This document shows, one piece after another, positions 1 through 64,000 of a stretch of DNA of 64,000 nt. A program made the position numbers and the translations under genes. Numbering within the stretch: position 1 is the first letter of the stretch; each line of letters opens with the position of its first letter. The DNA lies in contig CAZIUI010000001.1 of assembly GCA_964542585.1 (NCBI GenBank), forward strand, positions 16,824 to 80,823, given 5' to 3'. The DNA is from an uncultured Sphingobacteriales bacterium (lineage in GTDB: Bacteria > Bacteroidota > Bacteroidia > CAILMK01 > CAYYUA01). The notes beneath the pieces were generated by a model. That model made no database searches, was not told the origin of the DNA, and saw only the letters and a list, made by a program, of their open reading frames with translations.

Positions 1-1
1 C

Positions 2-223
2 CAAGCGGTATTTCCCGAAGTGGTGCGCTTGCCCGAGAATGATTTATTGATGGTAAACGAGGCCCTTGAACGCGCACGAAATTATCCTTCGGATGCCCAC
101 TTGGAGGCTTTGGAAGAACTGGCGGGCTTAATCGAGGAAAAACTTAAAATTGACAGAGGCGCACAAGCAGCGAAGACCTTTCTTCAACAGTTATCGCGTG
201 ATTACGTGGTCATGACCCGTTAA
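2..223 (+). CDS. 3' end of an unidentified gene entering from the left window edge
   Basis: Reading frame is open from nt 2 to TAA at 221-223. Encodes an acidic, helical tail (EALEELAGLIEEKLK). No family recognised. Confidence 0.3.
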   Translation, partial: QAVFPEVVRLPENDLLMVNEALERARNYPSDAHLEALEELAGLIEEKLKIDRGAQAAKTFLQQLSRDYVVMTR

Positions 224-1219
224 GCAATCATTAACAGCCCATCCTGGCCACCATCGCCCCCTGAGGCCAATAAACAATGGTAACGTGCTACCCCGCAAGT
301 AGCATGGTCTACCAATTTTGCAAGGCAGTCAGAACCATCAGCATAACAATCATAAAGCATCCTTAATAATTCCGATGACCCGGCCTTACTTGGCGGTATA
401 GTCAAATCAATGATGATTTTTGAAGTCTTTTGTGATACCTCGAATCCCCTCTTCAAAAAATTCTGGACCGTTACCTGCTCATTTGCGGGATCTGATAGCT
501 TATGATGGCCTTCTCTATTTCAAAAGAAAATTCAAAATCCGCGTAGTATTACAAGCCTTGAAATAAGCAGTTGCTTTTAATTGCGGATCATGGGTGTCAA
601 GCATTATGGTGCACGCTCATTAGTTTGGGCCAGTTGATATTCCTGTTTTCTACGCTTATTCCAATGGTGTAAAAATCAAAACTGCCTTGTAACAGGGAAA
701 ACCGTTAGACAAAATAAAAATATCTACCAGTTTGAAGATATTTTTCGCTGACGGTCGTTGTACCATGTTGCTTAACCTGTATGGTGGCATCCAGATCTGT
801 GATTTGGTAATCCCTTCCCTCAACTGTCATCCATGGAGAAATAATAGCGATAAAGTCAATTAGCAGGCAAAAGATTTTTTATGCAGTTTTATTAAGGCCG
901 GAAACCAGGCAGATAAAGGAGTTGAACATTGGGGTCAGCATTATTTCATGGCGAATCCTGAACCTCAATTCCGGGAATTATGGTAGAAATGGTATTGATG
1001 GCTAGTGCTATATAGCTGTAAGCTTATTTATTTAGCGGTTAGGCTATGAAAAATGATAACTTAGGTTATTTCAGGTTTTGCTGAAGTGGTTCCCTTCGAA
1101 TCTTTCATTGCGAGTCATATCCTTTATAGAAAAATAAAGAGAAGCATTTTTTGTTAGTAACATTCCTAGTCAACCATCCCATGAAGTTGCCTTTTTACTA
1201 CTCATAAGTTCAAATAATC

Positions 1220-2617
1220 TTAAAAGGACTTGTTAATACCAAGAGACAACCCCCAATGCAAGGCTCTTCTTTTTGGAAGGACCCCGCTCTTGATATTAGA
1301 AAAAGCCTGACCTTCCAAGTTAGGGGCTGCTGTTATCGTCCATTGATCTGATAACTTATAGCCAATACCCGCCTTTATCCGGTAACGAAGGTTTAAGCCT
1401 TCAACGGCATCCTGCTTAACTGATAGTAGCCTTTTTCCTTTACGGTTTGGTTCACTAAGTTTTACCTGACGGGCATTCAGACTGAACAAATAAGTAAGGC
1501 GAACCCCACCTTCAATAAACAATTCCCAATGCTGATTACTGCTCACCTTGTAGCGCAAGCCGACAGGCAGGCTAAAACGGTGATATTGGTTAAGATGCGT
1601 TTGCGTTTTTCCCTGGAAAGTGGTATCAATTTGTGGAGGTGTAATTTGATTGATAATCGTATCCCCGGGACTTAAAACCGTGGTGTCCAATTGAGCAGGC
1701 GTTACGGTGTCAATGGTCATTTCCTGGTAATCATGGTTAAATTGCTGCTGCTGGTATTCGTAACCCAACCCAGCTGTTAAGCTTAAGGCTTGGTTGAGCT
1801 TATAGTGAATTTGGGCACCTATTCTAAACCCTTTCCCATTAGCTTCTGCTGAACCGGCTTTTTCCAGTGAGGCACCGTTAAATTCTTCCTTGTTTTGATA
1901 CTGGAATTGGCTTACAAAAGGTGTTGCTTTAAACCCTACCATCCAGCGGTTTTTAATGGAATCTTTCACCTTTACATCAGGCTCTGATTGGAATGAATCC
2001 GCAAGCTGCTCGCTTTTAACCGTTGGCATAGGTCCGGGATTTTGCCCCAGCTTAATGGGGTTTAAATGGGCGCTTATTAAAGGATAGCTTTGAAGTTGGC
2101 GTTTAATCGAAGGTCGCTTATCGGTTGATGAGGATCTACGGTAGGCCTGTTCATCCTGTGATTTAGTTGTCTCCGCTACGGATCTATTCTGAGCAGGTCC
2201 GCTTTTGTTTGCCCTCATATTACTTTCAGATTGATGGGGGGTGTTATCTTGACTATCAGCTTTATCAGCTCCTGAATTTTTACTTGCTATCGCATACTCA
2301 AGTATCTCCCTTAAGTATGGTAAGCTCGGTTTATTTTGCCCCCTTGCTAGGTCACGATTGTGAAAGGAATCAGTTGATTTTGCGGAAGTATTAGCATCCT
2401 GCTTTGAAGATGATAAAGGATGGTTAAAGTCTGTATTGATCAGGATGGTGATAAGGCCAGTGATACCTAAAAGTAGAACCGGAATTACCAATCCCAGAAA
2501 ATACCTCCGCCTCCGCCTGGCCTTGATCCGACTTTGGATGCCTTCCCAGGTTCCGCGGGGAGGCTGCTTTTGATGCCCCTCGAACCGCCTTTTTATGGAT
2601 TCTTCATCTAATCTCAT
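1220..2617 (-). CDS. Putative anti-sigma factor: short N-terminal cytoplasmic segment, one TM helix, low-complexity linker, C-terminal outer-membrane beta-barrel-like domain
   Basis: 4-nt ATGA overlap with the upstream ECF sigma gene. Has RRRRRYFLGLVIPVLLLGITGLITILI as an arginine stop-transfer plus TM helix, then a ~170-aa Ser/Lys/Gln/Asp-rich linker. The C-terminal ~250 aa show alternating hydrophobic beta-strand patterns and end in a terminal Phe (GINKSF), typical of OM barrels. Confidence 0.6.
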   Translation of the reverse strand: MRLDEESIKRRFEGHQKQPPRGTWEGIQSRIKARRRRRYFLGLVIPVLLLGITGLITILINTDFNHPLSSSKQDANTSAKSTDSFHNRDLARGQNKPSLPYLREILEYAIASKNSGADKADSQDNTPHQSESNMRANKSGPAQNRSVAETTKSQDEQAYRRSSSTDKRPSIKRQLQSYPLISAHLNPIKLGQNPGPMPTVKSEQLADSFQSEPDVKVKDSIKNRWMVGFKATPFVSQFQYQNKEEFNGASLEKAGSAEANGKGFRIGAQIHYKLNQALSLTAGLGYEYQQQQFNHDYQEMTIDTVTPAQLDTTVLSPGDTIINQITPPQIDTTFQGKTQTHLNQYHRFSLPVGLRYKVSSNQHWELFIEGGVRLTYLFSLNARQVKLSEPNRKGKRLLSVKQDAVEGLNLRYRIKAGIGYKLSDQWTITAAPNLEGQAFSNIKSGVLPKRRALHWGLSLGINKSF

Positions 2618-3168
2618 GAGGTCTGATTTATCAACGCTGGATTGCGTGCTTTGACTTTTTCCTGCAGTAGCTTTTTAGCCCGTGCGTATTGTGATTTTGA
2701 TGCCCCGGTGGAGATATTGAGTTCCTCAGCGATTTCAGGGTGGGAATACCCTTCTATGGCGTACAGGTTAAAGATCAAGCGGTAGCCCTCTGGTAATGTT
2801 TGAATGATTTCAAGTAGTTCGTCTGTGGAAAGTTGGGCTGTGATCGTTTCAGCTTCTCCGATGTCATATTGTTCATTTAGATTCATTTCAAAGCCCTGAT
2901 GGGTTTGCTTTTTCCGGAAGGTGTCTAGGGCCGTGTTGACCATGATACCCCGTATCCAGCTTTCTAATTGGTCTGGTTTTTTCAGCTTTTGCAAATTGTT
3001 AAAAACTTTGATAAAACCCTCTTGCAGGATATCCGCTGCTTCTGCATCGTTAGCGCAATACCGGGCACAAATGCTCATCATTTTTGGAGCATAGCGCTCG
3101 TAGAGTAGTTTTTGACTTTTTGGATGTCCTTTCAGGCACCCTTTCACGAGGCTTTGCAGATCAGCCAT
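2614..3168 (-). CDS. ECF-type RNA polymerase sigma-70 family factor
   Basis: 184 aa. Region 2 motif DAEAADILQEGFIKVF. Region 4 HTH IEGYSHPEIAEELNISTGASKSQYARAKKLL. Size and operon partner are typical of ECF sigma factors. Confidence 0.9.
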   Translation of the reverse strand: MADLQSLVKGCLKGHPKSQKLLYERYAPKMMSICARYCANDAEAADILQEGFIKVFNNLQKLKKPDQLESWIRGIMVNTALDTFRKKQTHQGFEMNLNEQYDIGEAETITAQLSTDELLEIIQTLPEGYRLIFNLYAIEGYSHPEIAEELNISTGASKSQYARAKKLLQEKVKARNPALINQTS

Positions 3169-3229
3169 TGGTTTTCCTCATAACCTTGTATATCAATCTA
3201 TGATCAAATACGAGGTAGTAAGTTAAAGT

Positions 3230-3273
3230 AAAATAGGCGAGAATTCTCAAATGCAGATATCCTCGCCTATTTT
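3230..3273 (-). terminator. Intrinsic terminator-like hairpin downstream of the PrcB-like gene
   Basis: 12-bp perfect arms aaaataggcgag / ctcgcctatttt separated by a 20-nt loop, 4 nt after the stop at 3278-3280. A/T runs lie on both sides. Confidence 0.5.
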
Positions 3274-3277
3274 TTGG

Positions 3278-4267
3278 TTACTTATGGCACTTCCTGGTCA
3301 CCGTTTTGATGTCGAATTTAACCGATCCTTTGACTTTGGGAACGGTCACAAACTTACTGGGCTGATTGATAGCACTAATACCTACGCAACCTTGACCAGG
3401 CTGACGGTGCTCAAGAGTTACTGCAAGATTTTTATTCTTTTTGCAAACATCGGTTACAGCTAAGCGATAACCGCCCCGATTTTTCTCCCCTTGAAAAAGT
3501 GCCAGGACCATTTGTTGTTGGAAGTCTACTTTTGGTTTTGATCCATTGGTATTCCTGTGATGAACCTTCTGCCATAGCTTATCAAAAGCGTTTTGAGTTC
3601 GAATAACTTTTTCCTGGGCTTGTTTGATGCCGCTGAATTGATTTTTGTAGATCTCATGGTAAGGGAGCTGTTTACAGGGCTTTGCAGGTGGGTTGTTCGA
3701 ACATTTTCCGCAGGTTTTCTGAGAAGCTTCATTAAAACTAACATTCAAATTTTTGTAAGCTTTGGGTAAGGCAGAACGTTTTACTTTCACTAAGTGATAG
3801 GGGTTTAACTGAACATTTTGAACAGCGCATCCACTTTTGGGGGTGGTATTCTGGATCTTAACGGTTAGCTGATTTTGATTACCACACAATTCCTGGATGC
3901 TAATGCAAAATCCACTGCTAGGCTTAGGGCCTTGGAAAGCTCCGATCACTATGTAATGCTTGAAATTTACCTGTGGAGCAGATTGGGGTAAGTTCAGCTT
4001 GCCCCATACCGCTTGCAATTGTTGGTTATTCACAATAACACGGTTTTGATCGGTGCTGTAGCTACTACGTTGTCCTTTTTTAAAGGTTTTCCAGGAGACC
4101 ATGTTACCCGAACATTGGCTCTTAGAGCTGACATTACCCGATTGCGGTTCAGGTTTTGGTGTTAAGGGGCTGTTTTCGTGACATCCCATCAACAAAAAGC
4201 CGCTGACGATGACGGCTAGTGGTGCCATTAGCACTTTCGGTTTACACGAATGCTTTGCAAAAATCAT
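3278..4267 (-). CDS. Lipoprotein with two tandem PrcB_C-like domains
   Basis: Signal peptide plus lipobox (GFLLMGC). Two ~110-aa repeats share the pattern ...Q..W.K.......P.VDF......GAFQG.K...G..I.I.......L.V......P..GC......Q...P...V.V. (GAFQGPKPSSGFCISI and ALFQGEKNRGGYRLAV). This resembles the PrcB C-terminal domain as I remember it. Confidence 0.6.
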   Translation of the reverse strand: MIFAKHSCKPKVLMAPLAVIVSGFLLMGCHENSPLTPKPEPQSGNVSSKSQCSGNMVSWKTFKKGQRSSYSTDQNRVIVNNQQLQAVWGKLNLPQSAPQVNFKHYIVIGAFQGPKPSSGFCISIQELCGNQNQLTVKIQNTTPKSGCAVQNVQLNPYHLVKVKRSALPKAYKNLNVSFNEASQKTCGKCSNNPPAKPCKQLPYHEIYKNQFSGIKQAQEKVIRTQNAFDKLWQKVHHRNTNGSKPKVDFQQQMVLALFQGEKNRGGYRLAVTDVCKKNKNLAVTLEHRQPGQGCVGISAINQPSKFVTVPKVKGSVKFDIKTVTRKCHK

Positions 4268-4378
4268 AGGGTTTTATTTTAGGAGTTCACCCTTTAGTCG
4301 CAACTCATTCGGGAATGGTTGCACGATGGGTTCATCAACTTGGCATAGAAGCCTGTAAATCCCCTTATTTTTGTGTGT

Positions 4379-5650
4379 ATGGATGAAGGCAAAGTTGGAA
4401 TAGTAGTAATCGGTGGCGGAGCTGCTGGTTTTTTTGCAGCCATTCATGCCGCCGAGCGCACCAAAAGGGCTGTGGTGATATTAGAGCAATCCGGCAAGCT
4501 TTTGAGTAAGGTAAAAATCAGTGGTGGCGGACGCTGTAATGTTACCCATGCTTGCTATCATCCATCACAGTTGGTCAAACATTATCCACGAGGCGGCAAG
4601 AAGCTTTACAAACCTTTTCAAGCCTGGGCTACCCAGGATACGATTGACTGGTTCGAATCCCGTGGCGTTTCCATTAAGACTGAGCCCGATGGCCGCATGT
4701 TTCCGACCACTGACGATGCCCAGACCGTAATTGACACCTTAGTGGAGGCGGCCAAAGAGCGAGGCTGTACGATTCGAACCAAATCAAGGGTTGAGGCAAT
4801 TAAACCAAATGATGAAGGTTACCAGCTTACCTTGAATGGCGGAGAAACCCTTTACACCGAGCAGGTAGTGGTAGCCTCCGGCGGAAGTCCGAATGACAAA
4901 GGTTATAAGTGGCTGGAATACCTGGGATTGCCGGTGGTCAAGCCCTTTCCCTCATTGTTCACCTTTAATGTTCCGGACTCCGGCTTAACGCATTTGCAGG
5001 GGCTATCAGTCCAGCGTGGCTGGGTGCAATTAGCCGGAACCAAGCACTGGCAGGAGGGACCGGTTCTTATTACGCACTGGGGCTTCAGCGGCCCGGCTGT
5101 GATTAAGCTTTCGGCCTTTGCCGCAGAGTATCTTAATAAGCAGGCATACCAATTTCCCTTCCTTATCAATTGGGCTGGTAAGAAGCCGGAAACCGTCCTG
5201 GAAGAGCTAAAAATGCTAATTCATGCCCATCCAAAAAAGCTCGTAAAAAGCAATTCACAATTTGCCATTCCGAAGAGACTTTGGGCTGCCTTTTGTGATA
5301 AGGCTGGCATAGATGCTCAAACCAGGTTTGGTGATTTGAGTAAAAATAAACGGAACGGTTTAATGGAAACACTGGTGCGTGATCCCTACTACGCTAAGGG
5401 CAAAAGTACCTACAAAGAGGAATTCGTTACAGCTGGAGGCGTAGATTTAAAAGCGGTAAACCTTGAAACCTTTGAGGCTAAGCAGTATCCAGGCCTTTAT
5501 TTAACTGGGGAAGTACTGAATGTAGATGGGGTTACAGGTGGTTTTAACTTTCAGCATGCTTGGACCAGCGGGTATATAGCGGGCAAAGCAGCTGGTAAGA
5601 AAGCAAAAATATCTGAGGTCCAAAACCAAGCAAATGCCTTGAAAGCGTAG
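4379..5650 (+). CDS. HI0933/BaiN-family NAD(P)/FAD-dependent flavoprotein
   Basis: N-terminal dinucleotide fold VVIGGGAAGFFAA, GGGRCNVTH motif, and C-terminal GGFNFQHAWTSG typical of the YhiN/HI0933 family. ATG at 4379 is preferred over GTG at 4373. Confidence 0.8.
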   Translation: MDEGKVGIVVIGGGAAGFFAAIHAAERTKRAVVILEQSGKLLSKVKISGGGRCNVTHACYHPSQLVKHYPRGGKKLYKPFQAWATQDTIDWFESRGVSIKTEPDGRMFPTTDDAQTVIDTLVEAAKERGCTIRTKSRVEAIKPNDEGYQLTLNGGETLYTEQVVVASGGSPNDKGYKWLEYLGLPVVKPFPSLFTFNVPDSGLTHLQGLSVQRGWVQLAGTKHWQEGPVLITHWGFSGPAVIKLSAFAAEYLNKQAYQFPFLINWAGKKPETVLEELKMLIHAHPKKLVKSNSQFAIPKRLWAAFCDKAGIDAQTRFGDLSKNKRNGLMETLVRDPYYAKGKSTYKEEFVTAGGVDLKAVNLETFEAKQYPGLYLTGEVLNVDGVTGGFNFQHAWTSGYIAGKAAGKKAKISEVQNQANALKA

Positions 5651-5793
5651 CCGTTTTGTTAGGTGTCACCGGTAGGTTATGCCTACCTAACGAATCTAAA
5701 TAGCTTACATGCAACCCTTTGCCTTACATATGCGACTAAGCATAAGTACCCTTCGATTACCATTTTTGAACAATCCATTCTAAACCTGCCTTT

Positions 5794-6288
5794 ATGATGC
5801 GCTTTAGTTTTTGTCTTATCCTTTTAATGCTTGGTTTCATAGCTTGTGATGAAGATAAAGCTATTCCTCCTGCCAAGTCGCAACCTTCGCCCTTACAGGA
5901 TACCGCTCTAATATTTGGCACATACTACGGATTCTGCTTTCCTCCGGACTCCTGCGTCCATATTTATAAATTGGCTGATGGCAGGGTTTATAAGGACACA
6001 ACTCATCATTACCCTCATGATACTAGTTCCTACAGGTTTTTAGCAATTGACACGCCTCATTACCAAAAGGTAAGAGAACTAAAAAAAGCCTTTCCCCGAA
6101 GGCTTATTACGGATACGGCTACCAAGCTGGGATGTCCGGATTGCCGTGATCAAGGAGGATATTATGTAGCCTTGAAAACTGATAAGTATGAAAAAAGATG
6201 GCTGATTGATACGGATCTTGATGCCGTATCGCCTTTCCTACGGCCCTTTTTGCGAAAAGTTGATTCCGCTATGCACCAGTTACCTTAA
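5794..6288 (+). CDS. Hypothetical lipoprotein
   Basis: Signal peptide with lipobox LGFIAC. No family recognised. Confidence 0.5.
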   Translation: MMRFSFCLILLMLGFIACDEDKAIPPAKSQPSPLQDTALIFGTYYGFCFPPDSCVHIYKLADGRVYKDTTHHYPHDTSSYRFLAIDTPHYQKVRELKKAFPRRLITDTATKLGCPDCRDQGGYYVALKTDKYEKRWLIDTDLDAVSPFLRPFLRKVDSAMHQLP

Positions 6289-6302
6289 AAACCTGTTATT
6301 GT

Positions 6303-7364
6303 TCAGCTGCTTTCGCCTTTCTGCTGCTCAGTAAAGGCATTCCATCCCTGAGCTTTTAGCTCATATTCGTTATTGGAACGGGTTACTAGCTTGCGTCCTT
6401 CATTTGCCGGCATCATAGTGCCAACCACGGAAATGTCCCTCACTCCGCTAATAGCTTCGTAAGCTGATTCGCTAAGGGTAAACATAAGCTGATACTCATC
6501 TCCCCCGTTTAAAACACAAATTGTGGGGTCTAAGCTAAATTCCATTGCCCGCTTGTAGGTTTCGTCCGGAATGGGTAACTCAGCCTCCTGAATCCGGCAG
6601 CCTAAGTTGCTTTGCTTGCAGATATGAAGGATATCCGAGGCCAATCCATCGGAAATATCGATCATGGCATTGGGCTTAACTTTGTAGGATGAAAGCATAT
6701 CAACCATGTCACGCCGGGCTTCCGGTCGCAAGTGCTTTTGGAGAATCGTATCATAACCGCCCAAACTGGGCTGACTATCCGGGTTATCCATAAACACCTT
6801 TTTCTCTCGCTCAAGAACGGTCAAGCCAAGCAAAGGCGCACCCAAATCCCCGCTGACGCAAATTAAATCGCCATCCTGGGCACCACTCCGGTACGTAAGG
6901 GCTTCAGGTTTGGCCTGACCATAGGCTGTTAGGGAAAGGACCAATCCACTCAAGGAAGAAGTCGTATCGCCCCCTACCAAATCCACGCCATAGGTCTCGC
7001 AAGCCACGCGCATGCCGCTGAACAAGTCTTCTACCATCTCAACAGAGAACTTCTGGCTCATACCAATCGATACCACAATCTGCTGGGCGTAGGTATTCAT
7101 GGCATAGATATCAGAAATAGTGGCAATCACAGCTTTGTAACCCAGATGCTGAAGAGGGGTGTAAACCAGATCAAAGTGAATGCCCTCCAAAAACATATCA
7201 GTAGAAGTAACAGTTGTACCTTCTTCATTTTGAATAACAGCTGCATCATCCCCTATGCCCTGCAGGCTGGTTGGGTTTTGAATAGGACCCTGCTGCTTAA
7301 ACTTTTCAATCAAGCCGAACTCGCCTAATTGACTAATGGGCGTAAACGTTTGCTGTTGATCCAT
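6303..7364 (-). CDS. thiL: Thiamine-monophosphate kinase
   Basis: AIR-synthase-like fold motifs: GEFGLIEKF, IGDDAAV, TDMFLEGIHF, GGDT, DISDGLASD. Confidence 0.85.
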   Translation of the reverse strand: MDQQQTFTPISQLGEFGLIEKFKQQGPIQNPTSLQGIGDDAAVIQNEEGTTVTSTDMFLEGIHFDLVYTPLQHLGYKAVIATISDIYAMNTYAQQIVVSIGMSQKFSVEMVEDLFSGMRVACETYGVDLVGGDTTSSLSGLVLSLTAYGQAKPEALTYRSGAQDGDLICVSGDLGAPLLGLTVLEREKKVFMDNPDSQPSLGGYDTILQKHLRPEARRDMVDMLSSYKVKPNAMIDISDGLASDILHICKQSNLGCRIQEAELPIPDETYKRAMEFSLDPTICVLNGGDEYQLMFTLSESAYEAISGVRDISVVGTMMPANEGRKLVTRSNNEYELKAQGWNAFTEQQKGESS

Positions 7365-7778
7365 AGCGTGAAGATGGTTTGAATTTGAAAAATCAAAGGT
7401 AGGGACGGTTTCTGGAAGTACTAAGCATGATTTTCCACCTGCCTTTTTAATTTCCTTTCAAATGCGGCTTTTGTCTGCAAAAAGGCTGGTGGTGAAGGAA
7501 AAGTTTTTTAAAAATTAAGTAAACCTTCTCGTATATTTACTGGCTTAGGTGAATTGTAAATACGGCAAAAATGTGCTTTAACGTTATTAGAATTAATACA
7601 AAAGCGTCTAAAAGTTAGGCATGTAAAGCTTATTGTAATACGGTTGACGGCGAAGCTGCATGACTACATTTAAAATTTTTACGGAAAAAAAGGAATTGGA
7701 TACAAATGGCTCATTGTTTTGTTATATGAAAAAGTTAACTTTCGTAAAATTCTTTTTTTTTGTGAATATGATTTGTTT

Positions 7779-10700
7779 ATGAAATTTCAATTACCTGCAC
7801 GCCTAGGCCTTTTTATTTGCTCATTTCTTTTAGCTCAAAACGTCCAGGCCCATTCATTTGATCAATTTACTAGTTCTGCTGAACCTGTCTTCCTGCCTAA
7901 CAAAGGGCAGGTAGCCAAACCCAATGGTAAAGTAGCAGATGAGGTTAAGTTTTACGCCACGGGTAATAACGTTACGGTTTACTTTCGTGAACAAGGTATT
8001 AGTTATAGTTTAACTGAAAATTCAAATACTCAACCTTCCGTAGCTGATCGTAGCAAAACAATTGAGTCCCTAAGCATTATCCAGAACCTCCTTTATAAGC
8101 AAAATAAAAAGGCCAATCCTGAAAAGGTTAAAGGTTTTCGCCTGGACATGAATTTTGACAACGCTTCATCAGAAGGTCACCTTGAAGGGGGAGTAAAAAC
8201 CGGTGGGCAATTCAATTTTTATTATCCCCGTTGCCCAAACGGTGTAACTGATATTCAAGGACACAAAACCCTGACTTACCGGGATGTCTACGAAGGTGTT
8301 GATATCCGTTTTTATTTCAAAGAAGGGCAATTGAAGTACGATATTCAGGTTCAACCAAGGGGAAATCCCGATAAAATCCAATTTAACTTTAAGCCCAAAT
8401 CGTCCATCCAATTAAGCCGTGGCAAAAGGGGATTAGCCGTTATCACGCCCGTAGATACGCTTCATGAATCCATCCCAAAAGCCTACCAAATCCGGGATGG
8501 GCAGCGCTCAAAAGTAACCTGCCAATACAAACTCAATGGCAGTAAAAAGGTTAAGCTTCAAGTAGGTCCGAACTACAACAGCCAAAAGCCCTTAACCATT
8601 GATCCGCTTGTAAGAAGCTGGGCTACTTTAACCGGTGGAACTGTAAATGATGTTGCGGTTGACCAAAATTCCAACGTTTACTTAACAGGAAATATCGAAA
8701 ACTCAAATTTAAATGTCACCTTCACACCCTCCCCTGGAGCTTTTCAAGGGGTTTCAAAAGGTCCTCAGGATATTTTTTTATCTAAGTTCGATTCGAGTGG
8801 TTCCAGAATATGGGCAACTTACTATGGGGGTAAAACTTCTGGTTTGAATTTTGAAAATGAAACCGGACTCGGTGTAGCCGTCAAACAAGGAATGGTGGCT
8901 TTTACGGGGAAAACCCAGAATAGCAATTTCCCGATTTCCAATGGAGCTTATCAGTCAAAAATAGGGGGCAGCGCTAGTATAAATGAAAACGATGCCTTTT
9001 TAGTCGTTTTTGATACCGCTGGCAACCGCAAATGGGCCACTTTTTTTGGTGGGCGTTCAATAGAAGTAGGCTTTGATGTTGCCATTTCTAAACAAGGCAG
9101 GATTGCTTTCACGGGAAAAACCAAAAGCTCAAACTTCCCGGTTACAGGCAACGCCTATGACCAAAGCTATGGTTGTGCTTCTTGTCTTTATGCCTACTTT
9201 ACCATTTTTAACAAAAAGGGAAAGCTAGCCTACAGCAGTTACTTTGGAGGAAACCAAGAAGACGTGGGCAGAGCAATTGACTTTAACCAGCAAGGGGACC
9301 TTGCCATTGCCGGCCAAACCAATAGCTCTAACATATTAAAACGAAATAGTTACCAAAAAAAGCTAAAAGGAAAGGACGCTTTCATTAGTGTTTTATCCAA
9401 TAGTTTCAACCTGATTGAATTCTCTACACTTTTGGGTGGTACTAAAGAAGATGTCATAAATGGGATAAGTTTCAAGAATGATAAGGTTTACTTTGGCGGC
9501 TATGGCGGGAAAAATTTTCCCACCACTGCCCATGCTTTCAAGAAAACTTTCAAAGGTTTATTTAGAAAAAGGTCTAGTGTTGTGGGTAAAATCAGCACAG
9601 CCGGTCAATTAGGTTGGTCAACTTATTTTGGAGAATCATTTCTTAACTACGGTGGGGGTAATGGGGGAATTGCAGCAGTTTCATTTAAAAAAGGAAAAGG
9701 GTTACATTTTATAGGACAAGATCCTTATTTTAGGGCTAGATACCCAGTAACCCCCGATGCATTTTCAAAAGGTGGCATTGATACCGAGGTTGTATTTGGC
9801 AAGTTTAGCTCATCCGGGGTGCTCCAGTATTCTTCTTATTACTTAGGAGAATGGTCTTTTGGTTCTGATGGCGAAACAGCTGGTATTTCGGTTGATAACA
9901 ATGGCAATGTTTACTTTGGGAATAATTATAGAGGTTTCGGTAATGGTGCCCCGTCCTCCTTTCTTAAGAATGCCTATAAGACTAAATCAGGTGGAGGTGT
10001 TGCTGCTAAGTTTTCTGAATGCATCGTTGATAGTCTTTCTGCCAATAGTAAAAATCCGACCAAAAGCTGTTTTTTTAATTCTGCAAAATTTACGGCGGAC
10101 TCCGGCTATACTTCTTATCGGTGGTATCAAAAAGGAAAGAACAAAATATTAGACAAAGACAGAACCGCAAGTTTTAGTAACAAAGGTGAGTATATTCTTA
10201 GAGCTACATTAGCCTCTGGATGTACGGGCTATGATACGGTTTATGTTTTTAACGACAGTAGCTTTTTAAAAGCTCCTTTGCTTAAGAGTACTCAAACTAT
10301 TGCAGACTCGGTGATTAAAATAAGGTTTAGCCCGGGCATACCAAGTTCAATCTTTAGCCAGTACACCATTTATCGAAAGCCAATTAGCAAGAATAAATTC
10401 AAAGCTATTTCTAAAATAAATGAATACAAAGACACCGTATACCAAGATAGCTCCGCTCAACAGGCTGATGAAGTAGCTTACACTTACTATGTATCGGCTA
10501 AGACTCGCTGTGGTGACTCTGTGTTAAAAAGCAATGAGCTCAGCAGTATCGTTTTGGACACGCTAAGCCGCACTTCAGATTCTGTTGTTCTCACATGGAA
10601 CAAACCTTCAGATAGTTTCTCAGGAACTTATCGTTTAGTCAATGATCATGGAGCAAGCCCTAAAACCTTGGGCAATGTTACAGACTCCCTGCTAGCTGTT

Positions 10701-13700
10701 AATCGTTGCAGAGCCGCTGGATTTAATCAAATCACTTATACACGGCAATCATCCAATGGCACTAGTAATAAAAAGGGTCTAAGGCCATCACCTGCTGTAA
10801 ATTTTAAGCAAGCCAGTGTTAAGGACAGCCAACGCATTAAGCTGGAATGGAAGCCATTTTCCGCAAAAAGCATTGCCTATGGCTACATCGTTGAGCGAAA
10901 ACAGCAAAGCGGGGGTTTTCAAATCACAGATACCATTCGCGGTAGACTAAATACCACTTACACTGACGTTTTTTCGAATGACCTCAAACGTTCCCAGTGC
11001 TATCGCATAAAGCCGCTCGATTCGTGTTCAAACAATACACCGCTTCCATCCGATACCCATTGCACGATGTACCTTACTTCGGATACCACCAGTTGTAGAC
11101 AGTTTGTGACTTTAAACTGGGATGCCTATGTTGGTTTTGATAGTATTAAGCAATACCGCTTATACCGAAAGGTGGATGGGAACAATCGTAACTTACTGGG
11201 TTCAGTTCAAGGTGATACCACCAAATATAGCGATACCATTTCGGATAATCGTTTTACTTATCGTTATGAAGTTGTTGCAATCGCAGCTAATCAAGCGGCT
11301 AAATCCAGTTCCAATAAAACAACAGCAAGGGTTTTTAGGCCTAACACCCCTCCACTGAAAGCTGTTAGTAAAACCGTCTCAGGCCAGAATTTTGGCCAAG
11401 TCAAAATTAAATGGAACAATCAAGAAGGTAAGCCAAAGATCAATTTTCAGAAGCTGTACTACAAAGCCTCTGACTCCAGCAATTTTAATTTATTAGCGGA
11501 TAGCCTACCCCTCACACAAGACACCTTTATTCACGAAAAATTAAATACGGTAGATAAGGATTACCGCTACTACCTAACCAATGTGGATAGCTGCGGTAAT
11601 GAATCAGACTCATCGATCATTCATAAAACCATTAATCTGAGCGTTGAAAAGGGTAATCTTCTTAACAGGCTTAATTGGACGACTTACCAAGGTTTTCCGG
11701 TTCAACAATACAAGGTTCAGAAGGCAGTAAATGGCGGGCTTTTCCGCAATCTTGCAACGTTAGATGGAAATGATACTACGCTTGTGGACTCCAATATTCG
11801 ATGCGGAGAAGCGTATAGCTATAAGATTATTGCCGATGGCAAGAAACCCCAGCAGCAATCTACTTCTGACACCGTTATTAAAATTGGATTTGACTCCATT
11901 CCCCCTGACCAGCCCAATTTACTGCAGGCGTCCGTAAAGACGACTAGCGTTAACCAAGGTTCAATTGAGCTCTTATTGAATGGGGCTTCACAAGCTAACA
12001 GAAAGGGCTATGTGATCAGGTATAAAAGAGGTGGTGGCTTCAATCCTCTGGACACGATTCTGACAGCCCAGCAAACCAACTTGAGCTACTCTGCTAACCA
12101 ATTCAATACAGCGGATACTAGTCAAGCTTTTTACATCCAAACCATTGATAGCTGCAATAACATTAGCCCGCCCAGCGATACCCACCGAACCATTGCATTA
12201 ACGGCCAAACCTCAGAATAACTATGTTCAGCTAAGCTGGTCAGCCTACCAGAAATGGGATGACCGTACCTATCAAATTCAAAGAAAGCAAGGTGGTACCG
12301 CTTGGGAAACTTTAACTACTAAGGATAGTAGCACGCTGAGCTACAGGGACTCCGGAGTGAAATGCGGTGAGGAATACATTTATCGTATAGTTGGGGAAGA
12401 GGTCAACACCAGTTATCGGGTCTTTTCAAATACCGATTCAGCGACAGGATTCGAGACGGTGTCGCCAACACCTCCCGAATTGAAAAGCGCTTCTGTAACG
12501 GAAACCGGATCCGGTAACGGCCGCGTCAAGATTAACTGGAACCGCTCAAATTCACCGGATGCCGAAAGCAATTTCATTTACCGCAGTTTAGATGGCCAAA
12601 ACTATCAGCTGTTGGATACCATTAATGGTACGACTTATACTGACCAAGGGCTGAACACTTACAACCAAACCTATTATTACCGCCTTAAAGCGATTGATAG
12701 CTGCAACAATATCAGTGACAGCTTTTCAATACCTCATCTGACGATCAACTTAAACGCCAGTGGAAGTGAGGAAGCCATTTTCCTAAATTGGACAGCTTAT
12801 GAAGGGCAGCCTGTTAAAAAATATCAGGTGTTGAGAGGCTCGGATGTGCTTTACACAGTCAGTGACTCCCAAACTTTTTTAAGGGATGAAAAAGTGGTTT
12901 GCGATACCTTCTACGATTATCAGGTACGCGCTATCCTGGGTAAAGATACGAGCACTCAGGTATTATCAAATACTGACAGCGCCAAAGCTACGGATAACAC
13001 AGCTCCCCAGTCAGTTTATCTTCAAAGAGCTTCGGTATCCGTGTTTAACAAAGTAGTAGAACTCAAGTGGAAAGCCAGCCGAGCCTATGATGCGAGGATG
13101 TATCAAGTTTACCGCCGAAACAACAACACCGGTAAATTGACCCCTATAGCACAGGTGGCGCATCCCAAAACCACCTACACTGATAGTTTTGCAATTGGTG
13201 ATCGGGAGCTATGCTATTTTGTGAGGGTAAAAGATGCTTGCGGAAACGTTAGTGAGTTCAGTAACCGCGGGTGTATCATGCAGCTCAAGGGTAAAGCTCT
13301 AAAACTTAAAAATGAGCTTACCTGGCCCTCCTACCAGAAGTGGCGAAAAGGGACGCAGGTCTACGAAGTCTTAAGGCAACAAACAGACAGCACTTATAAG
13401 CGCTTAGGGACGCTTGATAGTAGTCAAAATCTTTTTGTGGACGAAAACCTGGTAGATTCGGCTGATAAATTTTGCTACTTTGTAAGAGCAAAAGGCATTG
13501 GTGCTGAAAATTACAGCCGCTCTACCCGCATTTGCTTGCAACAGTCAGCGGTGGTTTACATTCCAAACACTTTCTCACCAAAGACCACATCTGGATTGAA
13601 TGATCAATTTGGGCCTGAAGGTTTATACATTAAAAACTACCAGATGCAAATCTTCAATCGCTGGGGTGAAAAAGTTTTTAGTACGAACAGTGGTGAGCAG

Positions 13701-13820
13701 TGGGACGGGACATATAAAGGCAAGGTAGTTCAACCTGGTCTTTATCACTACCGTATCAAGATCCTTAGTGAAGATGGTGGCCAACAAACTTATGACGGGC
13801 AGCTGAATGTGTTGCGGTGA
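7779..13820 (+). CDS. Giant T9SS-secreted surface protein/adhesin (SBBP beta-propeller repeats, Ig/Fn3-like array, type B gliding-motility C-terminal domain)
   Basis: ATG at 7779 gives the signal peptide MKFQLPARLGLFICSFLLAQNVQA. Repeated SBBP-like units (NVYLTG...SNFP..GAYQ) occur at roughly aa 300-760. A long Fn3-like array follows. The C-terminus VVYIPNTFSP...NDQF...IFNRWGEKVF...WDG...G.Y.Y...G.L.V.R matches the T9SS type B (CHU_C) sorting domain. Confidence 0.85.
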   Translation: MKFQLPARLGLFICSFLLAQNVQAHSFDQFTSSAEPVFLPNKGQVAKPNGKVADEVKFYATGNNVTVYFREQGISYSLTENSNTQPSVADRSKTIESLSIIQNLLYKQNKKANPEKVKGFRLDMNFDNASSEGHLEGGVKTGGQFNFYYPRCPNGVTDIQGHKTLTYRDVYEGVDIRFYFKEGQLKYDIQVQPRGNPDKIQFNFKPKSSIQLSRGKRGLAVITPVDTLHESIPKAYQIRDGQRSKVTCQYKLNGSKKVKLQVGPNYNSQKPLTIDPLVRSWATLTGGTVNDVAVDQNSNVYLTGNIENSNLNVTFTPSPGAFQGVSKGPQDIFLSKFDSSGSRIWATYYGGKTSGLNFENETGLGVAVKQGMVAFTGKTQNSNFPISNGAYQSKIGGSASINENDAFLVVFDTAGNRKWATFFGGRSIEVGFDVAISKQGRIAFTGKTKSSNFPVTGNAYDQSYGCASCLYAYFTIFNKKGKLAYSSYFGGNQEDVGRAIDFNQQGDLAIAGQTNSSNILKRNSYQKKLKGKDAFISVLSNSFNLIEFSTLLGGTKEDVINGISFKNDKVYFGGYGGKNFPTTAHAFKKTFKGLFRKRSSVVGKISTAGQLGWSTYFGESFLNYGGGNGGIAAVSFKKGKGLHFIGQDPYFRARYPVTPDAFSKGGIDTEVVFGKFSSSGVLQYSSYYLGEWSFGSDGETAGISVDNNGNVYFGNNYRGFGNGAPSSFLKNAYKTKSGGGVAAKFSECIVDSLSANSKNPTKSCFFNSAKFTADSGYTSYRWYQKGKNKILDKDRTASFSNKGEYILRATLASGCTGYDTVYVFNDSSFLKAPLLKSTQTIADSVIKIRFSPGIPSSIFSQYTIYRKPISKNKFKAISKINEYKDTVYQDSSAQQADEVAYTYYVSAKTRCGDSVLKSNELSSIVLDTLSRTSDSVVLTWNKPSDSFSGTYRLVNDHGASPKTLGNVTDSLLAVNRCRAAGFNQITYTRQSSNGTSNKKGLRPSPAVNFKQASVKDSQRIKLEWKPFSAKSIAYGYIVERKQQSGGFQITDTIRGRLNTTYTDVFSNDLKRSQCYRIKPLDSCSNNTPLPSDTHCTMYLTSDTTSCRQFVTLNWDAYVGFDSIKQYRLYRKVDGNNRNLLGSVQGDTTKYSDTISDNRFTYRYEVVAIAANQAAKSSSNKTTARVFRPNTPPLKAVSKTVSGQNFGQVKIKWNNQEGKPKINFQKLYYKASDSSNFNLLADSLPLTQDTFIHEKLNTVDKDYRYYLTNVDSCGNESDSSIIHKTINLSVEKGNLLNRLNWTTYQGFPVQQYKVQKAVNGGLFRNLATLDGNDTTLVDSNIRCGEAYSYKIIADGKKPQQQSTSDTVIKIGFDSIPPDQPNLLQASVKTTSVNQGSIELLLNGASQANRKGYVIRYKRGGGFNPLDTILTAQQTNLSYSANQFNTADTSQAFYIQTIDSCNNISPPSDTHRTIALTAKPQNNYVQLSWSAYQKWDDRTYQIQRKQGGTAWETLTTKDSSTLSYRDSGVKCGEEYIYRIVGEEVNTSYRVFSNTDSATGFETVSPTPPELKSASVTETGSGNGRVKINWNRSNSPDAESNFIYRSLDGQNYQLLDTINGTTYTDQGLNTYNQTYYYRLKAIDSCNNISDSFSIPHLTINLNASGSEEAIFLNWTAYEGQPVKKYQVLRGSDVLYTVSDSQTFLRDEKVVCDTFYDYQVRAILGKDTSTQVLSNTDSAKATDNTAPQSVYLQRASVSVFNKVVELKWKASRAYDARMYQVYRRNNNTGKLTPIAQVAHPKTTYTDSFAIGDRELCYFVRVKDACGNVSEFSNRGCIMQLKGKALKLKNELTWPSYQKWRKGTQVYEVLRQQTDSTYKRLGTLDSSQNLFVDENLVDSADKFCYFVRAKGIGAENYSRSTRICLQQSAVVYIPNTFSPKTTSGLNDQFGPEGLYIKNYQMQIFNRWGEKVFSTNSGEQWDGTYKGKVVQPGLYHYRIKILSEDGGQQTYDGQLNVLR
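10270..13545 (+). repeat. In-frame protein super-repeat (~185 aa, two alternating Fn3-like domain types) inside the adhesin gene
   Basis: The D-(S/A)-C-x-N codon motif recurs at nt 11018, 11586, 12147, 12695 and 13233, giving spacings of 568, 561, 548 and 538 nt. These alternate with a second module type lacking the Cys (YRYEVVA, YSYKIIA, YIYRIVG, YDYQVRA, FCYFVRA). Confidence 0.65.
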
Positions 13821-13833
13821 AGGCTTTAAAAAC

Positions 13834-13853
13834 CATTTGGTTTTTACCAAATG
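13834..13853. terminator. Hairpin between convergent adhesin and dnaB genes
   Basis: catttggt-tttt-accaaatg forms an 8-bp perfect stem. On the minus strand it is followed by a T run (ggtttttaaagcc), so it fits best as the dnaB terminator. Confidence 0.45.
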
Positions 13854-13859
13854 CTAATG

Positions 13860-15365
13860 CTAAAAGGGAGCATTATCGGTGCTTTCTGACTCGTCCTCAT
13901 TGTTTATTCGGGATTCCCGCGTTATCATGTTGGCTGCTCCGGGAGTTTGATTACTATACTCATCGTAGTCGTCAAACTTGGCAAACTTGTTAATAAACTT
14001 AGCTGGAACGGTTGTAACGCTGCCATGGCGGTTTTTGGCTATGATCAATTCTGCCATTCCTTCAGTAGGATTCCCTTCCTCATCTTCTGTTATGCCGTAA
14101 TATTCAGGACGGTATAGAAAAAGCACTTGATCCGCATCCTGCTCGATTGAGCCGGATTCTCTTAGATCAGAAAGGATCGGCCGTTTGGAACCTCCCCTGG
14201 TTTCTACAGCACGGCTAAGCTGGGATAGTCCAATAACCGGGATTTGCAATTCTTTAGCAATGCCTTTCATTGCGCGGGATATGGAGCTGATTTCTTGCTC
14301 TCTGTTGCCCTGTTGCTTGTTATCGCTCTGGGCACTCATGAGCTGTAAATAGTCAACGATCACCAATTGAATATCATTTTGTGCCTTGAGTCGCCGGCAT
14401 TTAGCCCTTAGCTCAAAAATATTGATGGCGGGGGTGTCATCAATGTAAATTGGGGCTTCGCTAAGCTGCCCTATTTTTACGTTCATTTGCGTCCATTCAT
14501 GAGGCTCTAGGTTACCATGTCTCAACTTCTGGGCATCGATCTCTGCTTCTGCTGAAATGAGGCGATGTACAAGCTGCAATGCGGACATTTCGAGGGAAAA
14601 GATCGCTACAGCATGCCCAAAATCAACAGCAGCATTTCTGGCTAATGATAGGACAAAAGAAGTTTTCCCCATGCCAGGACGAGAGGCTGTCACGATAAAA
14701 TCGGAAGGCTGCCAGCCAGAGGTGTTCCGGTCCAAACTGGTAAAGCCGGATGGGATCCCGGAGAGGTTATCCTGATTTTGGTTAAGCTCTTCAATGTTTC
14801 GGATCGCTTTGGCAATGAGTTCACTCATGGATTCATAAGAGCTCCTCAGGTTACCCTGGGTGACATCAAAAAGCTCCTTTTCCGTTTTGTCCAAGAGGTC
14901 AAAGACATCTGTCGTATCCTGGTACGCTTTTCCCTGGATTTCGGATGAAATGCGGATCAATTCCCGAAGAATGTGTTTTTCAGCTACAATGCGGGCGTGG
15001 TATTCAATGTTAGCCGTAGATCCTACTTTGTTGGTTAACTCACTGATCACGGCCGGCCCGCCTACAAGCTCCAGCTTGCCATCCGATCTTAATTGATTGG
15101 TAACGGTAAGGAGATCCACCGGCTCTGATTGCTCAAAAAGGGTTATGATTGCCAGATAAATCTCCTTGTGGGCTTCCTTGTAAAAGCTTTCCGGCCTTAA
15201 AACATCCAATACAAGGCTGATGGCATTTTTTTCAAGCATTAGCGCACCAAGAATGGCTTCTTCCAGATCAGTTGCCTGGGGTGGCATTTTACCTATTTGT
15301 TCAAGGCCTGGCTGCTGGCTTTTTTGCTGTACACGTTCCCGGAAAGATTCTGGCTTATCGCTCAT
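13860..15365 (-). CDS. dnaB: Replicative DNA helicase
   Basis: DnaB N-terminal domain (PPQATDLEEAILGALM), Walker A GMGKTSF, SLEMS, IVDYLQLM, LSQLSR. Confidence 0.95.
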   Translation of the reverse strand: MSDKPESFRERVQQKSQQPGLEQIGKMPPQATDLEEAILGALMLEKNAISLVLDVLRPESFYKEAHKEIYLAIITLFEQSEPVDLLTVTNQLRSDGKLELVGGPAVISELTNKVGSTANIEYHARIVAEKHILRELIRISSEIQGKAYQDTTDVFDLLDKTEKELFDVTQGNLRSSYESMSELIAKAIRNIEELNQNQDNLSGIPSGFTSLDRNTSGWQPSDFIVTASRPGMGKTSFVLSLARNAAVDFGHAVAIFSLEMSALQLVHRLISAEAEIDAQKLRHGNLEPHEWTQMNVKIGQLSEAPIYIDDTPAINIFELRAKCRRLKAQNDIQLVIVDYLQLMSAQSDNKQQGNREQEISSISRAMKGIAKELQIPVIGLSQLSRAVETRGGSKRPILSDLRESGSIEQDADQVLFLYRPEYYGITEDEEGNPTEGMAELIIAKNRHGSVTTVPAKFINKFAKFDDYDEYSNQTPGAANMITRESRINNEDESESTDNAPF

Positions 15366-15800
15366 GCACTATATTTTAGGTATGATTTATTTTGATCATC
15401 CTTAGGAAGAAAGCGAATGCCTTACTTCTTATGGAAAATCCTTTTGGGCCGATAAAATTCGTTTTAGAAAAACTTGTGAGTCAGTTAATTAGCCGTTTAG
15501 TCGGATGCATGAAGGTAGTTATACAAAATGTCATAAACAAACTTGCTTTGGCAAGGTATTAGCCTAATACTTTTAAAAAGATTGATTTTAGTCGGTAAAT
15601 TGGCAATGGATTTAGCTCAAAATACGAAATGCTGCTTTTTAAAACATAGATTTGCAAAAAACATGGAGACCCTGGACGAAATCTTGTATAGACAAACGAT
15701 TCATAAAGGGAGATTGTTAGCCCAGACAAAACATGATTAGCGGTATTCTGTTAAAATTTCATTAATTCATTACTTTACCAATAGTAAAAACTTAAGCTTT

Positions 15801-18383
15801 ATGGAAGCTAAATTTTCGCCCCGGGTACGTGATGTTATCAGTTACAGCCGGGAAGAAGCCATCCGCCTAGGTCATGATTACATAGGTACCGAACATCTGC
15901 TATTAGGCTTACTCCGTGAAGGAGAAGGTAAAGCCATTAAAACATTAGAGGGTTTGGATGTAGATGTCATACGTCTTAAAAAATCCATAGAAGATGCCAT
16001 CAAAAACACGGCTTCGCACAAGAATGTTACCGGCAATATTCCGCTAACAAAACAGTCGGAGAAGGTTCTCAAGGTTACATACCTGGAAGCTAAAATTTTT
16101 AAAAGCGATGTTATTGGAACAGAGCATTTATTGCTTTCCATCCTTAGGGATGAAGATAACATTGCTGCACAAATCCTAAATCAATACGCTATCACTTACG
16201 AAACATTCAAAGAGCAATTGGAAGACAGTTTTTATTCCCCTAAATCAGAGAGCTCTCAAGAGCCTCCTGAAGATGACTTTAGTAAAGAAGGCGGTCAATC
16301 CGGTAAAGGTCAGTCCGGTAGCAAAAAACAAGAGTCTAAGTCCAAAACCCCTGTGCTTGACAACTTTGGACGTGATTTGACAAAAGCTGGTGAAGATGAC
16401 AAGTTAGATCCTATTGTTGGCCGTGAAAAAGAAATTGAGCGGGTTTCCCAGATCCTTTCCAGGCGTAAAAAGAACAACCCTGTGCTGATAGGAGAGCCTG
16501 GCGTTGGAAAAACAGCCATTGCTGAGGGCTTGGCCCTGAAAATCATTCAACGTAAGGTTTCTCGAATCTTATTCAACAAGCGAATTCTGACCTTGGATTT
16601 AGCTTCATTGGTAGCGGGCACTAAATACCGCGGCCAGTTTGAGGAACGGATGAAAGCGGTCATGAATGAGCTGGAAAAGAATCCTGAGGTCATCCTTTTC
16701 ATTGATGAAATTCATACAATTATTGGAGCAGGGGGTGCGTCAGGATCCTTGGATGCTTCCAACATGTTTAAGCCAGCCCTTGCAAGTGGAACCATTCAGT
16801 GCATTGGTGCCACAACACTTGACGAATACAGGCAAAACATTGAAAAAGATGGTGCCCTTGACAGGCGCTTTCAGCCAGTGGTTGTGGAGCCAACCACTCC
16901 GGAAGAAACCAGGGAAATCCTTGATCAGGTCAAAGAAAAATATGAAGACCACCATTCGGTGTACTATACACCAGAGGCAGTTGAAGCCTGTGTAAGCATG
17001 AGTGAACGCTATATCAATGATCGCTATTTACCTGACAAGGCTATTGATGTCATGGATGAGGCTGGAGCCCGGGTTCACATCACAAATATTCATGTTCCCC
17101 AAAACATTTTAGACCTGGAGCAGCAAATTGAAGATATCAAGCAACAAAAAAACCAAGTGGTTAAAAGTCAGCAGTATGAAGAAGCTGCCCGCTTAAGGGA
17201 TCGAGAAAAACAACTTTTGGAAGAATTGGAGGAAGCTAAAAATAAGTGGGAAGAGGAGACCAAGCAACAGCGTTACACGGTCACCGAAGCTAGTGTAGCG
17301 GAAGTTATTGCTATGATGACCGGGGTGCCAACTAAGCGAATTTCCGAAGGTGAAGGTGCCAAGCTCCTGAACATGAATGAAGACCTGAAAAATAGTGTGG
17401 TAGGTCAGGATAAAGCCATTGATCGTTTGACAAGGGCTATTCACCGGACAAGGGCCGGTCTTAAAGATCCCAAAAAACCGATTGGTTCCTTTATATTCTT
17501 AGGACCTACTGGTGTCGGGAAAACGGAATTAGCAAAATCGCTCACCCAATACTTGTTTGATTCCGATGAATCCCTGATAAGGCTGGATATGAGCGAGTAC
17601 ATGGAAAAATTTGCCGTCTCGCGATTGGTTGGAGCACCACCAGGTTATGTTGGTTATGAAGAAGGTGGGCAGCTTACCGAGAAAGTTCGCCGGAAACCTT
17701 ACTCCGTTGTGCTTTTAGATGAGATTGAAAAAGCCCACCCCGATGTTTACAACATCCTTCTTCAAATCCTTGACGAAGGGTTTGTAACGGATAGCATGGG
17801 CCGCCGGATTGATTTCCGTAATACGGTTATTATCATGACTTCCAACATTGGAACGACTGAGCTTAAGAATTTCGGAGGTGGTGTTGGTTTCAATACCGCC
17901 AAGAATCAGGCAGAAGCGGAAGAAAAGAACAAGAGCGTTATTGAAAAAGCACTTAAACGCACTTTCTCTCCTGAGTTTCTGAATAGGATTGATGATGTTA
18001 TCGTGTTCAACAGCCTGACTAAAGCTGATATTCACCACATTATTGACCTGCAATTGGATATCTTGTTTAACCGGATCAAAGAAATGGGGTACCATGTAAA
18101 AGTCAGCAAGAAAGCCAAAGACTTCCTGACTGAAAAAGGATTTGATCCCCAATTTGGTGCGCGTCCATTGCAGCGAGTTATTCAAAAATACTTAGAAGAT
18201 AACATTGCTGAAGAGATCCTTCGCTCCGAAATTACTGAAGGTGATACAATTGCCGTAGAGTTGAGCAGCAATCAAAAGGAGTTGAAGGTGAAAGTTGAGA
18301 AAGGTGAACGAACAGAAAAGTCTCCCGAAGAAGAGAAGAATGATCAATCAACCTCTCAAGCTAGTGATGGGGAAGGAGGATAA
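15801..18383 (+). CDS. clpC: ATP-dependent Clp protease ATP-binding subunit (ClpC-type, two AAA+ modules)
   Basis: Two Clp_N repeats ([20 protein letters not shown]). Walker A motifs GEPGVGKTA and [13 protein letters not shown]-like motif [16 protein letters not shown] lies between the AAA modules. Confidence 0.9.
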
Positions 18384-18416
18384 ATGAGGATGAGATTGGA
18401 AGGTTGATCAAAAAAA

Positions 18417-18445
18417 GCCTCCATCTTTTGATGGGGGCTTTTTTT
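18417..18445 (+). terminator. Rho-independent terminator of clpC
   Basis: gcctccatc-tttt-gatgggggc forms a 9-bp stem with one G-U pair, followed by T7. Confidence 0.75.
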
Positions 18446-18693
18446 GGTATCAGGTTCCAAGTGGAGTGGCTTGATTGATTTTAAAAGGCTCCATTATAGC
18501 CAAATACCCTCCAAAGATCAGATGGCTGAACCAAGGCTACGGGTATAGGTAGACCTTTTGGGATCATCGCTTTTGAGGTTATGGTTATTTTAGGGATTGC
18601 TTCGGATGTTAATTTAACATCAAAAATTAAGGCAGTCCACTGCAAAACCCTGCCAATGCAAACCATTATTACTGCTTCAAATTAAGCTTTGGC

Positions 18694-19515
18694 TTACTCC
18701 TCAGAGCCGGAAAAGCGATCCATGACAGCTTGGCTTACGCCAACATTGGAAAAACCCCCATCGTGGTAGAGGGTCTGCATGGTGACCATTCTCGTGTAAT
18801 CTGAGAAAAGGGAAACGCAGTAATCTGCACACGCATCAGCTGGTGCATTACCCAGAGGTGACATTTGATCCGCATAATTGTAAAACGCTTCAAATCCCTT
18901 AATTCCCTTACCAGCCGTAGTCATGGTTGGGGATTGGGAAACCGCATTGATACGTACGCCTTTCTCCTGGCCATAATGGTATCCGAAGTTCCGTACAATG
19001 GTTTCCAGCAAGGCTTTGGCTTCTGACATGTCATTGTAATCCGGGAATGTCCTTTGTGCAGCAATATAACTGAGGGTAACGATAGACCCGCCTTCATTTA
19101 AGGCATCCATTTGATAAGCGGTTTGCAGGGTTTTATGAAGGGAAAGCCCGGAAATATCCAGGGTTTTCTGGAAAAAATCATAATTGGTATTGGTGTAAGG
19201 CTTACTTTTACGTACGTTAGCAGACATACCCACAGCGTGTAAGATAAAGTCAAGCTTTCCGCCCAGGGCCTCCATCGACTGGTTCAGGAGGTTTTCTATA
19301 TCCTCGGGCTTGGAGGCATCAGCGGTAATCACCTGTGATTCGCAAGCCTCTGCCAATTCCTGGATTTTACCCATGCGCAAGGCTACGGGAGCATTGGTCA
19401 GCGTGAATCTGGCACCTTCATCGTAAGCTTTTTGAGCTACGGACCAGGCGATGGAATCTTCATCAAGGGCCCCAAAAATGATTCCCCGCTTTCCTTTCAA
19501 AAGGTTGTTTCCCAT
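18694..19515 (-). CDS. fabI: Enoyl-[acyl-carrier-protein] reductase (NADH)
   Basis: 273 aa SDR. N-terminus LKGKRGIIFGALDEDSIAW, catalytic region SYIAAQR...SEAKA, and overall FabI layout. Confidence 0.85.
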   Translation of the reverse strand: MGNNLLKGKRGIIFGALDEDSIAWSVAQKAYDEGARFTLTNAPVALRMGKIQELAEACESQVITADASKPEDIENLLNQSMEALGGKLDFILHAVGMSANVRKSKPYTNTNYDFFQKTLDISGLSLHKTLQTAYQMDALNEGGSIVTLSYIAAQRTFPDYNDMSEAKALLETIVRNFGYHYGQEKGVRINAVSQSPTMTTAGKGIKGFEAFYNYADQMSPLGNAPADACADYCVSLFSDYTRMVTMQTLYHDGGFSNVGVSQAVMDRFSGSEE

Positions 19516-19532
19516 AGTGGTTGATTTTAGGT

Positions 19533-21203
19533 TTATTGGTTGTTATTGATCAGTTCTCGCGCATTTTGGTAGGTGGTTTCCGTCACTTGCTCACCGGCCA
19601 TCATGGCAGCCACCTCAGCTATTCGTTCTTGTTGGTTTAGCACCTTCATGTGGGAAGTTGTATCTTCGGCTTCCGTTACTTTGTAGACGTTGAAGTGATG
19701 ATCTCCTAAAGCTGCAACCTGCGGCAAATGAGTAATGGAAAGCACTTGGTGCTGCTGAGCCAGGCTACGGATCATTTGACCCACTTTCACGGCCGTATCT
19801 CCCGAAATCCCCATATCAATTTCATCAAAAATAATCGTGGGTAGGAAAAGGCTATCAGCCAGTAAGCTCTTAATGCATAGCATTAACCGTGATAACTCGC
19901 CCCCGGATGCCACTTGCTCAACCCTTTGGGGTTGGCTACCCCTGTTAGCTGTAAATCGAAGTTCAATGTGATCTTTGCCTGTAGCTGAAAAAGGTGTTTC
20001 CCCGCCCAAGGGCTCTACATCAAATACCACTTGTGCTTCTGGTATCCCTACAAAAGCCAATTTATCTTGTAGCTGTTGTCCTACCTGATCTTTTACTGTC
20101 TTTCTTTTTGCGGTTATTTCATCGCCTTTTGCATGTAATGCGCTTGCCTGCTCTTCAACGGCCTGACTGGTCTCGGCTATTTGGTCCTGCAGACTGTCCG
20201 CTGATGATAGTTGTGCCTGCAGTTGATCTTTATAGGCTAGTAATTGATCAATCGTTGGAACGCCATGCTTATTCAGGAGCTGGTTCAGGGTCTGTATCCT
20301 TTCATTGACAGCTTCAAGGCGGTTATTATCAACGGTTACTTCCATCTCCAGATCACTGGCTTCCTCTGCAATATCCTTTAATTCGATCTCAAGGCTATCA
20401 AGGCGCTCACTTAGTTGCTGTAATTTCTCGCTATGTTTAGAGACGGCTTGCAATTGGCCTTTTACTTCTCCTACCTGGTTTTGGACGGCTTGCTCGTCAT
20501 GAAGTAGGAGCTGAACGGCCTGCTGCAGGGCACTTTTGATCGACTCAGCATTGCTAAGCATGCTGAGTTCTTGCTCAAGCTCGTCCAACTCACCAGGTTG
20601 AGGATCGGCTTCTACTAATTCATTTAATTGAAATTGGTAGTAATCGTAATCCTGTCTTGCCTGCTGTTCACGGCTTACCAACTGTTGATATTGGTTGCGT
20701 AATTCCTGGTAACGTTTATAAGCTTTCTGGTAATCCTCTAGCAAGGATTGATTACCGGCAAAACTATCCAGGATCGAAAGCTGAAATTCACGGGAATTTA
20801 GGCGAAGGGTTTGGTGTTGGGAGTGAATATCAACCAATTGCTGGCCGAGTTCCCTTAACACATTCAGGGTGACCGGCGTATCATTAATGAAAGCTCTTGA
20901 CTTCCCGGAATGGCTTACTTCACGCCTTAGGACGGTTTGCGCTTCATAGTCCAAATCATGCTCTTCAAAAAAGGAATGAATGGGATAACCGCTGACTGTG
21001 AAAGTACCTTCAACCACGCACTTGCGGGCATTGGCGTTGACAATGGAAGTATCAGCCCGCTGCCCGATAATAAGGCCAAGCGCTCCTACAATAATGGATT
21101 TGCCTGTTCCCGTTTCACCTGTGATTACGTTGAATTGGTCACCAAATTCCACTTCAAGATCCCTGATCAGGGCGTAATTGGTAACCGTTAAATGGGTAAG
21201 CAT
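19533..21203 (-). CDS. recN: DNA repair protein RecN
   Basis: Walker A GETGTGKS, long central coiled coil, signature SGGELSR, Walker B IIFDEID. Confidence 0.95.
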   Translation of the reverse strand: MLTHLTVTNYALIRDLEVEFGDQFNVITGETGTGKSIIVGALGLIIGQRADTSIVNANARKCVVEGTFTVSGYPIHSFFEEHDLDYEAQTVLRREVSHSGKSRAFINDTPVTLNVLRELGQQLVDIHSQHQTLRLNSREFQLSILDSFAGNQSLLEDYQKAYKRYQELRNQYQQLVSREQQARQDYDYYQFQLNELVEADPQPGELDELEQELSMLSNAESIKSALQQAVQLLLHDEQAVQNQVGEVKGQLQAVSKHSEKLQQLSERLDSLEIELKDIAEEASDLEMEVTVDNNRLEAVNERIQTLNQLLNKHGVPTIDQLLAYKDQLQAQLSSADSLQDQIAETSQAVEEQASALHAKGDEITAKRKTVKDQVGQQLQDKLAFVGIPEAQVVFDVEPLGGETPFSATGKDHIELRFTANRGSQPQRVEQVASGGELSRLMLCIKSLLADSLFLPTIIFDEIDMGISGDTAVKVGQMIRSLAQQHQVLSITHLPQVAALGDHHFNVYKVTEAEDTTSHMKVLNQQERIAEVAAMMAGEQVTETTYQNARELINNNQ

Positions 21204-21282
21204 AGCCGCAAGGCGCTGATTTACCTATTATTCAAAACTACTACATCTTTTGCGGAAGGCGGTTGTTAGAAAAAAAGGACCT

Positions 21283-22185
21283 CTACTCTTTGATGGTTTC
21301 TTTATACTGGCTTATATTGGAGGCATCAAGCTTTTTGAGAATATTCATTACCTGGGTCTTCTCGCGGCTCGGGGCTTTGGAGAAAGCATTGCCAATTTCT
21401 TCTCGTTTAGCTTCAAAAAATTGCCTTATAAGAAAAGAGTTCGGAATTGTTTTATGGATATTTTCCAATTTTTTAAGGGCTTGTAGGATTTGTTTGCGCC
21501 CTTCATCGGTCTTCTCGTACATCTTGTCCAACCCTTTCCTGTGGTATTGGTAGAGGGCTTTCCGGAAACCCTCAAACCGAGCACTTAAAAGCTTATTTAC
21601 AAACCGAACCCGGCTTTTGTCACCCCTTGGATCCCATCCTTTAAATTGACTGGATTGGGCGACACTGGCTATGCTCTCAGCTTCTTTGTATTGATCCGAA
21701 CCACCATTGGGACTAAAAGTATCAAAATCGATCCCGATAATTATAAAGGCATAGTAGGCCAGGAGGGAGGAAAGGTTTGAGGAAAACGTGCCACGGGTAT
21801 AGTTGATGTTTTGGTTTTCACGATACTTAAAGTTGAAATTTTCATCAAAATAATTCAACACGCTAGTGGAATAGGAGGCGCCATAAACCGGCCGGCTGCT
21901 TTTAATCCTTGCGGATGCCTTAAAATTTTGCTGTCCTTCTAAATTACTGACGTTGATGACTAAGTTGCATTTGATTTTCTCTTCTGGCTTAAGTTCTTTA
22001 TCTGTCCAATCATTGTCATTCATGAACTGCTTTACGGTCCGCTCAAGCGAGCGAAGAAGCGATTGATTTGTTGTTTGTACCTGTTTGGCTAAAACATCCA
22101 CTTTACACTGTAATTCTTGGGCACTCAGGCTTTGGTAAGAGCAAAAACTTAAGCATGCAAGGCTGATTAAAGCCAATTTACGCAT
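21283..22185 (-). CDS. DUF4835 / PorD-like T9SS-associated protein
   Basis: Signal peptide. The ELQCKVDVLAKQVQTTNQSLLRSLERTVKQFMNDNDWT opening is typical of DUF4835. It holds the conserved position between recN and coaBC seen in Bacteroidota. Confidence 0.7.
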   Translation of the reverse strand: MRKLALISLACLSFCSYQSLSAQELQCKVDVLAKQVQTTNQSLLRSLERTVKQFMNDNDWTDKELKPEEKIKCNLVINVSNLEGQQNFKASARIKSSRPVYGASYSTSVLNYFDENFNFKYRENQNINYTRGTFSSNLSSLLAYYAFIIIGIDFDTFSPNGGSDQYKEAESIASVAQSSQFKGWDPRGDKSRVRFVNKLLSARFEGFRKALYQYHRKGLDKMYEKTDEGRKQILQALKKLENIHKTIPNSFLIRQFFEAKREEIGNAFSKAPSREKTQVMNILKKLDASNISQYKETIKE

Positions 22186-22198
22186 AGGTAACAGGTTC

Positions 22199-22903
22199 TT
22201 AAATGTTAGGAGAGGGGCTTAAACAGTTTTTGAAATGATCGACAATAACCTTTGCCATTTCAAACTTTGGCAGCGCTTGATAAGTGCTTATGGTTTCTTC
22301 CGCATCTATCACCGAAAACGGTATTGAGTGGTCACCAAAGTTTGAGCCTTGATCGTCTACCCGATTTAAAACGACCAAATCCAGGTGCTTATTTCTTAGT
22401 TTAGCTATGGCATTGGCTTCCGGGTCCTCACTTTCGAGGCTAAAACCCGCCACCACCTGCCCGGCATCCTTATTATTGCCGAGGTAGGCCAGGATATCCG
22501 GCGTCTGTTCCAATTCCATATCAAAACTGTGGAGCTTTTGCTTCTTAATTTTTGAATTCTTGGGATTTTTTGGCCGGTAATCGGCTACAGCAGCCGAAAG
22601 GATGGCACCTCTACAATCGGGAAAAAGGTCTTTACACCTTTCATACATCTCTTGGGCCGTTTGAACCCGGAAGACTCCTATGGAATTATGATCAGTAGAG
22701 CAAGAAGAAGGCCCTGAAACCAAGTTTACAAGCGCACCATCCTGGGCTAGCGCCTCCGCTAAAGCAAATCCCATTTTTCCTGTCGAATAATTACCCAAAT
22801 ACCTCACCGGGTCTATGGGCTCATGTGTAGGACCGGCTGTAACCAGGAATGTTGAACCAGCTATAGGTATCAGAATTGGCGTTTTAGGGTGTTTACCAGG
22901 TCT
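22199..22903 (-). CDS. coaBC: Phosphopantothenate-cysteine ligase (CoaB) half of coaBC, in a different frame from the CoaC half
   Basis: The frame is open from 22903. It encodes ...IAGSTFLVTAGPTHEPIDPVRYLGNYSTGKMGFALAEA, the CoaB nucleotide-binding motif. The first canonical start (GTG 22807) lies after the TAGPT...DPVR motif, so the ORF is not self-sufficient. Confidence 0.8.
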   Translation of the reverse strand, partial: RPGKHPKTPILIPIAGSTFLVTAGPTHEPIDPVRYLGNYSTGKMGFALAEALAQDGALVNLVSGPSSCSTDHNSIGVFRVQTAQEMYERCKDLFPDCRGAILSAAVADYRPKNPKNSKIKKQKLHSFDMELEQTPDILAYLGNNKDAGQVVAGFSLESEDPEANAIAKLRNKHLDLVVLNRVDDQGSNFGDHSIPFSVIDAEETISTYQALPKFEMAKVIVDHFKNCLSPSPNI

Positions 22904-23406
22904 TCAGGTTCTGTCATACGGCCCTTACCTTCAAGGCCGCTTGCTAGTGAACCCTCCTCAGGACCTATTACTTGATGACCCCTTTCTTCAAGGATTCGAA
23001 GATTATACTGTACTGCCGAACTTTTATACATGTCCCGATCCATAGCAGGTGCAACCTGTACAGGACAAGTGGCTGAAAGGTAAGTGGCCAGAACCAGGTT
23101 ATCACAAAAACCATAAGTAAGCTTGGCCAAGGTGTTACTTGTCAATGGGGCTATTAAATAGGCATCGGCCCATTTGGCAAATTGAACGTGATTAATCCAC
23201 TCACCGGTCTGCTGATTATAAAAATCTGCAAATACCGGTTTTTCCGAAACTGTAGCCAGACTGAGGTGGCTTACGAAATGGTAAGCATACGGGGTCATCA
23301 ATACTTGTACCTCTGCACCTGATTTTTTTAGCTGGCGGACCAAGTCAGGTGTCTTGTAGGCAGCTATTCCTCCTGAAATTCCTAAAAGAATATGACGCCC
23401 CTCCAT
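22870..23406 (-). CDS. coaBC: Phosphopantothenoylcysteine decarboxylase (CoaC) half of coaBC
   Basis: Flavoprotein motif LLGISGGIAAYK. Ends ...MTEPEDLVNTLKRQF-TGA at 22870-22872, where bifunctional CoaBC proteins normally continue into the CoaB domain. Confidence 0.85.
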   Translation of the reverse strand: MEGRHILLGISGGIAAYKTPDLVRQLKKSGAEVQVLMTPYAYHFVSHLSLATVSEKPVFADFYNQQTGEWINHVQFAKWADAYLIAPLTSNTLAKLTYGFCDNLVLATYLSATCPVQVAPAMDRDMYKSSAVQYNLRILEERGHQVIGPEEGSLASGLEGKGRMTEPEDLVNTLKRQF

Positions 23407-23436
23407 GCCTGTAGTTTATAATTTTAGCAAGAAAGG

Positions 23437-23832
23437 CTACGAGTTTTGTGCTGAAGAAACAGACTCAGGGCTAGTAGGCTTGGTTAAACCTTGTTCCGCC
23501 AATTCTTTCTTGGTCTTTTGATCAAGCTCTGTAAATTTAACTTCCCCATGAAGGAATTCTTCAGTAGCTACAATACTAGGTTTGGGCATCCGCTCATAGT
23601 ATTGGGAAATCTCGATTTGCTCTTTATTTTCAAATACTTCCTCTAAACTGTCAGAGGCCGGGGCAAATTCCTCAAGCTTTTCATGTAGTTCATCGCGTTC
23701 TTCTTTACCCACTTCCCGCGATCGTTGGCCTATAATTGCAATACTTTTATAGATATTGCCAGTGAAAGCCTTTATCCGCTTCATATCCCTTGGTATAGCT
23801 TCGGTTTGCAGGTTTTGCTTATTGATACTCAT
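23437..23832 (-). CDS. rpoZ: DNA-directed RNA polymerase omega subunit (Bacteroidota type)
   Basis: 131 aa. N-terminal NIYKSIAIIGQRSREV omega-like helix and an acidic tail. Conserved position between bamD and coaBC. Confidence 0.6.
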   Translation of the reverse strand: MSINKQNLQTEAIPRDMKRIKAFTGNIYKSIAIIGQRSREVGKEERDELHEKLEEFAPASDSLEEVFENKEQIEISQYYERMPKPSIVATEEFLHGEVKFTELDQKTKKELAEQGLTKPTSPESVSSAQNS

Positions 23833-23872
23833 GTTTGCAAATTTTTAGATTGGGTTTATTAGAAATAAAGTT

Positions 23873-24727
23873 TTACGTGTTGTAACGCGAAAGGATTTCC
23901 TGAGCTTGATTGAGGATCTTACTGACAGCTTCCTTATGCTTAGAAGCAGGATAGGTTTCCAGGAATTTCTTTGCTTTTTGAACGGTCGTTTGGTAACGCT
24001 CTTCTTTCTTAGAAATGACGCTGCGTTCTGCTACATGCCAATAAGAATCTACGATCAAGAACTCAACCTTCTCCCGATTATGAATTGAGGGGTATTTATT
24101 CAATAAATTCTCCAACGAGGTAATGGCTGCCTTGTAATCCAGAATTTTGTACCAGAGCTTAGCTTTTTCAAACGCTTTTTGCTTCAGCTTAGATTCAAGC
24201 TTATCCATGTACTTGTTACAATCCGGAACCCTATCTGAATTGGGATATTTATCCAGGAACAATTTGAAAGCACTCTTAGCTTCTCGAGTGGGCTTTTGAT
24301 ACAGCTCTATTCTGGGACTCTGTTTGTAAAGGCAAAAAGCATGCATATAGAGGGCATCTTCTGCTTTATCACTGCGGGAGTACGATTCATAGTAAGTCTT
24401 AAAACGGAAGGCAGCAACCTTAAATGAACCTACACCGTAATGGCAGTAAGCGTAGTAATAGGCAATTTTTTGACCGCGCTCTGTACCCCTGTAATAAGTG
24501 CGGATATCATCAAAAAGCGTTAAAGCCTTTTGAAATTCATCATTGTTGTAGTATTCTTTAGCTTTCTGAAATTTTTTCTCATTATCTTCACTGTTCAATA
24601 CCTGTTGGTATTCGCTACAGCCCAAGTTAGCAATTAGTAAAATAAAAGTTACGTAAGATAACGCGCGGGGAGATAGCTTCTTTCTATGCAATGTAAGACT
24701 CAGGGAAGAACGAAAGGTTTTTGCCAT
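23873..24727 (-). CDS. bamD: Outer membrane protein assembly factor BamD (TPR lipoprotein)
   Basis: Lipobox IANLGC, TPR-like repeats rich in Y/K/A, and synteny with rpoZ-coaBC. Confidence 0.75.
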   Translation of the reverse strand: MAKTFRSSLSLTLHRKKLSPRALSYVTFILLIANLGCSEYQQVLNSEDNEKKFQKAKEYYNNDEFQKALTLFDDIRTYYRGTERGQKIAYYYAYCHYGVGSFKVAAFRFKTYYESYSRSDKAEDALYMHAFCLYKQSPRIELYQKPTREAKSAFKLFLDKYPNSDRVPDCNKYMDKLESKLKQKAFEKAKLWYKILDYKAAITSLENLLNKYPSIHNREKVEFLIVDSYWHVAERSVISKKEERYQTTVQKAKKFLETYPASKHKEAVSKILNQAQEILSRYNT

Positions 24728-24887
24728 TAGCTAATAAGGGGGAATTTCATCAAACAAATTTACAACAATTTCCAGGCTGACATTCAAAATAAAAGGGTTT
24801 TTCACAAAAATAGCTGAGCTTTGTTCATGGTAACGTGATTTTTTGTGCTTTTGTATTGGACTTTTCCAAGAATTCAAGGGTTAGCTT

Positions 24888-24895
24888 TAAATTTG
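24888..24895 (+). promoter_or_regulatory. Candidate Bacteroidota -7 promoter box (TAnnTTTG)
   Basis: TAAATTTG lies 24 nt upstream of the ATG at 24919. No clear -33 TTG was found. Confidence 0.3.
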
Positions 24896-24918
24896 GACTT
24901 GTGAAAAAGGATAAGTAG

Positions 24919-26169
24919 ATGGATATTTTTCAAAAATTATTGGATAATCCGGGCCCGTTGGGCGTTTACGCTAAAGAGGCGCATGGATATCTCACCTACC
25001 CTAAGTTGGAAGGACCTATTGGTAACCGCATGTACTTCAGGGGCAAGGAGAAGGTTGTTTGGAGCGTGAATAATTACCTGGGGCTTGCAAACCATCCGGA
25101 AGTTCGGGAAGCAGATCGTAAAGGTGCCGAAGAAAATGGCCTTGCTAGCCCTATGGGTGCCCGAATGATGACGGGAAACACTGATCAACATGATAATCTG
25201 GAACAGGAATTATCTTCCTTTATCCAAAAAGAGGATACGTTCTTACTGAACTACGGTTACCAAGGTGTGCTTTCGGTTGTTGATTCCCTTACTGATCGTA
25301 AGGACATTATTATTTACGATTCCCAATCCCATGCTTGTATTATTGATGGCATCAGGATGCACAATGGGAAGCATATGTGCTTTCAGCACAATGACATACA
25401 ACATCTGGAAAATCAGCTTGCGAAAGCATCGCGCTCATTGAACCCGGATGAAGGTGGAATTTTGGTTATAACTGAAGGCGTCTTTGGGATGTCTGGTGAT
25501 GAGGGGCTCATAAAAGAAATCGTACAGCTTAAGCACCAATACGATTTCCGTTTATTGGTAGATGATGCCCACGGTTTTGGAACAATGGGCCCAAACGGAA
25601 GTGGTGTTCCGATGAAGCAAGGTGTTCAGGAGGATGTGGATGTGTATTTTTCCACGTTTGCTAAATCAATGGCTAGCATTGGGGCTTTTGTATCTGGCGA
25701 TGAAGACATTATTTACTTCCTGCGTTACAACATGCGCTCGCAGATTTTTGCGAAAAGCATGCCGCTTCCTATTGTTATTGGAAACCGGAAGCGGTTGTCT
25801 TTAATACGTAGTTCCTCGTCTCACAACGAAAATTTATGGCATAACGTCCAAAACCTCCAAGAAGGTTTACAAGAAGCGGGTTTTAATATTGGAAATACCA
25901 CAACACCCGTCACGCCAGTTTTCTTGAACGGAACTGTTCAAGAAGCCACCAACCTTACTACAGACCTGCGAGAAAATTACGGAATCTTCTGCTCAGTGGT
26001 TATCTATCCGGTTGTCCCAAAAGGAACCATTTTGCTAAGACTAATTCCCACGGCTGTTCATACGGATGAGGATGTGACGCTGACCATTAATGCTTTCAAA
26101 GACGTAGCTAAAAACTTGTATAACAAAAAATACGATAAATCTCGTTTAATAGAAATAGCTGAAGTTTGA
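24919..26169 (+). CDS. Alpha-oxoamine synthase family PLP enzyme (SPT / KBL / cysteate-acyltransferase-like)
   Basis: DDAHGFG, PLP-lysine motif STFAKSMAS, and an N-terminal YPKLEGPIGNRMYFRGKEKVVWSVNNYLGL pattern typical of the family. Substrate cannot be assigned by eye. Confidence 0.8.
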   Translation: MDIFQKLLDNPGPLGVYAKEAHGYLTYPKLEGPIGNRMYFRGKEKVVWSVNNYLGLANHPEVREADRKGAEENGLASPMGARMMTGNTDQHDNLEQELSSFIQKEDTFLLNYGYQGVLSVVDSLTDRKDIIIYDSQSHACIIDGIRMHNGKHMCFQHNDIQHLENQLAKASRSLNPDEGGILVITEGVFGMSGDEGLIKEIVQLKHQYDFRLLVDDAHGFGTMGPNGSGVPMKQGVQEDVDVYFSTFAKSMASIGAFVSGDEDIIYFLRYNMRSQIFAKSMPLPIVIGNRKRLSLIRSSSSHNENLWHNVQNLQEGLQEAGFNIGNTTTPVTPVFLNGTVQEATNLTTDLRENYGIFCSVVIYPVVPKGTILLRLIPTAVHTDEDVTLTINAFKDVAKNLYNKKYDKSRLIEIAEV

Positions 26170-26249
26170 ACAATTACTTAAACTGCCGGTCCATTTAATT
26201 GTTCCGTTTAAAATATTTAGGTTTTTTTTAAACCAATAAAACGGCAGTT

Positions 26250-26444
26250 ATGGATCGCTACGCTGAACTCCGATCACTTTTGTTATCGCTAGAAACCGAC
26301 TTTCGAAAGTTCTACGAAGAAGGTAACAAAACAGCTGGTACAAGGGTAAGAAAAGGATTACAGGATCTCAAGTCCCTTTCACAGGAAATCCGAACGGAGG
26401 TACAGGACATGAAGCAAACGGAAACAAAGGATGAATCTTCCTAA
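26250..26444 (+). CDS. Histone H1/Hc1-like small basic protein
   Basis: 64 aa. The GNKTAGTRVRKGLQDLK core resembles the Bacteroidota histone-H1-like family. Followed by a strong terminator. Confidence 0.55.
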   Translation: MDRYAELRSLLLSLETDFRKFYEEGNKTAGTRVRKGLQDLKSLSQEIRTEVQDMKQTETKDESS

Positions 26445-26447
26445 AAA

Positions 26448-26477
26448 CCCGGAAAATCACTTTTCCGGGTTTTATTT
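26448..26477. terminator. Bidirectional intrinsic terminator between the H1-like gene and pcm
   Basis: cccggaaaa-tcac-ttttccggg forms a 9-bp perfect stem, with A5 before it and TTTTATTT after it. Confidence 0.75.
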
Positions 26478-26481
26478 GGTA

Positions 26482-27183
26482 TCACCAGCCATGTTTACCC
26501 TTTAATAAGACAAACCTGAATTGGTCAAAAGTTTCCTTTTGATAGTTTTTGGAGTCTGTTTTTGTTATCCGGTACATGAGTTGACCATCTTCACTACCAA
26601 TTGGTATTACCATTTTTCCGTCTAGTTTTAGTTGGTCCAAATAAACCTTTGGAATAGATGGAGCCGCGGCCGTTACCAGGATTCGGTCAAATGGAGCCTG
26701 ATAGGGCAGTCCTTCGGTACCATCCCCCAGATTTAAGTGGATTTGGGAAGAAAGCCCTATGCTAGTAAGGGTTTGTTCAGCTTTGGCTAAAAGACTTTCC
26801 ATACGCTCAATTGTGTAAACAGTAGCTCCCATTGACGCTAAAATTGCGGCTTGATAGCCAGATCCGGTTCCGACTTCCATGATCTTTAAACCCGATTGAA
26901 CCTGTAGTAATTGGGTTTGATACGCTACCGTGAAAGGTTGGGAAATGGTTTGCCCTTCCCCAATGGAAAAGGGTTTATCTTCATAGGCATGCTCAGCAAA
27001 AGCAGTATCTAAAAACCAATGGCGGGGCACTTGCTCAAAGGCATTGAGTACTGCCTGATCTTCAATGCCTTTTTCCTCAAGCTGTTGAATAAGCTTTCTA
27101 CGAAGCCCTTTTAAACGGTAAGAGTCCTTCACTATAACGGTAATTAATGTTACACCTTCAAAAATATCAAATCCCGACTTCAT
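26482..27183 (-). CDS. pcm: Protein-L-isoaspartate O-methyltransferase
   Basis: GQTISQPF and the SAM motif IMEVGTGSGYQAAILA. Length and layout are typical. Confidence 0.9.
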   Translation of the reverse strand: MKSGFDIFEGVTLITVIVKDSYRLKGLRRKLIQQLEEKGIEDQAVLNAFEQVPRHWFLDTAFAEHAYEDKPFSIGEGQTISQPFTVAYQTQLLQVQSGLKIMEVGTGSGYQAAILASMGATVYTIERMESLLAKAEQTLTSIGLSSQIHLNLGDGTEGLPYQAPFDRILVTAAAPSIPKVYLDQLKLDGKMVIPIGSEDGQLMYRITKTDSKNYQKETFDQFRFVLLKGKHGW

Positions 27184-27302
27184 GAGGAGGGTAGAAGTTA
27201 ATTTAAAAGCAAGTTCGTGCGTGGTAAAAGTGGTAAAAAGGTTGTAACCATCTTACTTTTGCATTTGGAAATTTTGGCACCCCATTAAAACTAGTATTGT
27301 AA

Positions 27303-28607
27303 ATGAACCGGGGATCCCTTGGCAGACATATCCTAGTAGAGTTTTACGATAGCTCCACTACAGTGTTGAATGATGTAAGCCTAATTGAGGAATCTATGGT
27401 CCAGGCTGCCAAAGAGGCTGATTCAACTGTTGTAAATTCTACCTTTCACCATTTTTCTCCTTTTGGTGTATCCGGGGTAGTGGTGATTGAGGAAAGCCAC
27501 CTGGCAATTCACACCTGGCCGGAGTATGGATTCGCTTCTATGGATATATTTACTTGCGGGGAGACAGTAGATCCTTGGTCGGCTTTCAATTACCTCAAAA
27601 GGGTTCTCCAGTCCGAGCATGCATCTTCTATGGAAATGCTCAGAGGGCAGCTAAACTTGTTGGAAAAGAAGGAGGATTTCGACCTTGGCAGCATGCGGGA
27701 TGAAAAGATCAAAAAAGGAGAAGCCCCCAAACAAAAGCGAAACGTCTGGTTTACAGACCGGGATGAAAATATCGCCCTTTCCTTACGGCACCGGGGAAAC
27801 AGTCTTTTCAGAGAAGAAAGCCCTTATCAGAAGATTGAAGTTTTTGATACGTATGCCTACGGGCGAATGCTAGCCTGTGATGACATGGTCATGTGTACTG
27901 AAAAAGACGAGTATGTATACCATGAAATGATCGCTCATGTGCCCATGCTAACAAATCCTAACCCCAGGAAAGTGCTTGTTATCGGTGGTGGTGATGGTGG
28001 CACTGTGCGAGAGGTCCTTAAACATAGCGAGGTAGAGGAAGTGGTAATGGTAGAGATCGATGAACGGGTAGTTGAAGCCAGTAAGCAACACCTGCCAACT
28101 TTGTCAACAGCATTGGAGGATGAAAGGCTTCACTTGATCATTGATGACGGTATCAAATACGTTCAGCAATCGCCATCTGAAACCTTTGACCTGGTGATAG
28201 TTGACTCCACTGATCCCGTGGGACCTTCCAAAGGGCTTTTTACCGAAGCATTTTACAGGGATATTTATCGCATCCTGAACAGTAACGGGGTGATGGTTAC
28301 GCAAAGTGAGTCTCCCCGCTTTAACGTCCGTGTTTACCAGGAAGTGTACAGCATCTTCAATCGTATTTTTGGGAATGGGTCAGTTTTTAGCTATCTGGTT
28401 TACATACCTACTTATCCCACCGGTATGTGGAGTTTTTCTTATTCTTCCAAAGGCCAGGCACATCCCTGGGAAAATCTGGACGATGTAAAAGCATGGTCAT
28501 TTACCCAAGAGCATGGTCTTCAATATTACAATCCTGAGGTGCACCGCGCTTCCTTTGCCTTGCCCAATTTTGTTCGTCAAATGATAGCTTCCGAACCAGC
28601 CAGCTAG
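27303..28607 (+). CDS. Fusion protein: pyruvoyl S-adenosylmethionine decarboxylase (SpeH/SpeD class 1) + spermidine synthase (SpeE)
   Basis: The N-terminal ~115 aa have GRHILVEFY, the self-cleavage region [17 protein letters not shown] and DIFTCG. The C-terminal ~300 aa have [35 protein letters not shown] and [10 protein letters not shown]. Confidence 0.85.
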
Positions 28608-28637
28608 CTTTCATTCCGAAAATTGTTTTCTTTTAGC

Positions 28638-29690
28638 ATGAGATCACAACCTTCTAGTAGGCGTAATGATATAATAGCAACCTTTGACCCCAATACGAAT
28701 GGGCATTACCATCAAGGGATTTTTGGTCTTCCATTTAATATTGAAGAGGCGCAAGTTGTGATTTTGCCGGTACCTTGGGATGCTACGGTATCATACGGAG
28801 AAGGAGCAGCAGAAGGGCCCTACACCATCTGGAAAGGTTCTCAACAAATAGACCTTTACGATGAGCTAAGACCCGGATATTGGAGGGCAGGCTACGCCAT
28901 GGGAGCTTTTAATAACGAATGGTATCAAAAAAACCAGCAGTGCCGTCAACAGGTACGCGCTTTACAGGCCGGTGATCCTAGCATTGATCCATCAAGTATT
29001 GATGCTGATTGTGAAGACCTTAATCAAGCGGTTGCCTTCGCAGCTGAACATTACCTGGAGAAGGGCCAACTTGTAGGATTAGTTGGTGGTGAGCACAGCG
29101 TAATGCTTGGGTATTTAAGGGCTTTGAAAAAACATCGTCAACAAGCCATAGCGGTCATTCAATTAGATGCGCACTGTGATCTAAGAATTGCATACGAGGG
29201 GTTAACTTATTCTCATGCTTCGGTTATGCACAATGCCCTGAGTGAAGGCTTAGTTGATCGGCTGGTATCGGTTGGCATAAGGGACTATGCAGAAGCTGAG
29301 GTTTCAAAAATGCACGAAGCAGGCAGAACAATCCAACCTTATTCGGACCCTTTTTTGAAGGATGCTTTATTGAAAGGCACTAGCTGGGACGCCCTATGCG
29401 AACAGGTTATAACTGAATTGCCCGAAGAGGTGTACATAAGCTTTGATATTGACGCCCTTGATCCCGCCCTGTGCCCTCACACAGGTACACCTGTTCCGGG
29501 AGGGCTCAGCTTTGATAAAGCACGCTATTTAATACATAAAATAACGGAAAGCGGAAGAAAGATCATAGGTTTTGACCTTTCTGAAGTAGCTCCTGCTACC
29601 CATAAAAATGATGAATGGGATGGAAATGTAGGCAGCCGCATTTTATACAACCTTTGTAATGAGGCAGCTTACAGCCATGATATGGTCTAG
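28638..29690 (+). CDS. speB: Agmatinase-type ureohydrolase
   Basis: Arginase-fold Mn ligand motifs GGEHS, LDAHCDLR, SFDIDALDP. Directly downstream of the speD-speE fusion. The track start is TTG 28623; ATG 28638 is preferred. Confidence 0.75.
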   Translation: MRSQPSSRRNDIIATFDPNTNGHYHQGIFGLPFNIEEAQVVILPVPWDATVSYGEGAAEGPYTIWKGSQQIDLYDELRPGYWRAGYAMGAFNNEWYQKNQQCRQQVRALQAGDPSIDPSSIDADCEDLNQAVAFAAEHYLEKGQLVGLVGGEHSVMLGYLRALKKHRQQAIAVIQLDAHCDLRIAYEGLTYSHASVMHNALSEGLVDRLVSVGIRDYAEAEVSKMHEAGRTIQPYSDPFLKDALLKGTSWDALCEQVITELPEEVYISFDIDALDPALCPHTGTPVPGGLSFDKARYLIHKITESGRKIIGFDLSEVAPATHKNDEWDGNVGSRILYNLCNEAAYSHDMV

Positions 29691-29790
29691 TCCTTCTATC
29701 TTTTTTATCTAAGAAAGATCAACACTTTCAAGCCAACCTCTGGTTACCGGTGTACGTTTAAATCACGCTATTTTTGCTCACTGTATTTAA

Positions 29791-30984
29791 ATGTTATTTA
29801 TGCCCCTACTAGCCGATCGCCTTGAGCGTCTTTCCGAATCCGCTACCTTAAAAATGGCACGCCTGAGCCGTGAACTGAAAGATCAAGGGGCGGACATCAT
29901 CAACCTCAGCCTTGGGGAGCCTGACTTTGATACCCCTCAGCATATCAAAGAAGCCGGCATCCAAGCCATAAGGGATGGGGTAACCAGTTATCCACCTGTT
30001 GCTGGTTTTCAAGGGTTAAGGGAAGCTGTTACCCGTAAATATGAGCAGGATCTTGGTCTAAATTATGATCCCGGCCAGGTCGTGGTTAGCTCTGGAGCTA
30101 AACAAACCTTGATCAACATCCTGATGGCTGTTGTCAATCCTGGAGATGAAGTGGTTGTTCCAGCTCCTTACTGGGTTTCTTATCCGGAAATGATTAAGAT
30201 GGTAGATGGAGAAATGGTACCTATTCCCTCCAGCGTGGAATCTGATTACAAAATTTCACCCCAGCAACTGGAGGATGCTATAACAGACCGAACTCGGGTG
30301 GTTATGCTTTGCTCGCCTAATAATCCCACGGGCAGTGTTTATCGCGGGGATGAATTGCGACAGCTAGCCGCAGTTATAAGCCGCTATCCGCAGCTATATG
30401 TGATCTCGGATGAGATTTACGATTACATCAACTTTACCCATCAGGTAAATTCCATTGCCCAATTCTCAGGTCTTAAAGACCGCACAGCGCTAGTGAGCGG
30501 TGTATCTAAAAGTTTTGCAATGACGGGCTGGCGAATAGGATTCATGGCTGCTCCAAAGGCTATCGCAGACGCCTGCACAAAAATTCAGGGCCAATTTACT
30601 TCGGGTGCAAATGGAATGGCACAAATAGCAGCCGAAGAAGCCATTAGCGGTGATCTGACTCCTACGTATGAAATGCGGGACGCCTTTCAGCGCAGGCGTG
30701 ATCTGGTCATGAATAAACTTAAAGATATACCGGGCGTTCGCTTCAATAAGCCCGATGGGGCTTTTTACTTATTTGCTGATATTAGTAGTTTGTATGGTAA
30801 AACCATCAATGGCGATTCCATTAACGACAGTGAATCCTTTTGCATGACGGTACTTAATGAAGCTCAGGTCTCCTTAGTACCTGGTGTGGCTTTTGGAGAT
30901 GATAACTGCGTTCGCTTCTCTTTTGCTGCTTCTGAAGATGCCCTATCCACAGCTATTAATCGGCTGCAGGCGCTGCTTACTTAA
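29791..30984 (+). CDS. Aspartate/aromatic aminotransferase (class I PLP)
   Basis: LSLGEPDFDTP, NPTG, and PLP-lysine motif SKSFAMTGWRIG. Confidence 0.85.
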   Translation: MLFMPLLADRLERLSESATLKMARLSRELKDQGADIINLSLGEPDFDTPQHIKEAGIQAIRDGVTSYPPVAGFQGLREAVTRKYEQDLGLNYDPGQVVVSSGAKQTLINILMAVVNPGDEVVVPAPYWVSYPEMIKMVDGEMVPIPSSVESDYKISPQQLEDAITDRTRVVMLCSPNNPTGSVYRGDELRQLAAVISRYPQLYVISDEIYDYINFTHQVNSIAQFSGLKDRTALVSGVSKSFAMTGWRIGFMAAPKAIADACTKIQGQFTSGANGMAQIAAEEAISGDLTPTYEMRDAFQRRRDLVMNKLKDIPGVRFNKPDGAFYLFADISSLYGKTINGDSINDSESFCMTVLNEAQVSLVPGVAFGDDNCVRFSFAASEDALSTAINRLQALLT

Positions 30985-31030
30985 TGGCAATATTTGCGTT
31001 TGTAAATCCAGATAACCAAAAAGATCTCCC

Positions 31031-32080
31031 ATGAGCGCTCCCTTCCAACTCACCCAATCTCAACTAAAAGCCATTGATCAAGCTTTCCAGCAAAAAAAAG
31101 TGTTAATCATTGGTGATGTGATGTGCGATGCCTATTGGTGGGGGCAGGTTAATCGTATATCCCCGGAAGCTCCAGTTCCAGTTGTTGAAATTGATCAGAA
31201 GGAATACCGGTTGGGAGGAGCTGCCAATGTAGCTGTGAACATGCAGCGATTGGGAGCAGAGCCCTTACTTTGCAGTGTTATTGGACCTGATCAGGAAGGG
31301 GCTACTTTTAAGCAATTACTGGAGAGTGAAAATATTAGCTCAGCCCACCTTATCCAGGCTGAAAGCAGGCCAACAACCGTTAAAACCCGGGTAATGGGTG
31401 AGCGTCATCAGTTGTTGCGGGTGGATAGCGAAACGAAGAAACTGCTTGCAGAAAATGAGCAAGAGGAATTGTTAAAGGTTGCCAAGGATGCTGTGAAAAT
31501 GGCTGATGCGGTCTTGTTTGTGGATTATGATAAAGGCATCTTAGAGCATGGTTTGATCCAGGAGATTATCAGCGTAGCTAAGGCATCTGGCATACCCACG
31601 GCTGTAGACCCGAAAAAAGCCCACTTCTTTGCTTACCAAGGAGCTACCCTTTTCAAGCCTAATTTGAATGAATTACAAAGTAACCTCGAGCTTGAACTGC
31701 CATATCCCCTTACTAAGAAAGATATGGATAAGGCAACTAAACAACTTAGAAGCCACCTCAATAATGATATAGGGTTCATAACCCTATCAGAGCAGGGCGT
31801 TTACATTACAGATTATCAGGAAGATTACCTGCTTCCAGCCCATTTGCGAACCATATATGATGTTTCCGGGGCTGGCGATACCGTCATGAGCGTAGCTACG
31901 CTGGCGCTTGCTGCCCAATGTTCCCTGCCCGTTATAGCCGAAATGGCGAACCTGGCCGGGGGATTAGTTTGCGAAGGTGTTGGTGTGGCACCCATCCAGC
32001 ATGACCAGTTTTTCCAGGAGTGTACCAGGGCCATGGTCTACCAGCAAAGCGAAACGTTGGATGTTAATGGGCAAGCGTAG
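31031..32080 (+). CDS. PfkB-family sugar kinase, RfaE/HldE domain-I-like (heptose-7-phosphate kinase-like)
   Basis: VLIIGDVMCDAYWWG...ISPEAPVPV...RLGGAANVA, and C-terminal DVSGAGDTV. Confidence 0.7.
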   Translation: MSAPFQLTQSQLKAIDQAFQQKKVLIIGDVMCDAYWWGQVNRISPEAPVPVVEIDQKEYRLGGAANVAVNMQRLGAEPLLCSVIGPDQEGATFKQLLESENISSAHLIQAESRPTTVKTRVMGERHQLLRVDSETKKLLAENEQEELLKVAKDAVKMADAVLFVDYDKGILEHGLIQEIISVAKASGIPTAVDPKKAHFFAYQGATLFKPNLNELQSNLELELPYPLTKKDMDKATKQLRSHLNNDIGFITLSEQGVYITDYQEDYLLPAHLRTIYDVSGAGDTVMSVATLALAAQCSLPVIAEMANLAGGLVCEGVGVAPIQHDQFFQECTRAMVYQQSETLDVNGQA

Positions 32081-32112
32081 GATTGCTTAAGATATCCTGA
32101 AGTAATCGGTAG

Positions 32113-32991
32113 ATGGTATACCTGGCTTTAAGCATTATTGCTACTACCTTAATTTTTGTGGTTTTCCGCTTTATTGGACGGCAAAATGTTCACACGTTTC
32201 AGGCCATCGTGGTCAATTACATGGTAAGTGTAGGCTTGGGCTTATTTTTAGTACCAAAGCAATCCGTAGAGATTGACACTTTACCCACCGAATTCTTTCA
32301 AATAGGACTAGCCATTGGACTGCTTTTTGTTATAAACTTTTGGTTCATGGGGCGAGCTACTCAGTTATTTGGGGTGGCTCCAGCAACCATTCTTGCAAGG
32401 ATCTCACTAGTTGTACCTGCTTTTTTTTCTATTTGGATGTTTGGAGAGGTGTTTAATGCACTTAAGGCTTTGGGGCTGCTATCAGCCATTCTGGCCATTA
32501 TGCTCACACTGTATGAGCCCGGCTTAATCCATAGACTTCGAGATCCGGCTCGCTGGTGGCCTTATTTTTTTCCGTTAGGGGCTTTTCTCGGAACCGGCAT
32601 CATCGACAGCCTTTTTAAAGTTGCAGAGGTTCAATTCCTGGGGTCCATTCCCAACCTGTATTTCTTACTCTATCTATTTGGGTTTGCAGGCCTGGTAGGC
32701 TTGTTATTCATATGTTACCGGTTTTCAACGGGTCATATGAAGTTGGATCGTAGAGCAATCCCATTTGGCATTGTCCTCGGCATTGTTAACTTCTTTGCAA
32801 TTTACTGCTTGCTTTTGGCATTATCTGTTAGCGACTTAGCCGGTTCTGTCCTTTTTCCCATCAATAGCGTTAGTATCGTGGCATTGAGCACATTTATTTC
32901 ATACAGCATTTTTAGGGAGCCACTTAATATTTACAATTTAAGCGGTTTTTTATTGGCTGTTAGTGCTATTCTGCTCATAACATTAGCATGA
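32113..32991 (+). CDS. DMT/EamA-like 10-TM permease
   Basis: 292 aa, about 10 hydrophobic helices arranged 5+5. Family call is from topology only. Confidence 0.5.
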   Translation: MVYLALSIIATTLIFVVFRFIGRQNVHTFQAIVVNYMVSVGLGLFLVPKQSVEIDTLPTEFFQIGLAIGLLFVINFWFMGRATQLFGVAPATILARISLVVPAFFSIWMFGEVFNALKALGLLSAILAIMLTLYEPGLIHRLRDPARWWPYFFPLGAFLGTGIIDSLFKVAEVQFLGSIPNLYFLLYLFGFAGLVGLLFICYRFSTGHMKLDRRAIPFGIVLGIVNFFAIYCLLLALSVSDLAGSVLFPINSVSIVALSTFISYSIFREPLNIYNLSGFLLAVSAILLITLA

Positions 32992-33569
32992 CTATGAGGT
33001 ATTGGACCATAAGTTCAGAGGCTAAAGGCTATTACGAATTGAAAGGCAGTAAGTTTTTTGCTTACGTATCACCCGTTACTGATAAGGAAGCGGTTAAGCA
33101 GTGGATTAGCCATAAATGGAACCAGCATCCTAAAGCCCAGCATGTTTGCTATGCTTACCGGATGGGAGTTCACCAAATCCAAACCAAAACCAATGATGAT
33201 GGAGAACCTGCCAACACTGCCGGAAAGCCGATTTTAAACCACTTAGAAGGGTCAAACTTGACCAACGTAGTTTTAGCTGTGGTTCGCTATTTTGGAGGAG
33301 TAAAGCTAGGAAGGGGCGGGTTAATTTCAGCCTATAGGTACAGTGCTAAAATTGCACTAGGTAACGCAATTGTAACATGCCAGATAGAGACCCAACAACT
33401 GCAAGCGTCTATTTCCTACAAAGATTATTCTGCGTTTATGGAAAAGCTAAAAAAAGCTGGTGTTTATATTGTTGATGAAGAATACTTTTCGGAAAATTGT
33501 CGTTTTACCATAGAAGTTCCATATGAAGAAACCCATGATTGGGAGAATTGGTTGAGTAATCAAAACTAA
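32988..33569 (+). CDS. yigZ: YigZ / IMPACT-family protein
   Basis: HVCYAYRMG, DDGEPANTAGKPIL, VVRYFGGVKLGRGGL. 4-nt overlap with the upstream gene. Confidence 0.8.
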   Translation: MTMRYWTISSEAKGYYELKGSKFFAYVSPVTDKEAVKQWISHKWNQHPKAQHVCYAYRMGVHQIQTKTNDDGEPANTAGKPILNHLEGSNLTNVVLAVVRYFGGVKLGRGGLISAYRYSAKIALGNAIVTCQIETQQLQASISYKDYSAFMEKLKKAGVYIVDEEYFSENCRFTIEVPYEETHDWENWLSNQN

Positions 33570-33580
33570 TATTGTATTTA

Positions 33581-35425
33581 ATGAGGAATGTCCGGCTAAA
33601 CCTGTTGTTTTTACCTTTACTTCTAGCTTTACCCGTTTGCTCGGCATCACAGGATGGCTGGCTACAAACGCCTACCAAGAGTTCGATAGGTCGTCCGGAT
33701 GTAACGCTGGAAGGGCGTGGGCGTAAGCTTCAGAAATCGGCGGCTGAATGGGCTGAAGGATACCTTTCCACAGTTGGTAAGGAAGGGAGCTACCTCAAGC
33801 TACAGGATTACCGGGAAAGTGTTTTGGGTTTCCATCTTACATACCAGCAAAATTACCGCGGGATTCCGGTTTACAATTCCCAAGTAAAGGTTAACATTTC
33901 AAAATCAGGAAAGCTTCAATCCTTGTTTTACAAGACAATTGATCCCTCAAATTTCCCTGCCAAAACATTGCAGCTAAAGGATCAACCGCCCTTTCTTAAT
34001 AATTTTAGGGAAGAAGGTAAGCTTCACACAAAAAAGGTGATTTTTAAAAATCGTAAACAGCCGCAACTTGCTTATGCTGTGAGCTTAATACATAAGCCTT
34101 CAGGAACCCATGATCAGTATGTTTTTGATCATAATGGGGATACGTTACACCAGCGTGATATGAACCGTTACCTGGGCTTAACCAAGGACACGACAGCTAC
34201 GGCCTATGTATATTACCCCAACCCCCTTATAACTTCCGAAAATCCCTATGGAAAGCCATTTTGGGATAATAGAGATAAAACTAACCTTTTTCTAAAAGGT
34301 CAAAGAGAAAAAGTGCAAATCAATGCCAATATTGCAAGTTCTGATTCATTTACCCTGCAATCCCCGTTTTTTAAAGTCACCAACTTCTCACCTCCTCAAA
34401 CCCCAGTAACTTACAGTAATAGTACAGCATTCAATTTTACGCGGGATTCAAGTGCTTTCGAGGATGTCAATTCCTTTTATCACCTCCAGCGATTCAAAGA
34501 TTATCTGGGAGAAATTGAGCTTGATAGCATGTTCGATTACCAATTACCGGTAGATGCTCATTCATTATCAAACCAAGATAACTCCCGCTTTTCCTTAGCC
34601 GGAAATTCGAATAAAGGTCGTTTATACTTTGGGGAAGGTGGGGTAGATGATGCTGAGGATGCTGAGATCATTATCCATGAGTTCGGTCATGCCATTTCAG
34701 CATATGCCTCTCCGGGCTCCTATAATGGTGGAAAAGAATCTAAGGCTTTGGAAGAAGGCTTATGTGATTACTTAGCTTGTTCTTATGGCCGGCACCTTGA
34801 TAATTACAAATGGAAGCGACTATTTTCTTGGGATGCTGGCATTAAGCCGCAGCAGAATAACAAGTTTTGGAAAGGTAGATGGTGTACTACTGAAAAGCAG
34901 TATCCAGAAGATTTAACGGGTGCCAAATACGAAGATGGCGAGATCTGGGCCGGTACTCTAATGGAAGTCTGGGAAAAGCTTGGTAGGCAGACTACTGATG
35001 AACTGGTTTTAGCAGCACTGAATGCCTTTAGCAAGAATATGACCATGAACGATGGTGCCCGCTTGGTTTTACAAGCAGATAGTGTTTTGTACAATGGTCA
35101 ACACCAATCTACGCTTTTAAACATCCTTGGTACTAGTGGCCTTGTTAATCCCCAGAAATTGGGGTTGGAAGACCGGTCCAAAACATCAAAAGGTTGGGAT
35201 CCGAAGTGCTACTACCGCAATCAGGCATTCCTGGTAGAATTGGAAAGCCCCGTTCAGCAACTTTCCATCACCCTTCAATCCTTAAGTGGTCAAGTTATCG
35301 CGCAGAAGGTTGAGGGTGCCAATGATCAATACAAAATCAAGGCTAATGGGTTAGCTAGTGGTATGTACATTCTCCATCTTCAAAAACCTGAACATGCCAA
35401 GGCAATAAAAGTGATGAAGCCTTAA
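33581..35425 (+). CDS. Secreted gluzincin metalloprotease with T9SS type A C-terminal sorting domain
   Basis: Signal peptide. HEFGHAIS followed by LEEGLCDY, a thermolysin/fungalysin-like third-ligand motif. The C-terminal ~80 aa (LSITLQSLSGQVI...GMYILHLQ...IKVMKP) are CTD-like. Confidence 0.75.
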   Translation: MRNVRLNLLFLPLLLALPVCSASQDGWLQTPTKSSIGRPDVTLEGRGRKLQKSAAEWAEGYLSTVGKEGSYLKLQDYRESVLGFHLTYQQNYRGIPVYNSQVKVNISKSGKLQSLFYKTIDPSNFPAKTLQLKDQPPFLNNFREEGKLHTKKVIFKNRKQPQLAYAVSLIHKPSGTHDQYVFDHNGDTLHQRDMNRYLGLTKDTTATAYVYYPNPLITSENPYGKPFWDNRDKTNLFLKGQREKVQINANIASSDSFTLQSPFFKVTNFSPPQTPVTYSNSTAFNFTRDSSAFEDVNSFYHLQRFKDYLGEIELDSMFDYQLPVDAHSLSNQDNSRFSLAGNSNKGRLYFGEGGVDDAEDAEIIIHEFGHAISAYASPGSYNGGKESKALEEGLCDYLACSYGRHLDNYKWKRLFSWDAGIKPQQNNKFWKGRWCTTEKQYPEDLTGAKYEDGEIWAGTLMEVWEKLGRQTTDELVLAALNAFSKNMTMNDGARLVLQADSVLYNGQHQSTLLNILGTSGLVNPQKLGLEDRSKTSKGWDPKCYYRNQAFLVELESPVQQLSITLQSLSGQVIAQKVEGANDQYKIKANGLASGMYILHLQKPEHAKAIKVMKP

Positions 35426-35665
35426 ACTTTCACTCAATTCCGGGATCTCAATTTCCTTATTGTATTGTGCTTGGAAGCCTTCTCCTAAAAGCAAGGAATC
35501 AAGGCATTTTTTATGGCCACACTAAACCTCAATTGGATCCAAGTGTTCTAAAATTTCCCAATTTAGTGCCAAATCATCCGCCACAAGGCTGTTGATTTGC
35601 TTCAGTTAGGTTGAATCCGTAATATTGCATAAATAAAATAGGCTAGCCTAAATTACCTCATTTAT

Positions 35666-36139
35666 ATGGAGGAGGGTTTGTTAATTGAACCAATTTACGC
35701 GGTGGCGTCTGGCCCTCAAACAGACGGGCTTTCTACATTTTTTATATATGCTGGAATAGCTGTTGGACTTGCGGGTGTTATACTGTTACTATCTTATCTG
35801 CTTGGCCAACGGCATGACAACGCACTGACTGGAGAAGTTTACGAGTCAGGTGTGCCTGCTGTTGGAAAAGCCAGGCTTCGGTTTTCCTCCCAATTTTACC
35901 TTGTTGCTATGCTATTTGTCATCTTTGATCTTGAGGCAGTTTTTATCATTGCCTGGGCGGTGGCATTTCAACAAGTAGGAATTACCGGATTTATAGCGGC
36001 AGGAGCATTTATCCTGATTCTAGCTGCCGTTTTGATCTATGAATGGAAAGTTGGAGCACTTGATTTTGGTCCGGATAATAAAGGAATTATAAGGGCTTAC
36101 AAACGATTAGATCCGAATGCTTTACCTAATGAACAATAG
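35666..36139 (+). CDS. nuoA: NADH-quinone oxidoreductase subunit A
   Basis: 3-TM protein with YESG and FDLE motifs. First gene of the operon. Confidence 0.9.
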   Translation: MEEGLLIEPIYAVASGPQTDGLSTFFIYAGIAVGLAGVILLLSYLLGQRHDNALTGEVYESGVPAVGKARLRFSSQFYLVAMLFVIFDLEAVFIIAWAVAFQQVGITGFIAAGAFILILAAVLIYEWKVGALDFGPDNKGIIRAYKRLDPNALPNEQ

Positions 36140-36151
36140 AATTTCATTGAT

Positions 36152-36790
36152 ATGAAGTGGTGGTTAAGTCGTGCAGAACAGCCGGAAACGGCAACTAAAG
36201 GTACGGGCTCTTTTGAGGAGACCGTTCAACAAAATGTGGTTTTCACCAGTTTGCAATCCATGGTTGCCTGGGGGCGAAAGAATTCCATTTGGCCTTTCAA
36301 CTTTGGGCTATCCTGTTGTTACGTGGAAATGGCTACCTCCGTTACCAGTAAATATGACATATCCAGGTTTGGGGCTGAAGTATTGAGAGGTACGCCCCGC
36401 GAGGCTGACGTTATGATCATTGCAGGAACTCCTTTTATAAAAATGGCTCCCGTTATCAAGCGGCTCTATCAACAAATGATGGAGCCGCGCTGGGTTATTT
36501 CTATGGGATCCTGTGCTAATTCCGGGGGCATGTACGACATTTATAGTGTTGTACAAGGCGTTGATAAGATATTGCCTGTGGATGTTTATGTACCGGGGTG
36601 CCCCCCGCGCCCCAACGCTTTTATGGAGGGCTTGTTAATGTTGAGTGACGCTGTTGGTAAAGAGCGCAGGCCCCTGAGTTGGGTCATAGGACCGCAAGGG
36701 GTAGAAAAACCTGAAGAACGTTCCAGAAGGGATGAAAAGCTGGCCGAGCGACAGGAAATGACTGAGCTTAGGCCACCGGATGATGTTTAA
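36152..36790 (+). CDS. nuoB: NADH-quinone oxidoreductase subunit B
   Basis: [51 protein letters not shown]. Collinear with E. coli NuoB as I remember it. Confidence 0.95.
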
Positions 36791-36817
36791 AAACAGTAGG
36801 GTAAACCAAACCATAAT

Positions 36818-38575
36818 ATGAGTACGGTTGCATTGGACCAGGATATTGTTGCGCATCTACAAGATACTTTTGGCACTGAAAACCTTCTAGAGCAAGAAAC
36901 CGCTGATCAATTTCCAACCTTATGGGTTCCTAAAAGCCAGTTAGTTGATATAGTCTATCACCTGAAACATGGGGTTCCAGCACCTTATACTTTGCTTTAT
37001 GACCTTTCCGCTATCGATGAGCGTTCACGTGCCAATCGAAAAGGACAGCCTCCCTCCGATTTTACGGTATTTTACCACCTCATGTCATTTGAGCGGAATC
37101 ACGATGTGCGGCTAAAGGTCGCACTAGAAGGTGAATTCCCTTCAATACCCACAATAACCCACATTTGGTACAATGCCAACTGGTATGAGCGGGAAGTATA
37201 CGACATGTTTGGGATAACTTTTGAAGATCATCCCTACCATGAAAGAATTCTCATGCCGGGTTATTGGCAAGGCCACCCGCTTCGTAAAGAACATCCCGCA
37301 AGAGGAACAGAGATTGGACCCTTCACGCTGCCAGATGATGAACAAGAACGTCAGGAAGAACATCTAAAGTTTAATCCTGAAGCCTGGGGAATGGAGCGGC
37401 AAAAAGCCGACTCTGACTTTATGTTTCTCAATGTGGGACCTCAGCACCCGGGTACCCATGGGGTTTTAAGAACGGTTTTACAGCTCGATGGTGAAGATAT
37501 CGTAGACGCAGTACCGGAGATTGGTTTTCATCATAGAGGGGCTGAAAAAATGGGTGAACGGCAATCCTGGCACACGTACATCCCATATACGGACCGCGTT
37601 GAATACCTGGCCGGTACCAATAACAATTTACCCTATGTGCTGGCATTAGAGCAGTTAGCAGGGATTGAGGTGCCCGATCGGGTAAAGTACATCCGGGTCA
37701 TGATGTGTGAGCTTTACCGGATTTCAAGTCACCTGGTTTGGTATGGCACTTTTGTTCAGGATATTGGCCACTTCTCAGGTGTGTTTTACATGTTTTCAGA
37801 CCGTGAAAAAGTGCTTGAAATCTGTGAGGCTATTTGTGGGGATCGGATGCATCCGAATTGGTTCAGGATCGGTGGCGTTGCCCAGGATCTTCCAAGTGGT
37901 TGGGAGTCAATGGTTCAAAAGTTCCTTGATGATTTCCCAAAGCGTTTGAAGGACTATGACAAAATGTTGGTCAAAAACCGGGTTTTCCGTGATAGAACCA
38001 AAGGAGTAGGGATCTACAACACCAAAGAAGCCATTGAATGGGGCGTTACAGGCCCCGGTTTAAGGGCTACCGGTTACAAGTGGGATTTCAGAAAAGAGCG
38101 CCCTTATTCTGGTTATGAGCATTTTGATTTTGATGTTCCGGTAGGAGAAAACGGAGATGCCTTTGATAGGGCAATTGTACGTATAGAGGAAATGCGCCAG
38201 AGCTTGCGGATCATACAACAATGCGTGGATAATATGCCGGCTGGAGAGCACAAATCCCGTCACAGACTTACCACGCCCCCGCTCAAGGATAACACCATGC
38301 ATGATATCGAAACCTTGATAGATCACTTTATGGGGGTAAGTTGGGGGCCAGTATTTCCAGCTGGGGAATCCTTGGTATCTATTGAAGCTCCGAAAGGAAA
38401 TAACGGTTATTACCTTGTCAGTGATGGTAGTACTGTTTCCTACAGGACCCGGATACGGACCCCATGTTTCCCACACCTTCAAATGCTGCCCTATATCTCA
38501 AGGGGTTATACCATTGCCGATATGCTCGCAATTTTGGGAAGTATTGATTATGTGTTATCCGATGTAGACCGTTGA
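36818..38575 (+). CDS. nuoCD: NADH-quinone oxidoreductase fused subunit C/D
   Basis: 585 aa. The NuoC part has [15 protein letters not shown]. The NuoD part has [18 protein letters not shown] and a C-terminal [11 protein letters not shown]. Confidence 0.95.
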
Positions 38576-38603
38576 GGGATCATTTCGATATAAAAATACG
38601 GCC

Positions 38604-39068
38604 ATGTTAAGTGACCAGGAGAAACGAGAAATAGACGAAGAAATTGCGATTTACCCAGCAAAGGAAAATGCCTGTCTGGAGGCGCTTCAGGTTGTTCAGA
38701 AACACCGAAATTGGGTTTCAGATGATGCGCTAAAGAGCGTAGCTGAATACCTTGAGATGACCCCTGATGAGCTAGAGGGTGTAGCAACTTTTTACAACCT
38801 GATTTTTCGCAAGCCTGTTGGCCGGAACGTTATCCTGATGTGTGAAAGCATCAGTTGTTGGGTATTAGACTATGAGCGATTGATGAGCTACATTAAACAA
38901 AAGCTCAATCTAGACCTTGGAGAAACAACACCGGATAACCGGTTTACCCTGTTAACCATTCCTTGCTTAGGGAATTGTGATCATGGTCCGGCTATGATGG
39001 TTAATGATAACCTTCACCAGGATTTGACAGAGGATCGTATTGACGAAATACTAAAGCAGTACACTTAA
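38604..39068 (+). CDS. nuoE: NADH-quinone oxidoreductase subunit E
   Basis: 2Fe-2S thioredoxin-like fold with Cys pattern C..ISC...C.G.C. Confidence 0.9.
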   Translation: MLSDQEKREIDEEIAIYPAKENACLEALQVVQKHRNWVSDDALKSVAEYLEMTPDELEGVATFYNLIFRKPVGRNVILMCESISCWVLDYERLMSYIKQKLNLDLGETTPDNRFTLLTIPCLGNCDHGPAMMVNDNLHQDLTEDRIDEILKQYT

Positions 39069-39080
39069 AAATGAGGAGAA

Positions 39081-40343
39081 ATGGAAAAGCCGCTGACTAA
39101 AGATATTCGGGAAGATAGAACACCACTTACGCTAAAGGAATATGAAGCAACAGGCGGTTATGAGGCGTTAAAATACGCCTTAGCCAATATGAAACCCAGT
39201 GAGGTGACGGGAGAAGTGAAACAGGCCAATGTAAAAGGTCGTGGTGGCGCTGGGTTCCCACTGGGCATGAAGTGGGGTTTTGTAGATATTAGCGATAATG
39301 CCCCTCATCCTAAATACCTGATCGCTAACGCTGATGAGATGGAACCCGGTACGTTTAAGGACCGGCTCCTTATGGAAGGTAATCCCCACCAATTGATAGA
39401 GGGGATGATCCTTGCAGCTTATGCCATTAGGGCTGATATTGCTTTTATTTTCCTTAGATGGGCTTACAGAGAGGCCGAAGCTCGGCTAAAGCATGCTATT
39501 AAAGAGGCCGAAGAAGCTGGATACCTGGGTAAAAATATCCTGGGCTCGGGCTGGGGTTTAGAAATGCACATTCACACAAGCGTGGGACGTTACATGTGTG
39601 GCGAAGAAACGGGACTCATAAACGCGTTGGAAGGTAAACGGGCAACGCCAAGGGCTAAGCCCCCATTTCCTCAAGCAGTCGGACTTTTTGGTAAGCCCAC
39701 TATTGTTAACAATGTGGAGTCGTTATGTAACATCCCCCACATCGTGAACAATGGAGCTCAGTGGTTTCTGAACCTTGGTATATCCGATGAAGGGGGCACT
39801 AAACTGTACGGGGTTAGTGGAAATGTGAAAAATCCCGGTGTTTGGGAACTTCCCTTGGGCGTTTCTATGCGCACCATCATTGAGGAATATGCCGGTGGGA
39901 TGAAAAATGGTCATCAATTCAGGGCCGCACTTCCTGGTGGCGCTTCTACTGATTTTCTGACGACTGATCACATGGACGATATGATGGATTATAAAACGGT
40001 CATGGACAATGGAAGCCGGTTAGGAACCGGATTACTCATTGTTCTGGATGATCAAACGTCAGTCGTTGGCTTTGTCGCCAACCTTGAAAAGTTTTTTGCG
40101 CAAGAATCCTGTGGCTGGTGCACACCCTGCCGCGATGGAATACCTTATGTGCAGAAAACACTGTTAAACATGTACAATGGCTACGGCAAGCCCGGCGACA
40201 TTGAAATACTTGAAGAACATACCAGTTATTTAGCGCCAGGTAAAACCTTTTGCGCTTTTGCACCGGGGGCTATGGAGCCCTTACAAAGTGCTCTAAAATA
40301 CTTCAGAGAAGATTTTGAAGCCTGCATCGCTGAACCTGCTTAA
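39081..40343 (+). CDS. nuoF: NADH-quinone oxidoreductase subunit F
   Basis: GRGGAGFP FMN/NADH site, YMCGEETGLI, and 4Fe-4S ESCGWCTPCR. Confidence 0.95.
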   Translation: MEKPLTKDIREDRTPLTLKEYEATGGYEALKYALANMKPSEVTGEVKQANVKGRGGAGFPLGMKWGFVDISDNAPHPKYLIANADEMEPGTFKDRLLMEGNPHQLIEGMILAAYAIRADIAFIFLRWAYREAEARLKHAIKEAEEAGYLGKNILGSGWGLEMHIHTSVGRYMCGEETGLINALEGKRATPRAKPPFPQAVGLFGKPTIVNNVESLCNIPHIVNNGAQWFLNLGISDEGGTKLYGVSGNVKNPGVWELPLGVSMRTIIEEYAGGMKNGHQFRAALPGGASTDFLTTDHMDDMMDYKTVMDNGSRLGTGLLIVLDDQTSVVGFVANLEKFFAQESCGWCTPCRDGIPYVQKTLLNMYNGYGKPGDIEILEEHTSYLAPGKTFCAFAPGAMEPLQSALKYFREDFEACIAEPA

Positions 40344-40357
40344 GAAACCTTGCTGCT

Positions 40358-43123
40358 ATGGCAACGATTTATATTGATAATGAAGCTTATGAGGCCAGAG
40401 ACCGGCAGAACCTGCTAGAGGCCTGCCTGTCAAATGGTTTAGATCTACCATACTTTTGCTGGCATCCGGAATTAGGCTCTGTAGGTGCTTGTCGGCAATG
40501 TGCCGTTAAGCAATACAAAGACGAAAACGATACGCAGGGCAAACTGGTGATGTCCTGTATGACACCAGTTTCCGATGGGGCGCAGGTTTCAATTAAAGAT
40601 CCCGAAGCTGATCAGTTCCGAAAAAGCATTATTGAGGAATTGATGACCAATCATCCGCATGATTGCCCAACTTGTGATGAAGGTGGGCACTGTCACCTTC
40701 AGGATATGACAATCATGACGGGCCATAACTACCGGCGTTTTCGCTTCAATAAAAAAACTTTCAGAAATCAGGATCTGGGGCCCTTCATCCATCACGAGAT
40801 GAACCGGTGTATAACTTGTTATCGCTGTGTTCGGTTTTATCGGGATTATGCAGGTGGCCGTGATTTGAAAGAGCAAGCCAACGGAGTAAGAACTTATTTT
40901 GGCCGCCATGAGGATGGTCCGCTTCAAAATGAGTTTAGTGGTAATCTGGTGGAAGTTTGCCCAACCGGTGTATTCACGGATAAAACTTATCGTCAGCATT
41001 ATACCCGCAAATGGGATTTGACCACAGCTCCATCCGTTTGTCATCATTGCGGCTTAGGTTGCAACATCATAGCAGGTGAACGGTATGGCTCGCTTCGCCG
41101 GGTTGAAACACGCTACAATGGAGAGGTAAATGGGTATTTCTTATGTGACCGCGGACGTTTTGGTTATGAATTCGTAAACCATGATGAGCGGCTATGCTAC
41201 CCCCTTCAAAAAGAACAAGATGGTAATCAGCATTCTATTCCTAAAGAGCGGGCACTTAGTGAAATCAGCAATATCCTTGAGAATAGTCAAAAGCCCATTG
41301 GAATTGGCTCACCGCGTGCTTCGATGGAATCCAACCAAATGTTAAAAGCATTAGTAGGAGAAGAACATTTCTATCTGGGCATGGCTGATAAGGACTATCA
41401 TCTGACACGTAAAGCTTACGATATCCTGCAGAATGGGCCTGCCCGAACACCAGGGCTTCGGGAAATTCAAGAAGCGGATGCGGCTTTTGTTTTGGGAGAG
41501 GATATAACTAATACTGCTCCTTTAGCAGCCCTTTATTTACGGCAGGTTGTAAAGACTCAACCCCGTGAAAAGGCGATGGAGCAAGCTGGAATTCCTGATT
41601 GGCAGGAATTAGCCCTTCAGAATGCCACCTACAATCAATATGGCCCGCTACACCTGGCCACTCACACGTGGACTAAGCTAGAAGATGTCGCCTCTGCTTC
41701 AATTCACGCTTCTAATGAAGGCATTGCAAGGCTTGGCCATGCCGTTGCAAACCTTATCAATTCCAATGCACCTTCGGTTGAAGGGTTGACAGTAGAAGAA
41801 CAGGCCAAAGCCGACAAAATTGCTGACAACCTGAAAAATGCAAAGCGCCCCCTAGTGGTTTCAGGTACCAGCGCAGGTAGTGAGGCAGTTATGGAGGCTG
41901 CTGCTAATATTGCTTACGCGCTATCTACCAGTGAGGAGCCAGCTGAGCTTGCGCTAACTGTACCAGAAGCAAATTCGATGGGTCTGGCAATGCTTGATGG
42001 TAAGCCTTTATCTGAAGGGCTTGATGCACTCCAAAACCGGGAAGCTGATACTATCGTCTCTCTGGAAAACGACCTTTACAGGCGAGCAGGTCATGATAAA
42101 ATAGCCAAAGCGTTAAGTGATGCGGCTCACCTTATAGCAATTGATCATACAGCAAATGCCACTACCCGTCAGGCAGATGTGGTGCTACCGGCTGGTAGTT
42201 TTGCTGAGTCGGATGGTACGCTTATTAACAATGAAGGCCGGGCGCAGCGATTTTACCAGGTTTATGTGACCGAGAATGATATCCATGAAAGTTGGCGTTG
42301 GCTCCGTGAAATTTTCCATGCGCTAGGTAGGGGTGATGTTGTTGAAGATCTCCAGTCTCTTGATGACTTCACGCAGCGGGTCATTCAATCCAACTCCGTA
42401 TTCAAGCCTATGGAAGACATTGCGCCACCACCGGGCTTTCGTATCCATGGTCAGAAAATTCCCCGGCAATCTCACCGGTACAGTGGTCGAACAGCTATTG
42501 GCGCTCACAAAAATGTTAGTGAAGAAAAGCCACCCGAAGATGAGGATTCTCCCCTCTCCTTTACAATGGAGGGATTTAGGGGTACGGTGCCCTCATCGAG
42601 TATATCTTACTTTTGGTCTCCAGGCTGGAGTTCAATTCAGTCCGTGAATAAATTTCAAATTGAGGTAGGGGGCAAGCTTCATGGCGGAGATCCTGGCAAG
42701 CGACTTATAGAGCCTGCTTCGATTGAGGAATGGCAGTTTTACCAAGATCCACCGAAGGCTTTTATGCCGCATGAAAACACCTTTGAAGTTGTGCCACTTT
42801 ATCACATTTTCGGCTCAGAAGAACAAAGTATGAACGCACCAGCCGTACAACAGCGAGCTGCAGGTCCTTATTTAGCTTTATCTGAAGAAGACGCAAAGCA
42901 AATCGGAGTTCTTGAGGATGACATTGTGGATATAAGTTTTGATGAAGTACAGTTGAGTTTACCGGTACATCTTAGGTCTGACTTGCCAAAGGGATTGGTG
43001 GGTTATCCGCGTGGATTACCCGGTTTACCGGAACTTAACTTGCCATCGCAGGCTGGTTTAAAGAAATCCGAAAGTACCGTTCCATCTATTTCAGCACAGC
43101 CCGCAGTACATAGCGAAGTTTAA
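40358..43123 (+). CDS. nuoG: NADH-quinone oxidoreductase subunit G (long, E. coli-like form)
   Basis: 921 aa. N-terminal 2Fe-2S and 4Fe-4S Cys clusters (CWHP...GACRQC, HPHDCPTCDEGGHCHLQ, CITCYRCVRF). Molybdopterin-like C-terminal domains. Confidence 0.95.
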   Translation: MATIYIDNEAYEARDRQNLLEACLSNGLDLPYFCWHPELGSVGACRQCAVKQYKDENDTQGKLVMSCMTPVSDGAQVSIKDPEADQFRKSIIEELMTNHPHDCPTCDEGGHCHLQDMTIMTGHNYRRFRFNKKTFRNQDLGPFIHHEMNRCITCYRCVRFYRDYAGGRDLKEQANGVRTYFGRHEDGPLQNEFSGNLVEVCPTGVFTDKTYRQHYTRKWDLTTAPSVCHHCGLGCNIIAGERYGSLRRVETRYNGEVNGYFLCDRGRFGYEFVNHDERLCYPLQKEQDGNQHSIPKERALSEISNILENSQKPIGIGSPRASMESNQMLKALVGEEHFYLGMADKDYHLTRKAYDILQNGPARTPGLREIQEADAAFVLGEDITNTAPLAALYLRQVVKTQPREKAMEQAGIPDWQELALQNATYNQYGPLHLATHTWTKLEDVASASIHASNEGIARLGHAVANLINSNAPSVEGLTVEEQAKADKIADNLKNAKRPLVVSGTSAGSEAVMEAAANIAYALSTSEEPAELALTVPEANSMGLAMLDGKPLSEGLDALQNREADTIVSLENDLYRRAGHDKIAKALSDAAHLIAIDHTANATTRQADVVLPAGSFAESDGTLINNEGRAQRFYQVYVTENDIHESWRWLREIFHALGRGDVVEDLQSLDDFTQRVIQSNSVFKPMEDIAPPPGFRIHGQKIPRQSHRYSGRTAIGAHKNVSEEKPPEDEDSPLSFTMEGFRGTVPSSSISYFWSPGWSSIQSVNKFQIEVGGKLHGGDPGKRLIEPASIEEWQFYQDPPKAFMPHENTFEVVPLYHIFGSEEQSMNAPAVQQRAAGPYLALSEEDAKQIGVLEDDIVDISFDEVQLSLPVHLRSDLPKGLVGYPRGLPGLPELNLPSQAGLKKSESTVPSISAQPAVHSEV

Positions 43124-43144
43124 AGCATTTTAAATTCCCTAACC

Positions 43145-44095
43145 ATGGCAACCATCTCGGTCGTGCTTTTGATTGTATTTTCAATTTCCCCTGCCCTTAT
43201 TTGGGTAGAGCGTAGAATGTTGGCTTTTTGGCAAGACCGGAAAGGGCCTAATAGGGTAGGACCATTAGGGATTTTTCAGCCAGTAGCTGATGCTGTAAAG
43301 CTTATTTTTAAAGAAGACTGGACGCCACCCTTTGCTGATCGGTTTGTTTTTATCCTGGCACCCACGATAATCGTTATAAGCATTTTGATGAGCTTCATGA
43401 TTATCCCTTTTACTCCCGATCTGGTGGTGCTAGATCTTAATATTGGGGTGTTGTTTTATTTGGCCATGTCTTCCCTCGGGGCTTATAGTTTAGTCTTAGG
43501 AGGTTGGGCTTCTAATAGTAAATATTCGCTGATAGGAGCTATGAGGGGCGCCTCACAAATGATTACTTACGAAGTTTTCCTGGGCCTGTCCTTGATGGGA
43601 ATTGTGATATTAAGTGGCTCTTTGAGCCTTAAGGATATTGTTTTAGCTCAAAAAGATGGCTGGTATGTTTTCCCGCAGTTCCTGGGTTTCTTCCTGTTTT
43701 TGGTAGCTGCACTTGCGGAGAGCCATCGTCTGCCTTTTGATTTACCGGAATCAGAAAGTGAATTAGGAGCGGGCTTCCACTCAGAATATTCCGGGATGAA
43801 GTTCGGGATGTTCTTTTTGGGTGAATACATGGGAATTGTCCTGATATCCGCTCTTACCACGACCTTTTTTCTAGGAGGTTGGCTACCCCCGGTTGACATG
43901 GCCTGGGCTAATGCAATTCCGCCCATCATTTGGTTTATGGGCAAAACCTTTATTTTCATTCTGTTATTTATTTTACTTCGAGCATCTATTCCGAGGCCCC
44001 GTTATGATCAGCTATTGGGGTATGGATGGAAAATCATGTTACCTTTGGCACTCCTGAATTTATTAGGAACAGGAATTTTTACCCTGTTGACTTAA
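43145..44095 (+). CDS. nuoH: NADH-quinone oxidoreductase subunit H
   Basis: [36 protein letters not shown]. Confidence 0.95.
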
Positions 44096-44127
44096 ATTGC
44101 TTAGGTAGGTTAAAGAAAATTGACCTT

Positions 44128-44643
44128 ATGTGGAGTATATTCAGAAGTTTAGCAATGGTTTTCATGCACATCTTTAGCAAGAAAGAAACCATTGAGTATC
44201 CCGATACTAAACCTTATTTAGCGCCTCGTTATCGCGGCCGAATTATCCTTAGCCGTGATCCGGATGGAGGAGAGCGCTGTGTGGGATGCTATCTATGTGC
44301 GGTGGCCTGCCCAGTTGATTGCATAGCTCTTCAGGCTACTGAGGATGAAAACGGAAGGCGCTACCCTGAGACCTTCCAGATTAACTTCTCAAGGTGTATA
44401 TATTGTGGTTTATGCGAGGAAGCTTGTCCAACCTACGCTATTCAATTAACACCTGATTACGAAATGGCTGAATACAACCGTCAAAATATGGTTTACGAGA
44501 AAGAACACCTGCTAATCAATGGGCAGGGTAAACACCATGGTTACAATTATTACAAGGTTTCTGGAATGGCAATTGGTGGAAAAGATAAAGGGCAAGCTGA
44601 GCGAGAAGAAGAGCCCGTTGATACCAAAAGTCTTATCCCCTAA
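44128..44643 (+). CDS. nuoI: NADH-quinone oxidoreductase subunit I
   Basis: Two 4Fe-4S ferredoxin motifs: [12 protein letters not shown] and [15 protein letters not shown] 44128 is chosen; the track ORF start at 44026 overlaps nuoH. Confidence 0.9.
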
Positions 44644-44682
44644 ATTCGCGACTTCAATTCGGGCTCTAAACCCTAGCTATTA

Positions 44683-45231
44683 ATGGACCTCAGCGTTGTC
44701 TTTTACACAGCTGCCGCCGTTTCGATCTTTTCCACTATAATGGTGATTACTCGGTATAATGGGGTACATGCCCTTTTATGGCTTATATTATCGCTTTTAT
44801 CAATGGCCATGATTTTTTTCACGCTCGGAGCGCCCTTCTTAGCAGCGCTTGAAGTAGTGATCTATGCGGGAGCCATTATGGTGCTTTTCATTTTTGTGGT
44901 CATGATGCTCAACCTTGGTCAGGACCAGGTTAGAACCGAACGAAAGTGGCTTACACCTAAGAGTTGGGTCATGCCATCTCTTTTTGCGTTAATCCTGCTT
45001 GTTGAACTTCTTTATATCTTAAGTGCAGGTACCCCTGAAGGGCTTGATCCAGCCAAAATAAATCCAAAAGCCATTGGAAAAGCTTTGTATGGTCCTTACT
45101 TAATAGGTGTTGAATTAACAGCCATTCTGTTGATGGCCGGTATTGTAGGGGCTTACCATATTGGCCGTAAGAAAAAACAAGCCGTTCATCGTTACATGAA
45201 AGAAGAGGTTACTGATGGAAGTACCCGTTAA
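44683..45231 (+). CDS. nuoJ: NADH-quinone oxidoreductase subunit J
   Basis: Hydrophobic 5-TM protein. Motif VIYAGAIMVLFIFVVMML. Confidence 0.9.
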   Translation: MDLSVVFYTAAAVSIFSTIMVITRYNGVHALLWLILSLLSMAMIFFTLGAPFLAALEVVIYAGAIMVLFIFVVMMLNLGQDQVRTERKWLTPKSWVMPSLFALILLVELLYILSAGTPEGLDPAKINPKAIGKALYGPYLIGVELTAILLMAGIVGAYHIGRKKKQAVHRYMKEEVTDGSTR

Positions 45232-45520
45232 CGCTGCTCTCGCCTTGTCCGGTATTCTCATGATGTTAGGATTAATCGGAGTTCTTGTGCGCAGGAATAT
45301 TATTTTTATGCTGATGTCAATTGAAGTGATGCTGAATGCTTCCGGGTTAGCTTTTGTAGTGGGTAGCGCTAAGCACGGAGCCGTTGAGGGGCAAGTTATG
45401 TTTCTCTTTATTCTTGCAGTGGCAGCCGCTGAAGTGGCGGTTGGACTAGCCCTTATCATAAAAGTTTATCAACACTTCCAAACCCTCGATACCGATGGGC
45501 TTAACCAGTTAAAAGGTTAA
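45215..45520 (+). CDS. nuoK: NADH-quinone oxidoreductase subunit K
   Basis: 101 aa, 3 TM. VRRNIIFMLMSIEVMLNA and AAAEVAVGLA. 17-nt overlap with nuoJ. Confidence 0.9.
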   Translation: MEVPVNAALALSGILMMLGLIGVLVRRNIIFMLMSIEVMLNASGLAFVVGSAKHGAVEGQVMFLFILAVAAAEVAVGLALIIKVYQHFQTLDTDGLNQLKG

Positions 45521-45535
45521 TAAAAACCCAATTGC

Positions 45536-47419
45536 ATGCACGCCTTAATTGGTCTTATTCCGGCCATTCCCTTTTTTAGCTTTTTAGTTCTCAGTCTGAC
45601 AGGTTTACGCTTAACTAAGCCTTTAACCGCTATTTTAGGAGTTGGATCTATAGGCTTATCAGCTATTTTTAGTGTCATAGCAGCTTTATTTTTTTTTGGT
45701 AGCGATGCTCAGAGCTTTGAAGTTGTACTATGGCAATGGATGAACGTAGGCGGTTTTCAACCTGAGTTTGGATTTCGAGTGGATGCGCTTACCGTGGCTT
45801 TTATACTTGTAATCACTGTTATAGGATTTTTTATCCATCTTTTTTCATCTGAATTCATGTACCATGAGCCAGGCTTTGGGCGCTTTTTTGCAGCCATGAA
45901 CCTTTTTGTTAGTGCCATGCTCATCCTGGTAATGGCTAATAACCTGGCCCTGTTGTATTTAGGTTGGGAGGGTGTAGGCCTTTGCAGTTATTTATTAATA
46001 GGATTTTACTACAATGAAACCAAGAACACCCTAGCAGCCCAAAAAGCCTTTGTAGTAACGCGAATTGGTGATGCTGCCCTTGGAATTGGCTTGTTCCTGT
46101 TGTTTGCAAGCTTAGGCACGCTTACTTTTAGGGAGTTGCCACAAGCTATTGAGCAATCATGGAAAGTGGGTGATCCGCTTGCTATCAGTGCGGCAGCACT
46201 TTTACTAATAGGTGCATTGGGTAAGTCAGCGCAGTTACCGCTTCAAACCTGGCTACCGGATGCCATGGCCGGACCATCGCCGGTCAGTGCACTTATTCAC
46301 GCTGCTACCATGGTGACGGCTGGGGTTTATCTTATCGCAAGGACCCACTTTATTTTTACGTTGGCACCCTCAGTTATGATGCTTGTAGCAATTATTGGAG
46401 CAGTTACTTTACTCGTGGCAGGCTTCAGTGCACTTACGCAGCGAGATATAAAACGTGTCCTTGCTTACTCCACTATTAGCCAGATAGGTTACATGTTCCT
46501 AGCCTTGGGAGTAGGAGCGTGGTCAGCTGGTATTTTCCACTTTGTTATCCATGCCTTTTTTAAGGCTTTGCTGTTTTTAGGAGCCGGAGTGGTCATTCAT
46601 GCGCTCCACGATGAACATGATATTTTCAAAATGGGGGGATTAAGGAAGCAACTCCCGGTTACTTTCTGGACCTTTCTCATTGGGTCAGCTTGTTTAGCAG
46701 CTATTCCATTAATAACAGCAGGTTTTTACAGTAAGGATGCTATTTTATGGGCAGCTTTTGCCAGTGATCAGGGAGGTTCATTACTTTGGATAGCTGGCTT
46801 CCTTGGGGCTATTGTCACCGCTTTTTATACCTTTCGAATGGTGTTTGTCACCTTTTTTGGCAAAGCGCAAATAGAAGTTGATCACAAACCGGGCATGGTA
46901 ATTAAGCTTCCGCTAATCGTATTAGCTATTCTATCCCTGGTAGGAGGTTTTATAGAAACGCCGCACTCGATTGGAGGAATCCATGTATTTTCAGGATTTG
47001 TAAACGGAGCCTTACCGGTTTTTGAGGCGCATGGAAGCTTGAGTACTGAAATTCTTCTACAGGTCCTTACATCATTAATGGCCTTAATAGCCATATTCAT
47101 GGCGTACCAAGTGTACGTAAAACAAACCATCAATCTTCAATCGTTATCGGAAGGTAAGGTAGCCAATGGGCTTCATACTTTCCTGACTAAAGGGTGGCAA
47201 TTTGATGCCCTATACGATACAGTTCTGGTTAAACCCTTTGGTTTTATCGCTAGAATAAACAGATCTGATGTGATCGATAAGTTTTTTGCTTTTATTGTCT
47301 TTGTTGCTAAAGCTTTTCATTACCTCTTTAGCCTAACCCAATCCGGCCGGTTGCGATGGTACGCCACTGGTTTAGCTTTGGGTGCCATATTGACCCTAAC
47401 GATAATGGTTTTCTTATGA
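45536..47419 (+). CDS. nuoL: NADH-quinone oxidoreductase subunit L
   Basis: 627-aa antiporter-like subunit. GWEGVGLCSYLLIGF, GKSAQLPLQTWLPDAMAGPSPVSALIHAATMVTAG. Confidence 0.95.
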   Translation: MHALIGLIPAIPFFSFLVLSLTGLRLTKPLTAILGVGSIGLSAIFSVIAALFFFGSDAQSFEVVLWQWMNVGGFQPEFGFRVDALTVAFILVITVIGFFIHLFSSEFMYHEPGFGRFFAAMNLFVSAMLILVMANNLALLYLGWEGVGLCSYLLIGFYYNETKNTLAAQKAFVVTRIGDAALGIGLFLLFASLGTLTFRELPQAIEQSWKVGDPLAISAAALLLIGALGKSAQLPLQTWLPDAMAGPSPVSALIHAATMVTAGVYLIARTHFIFTLAPSVMMLVAIIGAVTLLVAGFSALTQRDIKRVLAYSTISQIGYMFLALGVGAWSAGIFHFVIHAFFKALLFLGAGVVIHALHDEHDIFKMGGLRKQLPVTFWTFLIGSACLAAIPLITAGFYSKDAILWAAFASDQGGSLLWIAGFLGAIVTAFYTFRMVFVTFFGKAQIEVDHKPGMVIKLPLIVLAILSLVGGFIETPHSIGGIHVFSGFVNGALPVFEAHGSLSTEILLQVLTSLMALIAIFMAYQVYVKQTINLQSLSEGKVANGLHTFLTKGWQFDALYDTVLVKPFGFIARINRSDVIDKFFAFIVFVAKAFHYLFSLTQSGRLRWYATGLALGAILTLTIMVFL

Positions 47420-49014
47420 TGCTGATATGGATATTATTGATCATGCTTGGAGGTGGTGGTGTAGCTTGGTTGCTTAGTCAATGGAGTAAGGTTTTATCGC
47501 GGATAGTTGCTTTAGTTGCTGCCTTAATCCCTTTTCTCATTTCCACAGGCTTTTGGGTCAACACTGGTTTTCCTGTAGGAAGTGGTCATACCGGTAATTG
47601 GCTTATGAGTCTCCAGGTTGAATGGATCCCTTCGTTTGGAATTGATTTTTACCTCGCCCTTGATGGCTTAAGCCTATTGATGATTGTCCTAACAACTTTC
47701 ATAGGCGCTTTAACCATCCTGTACAGTTGGGGGCGTTACCCCTACAAAGAAGGCTTTTACTACTTTAATATGCTTTGGGTTCTAGCTGGAATAACGGGTG
47801 TTTTCCTGGCAATGGATCTTTTTCTGTTTTATTTCCTGTGGGAAGTAATGCTGATCCCTATGTACTTTTTGATTGGTATTTGGGGAGGTGAAAACCGTTA
47901 CAATGCTGCATTTAAATTTTTCATATTCACGCAGGCCGGTGGTTTGCTGATGTTGCTTTCGATTTTGGGGCTTCAGGTGTTACACTGGCAGGAAACCGGA
48001 TCGCCTGATTTCAGCTATAGGGCGCTTTTAAACACCAAAATTGGATTAGCTTACGCTTATCCACTGATGTTGGGATTTTTAGCTGGATTATTGGTAAAAC
48101 TTCCTGCCTTTCCTTTACACACTTGGTTACCCAATACTTACACGGAAGCGCCTTCGAGCGCCAGCATTGTTTTATCAGGCCTAATGGTCAAAACAGCTGC
48201 GTATGCTCTACTGCGGTTTGTTTTGCCACTCTTTCCCTCAGCCGTGGCATCTTTTAGCCCCATAGGAATGCTGTTAGGAGTTATCGGTATTTTATATGGT
48301 GCTAAATTAGCTTACGCCCAAACTGATATAAAAAGAATTGCAGCTTATTCCAGCTTCAGCCATATGGGTTACATCCTTTTAGGTGTTTTTGCTTTTAACC
48401 AATTGGCTATGCAAGGTGTGGTCATGCAGATAGTAGCCCATGGCATTAGTACAACGGCAATATTTGCGCTTACCGGCCTTATTGAATCTCGTTTTGAAAC
48501 CCGTGATATTAATAACCTGGGCGGGTTGTACACTAGTAACCCTGTTATGGGCGGAGTCGCTTTGATTTTTATCATGGCATCATTGGGGTTGCCCGGTTTA
48601 GCCAATTTTATTGCTGAGTTCTTAGTATTAATGGGCGCTTATCAAGCGGATGTCCTACTAGCTGTAATTGCTACAATGGGTTTGGTGCTTTCAAGCCTTT
48701 ATGCCCTAAGGATGATGCAAAAAGTCTTTTTTGGTGAGGTTCCCGATAACTTTAAAAATCTCACAAAGCCTGTTATTAAACCAACAGAGGGTATTGTAAT
48801 GGGGACCCTTATCATGGCAGTTGTTGTATTGGGATTTTACCCTCAGCCTGTATTTTCTACCGCTAAAGGTACGATTCAGTCTCTTACAGCAACAACTGTT
48901 GAACCTGAAGATAAGAAATCAGCCAAAAAGAAGCAGTCGTTGAAATTCAAACATGAACTGGTGGATCTTAATCCGGCCCTAATTAACAAAAGGCTTTCTC
49001 ATGACGCCAACTGA
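47416..49014 (+). CDS. nuoM: NADH-quinone oxidoreductase subunit M
   Basis: Antiporter-like subunit. ATG 47416 overlaps the nuoL stop (ATGA). KLPAFPLHTWLPNTYTEAPSSASIVLSG. Confidence 0.9.
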   Translation: MMLIWILLIMLGGGGVAWLLSQWSKVLSRIVALVAALIPFLISTGFWVNTGFPVGSGHTGNWLMSLQVEWIPSFGIDFYLALDGLSLLMIVLTTFIGALTILYSWGRYPYKEGFYYFNMLWVLAGITGVFLAMDLFLFYFLWEVMLIPMYFLIGIWGGENRYNAAFKFFIFTQAGGLLMLLSILGLQVLHWQETGSPDFSYRALLNTKIGLAYAYPLMLGFLAGLLVKLPAFPLHTWLPNTYTEAPSSASIVLSGLMVKTAAYALLRFVLPLFPSAVASFSPIGMLLGVIGILYGAKLAYAQTDIKRIAAYSSFSHMGYILLGVFAFNQLAMQGVVMQIVAHGISTTAIFALTGLIESRFETRDINNLGGLYTSNPVMGGVALIFIMASLGLPGLANFIAEFLVLMGAYQADVLLAVIATMGLVLSSLYALRMMQKVFFGEVPDNFKNLTKPVIKPTEGIVMGTLIMAVVVLGFYPQPVFSTAKGTIQSLTATTVEPEDKKSAKKKQSLKFKHELVDLNPALINKRLSHDAN

Positions 49015-50449
49015 CTACTTGGCTTTGCTTCCCATTCTTGTAACTACTGCAGGAGCATTGTTAATCATGTTGCTCACTGCCTTCTACCGCTCTCATGGGT
49101 TGGTCGCCACTTCCTGTGCTGTTCTATTTGGTGGAGCTTTTATATCAGTGATAGGATCCAATAGTGTAGCTCCACAAGCTATTAGTAGCCACTTAGTCGG
49201 GGAAGGTATTGCTTTACTAAAAATTAATGGCTTCACGCTTATATATAGTGCAATTATACTAGGATGTAGCTTAACGGTAACCATGCTGTCATTTGGCTAT
49301 TTAGAGCAGTATTCGGAGCAAAAAGAGGAATATTACATTCTACTGCTCATAGCCACTTTAGGAGCATTGGTTTTGGCAACAGCCAATCACTTTATCGCCC
49401 TGTTTCTAGGATTGGAAGTCCTTAGCGTGGCATTGTATGTTTTAATTGCTTATTTAAGGCATAAAGGGGCTGCACTTGAAGCGGCTACAAAATACCTGGT
49501 GATGGCATCCGTTTCATCTGCATTATTGTTATTTGGGATGGCTTTGATTTACAACGTTCTGGGAACCATGGAATTTAGTCTGATAGCTTCCCGGCTTGAT
49601 GGTTTAAGTTCCCTGGATCCGCTTTTTATTGGAGGATTGGCCATCATGATTGTGGGTATTGGTTTCAAATTAGCCCTGGTTCCTTTTCATCTGTGGACCG
49701 CAGACGTTTATCAGGGAGCACCAGCCCCCGTTACGGCCCTTATTGCTACCATATCAAAAGGAAGCATGTTTGCTGTCCTGTTACGCTTTTACATGGAAAT
49801 TGATGGAGGGGCCTACGCCAGTTTAATAACAATATTTAGCGTCATTGCTATTGCTTCTATGTTATTAGGAAATATCCTGGCGCTCTTGCAAAATAATGTA
49901 AAACGCGTGCTAGCATTTTCCTCAATTGCCCATCTTGGGTATGTTTTAGTGGCCTTTCTTGCCAGTACCCAGTTAGGAGCAAAAGCGGCTACGTTTTATT
50001 TGATCGCTTACTTTATTACAACGCTCGGCAGTTTTGGTGTAATTGCTGTAATGTCAAGCGGTGAAACCGATGCAGAAGATATAAGTAATTATGAGGGTTT
50101 ATTCTGGACCCGCCCTTTGCTGGCCCTCGTATTTACTGCAATGCTCCTTTCATTGGCAGGTATACCTTTGACTGCAGGCTTTATTGGAAAGTATTACGTT
50201 TTAACATCCGGTATCGATTCCAATCTTTGGTATTTGGTTTTAACGCTTATTATAAGCAGTATCATAGGGCTATACTATTACCTCCGTATTGTTGCTACCA
50301 TGTTTAAACCTGAACCAGAAGCCAATACTTTAAAACCGCATTTCAATGTTTTCAATACTTTGGCGCTTGCCATTTTAGGCGTATTGGTAGTTTGGTATGG
50401 AGTCTATCCTACTGGGATGCTTAGCCTTATTAATGGTATGATGGGCTAA
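49001..50449 (+). CDS. nuoN: NADH-quinone oxidoreductase subunit N
   Basis: Antiporter-like subunit. FKLALVPFHLWTADVYQGAPAPVTA. 14-nt overlap with nuoM. Confidence 0.9.
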   Translation: MTPTDYLALLPILVTTAGALLIMLLTAFYRSHGLVATSCAVLFGGAFISVIGSNSVAPQAISSHLVGEGIALLKINGFTLIYSAIILGCSLTVTMLSFGYLEQYSEQKEEYYILLLIATLGALVLATANHFIALFLGLEVLSVALYVLIAYLRHKGAALEAATKYLVMASVSSALLLFGMALIYNVLGTMEFSLIASRLDGLSSLDPLFIGGLAIMIVGIGFKLALVPFHLWTADVYQGAPAPVTALIATISKGSMFAVLLRFYMEIDGGAYASLITIFSVIAIASMLLGNILALLQNNVKRVLAFSSIAHLGYVLVAFLASTQLGAKAATFYLIAYFITTLGSFGVIAVMSSGETDAEDISNYEGLFWTRPLLALVFTAMLLSLAGIPLTAGFIGKYYVLTSGIDSNLWYLVLTLIISSIIGLYYYLRIVATMFKPEPEANTLKPHFNVFNTLALAILGVLVVWYGVYPTGMLSLINGMMG

Positions 50450-51488
50450 TAAAGAGGCTAAGTAGTGTTTGCTTTCCTTGCTCACTAGGGTGATAGGGAA
50501 ACCAAGATATTTCGGACCTAGGTTAGTCAACTTCCCATTATAAACCTTAGAGTTAGGGCTTCAAGCATTAAGAACCGTAGGTGCGAGTGTGGTATTTTAA
50601 GGGCCAATTATTGATGCTTTTATTCTTAACAATTCTTATTCCTTTAAAAAGATTCAAGTTTTTTAGTTAAAAATTAGGGATACCTATACGTTCGTTCTTT
50701 GCTTAGCCCAAAATTTCTGAAGGAAAATTAACTGACCGCTTTTAACATTAAGATGATCTAGCTTAATTCGGTAGATTACTCTAATTGGTGATAACAAAGG
50801 CGAGAAGTAAAGAAGAAGATCGATTTACTAAGAACAAAAAAGTTTTTTTGAACAAAATTCCTAAAAGCTTTAAGATGGTTGTTGAAGCGTTTGTGGTGGA
50901 TATGCTTAAAATTCTTTTAGCTAAAGGAAGGCTTTTCAAAAATACTTTTGAAACTCCTTGCAGGGTTAGGTAGCATACTGCTTTTATCCACTCAATCCAG
51001 GCAGGGGTGTATCAAAAGTTGCTTTAAGCTTTTTTATAAAAAGCACCAATAATTTCCGCTCGAGCACAAGAGCTGTTTAAACCCAGGCTCGCTTTTTAAC
51101 GCTGCCACAATAAATGGTATCTCTTGACTTGCATGTATTTCTAAGCAATTATATGATTTTGGAAAGTAATCATTTCTTAATCGAGGCCAAGAATAGGTCG
51201 GATAGCGCCAGCCTTCCAGTCCCATCGGTGCGCAAGCATGCTCAAGTTCGGGTTCTATTATGCCCTATGCCGAAAATATCCTGCTTTTTGAGCTAGGATA
51301 AATTCTCATGTAATTGAAAAACACCTTTGATTTTACCTTATATATAAAATTAAGCTTTTTTAAAAAAATTTATAGTAATAAAAATAAATTTCTTTAAAAC
51401 ACAAAATTTTAATATAATAATAACAATATTTAAGAAAGATTCGAGGATAACTATTTTAAAATTATATTGTAGTAAAAAAATCCGTTTG

Positions 51489-51525
51489 AAAAAATTAGAA
51501 GCAAAGGGGATAATTCCCCTTTGCT
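51489..51525 (-). terminator. Rho-independent terminator of the rhodopsin gene
   Basis: agcaaagggga-taat-tcccctttgct forms an 11-bp perfect stem starting 19 nt after the stop at 51544. On the minus strand it is followed by ttctaatttttt. Confidence 0.75.
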
Positions 51526-51543
51526 TAAAAGGAAGTGTAACAA

Positions 51544-52332
51544 TTATGCAGCTTGCGCCTCAGATTCTGAGTAATTCTGCAATGTCCTTTCCCTGGCAAT
51601 GGCAAAAATCATTAAGCCATACCCAGCTTTAGCGGTAATATCCGCAAAACTGTAACCAACTTGCACGAAAACTTCACTACCTGCACCTGAAAGGCCGAAG
51701 AATGGGCCCATGTAAGCAATGGGATAAAAACCCCAAACAAGCACTGTCAGCAGTAAAATGTTACGGACAAGAATCCTCACACGGCCAGATTCTTCCTTAG
51801 CAGTACCCCAGATTTCCTGAACCAACTTCACAAGAATGATCACAAAGAAAATCGTAGAAATGAAACCCCAAAGACCACGAGTTGAGAACATGGAAGTAGA
51901 AGTCTTGTCTACTTCACCAAAGTAGCCCGTAAGAAGCATCAAAACGGCTGAAATAGAAAGTACTGTGATCAGGTTTCGCGACTTCTCTTTTGATAAGTTC
52001 ATTACTTGAACCAGCTCCACAAGAAGCAAGGGTACGGTAATAAGCCAATCTACGTACCGGTAGGCATCATTGAAAGGCTTGCCTGATGGTACATACATAC
52101 CACCTTCTAATTCAAAAGCAGCCTCCCATGAGAAGTTGATGCGGAAATAGTGGTAGGCAGCAATACCAACCACTAAAGCGGAGGTTACCAGGGCCTTTCG
52201 GTACTCGGGAGCAACAAAATTTCTCCCTAGGATAAAAAAGGCGCCGGACCCCAGAAAAGCAGCAATGGTCAACGACATGGCGTTGTAAACCAAGCTGTAC
52301 TGACCTGCGGTGAGTTCTGGTAGTTGTTCCAT
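51544..52332 (-). CDS. Microbial type-1 rhodopsin, xanthorhodopsin-like light-driven proton pump (DTE motif)
   Basis: 262 aa, 7 TM. Helix C RYVDWLITVPLLLVEL gives D95/T99/E106. H61 lies in AAYHYFR. Helix G FADITAKAGYG gives D231 and the Schiff-base K235. LPELTAGQYSLVYN, FNDAYRYVDW, TRGLWGFISTI and WGFYPIAYM match my memory of Salinibacter xanthorhodopsin. Confidence 0.9.
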   Translation of the reverse strand: MEQLPELTAGQYSLVYNAMSLTIAAFLGSGAFFILGRNFVAPEYRKALVTSALVVGIAAYHYFRINFSWEAAFELEGGMYVPSGKPFNDAYRYVDWLITVPLLLVELVQVMNLSKEKSRNLITVLSISAVLMLLTGYFGEVDKTSTSMFSTRGLWGFISTIFFVIILVKLVQEIWGTAKEESGRVRILVRNILLLTVLVWGFYPIAYMGPFFGLSGAGSEVFVQVGYSFADITAKAGYGLMIFAIARERTLQNYSESEAQAA

Positions 52333-52364
52333 ACTTGGGTTTTTAGGTGTTACAATGTTGTGGT

Positions 52365-52372
52365 CAAATATA
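52365..52372 (-). promoter_or_regulatory. Candidate Bacteroidota -7 promoter box for the rhodopsin gene
   Basis: The minus strand reads TATATTTG, a perfect TAnnTTTG, 33 nt upstream of the ATG at 52332. No clear -33 TTG. Confidence 0.4.
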
Positions 52373-52754
52373 AAAGCTTGTTTGAGAATCTGGTAATCTT
52401 TTTAAACAAATTTTTTTGTGGGTAGACAATTAGACCAAACCTTTTTTCGAAAACATGTGTGCTAAAACCATTTATTTTGCTAACTTAAGTTCATTCGAAA
52501 AATCAAAACTTTAACATTAGTTTTTACCCTAAAAAGTATCTTAAAAGTAGTATTTACAATGTTGCTAACTAATTTATAACTAAAACTAGGAAGCGAACAA
52601 CTTTTAACGAATTTGTACCGGTTGTGTTTGTTTAAATTTTTCATCCTAATTTTAAACAAAAAAATTACAACTTGAGAATTTTTATTAAATGAGAATTAAA
52701 GTATCTTACGGAATTTCAAAGGATTTTTATTACAAAAAGACAAAAACTAACCAG

Positions 52755-52779
52755 TAAATGTTTGATAGCCAAACATTTA
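52755..52779. promoter_or_regulatory. Perfect 10-bp inverted repeat (operator-like) upstream of the 8-TM gene
   Basis: TAAATGTTTG-atagc-CAAACATTTA ends 47 nt upstream of the ATG at 52826. Confidence 0.35.
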
Positions 52780-52825
52780 AAAACCTTGGTTTTGTTTAAG
52801 TTTTCTTTCCATCTAAATAAACAGT

Positions 52826-53728
52826 ATGCAGCAATTTGATAACCTTTTTACACGCCTTCAAAAAATGTTACTTTCAGAAGAAGTGCGTGATTGGAGCGAG
52901 CGCGTGATTATTTTCATAGCTATTATTGGGTTTCTTATCCACCTTTTGTTGATTCTCCTAGCCCACTTCAGCTTTCTAGATTTGGGTGCCCATCCCCTGT
53001 TAAAAGATTACAATTCAGCCATTTATACCCCTTTTTCTTTTATTCTCATTTATGAAGTATATTTACTTGTTTACCACTTGCCTCTATCCATTTCCAACTA
53101 CATTGCTAAACAGTATGAGATTGTAACGCTGATTATTATCAGGCGCATTTTCAAAGACATTTCAGAACTAAAGCTGACCTTAAATTGGTTTGAAAATAAA
53201 GCTGATTTGCAGTTTTCTCTGGACATCGTAACGACCCTATTTTTATTTTTCCTTATTTACTTGTTCTACAAGTTGGTACCTAAACAAGACGGCCGTTCGC
53301 AATTTGAGACGCCTTCCCTCAAAATACAACGATTTATCAATATCAAACGAATTATCAGCATTTCGCTAGTTCCGGTTGTTGCCGGCTTAGCGATTTACAG
53401 CTTTGCAGAATGGTTCCTTGGTACCATTGGGTCTGCTGGTTTTGTAGGTCGCGTACCGATGTTAAAAAACGTTTTTTTTGATGATTTTTTCACCTTATTG
53501 ATCTTAGTAGATGTGCTGCTTTTACTCATTTCATTCTTTGGAACTGAAGATTTTAGTAAAGTTATCCGCAATTCAGGCTTTGTGATATCTACCATCCTTA
53601 TCAAGCTTTCGTTTAGTACTGGAGGTATTATGAACGTTAGTTTGGTACTCCTGGGTGTTCTTTTTGGGGTTGGGATCCTTTGGGTTCACAACCAATACGA
53701 AAAACTGGAGTTACCACGTGAGTTTTAA
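52826..53728 (+). CDS. Uncharacterised integral membrane protein, ~8 TM with 4+4 internal duplication
   Basis: 300 aa. Its two halves align helix by helix (FSFILIYEVYLLVY / FFTLLILVDVLLLLI; YEIVTLIIIRRIF / GFVISTILIKLSF). No catalytic or channel signature recognised. Confidence 0.6.
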   Translation: MQQFDNLFTRLQKMLLSEEVRDWSERVIIFIAIIGFLIHLLLILLAHFSFLDLGAHPLLKDYNSAIYTPFSFILIYEVYLLVYHLPLSISNYIAKQYEIVTLIIIRRIFKDISELKLTLNWFENKADLQFSLDIVTTLFLFFLIYLFYKLVPKQDGRSQFETPSLKIQRFINIKRIISISLVPVVAGLAIYSFAEWFLGTIGSAGFVGRVPMLKNVFFDDFFTLLILVDVLLLLISFFGTEDFSKVIRNSGFVISTILIKLSFSTGGIMNVSLVLLGVLFGVGILWVHNQYEKLELPREF

Positions 53729-53783
53729 AAGGTGGTTTTAACTTTATAAATTGCTATCTTAAATAATCAAAACCATTAGTAAA

Positions 53784-54281
53784 ATGCAACCTGAAAAATC
53801 ATATTTTTTTAAAAAGCAATTACCCGAATTACTAAGGCAACTAAATCCTAATCAAAAGCCCGAATGGGGCGTACTGAATCCCCAAGCTATGGTTGAGCAC
53901 CTTTCAAGTTCCTGGTACATTAGTAATGGAAGGGCATGGGTAGACCAAAAAACAACGGATACGGAAGCGGAGCAGTACCGGATGGTCTTGGATAGTGATG
54001 AGCCAATGCCTCCCAATACCAAAAATCCTGGTATGCCTGAGGGAGAGTCTCCCGCAATTCGGAAACCAGACTTAGCCTCCGCTATTGAGATGCTAGAAGA
54101 TGAAATTCAACAATTTTTTAAATACTTTGAGCAGAACCCTAATGCTCGCCCTGCTCATCCTTTATTTGGTCCTTTAAGTTATTATCAGTGGCTTCAATTC
54201 CAAACCATGCACATTAAGCACCACCTCCGTCAATTCAATTTGATAAGCGATGAAACAGCCTTTTTAAGTCAATATGACTAG
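53784..54281 (+). CDS. DUF1569 / DinB-superfamily protein
   Basis: The C-terminal HPLFGPLSYYQWLQFQTMHIKHHLRQFNL is typical of DUF1569. Confidence 0.6.
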   Translation: MQPEKSYFFKKQLPELLRQLNPNQKPEWGVLNPQAMVEHLSSSWYISNGRAWVDQKTTDTEAEQYRMVLDSDEPMPPNTKNPGMPEGESPAIRKPDLASAIEMLEDEIQQFFKYFEQNPNARPAHPLFGPLSYYQWLQFQTMHIKHHLRQFNLISDETAFLSQYD

Positions 54282-55144
54282 CTGCTCAAGTTGTTTAGCA
54301 CTAGCTTGATTATTTGATCCATGGCTTTATTGTGGTCTTGCAGGTAGGTATTAGTTGAACGGTTAGCAAGGGCTAAACACACAGTGATAGCCTCATGTCC
54401 TAGACCTTTGGCTAGCGCATACAGGGCTGAGGATTCCATTTCAAGGTTTTGGACTTTCAGATCCCTCCATTGAAAAGTTGCAAAAATGGGTATGAAATTT
54501 TGTGCCGGCTTTAAACGGATTGCGCGCCCTTGGGGACCGTAAAAACCTGGGCATGTGAGGGTTAAACCTGATGTGCTAAAGGAACTTAAATATTCAAATA
54601 ATGTGGGGGAAGCAGCAGTAGCATTGAATGGTAGGCTTATACCATTCTTGTCCAAATGCATGTACAGGCGTTCTTTTAGATCAGTCTCATCAGGTGTTTC
54701 AGAAAGGTCGTAAAACATTTTAATGTTATCCAGGCCTATAGCGTACCTGCTTAACACTGCTGTTCCGGGAGTAATTGATGGCTGTAAGGCTCCACAAGTG
54801 CCCAGACGAACAAGGTTCAAAGGCTGAAGCGGTCCCTCACGCTTATTAGGCATAGCCTTCACCAAGGCATCCAGTTCATTCACAACAATGTCAATATTAT
54901 CCGGCCCAATACCGGTACTTAAGACTGATAAAGGCAAGCCTTTGTAATGGCCCGTGTGCGTGAGAAATTCCCTGTTTTCCTGTTTGACATCAACATTGTC
55001 AAAAAATTGGCTGACCTGGTAGACGCGCCCCGGGTCACCTACAAGTAAAATTGTGGAAGCTATCTCATCAGGATGGAGGTTGAGGTGGTAAATACGTCCA
55101 TCACTATGCTGTAATAACTCAGAAGAAGATTGTGTTTCCGCCAT
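54278..55144 (-). CDS. Nucleoside phosphorylase (PNP/UDP family 1)
   Basis: ILLVGDPGRV, REF..HTG.YKG.PLSVLSTGIG, and EMESSALY near the C-terminus. Confidence 0.7.
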   Translation of the reverse strand: MAETQSSSELLQHSDGRIYHLNLHPDEIASTILLVGDPGRVYQVSQFFDNVDVKQENREFLTHTGHYKGLPLSVLSTGIGPDNIDIVVNELDALVKAMPNKREGPLQPLNLVRLGTCGALQPSITPGTAVLSRYAIGLDNIKMFYDLSETPDETDLKERLYMHLDKNGISLPFNATAASPTLFEYLSSFSTSGLTLTCPGFYGPQGRAIRLKPAQNFIPIFATFQWRDLKVQNLEMESSALYALAKGLGHEAITVCLALANRSTNTYLQDHNKAMDQIIKLVLNNLSS

Positions 55145-55234
55145 AAATGGCCATTAATAATGTAGGCTTATGAAATTTTTACCTTTGAATTGTGCAAAGG
55201 CTAAGGGATGTTCCAAAAATAAAAAACCTATACC

Positions 55235-56161
55235 ATGGATTTCTCCGATTTTAAAAACACGATGTTAGTTCCTATTGATTTCACAGACGATGCCTTGGTT
55301 GCGCTGGATCATGCTGGCGGTATTGCTCATGCATTAGAAGATGATAACCACAAGGTTACTTTGCTCTATGTAGCAGAAAGTGGCGACCTTGATCATCCAT
55401 ATCTGGAAGGAAATCCCTTACCGGAAAACCTTAACAAATCTTTTTTAGTAGAAGGAATTATTAATCGGCTTGAGCACCTTAAAAACGAGCGCCTAAAGAA
55501 TATAAACGCTATCGTCAGCTACGCTATTACAAGTGGCAAGGTATACCGTGAAGTATCGGAGATGGCGGATAAGATGAAGGCTGACTCTATTGTTATGGGC
55601 ACAAAAGGCTCACCGAGCAGTTCGGCATTTTTGGGTAGTAATGCTTCACGCGTTGTTCAAACAGCCCCATGCCCGGTAGTAGTCGTTCGCGAACGGGGTT
55701 ATGAGAAAGGTTACCAGAACATTGTGCTTCCATTGGATCTAACAAAAGAAACCAAACAAAAGGTGGATTGGGCTATTAAAGTTGGCCAGTATTACAATGC
55801 TAAGGTGCATATCTTTTCTGTATCCCAAGATGACGAGTATTTGCGAAACCGTATTAAGAACAACATAAACCAAGTAGAAGAGATCCTGAACAACAACAAC
55901 CTAGAAACAACCGCTACTACGGTTACTGAAATTAACGGTAATTTTGCTCAGGCAACGCTTGATTTTGCGGAGGAAAAAGGGGCTGATTTGATCATGATTA
56001 TGAGCCAACAGGAGCGCTCACTTACTGAGTATATTTTTGGTTCTTATGCTCAGCAAATTGTGGGTCGCTCCCATATCCCTGTCATGTGTATCAATCCGAA
56101 AACGAATATTCACGGTTTTTATGAGTCAGGATCACCACACACCGCTTTCCCCTCGGGTTAG
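55235..56161 (+). CDS. Tandem universal stress protein (two UspA domains)
   Basis: Two ~145-aa halves. The first has the ATP-binding-type motif MGTKGS...LGSNASRVV and the second ends in GSYAQQIV. Confidence 0.75.
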   Translation: MDFSDFKNTMLVPIDFTDDALVALDHAGGIAHALEDDNHKVTLLYVAESGDLDHPYLEGNPLPENLNKSFLVEGIINRLEHLKNERLKNINAIVSYAITSGKVYREVSEMADKMKADSIVMGTKGSPSSSAFLGSNASRVVQTAPCPVVVVRERGYEKGYQNIVLPLDLTKETKQKVDWAIKVGQYYNAKVHIFSVSQDDEYLRNRIKNNINQVEEILNNNNLETTATTVTEINGNFAQATLDFAEEKGADLIMIMSQQERSLTEYIFGSYAQQIVGRSHIPVMCINPKTNIHGFYESGSPHTAFPSG

Positions 56162-56166
56162 CAATA

Positions 56167-57114
56167 CTACGATGTAACATTTTTGTTTTTAGATTTGGGG
56201 TAATAGCCGGTCCCATCATAAGGGCGCCTCAGGGGGTGCTCACGGCATTCCTCTGAGCAGCAGCCTTCCCATTCCCATCCGCATTCTTCGCATATAACCA
56301 CCTTTTGGTGACAAGCTGAATTGGCACAGTTGATCATCCTGGCGCTTAGTTTTCCGCAATGAACACACGTAGAGGTGTGAGAAGGGTTAACTTGGTTAAC
56401 ATCAATTACAACCCTTTCGTCAAATACATAGCATTTGCCTTCAAAATCTTCTCCTTTTTCTTTTTGAGCGTAGTTTAATATCCCCCCTTCCAGCTGGTAT
56501 ACTTCATTAAACCCTTGGGCCTTGAGCATTGCTGTGGCCTTTTCACATTTAATGCCTCCAGTGCAGTAGGTAAGGATTTTTTGTTCTTTATAATTTGCTA
56601 GTTCATCCATGTGATCCGATAATTCCCGGAAAGTACGTATCGGAAAAGTCACGGCATTTTTGAAATGACCGATGGTGGTTTCATAATCCGACCTGACGTC
56701 TAGTACCACAACATCGGAGCGATCCTTCATAGCTTTAAACTCGGATGGGGTTAAATGCCTTCCTGTCTGTTTAAGTGGCGACTGGTCCCGGGTAGCTTGT
56801 AAGGCGGAATTAACAATTTCATGCTTATGCTTAACCCTGATTTTGTGTAAGTAGGGTTGATCAGTTGAAGCCACCTTGAAATGAATATCCCTAAACTCCG
56901 GGGATTTCAACAACGTTTCTCGATACTGCCGACATTGGTAAGCAGCCCCTGAAATGACCCCGTTGATACCTTCTTCGGCAATAATGATTCTTGCGGCCAA
57001 CCCTAGTCTGTTACAAAGGCCTTTTTGATGCTCTACATGATCCTTGGGGCTATCTAGGGGGATATACTTGTAAAAGGAGAATACTTCAAAGTTGTTTAAA
57101 CTTTGATCAAACAT
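56167..57114 (-). CDS. trhO: Rhodanese-domain tRNA uridine(34) hydroxylase (YceA/TrhO family)
   Basis: UPF0176 N-terminal domain, rhodanese loop YCTGGIKCEKA, and a C-terminal Cys-rich tail (CVHCGK...CANSACH...CEEC). Confidence 0.8.
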   Translation of the reverse strand: MFDQSLNNFEVFSFYKYIPLDSPKDHVEHQKGLCNRLGLAARIIIAEEGINGVISGAAYQCRQYRETLLKSPEFRDIHFKVASTDQPYLHKIRVKHKHEIVNSALQATRDQSPLKQTGRHLTPSEFKAMKDRSDVVVLDVRSDYETTIGHFKNAVTFPIRTFRELSDHMDELANYKEQKILTYCTGGIKCEKATAMLKAQGFNEVYQLEGGILNYAQKEKGEDFEGKCYVFDERVVIDVNQVNPSHTSTCVHCGKLSARMINCANSACHQKVVICEECGWEWEGCCSEECREHPLRRPYDGTGYYPKSKNKNVTS

Positions 57115-57200
57115 GATTGGCGCTTTTAACGCAAAGTTAAAAAGCGCTAAACAACATTTAACGAATCATCCTTGCCAGCTTAAATCCGATTGATAAAAGG

Positions 57201-57611
57201 CTATTGATTAACAATGTTTAAGCGCTCAGTAATAGTTTTACCCTTTATATGAATTTTATAGAAGTATATACCCGGTTTAACATCTGACACATCCATTTTT
57301 ACGGTATGGATACCCTTACTGTAAAAGTCTTCATCCAAACTTTTCATCTGATTTCCTAGCAAGTCAAACAACTGAACAGAGACCTGCTGTGGGTTACTAA
57401 GTTTGAATTTGAAGTAGGAATATTCTCTAACAGGATTGGGGTAACTTCCTAAAAATTTAAGGCTATCTGGTGAAGGTTGTTCCACCTGATAGGTTACTAA
57501 TCCATGGGCATCCTTTCGGGCAATAGCAGTATTGTTAAACGTGTAAATCAAGGAAAATAAGACAAGTGTAAATAAGAAACGCATAAGCAAGAGGGCTTTT
57601 TTATAATACAA
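57201..57611 (-). CDS. Small secreted protein consisting almost only of a T9SS type A C-terminal sorting domain
   Basis: 136 aa. A signal/anchor segment, then ~25 aa, then SYPNPVREYSYFKFKL...VQLFDLLGN...GIYFYKIHIKGKTITERLNIV (CTD pattern). Confidence 0.65.
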   Translation of the reverse strand: MYYKKALLLMRFLFTLVLFSLIYTFNNTAIARKDAHGLVTYQVEQPSPDSLKFLGSYPNPVREYSYFKFKLSNPQQVSVQLFDLLGNQMKSLDEDFYSKGIHTVKMDVSDVKPGIYFYKIHIKGKTITERLNIVNQ

Positions 57612-57661
57612 TCTCTTTCATCAAATGTAACCATTTTATTTTACTCATTATTCATGCCATA

Positions 57662-58273
57662 TTAATGCATACGATCGCCCCTCACTTCTAGGTTATTGAT
57701 GATTTTCGCTTCTTCTTCAAGGAGCTCCCGCCAGCGCTTTTCTACAGCTTCCTCATCCAAATAAGCTTTAGCCAGGTTGATAAATAACCGGTAATGGCCG
57801 GCCTCAGAAACCATCAATTCGTAATAAAACTTCTGCAGCTGAGGATCCTCAAGGTTTTTATGCAACAATTTAAACCGCTCACAGCTGCGGGCTTCAATAA
57901 GGGCAGCGGTAAGAAGGCGGTCCATGAATTGGTCAGTCCCATCGCCACCTTTACGAATGTGTTTTAATAGCTGGTTTACATATTCATCCTTACGTTGGCG
58001 CCCAAGCTCAATTCCGCGTTTACGCATTTCATTTAAAACCGCACGGAAGTGGCCCCATTCTTCCGTCACAACCGGGGTAAGCTCATCCACCAATTGGGTT
58101 TTTTCAGGGTATTGTACGATCAGGCTAATGCAAGTAGTAGCTGCTTTTTGCTCACAGTAAGCATGGTCCGTTAAAATAGCCTTTAAGCTTATGGAAGCCA
58201 GATTCGCCCAGCGTGGATCTGTGGGTAAAGATAGTCCTAAAACGCTCTTATCCTTGGTTTCTGCTTGGTTCAT
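57662..58273 (-). CDS. miaE: tRNA-(ms2io6A37)-hydroxylase, diiron
   Basis: Diiron ligand motifs in four helices: CEQKAA, EEWGHF, EARSCERF, SEAGHY. Confidence 0.8.
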   Translation of the reverse strand: MNQAETKDKSVLGLSLPTDPRWANLASISLKAILTDHAYCEQKAATTCISLIVQYPEKTQLVDELTPVVTEEWGHFRAVLNEMRKRGIELGRQRKDEYVNQLLKHIRKGGDGTDQFMDRLLTAALIEARSCERFKLLHKNLEDPQLQKFYYELMVSEAGHYRLFINLAKAYLDEEAVEKRWRELLEEEAKIINNLEVRGDRMH

Positions 58274-58285
58274 AAACCTTGTTTT

Positions 58286-58747
58286 TTATTGTGTAGCGTC
58301 CATACTCAACAGCCACTCAGCTACTCGCTTTAAATAGGCCTCATCCTCATCATCAAAGGCATCTTTTTCAGTACTATCGATGTCCAGAACAAATGCTATT
58401 TGATCACCTCTAAAGCCCGGGATAACGATTTCACTTTGAGTCTCTGGGTGGCAAGCAATGTAGTTATCTAATTGGCTTACATCGTTAACCCTGTGAATAT
58501 GCCTTTTGCTAGCCGTCAGCCCACAAAGCCCCTTGCCGTAATCAATTTTGGTACAGGGTAAGGTTCCGGAATAAGGGCCTAGCACTAGTTTGTCAGGCTT
58601 AGCTAAGTAAAGGCCAACCCAGAATAAGCTCAATTTTTCTTGAAGCAGGGATAAAACATTGAGTTGATTTACAGCTATTGGTAACTCTTTATCAAATAAG
58701 CCCTCCAACGACTTAAGCAGTTCCTCATATTGGGTAACCTTTGACAT
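58286..58747 (-). CDS. GAF-domain protein, free methionine-(R)-sulfoxide reductase-like (YebR/MsrC family)
   Basis: 153 aa. FWVGLYL, LGPYSGTLPCTKIDYGKGLCG, IACHPETQSEIVIP, VLDIDS. Confidence 0.7.
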   Translation of the reverse strand: MSKVTQYEELLKSLEGLFDKELPIAVNQLNVLSLLQEKLSLFWVGLYLAKPDKLVLGPYSGTLPCTKIDYGKGLCGLTASKRHIHRVNDVSQLDNYIACHPETQSEIVIPGFRGDQIAFVLDIDSTEKDAFDDEDEAYLKRVAEWLLSMDATQ

Positions 58748-58981
58748 GGCATTCTGCTTTGCTACAAATTTACAAGGAAATCAGCGGTGTCCGAGATGAT
58801 AATTTACACCTCCTTTGTTTGTCATTACCATTGATAAGGTACTTTTAAAGGTAAGCTAATGAACAAGCCTAAAGGTTTTTCATAAGTAAAACTGTTTTTT
58901 TGCTTTTATAAAAAACCGGAAATTAAACCTTCTATAAAAAGTTAGAAGCTTTAAGACTTTGCCTAGAAAAACTACAACTGC

Positions 58982-60214
58982 ATGCTAAAACCCTCTACGA
59001 TAGCGCAATCCGTGGAAGCCCTATTTCCCGCAATAGTAACCCATAGACGCCAACTTCATGCTTACCCGGAATTGTCATTCAAGGAATATAAAACCGCCAA
59101 ATACCTAGCGGAAGTCCTGGAATCATGGGAAGTAGATTTTGAGCCTATCGCTGAAACGGGATTGGTAGCGTATATCAAGGGCGGTAATCCAGGCAGGGTC
59201 ACAGTTGCGCTCAGGGCAGATATAGACGCACTGCCTATAGCAGAGAATAATGCCACCACCTATGCTTCTCAAAATGATGGTGTGATGCATGCCTGTGGTC
59301 ACGATGTACATACGGCAAGCATGCTTGGGGTTGTAGCTTTTTTAATGCAAAACCGGGATGCCTTTGAGGGGACGTTCAAGGTGATATTTCAGCCGGGTGA
59401 AGAACAAGCTCCAGGTGGTGCCAATAAAATCATAGAAGCCGGCGGTCTTCAAGATCCGACCCCTCATGTAATTTTTGGGCAGCATGTTCATCCCGAATTA
59501 CCGGCTGGCCATGTCGGCATGCGAACGGGCCCTTTTATGGCTTCCTCCGATGAAATTCGGGTTACCATTGAAGGAAAAGGCGGCCATGCAGCGATGCCCC
59601 ATAAATTGGTAGATCCCGTTGTCGTGGCTAGTCATCTTGTTATTAGTTTACAGCAATTGGTAAGCAGAATGACCAATCCCACCATGCCTTGCGTCTTGTC
59701 ATTTGGCCGGATACAGGGTGATGGATCGAATAATGTGATCCCTGACATGGTGTACCTGGAAGGAACTTTCCGTACGTTTGATGAGCAATGGCGGGAGGAA
59801 GCTTTGGCCAAAATTCGTCATATGGTTCATAACCTTTCAAGTAGTATGGGAGCTGGGGCAGATGTGGGTATCAAACCAGGTTACCCGGCCTTGGAAAACG
59901 GGGAAGCCGTTACTAAGCGAGCCCGCCAGGCGGCTGAAGATTTTCTTGGCTCTGAATATGTCCATACATTGCCACCTCGTCCCACTGCAGAGGATTTTGC
60001 GTTTTATTTACAGGAAATTCCAGGATGCTTTTACCGGATAGGAGTTGCGGATCCTTCAAACCCAGCGGAGCAACATGACTTGCACACCAATCGTTTTGAC
60101 ATTGATGAGGAATCCCTCAAGACGGGTGTAGGCGTAATGGCTTATGTTGCTTTGCAGGAAATGGCCTATCAAGTTCAAAATCATGCAAATAAAAATCAAA
60201 ATACCACGAATTAA
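58982..60214 (+). CDS. M20-family amidohydrolase (N-acyl-amino-acid amidohydrolase/hippuricase-like)
   Basis: HACGHD, FQPGEE, GGHAAMPH. Typical length. Confidence 0.8.
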   Translation: MLKPSTIAQSVEALFPAIVTHRRQLHAYPELSFKEYKTAKYLAEVLESWEVDFEPIAETGLVAYIKGGNPGRVTVALRADIDALPIAENNATTYASQNDGVMHACGHDVHTASMLGVVAFLMQNRDAFEGTFKVIFQPGEEQAPGGANKIIEAGGLQDPTPHVIFGQHVHPELPAGHVGMRTGPFMASSDEIRVTIEGKGGHAAMPHKLVDPVVVASHLVISLQQLVSRMTNPTMPCVLSFGRIQGDGSNNVIPDMVYLEGTFRTFDEQWREEALAKIRHMVHNLSSSMGAGADVGIKPGYPALENGEAVTKRARQAAEDFLGSEYVHTLPPRPTAEDFAFYLQEIPGCFYRIGVADPSNPAEQHDLHTNRFDIDEESLKTGVGVMAYVALQEMAYQVQNHANKNQNTTN

Positions 60215-61490
60215 TATCGTATTTTCCTTTATAGGGTTGTTATACTTAGCACTTTTTTTGGCGCCGCTTTCGGGAATCGGGCAAACCATTCGCTGTGGTA
60301 CCGATCAGGTAAATGATCCGGACCCAAAAGACCGTGCGAAAACGAATGATTTGCAGCCTGGTTACGATGTTGGTCAACAACGTTTTCACGTGATACCAGT
60401 GGTGGTCCATATCGTTTATGATGCCCCGATCAATAAACTTTCCAAACCACTGGTTAGAAGCCAGATCGATGCATTGAATGATGATTTTGGCAGGGCAGGT
60501 GAATACAAGGATGTTGAAGTAGCCAATGGAGCTGATACCCGTATTCGGTTCTGCCTTGCTAATAAAGACCCTGAGGGTAATGTAACCGATGGGATTACCT
60601 ACACGAAAGTAAGCGATGCCGCAGTTCAGTTAAGGTCAGACACACCAAATAAAGCTAAACAAGCTATCCGCTGGCCTACGGATCGTTATATGAATATCTG
60701 GGTTGTGCGTGAGATCAAGAATAACGCTCCTAACCGCAGGATACAGGGATTTGCTTTTTTACCGCCTAATGCAGCTAATTCCGGCAAGGATGGCATCGTC
60801 ATGGATTACCGCTATTTTGGAAAAAGCAACCCTCGAAACAGGTATTTTAAAGAAGGAAGGGTATGCACGCATGAAGTTGGACACTACCTTAACCTGTTTC
60901 ACCCGTGGGGTCCTGGGGCTGAAAGTGGTTGTAATAAGGATGATCAGGTAGATGACACCCCTCTTTGCAAGGGTCCTTTTCAGAAAGTACAATCACCAAA
61001 TCCTTGCGAGTCCGACCCAATCCATGAATGCCCAAGATTTGAAAGGATGACCAGCAACTTCATGGAGTACAGCATTGATCGGTGCATGAAGGCCTTTACT
61101 GCAGGCCAACGCAAACGTATGCGTGATGCCATCACTGAGTACCGTTCTAAGCTGGTTTCATTTTCCAACATGACCAATACCGGATGTATCGATACCTATG
61201 ATAGCCTCAATAGCCGCGACACCTTTAACGCAGCCCTCTATCCTGAAGTCAATGCATTTCCTAATCCGGCTGATCAAAAGGTTTTTATAAATACCTTAGC
61301 TAAATCCGAAAAAATCCTGAGTGCTTCCCTTATGACACTACAGGGGCAAACTGTTAAAAGACCAGCACTATCGGGGATCAGAACTGGCAGGAACAGTCTG
61401 AACGTTAGTGATTTGAAAGAGGGCATATACATCCTGCAGGTAACTTTTGGCAATACCGTAAAGCAGCAGGAAATTGTTATTCAACATTAG
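60183..61490 (+). CDS. M43-like zinc metalloprotease (metzincin) with T9SS type A C-terminal sorting domain
   Basis: Signal peptide from ATG 60183. HEVGHYLNLFH is a HExxHxxxxxH metzincin spacing. The C-terminus FPNPADQKVFI...GIYILQVTFGNTVKQQEIVIQH is CTD-like. Confidence 0.75.
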   Translation: MQIKIKIPRINIVFSFIGLLYLALFLAPLSGIGQTIRCGTDQVNDPDPKDRAKTNDLQPGYDVGQQRFHVIPVVVHIVYDAPINKLSKPLVRSQIDALNDDFGRAGEYKDVEVANGADTRIRFCLANKDPEGNVTDGITYTKVSDAAVQLRSDTPNKAKQAIRWPTDRYMNIWVVREIKNNAPNRRIQGFAFLPPNAANSGKDGIVMDYRYFGKSNPRNRYFKEGRVCTHEVGHYLNLFHPWGPGAESGCNKDDQVDDTPLCKGPFQKVQSPNPCESDPIHECPRFERMTSNFMEYSIDRCMKAFTAGQRKRMRDAITEYRSKLVSFSNMTNTGCIDTYDSLNSRDTFNAALYPEVNAFPNPADQKVFINTLAKSEKILSASLMTLQGQTVKRPALSGIRTGRNSLNVSDLKEGIYILQVTFGNTVKQQEIVIQH

Positions 61491-61545
61491 GGTCCATTTG
61501 AACCTTTATTGAGGTCTGCTTATTAAATTGTAAAAATTACGAATC

Positions 61546-63396
61546 ATGGGCTTTGAAGCCTATCCCAAGTATATAAGAGATAAAGTAGCTGTCCTACCTG
61601 AAAAACCAGGGGTTTACAAGTACTTTGATAAAGACGGAAAGCTTCTGTACATAGGAAAAGCGAGAAATCTAAAGAAGCGGGTAACATCTTATTTCAATAA
61701 AAATACTGACGACAGCCGGCGGATCATGCTGATGGTGAGCAAGATCGATCAGATCGATTACACGGTTGTGAATACCGAGTACGATGCCCTTTTGCTGGAA
61801 AACAGCCTGATCAAAAAGCATCAGCCCCGTTACAATGTGGACCTCAAGGACAGTAAGACCTATCCTTACCTTGTAGTTACCAATGAGCGCTTCCCGCGCG
61901 TTTTTCCTACCCGGACTGTAATAAAGGATGGTTCAGAGTATTTTGGACCCTATCCTTCTGTTCGTATCATGCGGGTTATCATGGACCTTGTTAGGGAATT
62001 GTTCCCGATAAGAACCTGCAAGTACGACCTGAGCGAAAAAAATATCCAGGCTGGGAAATTCCGGGTATGCCTGGAATACCATATCAATCTGTGCAAAGGG
62101 CCCTGTGAAGGATTACAAAGCGAAGACAATTACATGGCCAACATCAAGCAGATCCGGGAGATCCTGAAGGGTAATACAGCCCAGGTTATCCGGCAGCTAA
62201 AACAGCTCATGCAGGATGCCTCTCAGCAGATGGAATTTGAAAAGGCAGACGATTACCGCAAAAAACTCAAAACCCTTCACAACTTCCAGGCTAAATCCAC
62301 GGTAGTGAATGCCAAAATCAGTAACGTTGATGTCTTTAGCATTTTAACCAAAGATCAAAAAGCCTACGTGAATTACCTGCGGGTTAGTAATGGCTCAATT
62401 ATTAGCACTTACACCCTGGAATTTAAGCCAAAAATGGAAGAGGAAGAGCAAGATATCCTTGCCATGGCCATCGCGGAAGTTCGGGATAAATTCAAGAGTA
62501 CGGCTTCCGAAGTGATAGTGCCGTTTGAACTGGAATTTGAAGGATCTGATCTAACATTTACGGTTCCTCAAAAGGGGGACAAGAAGAAGCTGCTAGAGCT
62601 TTCCCGCAAAAATGCCTTTTATCACTACCAGGATCGGTTGCAGCAGAGCCGTAAGCAAATGCCGCAAACGGAACGAACCCGACAATTCCTTGAGCAAGTG
62701 CGAAAAGACCTGAACCTTAATGAGCTTCCTTATCACATAGAGGGTTTTGACAATTCCAATATCCAAGGGTCTCAGCCTGTCTCGGCTATGGTCTGCTTCC
62801 GTGATGGTCAGCCTGCTAAAAAGGATTACCGGCATTACAACATTAAAACCGTGGAAGGGCCGGATGATTACAGCTCTATGAAAGAAGTGGTCCATCGGCG
62901 GTATCGCCGGCTTATGGAGGAGGAGCAAAGCTTACCGCAATTAGTAGTGATTGATGGCGGAAAAGGGCAATTGTATGCCGCTTATGAGAGTCTCCAAGCT
63001 TTAGGTATTTCTGAGCAGGTGGCTATTATTGGCATAGCCAAACGTTTAGAGGAGATCTATAAACCAGACGATCCCTACCCGTTGGCTATTGATAAAAGGT
63101 CTGAAACCTTGAAACTGATCCAGCGTATCCGGGATGAAGCGCATCGCTTTGGGGTTAGTCACCACCGTAAACGCCGGAAAAACAAGACCCTGCAAAGCGA
63201 GCTGGAGCAGATCAATGGAATCGGCAAGAAATCGGTGGATGCACTGCTCAAAAATTTCAAAGCTGTCAAGCACATTCAAGATGCTTCTGAGGAAACCTTA
63301 AGTACTGTTGTGGGAGCCAACCGTGCCCGCAAGGTTTATGAATACTTTCATCCATCTGAGCCTGAATCTGAGGAATCCTCTACTGAAACAGGGTGA
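61546..63396 (+). CDS. uvrC: Excinuclease ABC subunit C
   Basis: GIY-YIG (PGVYKYFDKDGKLLYIGKA), UVR domain, RNase-H-like endonuclease domain, and C-terminal HhH2 (INGIGKKSVDALL). Confidence 0.95.
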   Translation: MGFEAYPKYIRDKVAVLPEKPGVYKYFDKDGKLLYIGKARNLKKRVTSYFNKNTDDSRRIMLMVSKIDQIDYTVVNTEYDALLLENSLIKKHQPRYNVDLKDSKTYPYLVVTNERFPRVFPTRTVIKDGSEYFGPYPSVRIMRVIMDLVRELFPIRTCKYDLSEKNIQAGKFRVCLEYHINLCKGPCEGLQSEDNYMANIKQIREILKGNTAQVIRQLKQLMQDASQQMEFEKADDYRKKLKTLHNFQAKSTVVNAKISNVDVFSILTKDQKAYVNYLRVSNGSIISTYTLEFKPKMEEEEQDILAMAIAEVRDKFKSTASEVIVPFELEFEGSDLTFTVPQKGDKKKLLELSRKNAFYHYQDRLQQSRKQMPQTERTRQFLEQVRKDLNLNELPYHIEGFDNSNIQGSQPVSAMVCFRDGQPAKKDYRHYNIKTVEGPDDYSSMKEVVHRRYRRLMEEEQSLPQLVVIDGGKGQLYAAYESLQALGISEQVAIIGIAKRLEEIYKPDDPYPLAIDKRSETLKLIQRIRDEAHRFGVSHHRKRRKNKTLQSELEQINGIGKKSVDALLKNFKAVKHIQDASEETLSTVVGANRARKVYEYFHPSEPESEESSTETG

Positions 63397-63574
63397 TAGC
63401 TTGTTGTATGAAAGCCCATTGATATTGGTATCAAGTAATACCTTTTGCTAATCGATGGCCGGAATAAAAGATTGAGGCTTTTGATAGCTTCCAACCTTAC
63501 TAAACAGTACAATCCGTTACAAATGCTAAGTTTGAAAAGTTATCAATAACTTTTCCCAGAAGTAAAGAATTGGA

Positions 63575-64000
63575 ATGATCAATCTAATTATCGGGGTTCC
63601 AACGGTTCTTGTTTGCTTAGCCGGCTTCATCCTCGCTTACAAGCAATTCCAGAAAAACAAGGTATATTACGCCCTCGGCTTGATTATTCTATGTGGTCTG
63701 TTATTAAGGATTTTTATTTCAGCAGATCTACGCCTCCATTCATGGGATGAACGTTACCATGCGCTTGTAGCCAAGCATCTGATGGAATCACCGCTCTATC
63801 CTACACTTTATGATGATCCGGTCTTATCCTACAATTACAAAGACTGGACTCGGAATCACGTTTGGGTGCATAAACAACCTTTTCCGCTTTGGTCAATGGC
63901 ATTGAGTATGACAGTTTTTGGTGTTAACGAGTTAGCCTTAAGGTTACCCTCTGTTTTACTCACCACTATTGGCATCGGTCTAACATTTGCTATTGGCAGG
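63575..64000 (+). CDS. 5' part of a GT39/ArnT-like membrane glycosyltransferase (runs off the window)
   Basis: Open from ATG 63575 to the window end (142 codons, translated by hand, no stops). TM helices and WDERYHALVAKHL...HKQPFPLW...ALRLPS are typical of the PMT/ArnT-like family. Confidence 0.6.
   Translation, partial: MINLIIGVPTVLVCLAGFILAYKQFQKNKVYYALGLIILCGLLLRIFISADLRLHSWDERYHALVAKHLMESPLYPTLYDDPVLSYNYKDWTRNHVWVHKQPFPLWSMALSMTVFGVNELALRLPSVLLTTIGIGLTFAIGR

Follow-up and report, generated by a model that had tools for sequence, protein, structure and literature searches.

The opsin gene in this 64-kb stretch of DNA (the window, here and below) codes for an ordinary, intact member of a known and abundant rhodopsin family, and its sequence and modeled structure place it firmly among the xanthorhodopsins (XR/GR family). 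We regard it as quite probable that the locus is wholly explained as a free-standing XR/GR pump gene, the product of which would be capable of carrying a carotenoid and would receive its chromophores from outside the window. Any novelty could lie with the neighboring gene, TM300, rather than with the opsin. The two genes are positioned as follows:

51544 to 52332, minus strand: XR-family opsin gene, 262 aa with an ATG start, from the six-frame ORF list.
52826 to 53728, plus strand: TM300, a candidate rhodopsin-linked gene coding for 300 aa, divergent from the opsin gene.

The first-pass annotation had proposed a 262-aa, 7-TM opsin here without giving its strand, and the reading frame, the Pfam match, and the structural model all agree with that description. 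The ORF is intact on the minus strand, and residues 22 to 247 of its 262 match Bac_rhodopsin (PF01036; E = 3.3e-39). A scripted motif check locates AAYHYFR at residues 58 to 64 (containing H61), RYVDWLITVPLLLVEL at residues 92 to 107 (containing D95, T99, and E106), GLWGF at residues 153 to 157 (containing W155 and G156), and FADITAKAGYG at residues 229 to 239 (containing D231 and K235), and each of these residues had been correctly placed at the outset. The AlphaFold2 model, for which 37 homologues were the input, has a mean pLDDT of 91.1 and a pTM of 0.87, with seven long helices, an N-terminal strand, and a hairpin in the B-C loop (DSSP strands E7, E73-76, and E79-82). At the level of the model, the N-terminal strand and the B-C hairpin make up the small extracellular sheet of XR-type proteins, as is described for Kin4B8 and SrXR (Chazan et al. 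preprint). With a Bac_rhodopsin fold and a Schiff-base lysine, K235, in helix G, the protein is a type 1 rhodopsin.

A PDB sequence search identifies the Salinibacter xanthorhodopsin SrXR (3DDL) as the best solved relative of the opsin, with 263 bits and an E value of 1.9e-77, and the other solved XRs are close behind, with Kin4B8 at 249 bits, psXR at 236, GR at 231, and TR at 227. Scores outside the XRs are 155 bits for the actinorhodopsin 9HFK (from Rhodoluna, according to the Foldseek match listing), ∼107 to 85 bits for Cl− and Na+ pumps, and ∼63 bits for proteorhodopsins (PRs). The opsin is 54% identical to SrXR, 53% to Kin4B8, 49 to 50% to GR, psXR, and TR, 28% to GPR, and 25% to BR, the GPR and BR sequences in the alignment and tree serving as outgroups only. 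Neighbor joining recovers a monophyletic XR family in 98 of 100 bootstraps and puts the opsin inside it, in a subclade that also contains SrXR, and this phylogeny bears out the earlier view that the protein is XR-like rather than a proteorhodopsin. The top Foldseek match of the opsin model is 3DDL (TM 0.90/0.94, rmsd 1.7 Å), and the 11 best matches are all XR-family chains.

SrXR is the closest protein to the opsin in both sequence and structure, but it has a five-residue insertion in the F-G loop (AFPEA) that is missing from the opsin, and its host is Salinibacter, whereas the opsin host is a member of the Bacteroidota with ∼43% GC and type IX secretion-system signal domains. The window otherwise contains housekeeping genes and several of these signal domains (Por_Secre_tail and CHU_C), from which the Bacteroidota host is deduced, and the nearest XR-bearing genomes are MAGs labeled "uncultured Sphingobacteriales." Kin4B8 (7YTB/8I2Z), which binds lutein and zeaxanthin, shares the DTE motif, the His, and the fenestration Gly with the opsin; GR (6NWD) and psXR (9WFA) share its catalytic residues, the fenestration Gly, and a hydrophobic pocket floor. 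GPR and the flavobacterial PRs belong to the same superfamily and have the DTE motif, a His75-Asp97 pair, and the tuning-site Leu as in the opsin, but with identity of only ∼28% and scores of ∼63 bits the opsin is outside the PR clade.

Residue equivalences were taken from a 128-sequence alignment, and the 120 best homologues were drawn from a 5.8-billion-protein database. Opsin residues H61, D95, T99, E106, D231, and K235 align with H62, D96, T100, E107, D236, and K240 of SrXR, K235 aligning also with K216 of BR, and all six are invariant among the 120 best homologues. The opsin has both the DTE motif and the His-Asp counterion pair that characterize XRs. We note that the spectral-tuning residue had been given as Leu104, which is off by one and apparently follows SrXR numbering; the opsin residue aligned with BR L93, GPR L105, and SrXR L104 is L103. 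As residues 103 and 104 are both Leu, the conclusion of a green-type Leu stands, and the opsin is predicted from Leu103 to absorb green light.

Taken together, these residues indicate that the opsin is very probably a retinal-binding, light-driven outward H+ pump. By homology to SrXR, GR, and Kin4B8, K235 would bind all-trans retinal as a protonated Schiff base, and photoisomerization would transfer the Schiff-base proton to the counterion D95, paired with H61, with D231 acting as a second counterion. The Schiff base would then be reprotonated by E106 from the cytoplasmic side.

The capacity for a carotenoid is suggested by G156, which the first-pass annotation took to be the fenestration glycine of XR-type pumps and which does align with G156 of SrXR and G153 of Kin4B8, as well as with psXR G172, GR G178, and BR W138. 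The position is Gly in 120 of 120 best homologues. The carotenoid of SrXR is reportedly contacted by L148, G156, F157, T160, M208, and M211. The pocket wall of the opsin is SrXR-like, with F157, T160, Y207, and M208 identical and SrXR L148 replaced by Met (M148). A Tyr at the position of Y207 (Y204 in Kin4B8) is conserved in all carotenoid-binding rhodopsins, and the residue following it, M208 in the opsin, is instead A205 in Kin4B8 and Leu in GR (L230) and psXR (L224).

The pocket floor of the opsin is F211/F212, and F211 is kept in 116 of the 120 best homologues. The Kin4B8 floor is by contrast polar (S208/Y209), and an S208A substitution there leaves 2% of zeaxanthin binding. SrXR has a Met/Ala floor, the Met being M211 (Phe in the opsin), which aligns with M233 of GR, and Met233 has been proposed to hold the 4-keto carbonyl in pockets of the SrXR/GR type; the floors of GR and psXR are M233/L234 and M227/L228, respectively. 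The predicted F211/F212 floor of the opsin is different from that of every XR with a characterized antenna. A Phe at this position could narrow the opening, and a possibility is that the Phe-Phe floor marks a third, uncharacterized class of carotenoid specificity.

Published work favors Gly as a requirement for the antenna. The fenestration is reported to depend on its Gly, a G153F substitution abolishes carotenoid binding by Kin4B8, and Gly is present at this position in 55% of environmental XRs, the other 45% being non-Gly (Chazan et al. preprint). Trp or Phe is frequent there among XRs at large. With 55% of environmental XRs having it, the fenestration Gly is common rather than special.

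The genes that supply retinal and any antenna carotenoid must be located outside the window, because none of blh, crtE/B/I/Y, or crtZ/W/O was found in the whole 64 kb by Pfam annotation, which covered essentially every window ORF of at least 90 to 100 aa. The absence of blh and crt genes first noticed within 12 kb on either side of the opsin therefore holds over the entire window. Searches of the whole window for blh and crtY remnants by tblastn, with the Blh proteins of loci L003 and L017 and the CrtY of L003 as queries and E values up to 50, returned only noise, the best scores being E = 0.1 to 0.7 with none within the opsin-nuoN gap, and a blh pseudogene in the 1.1-kb gap 3′ of the opsin was rejected for want of a tblastn match there. 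In L017 blh is directly downstream of the XR gene, and in L003 it is downstream after crtY, but among the 80 related loci that were fetched, just 33 have blh in their flanks. GR and psXR have no blh beside the gene, as for the opsin, and cyanobacterial XRs are likewise described as being without blh nearby (psXR paper). The novelty first attached to the combination of a fenestration Gly and a missing blh was thus overstated, Gly being the majority state in environmental XRs and blh-less XR loci being common.

The genes and intergenic features around the opsin are as follows:

35666 to 50449, plus strand: nuoA-N, Complex I, 13 genes with nuoCD fused.
50450 to 51543, no strand: ORF-free spacer between nuoN and the opsin 3′ end, 1,094 bp, 33% GC.
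51499 to 51526, minus strand: putative intrinsic terminator hairpin, a 12-bp stem with 6 G-C pairs, then CTAATTTTTT.
52333 to 52825, no strand: divergent intergenic region between the opsin gene and TM300, 493 bp, 26% GC.
52365 to 52372, minus strand: candidate −7 promoter box TATATTTG, 33 to 40 nt upstream of the opsin ATG.

The terminator-like element, a strong hairpin with a T-run, starts 18 nt 3′ of the opsin stop codon, and its hairpin is shared by the close relative L081. In Bacteroidetes the −7 promoter consensus is TAnnTTTG, and the promoter-like block TATATTTG is conserved with the adjoining TTCTCAAACAA in L081 and L083. The opsin gene is accordingly predicted to be a free-standing transcription unit, with a putative promoter region and terminator of its own. 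The nuoN-opsin spacer is ∼480 bp longer than in L081 (1,094 versus 610 bp), its sequence is unique within the window, and among the fetched loci it finds a match only in L081/L082, over the final ∼50 nt that include the hairpin. This spacer has no tRNA and no Rfam match at the gathering score or at E ≤ 1, and its repeats are AT-rich chance repeats only; RNA genes and repeats were rejected as contents of the spacers, with the tRNA and Rfam scans empty. The opsin ORF has a GC content of 45.2%, like its neighbors, TM300 is at 37.5%, and there is a local minimum of 0.37 at 50 to 54 kb. A horizontally acquired low-GC island was rejected, as the dip is due to the two spacers (33% and 26% GC) together with TM300.

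The opsin gene is indeed the next gene after Complex I, but it does not follow directly as first described: it is on the minus strand, convergent with nuoN on the plus strand, and 1,094 bp away. This position, and the recurrence of the order nuoN/opsin/TM300 in L081/L082 (XR 97% identical) and L083/L084 (TM300 75% identical), would suit a proton-motive-force module in which the opsin and Complex I are co-regulated or coupled in function, a pairing of two generators that the first-pass annotation implied. We consider such a module highly improbable, and the pairing is not retained, since the genes are convergent, with a wide spacer in both the window and L081 and a putative terminator after the opsin, the synteny is confined to close relatives, and XRs that are 69 to 80% identical are in unrelated gene contexts. 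These include a DoxX-like gene (L001, XR 80% identical), glutamate dehydrogenase and an ABC-3 permease (L002, 78%), atpD/atpC and urocanase (L167, 76%), and metH and aconitase (L168, 69%), and nuoL/M/N are near the XR gene in none of the 80 related loci L001 to L080, the only matches being in L081. The adjacency to Complex I, seen only in close relatives while these other XRs are elsewhere, is a recent, lineage-specific accident of gene order, with nothing to suggest that the two are co-transcribed. Less likely still is that the opsin acts as a sensor, pumps inward, or transports an ion other than H+, because the full DTE motif, the His-Asp pair, and the carboxylate donor match those of the proven pumps SrXR, GR, TR, Kin4B8, and psXR, the opsin lacks the NDQ and NTQ motifs, and Cl− and Na+ pumps score only 85 to 107 bits against it. 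Loss of blh by the lineage, leaving an apo-protein or relic that could be reconstituted only by scavenged retinal, would account for the lack of blh or any remnant of it in 64 kb, and would fit its clustering with the XR gene in L003 and L017, which are more distantly related. We nevertheless find a relic very unlikely, as the ORF is intact and the functional residues are kept in relatives that are 69 to 97% identical and also without an adjacent blh, a pattern that implies purifying selection, and as blh is often unlinked from XR genes, to judge from the 80 loci.

If the opsin is, as we prefer, a functional and carotenoid-capable H+ pump, Gly156 in place of the Trp of BR would leave a lateral opening beside the retinal ring, at which the ring of a host-made carotenoid could dock and pass blue-light energy to the retinal. 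We lean slightly toward a working antenna of this kind. An H+ pump with retinal as its sole chromophore, either because F211/F212 and M148 narrow or close the opening or because the host has no fitting carotenoid, is a lesser possibility that we doubt but take seriously. It would be consistent with the presence of F211 in place of a residue critical to function in both characterized pocket types, with the lack of carotenoid genes in the window, and with psXR, which has the Gly and binds lutein but not canthaxanthin (psXR paper). The psXR result means that Gly alone predicts neither which pigment binds nor whether the native one does, and makes unreliable any rule by which a polar floor takes hydroxy-carotenoids and a hydrophobic floor takes keto-carotenoids; its authors also caution that the fenestration can be closed secondarily by a different side chain. 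Against the loss of the antenna, however, Gly156 is universal among the 120 homologues while 45% of environmental XRs are non-Gly, which suggests selection for an open site, the wall residues Y207, F157, T160, and M208 are SrXR-like, and all fenestrated XRs tested so far bound some xanthophyll.

The divergent neighbor TM300 is predicted to be all-helical, with ∼8 to 9 long hydrophobic helices. It has no Pfam or NCBIfam match even at E = 1 to 10 and no PDB-sequence match, its AlphaFold2 model is poor (pLDDT 65.5), and a Foldseek search gives nothing better than E = 0.69. The Blh/Brp families PF15461 and TIGR03753 do not match it, and the family alignment has a single invariant His. Identification of TM300 as a Blh, a CrtW/Z, or a known transporter was rejected in view of the lack of Pfam, NCBIfam, and PDB-sequence matches, and since family members coexist with a true blh in L017, L089, L097, L136, and other loci, TM300 is not a Blh substitute. 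The family is large, strongly conserved, and mostly found in Bacteroidota, with more than 7,800 matches and ∼52% identity across genera. A profile search yields 947 representatives of 50%-identity clusters at E ≤ 0.001; the best 150 of these are at most 410 aa, most being ∼300 aa or shorter fragments, and there are no informative fusions among them.

Members of the TM300 family are recurrently located near genes for rhodopsins and for Blh. In a Fodinibius MAG (L017) a homologue is the divergent neighbor of XR-blh, and in a MAG labeled Bdellovibrio (L048) another is 4 kb from an XR gene. When metagenomes were scanned with the family alignment, 80 loci were recovered, averaging 9.3 kb in length, with TM300 proteins 46 to 55% identical to that of the window. 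Ten of these 80 loci have a rhodopsin (nine PR-type and one XR-like) and nine have blh, such that 11 have one or both, representing eight lineages between which TM300 is at most 72% identical. The orientations are TM300> <blh <PR; TM300> PR> crtY> blh>; PR> blh> TM300> (with a 42-nt gap); and TM300> <blh. About 0.2 co-occurrences would be expected by chance over the ∼0.68 Mb of total flank, assuming one rhodopsin per 3- to 4-Mb genome, and the other window neighbors, DinB, PNP, and Usp, are present in none of the 80 loci. In two cases (L085 and L113) a family member directly adjoins a photolyase gene, and one member (L086) has no rhodopsin nearby, so that the link of TM300 to rhodopsin or blh genes is common without being universal.

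No description of the TM300-rhodopsin linkage was found in the literature searched; a "hypothetical protein" is drawn beside blh in the Dokdonia PRO95 paper (2013). We tentatively raise the possibility that the TM300 family is an unrecognized accessory of rhodopsin phototrophy, with a role, for instance, in handling the chromophore or in some membrane function under light control.

As an opsin, the protein described here adds little, as fenestrated XR-type DTE pumps are already abundant, and the use of keto- and hydroxy-carotenoids as antennas by XRs has already been shown structurally. It does represent a very large environmental XR subclade that includes members from Bacteroidota, Verrucomicrobiota, Myxococcota, Chloroflexota, and others, and with a predicted Phe/Phe floor unlike that of any antenna-characterized XR it would be a reasonable test case for the determinants of carotenoid choice. 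The recurrent linkage of TM300 with rhodopsin and blh genes makes it a concrete candidate for an accessory gene as yet missing, and one that can be tested.

The opsin gene, which encodes a predicted proton pump of the xanthorhodopsin (XR) family, is neighbored by TM300, and genes of this family adjoin proteorhodopsin (PR) or XR genes and/or blh, the retinal-forming dioxygenase gene, in 11 of 80 metagenomic loci, the 11 representing eight lineages, in varying orientations.

52826-53728 (+), TM300, a 300-aa membrane protein without family assignment, divergent from the opsin gene
L017:8901-9866, TM300 homologue beside rhodopsin/blh
L048:5251-6171, TM300 homologue at an XR locus
L089/L090/L093/L138, L097, L123, L130, and L136, further TM300-family loci with PR/XR and/or blh

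The TM300 family is large and chiefly found in Bacteroidota, and the other neighbors of the window TM300 are conserved in none of the 80 metagenomic TM300 loci. We note that a photolyase gene, in place of rhodopsin/blh, sometimes adjoins TM300-family genes.

Intergenic DNA flanks the opsin gene on both sides.

52350-52411, conserved block 5' of the opsin ATG, reading TTCTCAAACAAGCTTTTATATTTG on the opsin strand
50450-51543, ORF-free spacer of 33% GC between nuoN, the last Complex I gene, and the opsin 3' end

The upstream block, which contains a TAnnTTTG box, was identified in alignment A4 with two related loci, L081 (XR 97% identical) and L083, and is retained even in L083, the more distant relative; it may be a promoter or operator. 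The spacer exceeds its L081 counterpart by ~480 bp, with the extra stretch at roughly 50930-51440, and searches of it for tRNA, Rfam, repeat, and blh or crtY (carotenoid gene) signals found none.

Beyond this spacer lies the Complex I operon, in which nuoC and nuoD are fused (585 aa), nuoE and nuoF are both present, and NuoG is long (921 aa) with molybdopterin-type domains. We take this layout to be E. coli-like, unlike the 11-subunit form that is common in many Bacteroidota. Other genes of the window are also listed here.

35666-50449, Complex I operon, 13 genes
22199-22807 and 22870-23406 (-), CoaC-like flavoprotein domain and CoaB-like DFP domain in separate adjoining ORFs
27303-28607 (+), SpeD-SpeE fusion, with S-adenosylmethionine decarboxylase and spermidine synthase domains in a single 434-aa ORF
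28623-29690, arginase-family gene directly downstream of the fusion
7719-13820 (+), 2033-aa protein, DUF7948 domain at the N-terminus and type IX secretion-system signal domain CHU_C at the C-terminus

There is no single fused CoaBC, the second ORF of the pair begins with GTG, and the separation could be a genuine split or a frameshift. The middle roughly 1,600 residues of the 2033-aa protein are without annotation.

The surroundings of XR genes differ in other lineages. In a Bacteroidetes MAG (L003:805-6488; XR 65% identical), the opsin is the first gene of a compact light-related cluster, followed on one strand by crtY, blh, and two photolyase/cryptochrome genes. At L167:3164-6777, an XR gene (76% identical) is ~1 kb away from atpD/atpC, coding for the ATP synthase beta and epsilon subunits, and this is a further bioenergetic neighbor of XR, in a lineage separate from that of the window. 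The atpD/atpC case illustrates that bioenergetic adjacencies readily arise where the XR gene occupies a differing site in each lineage.
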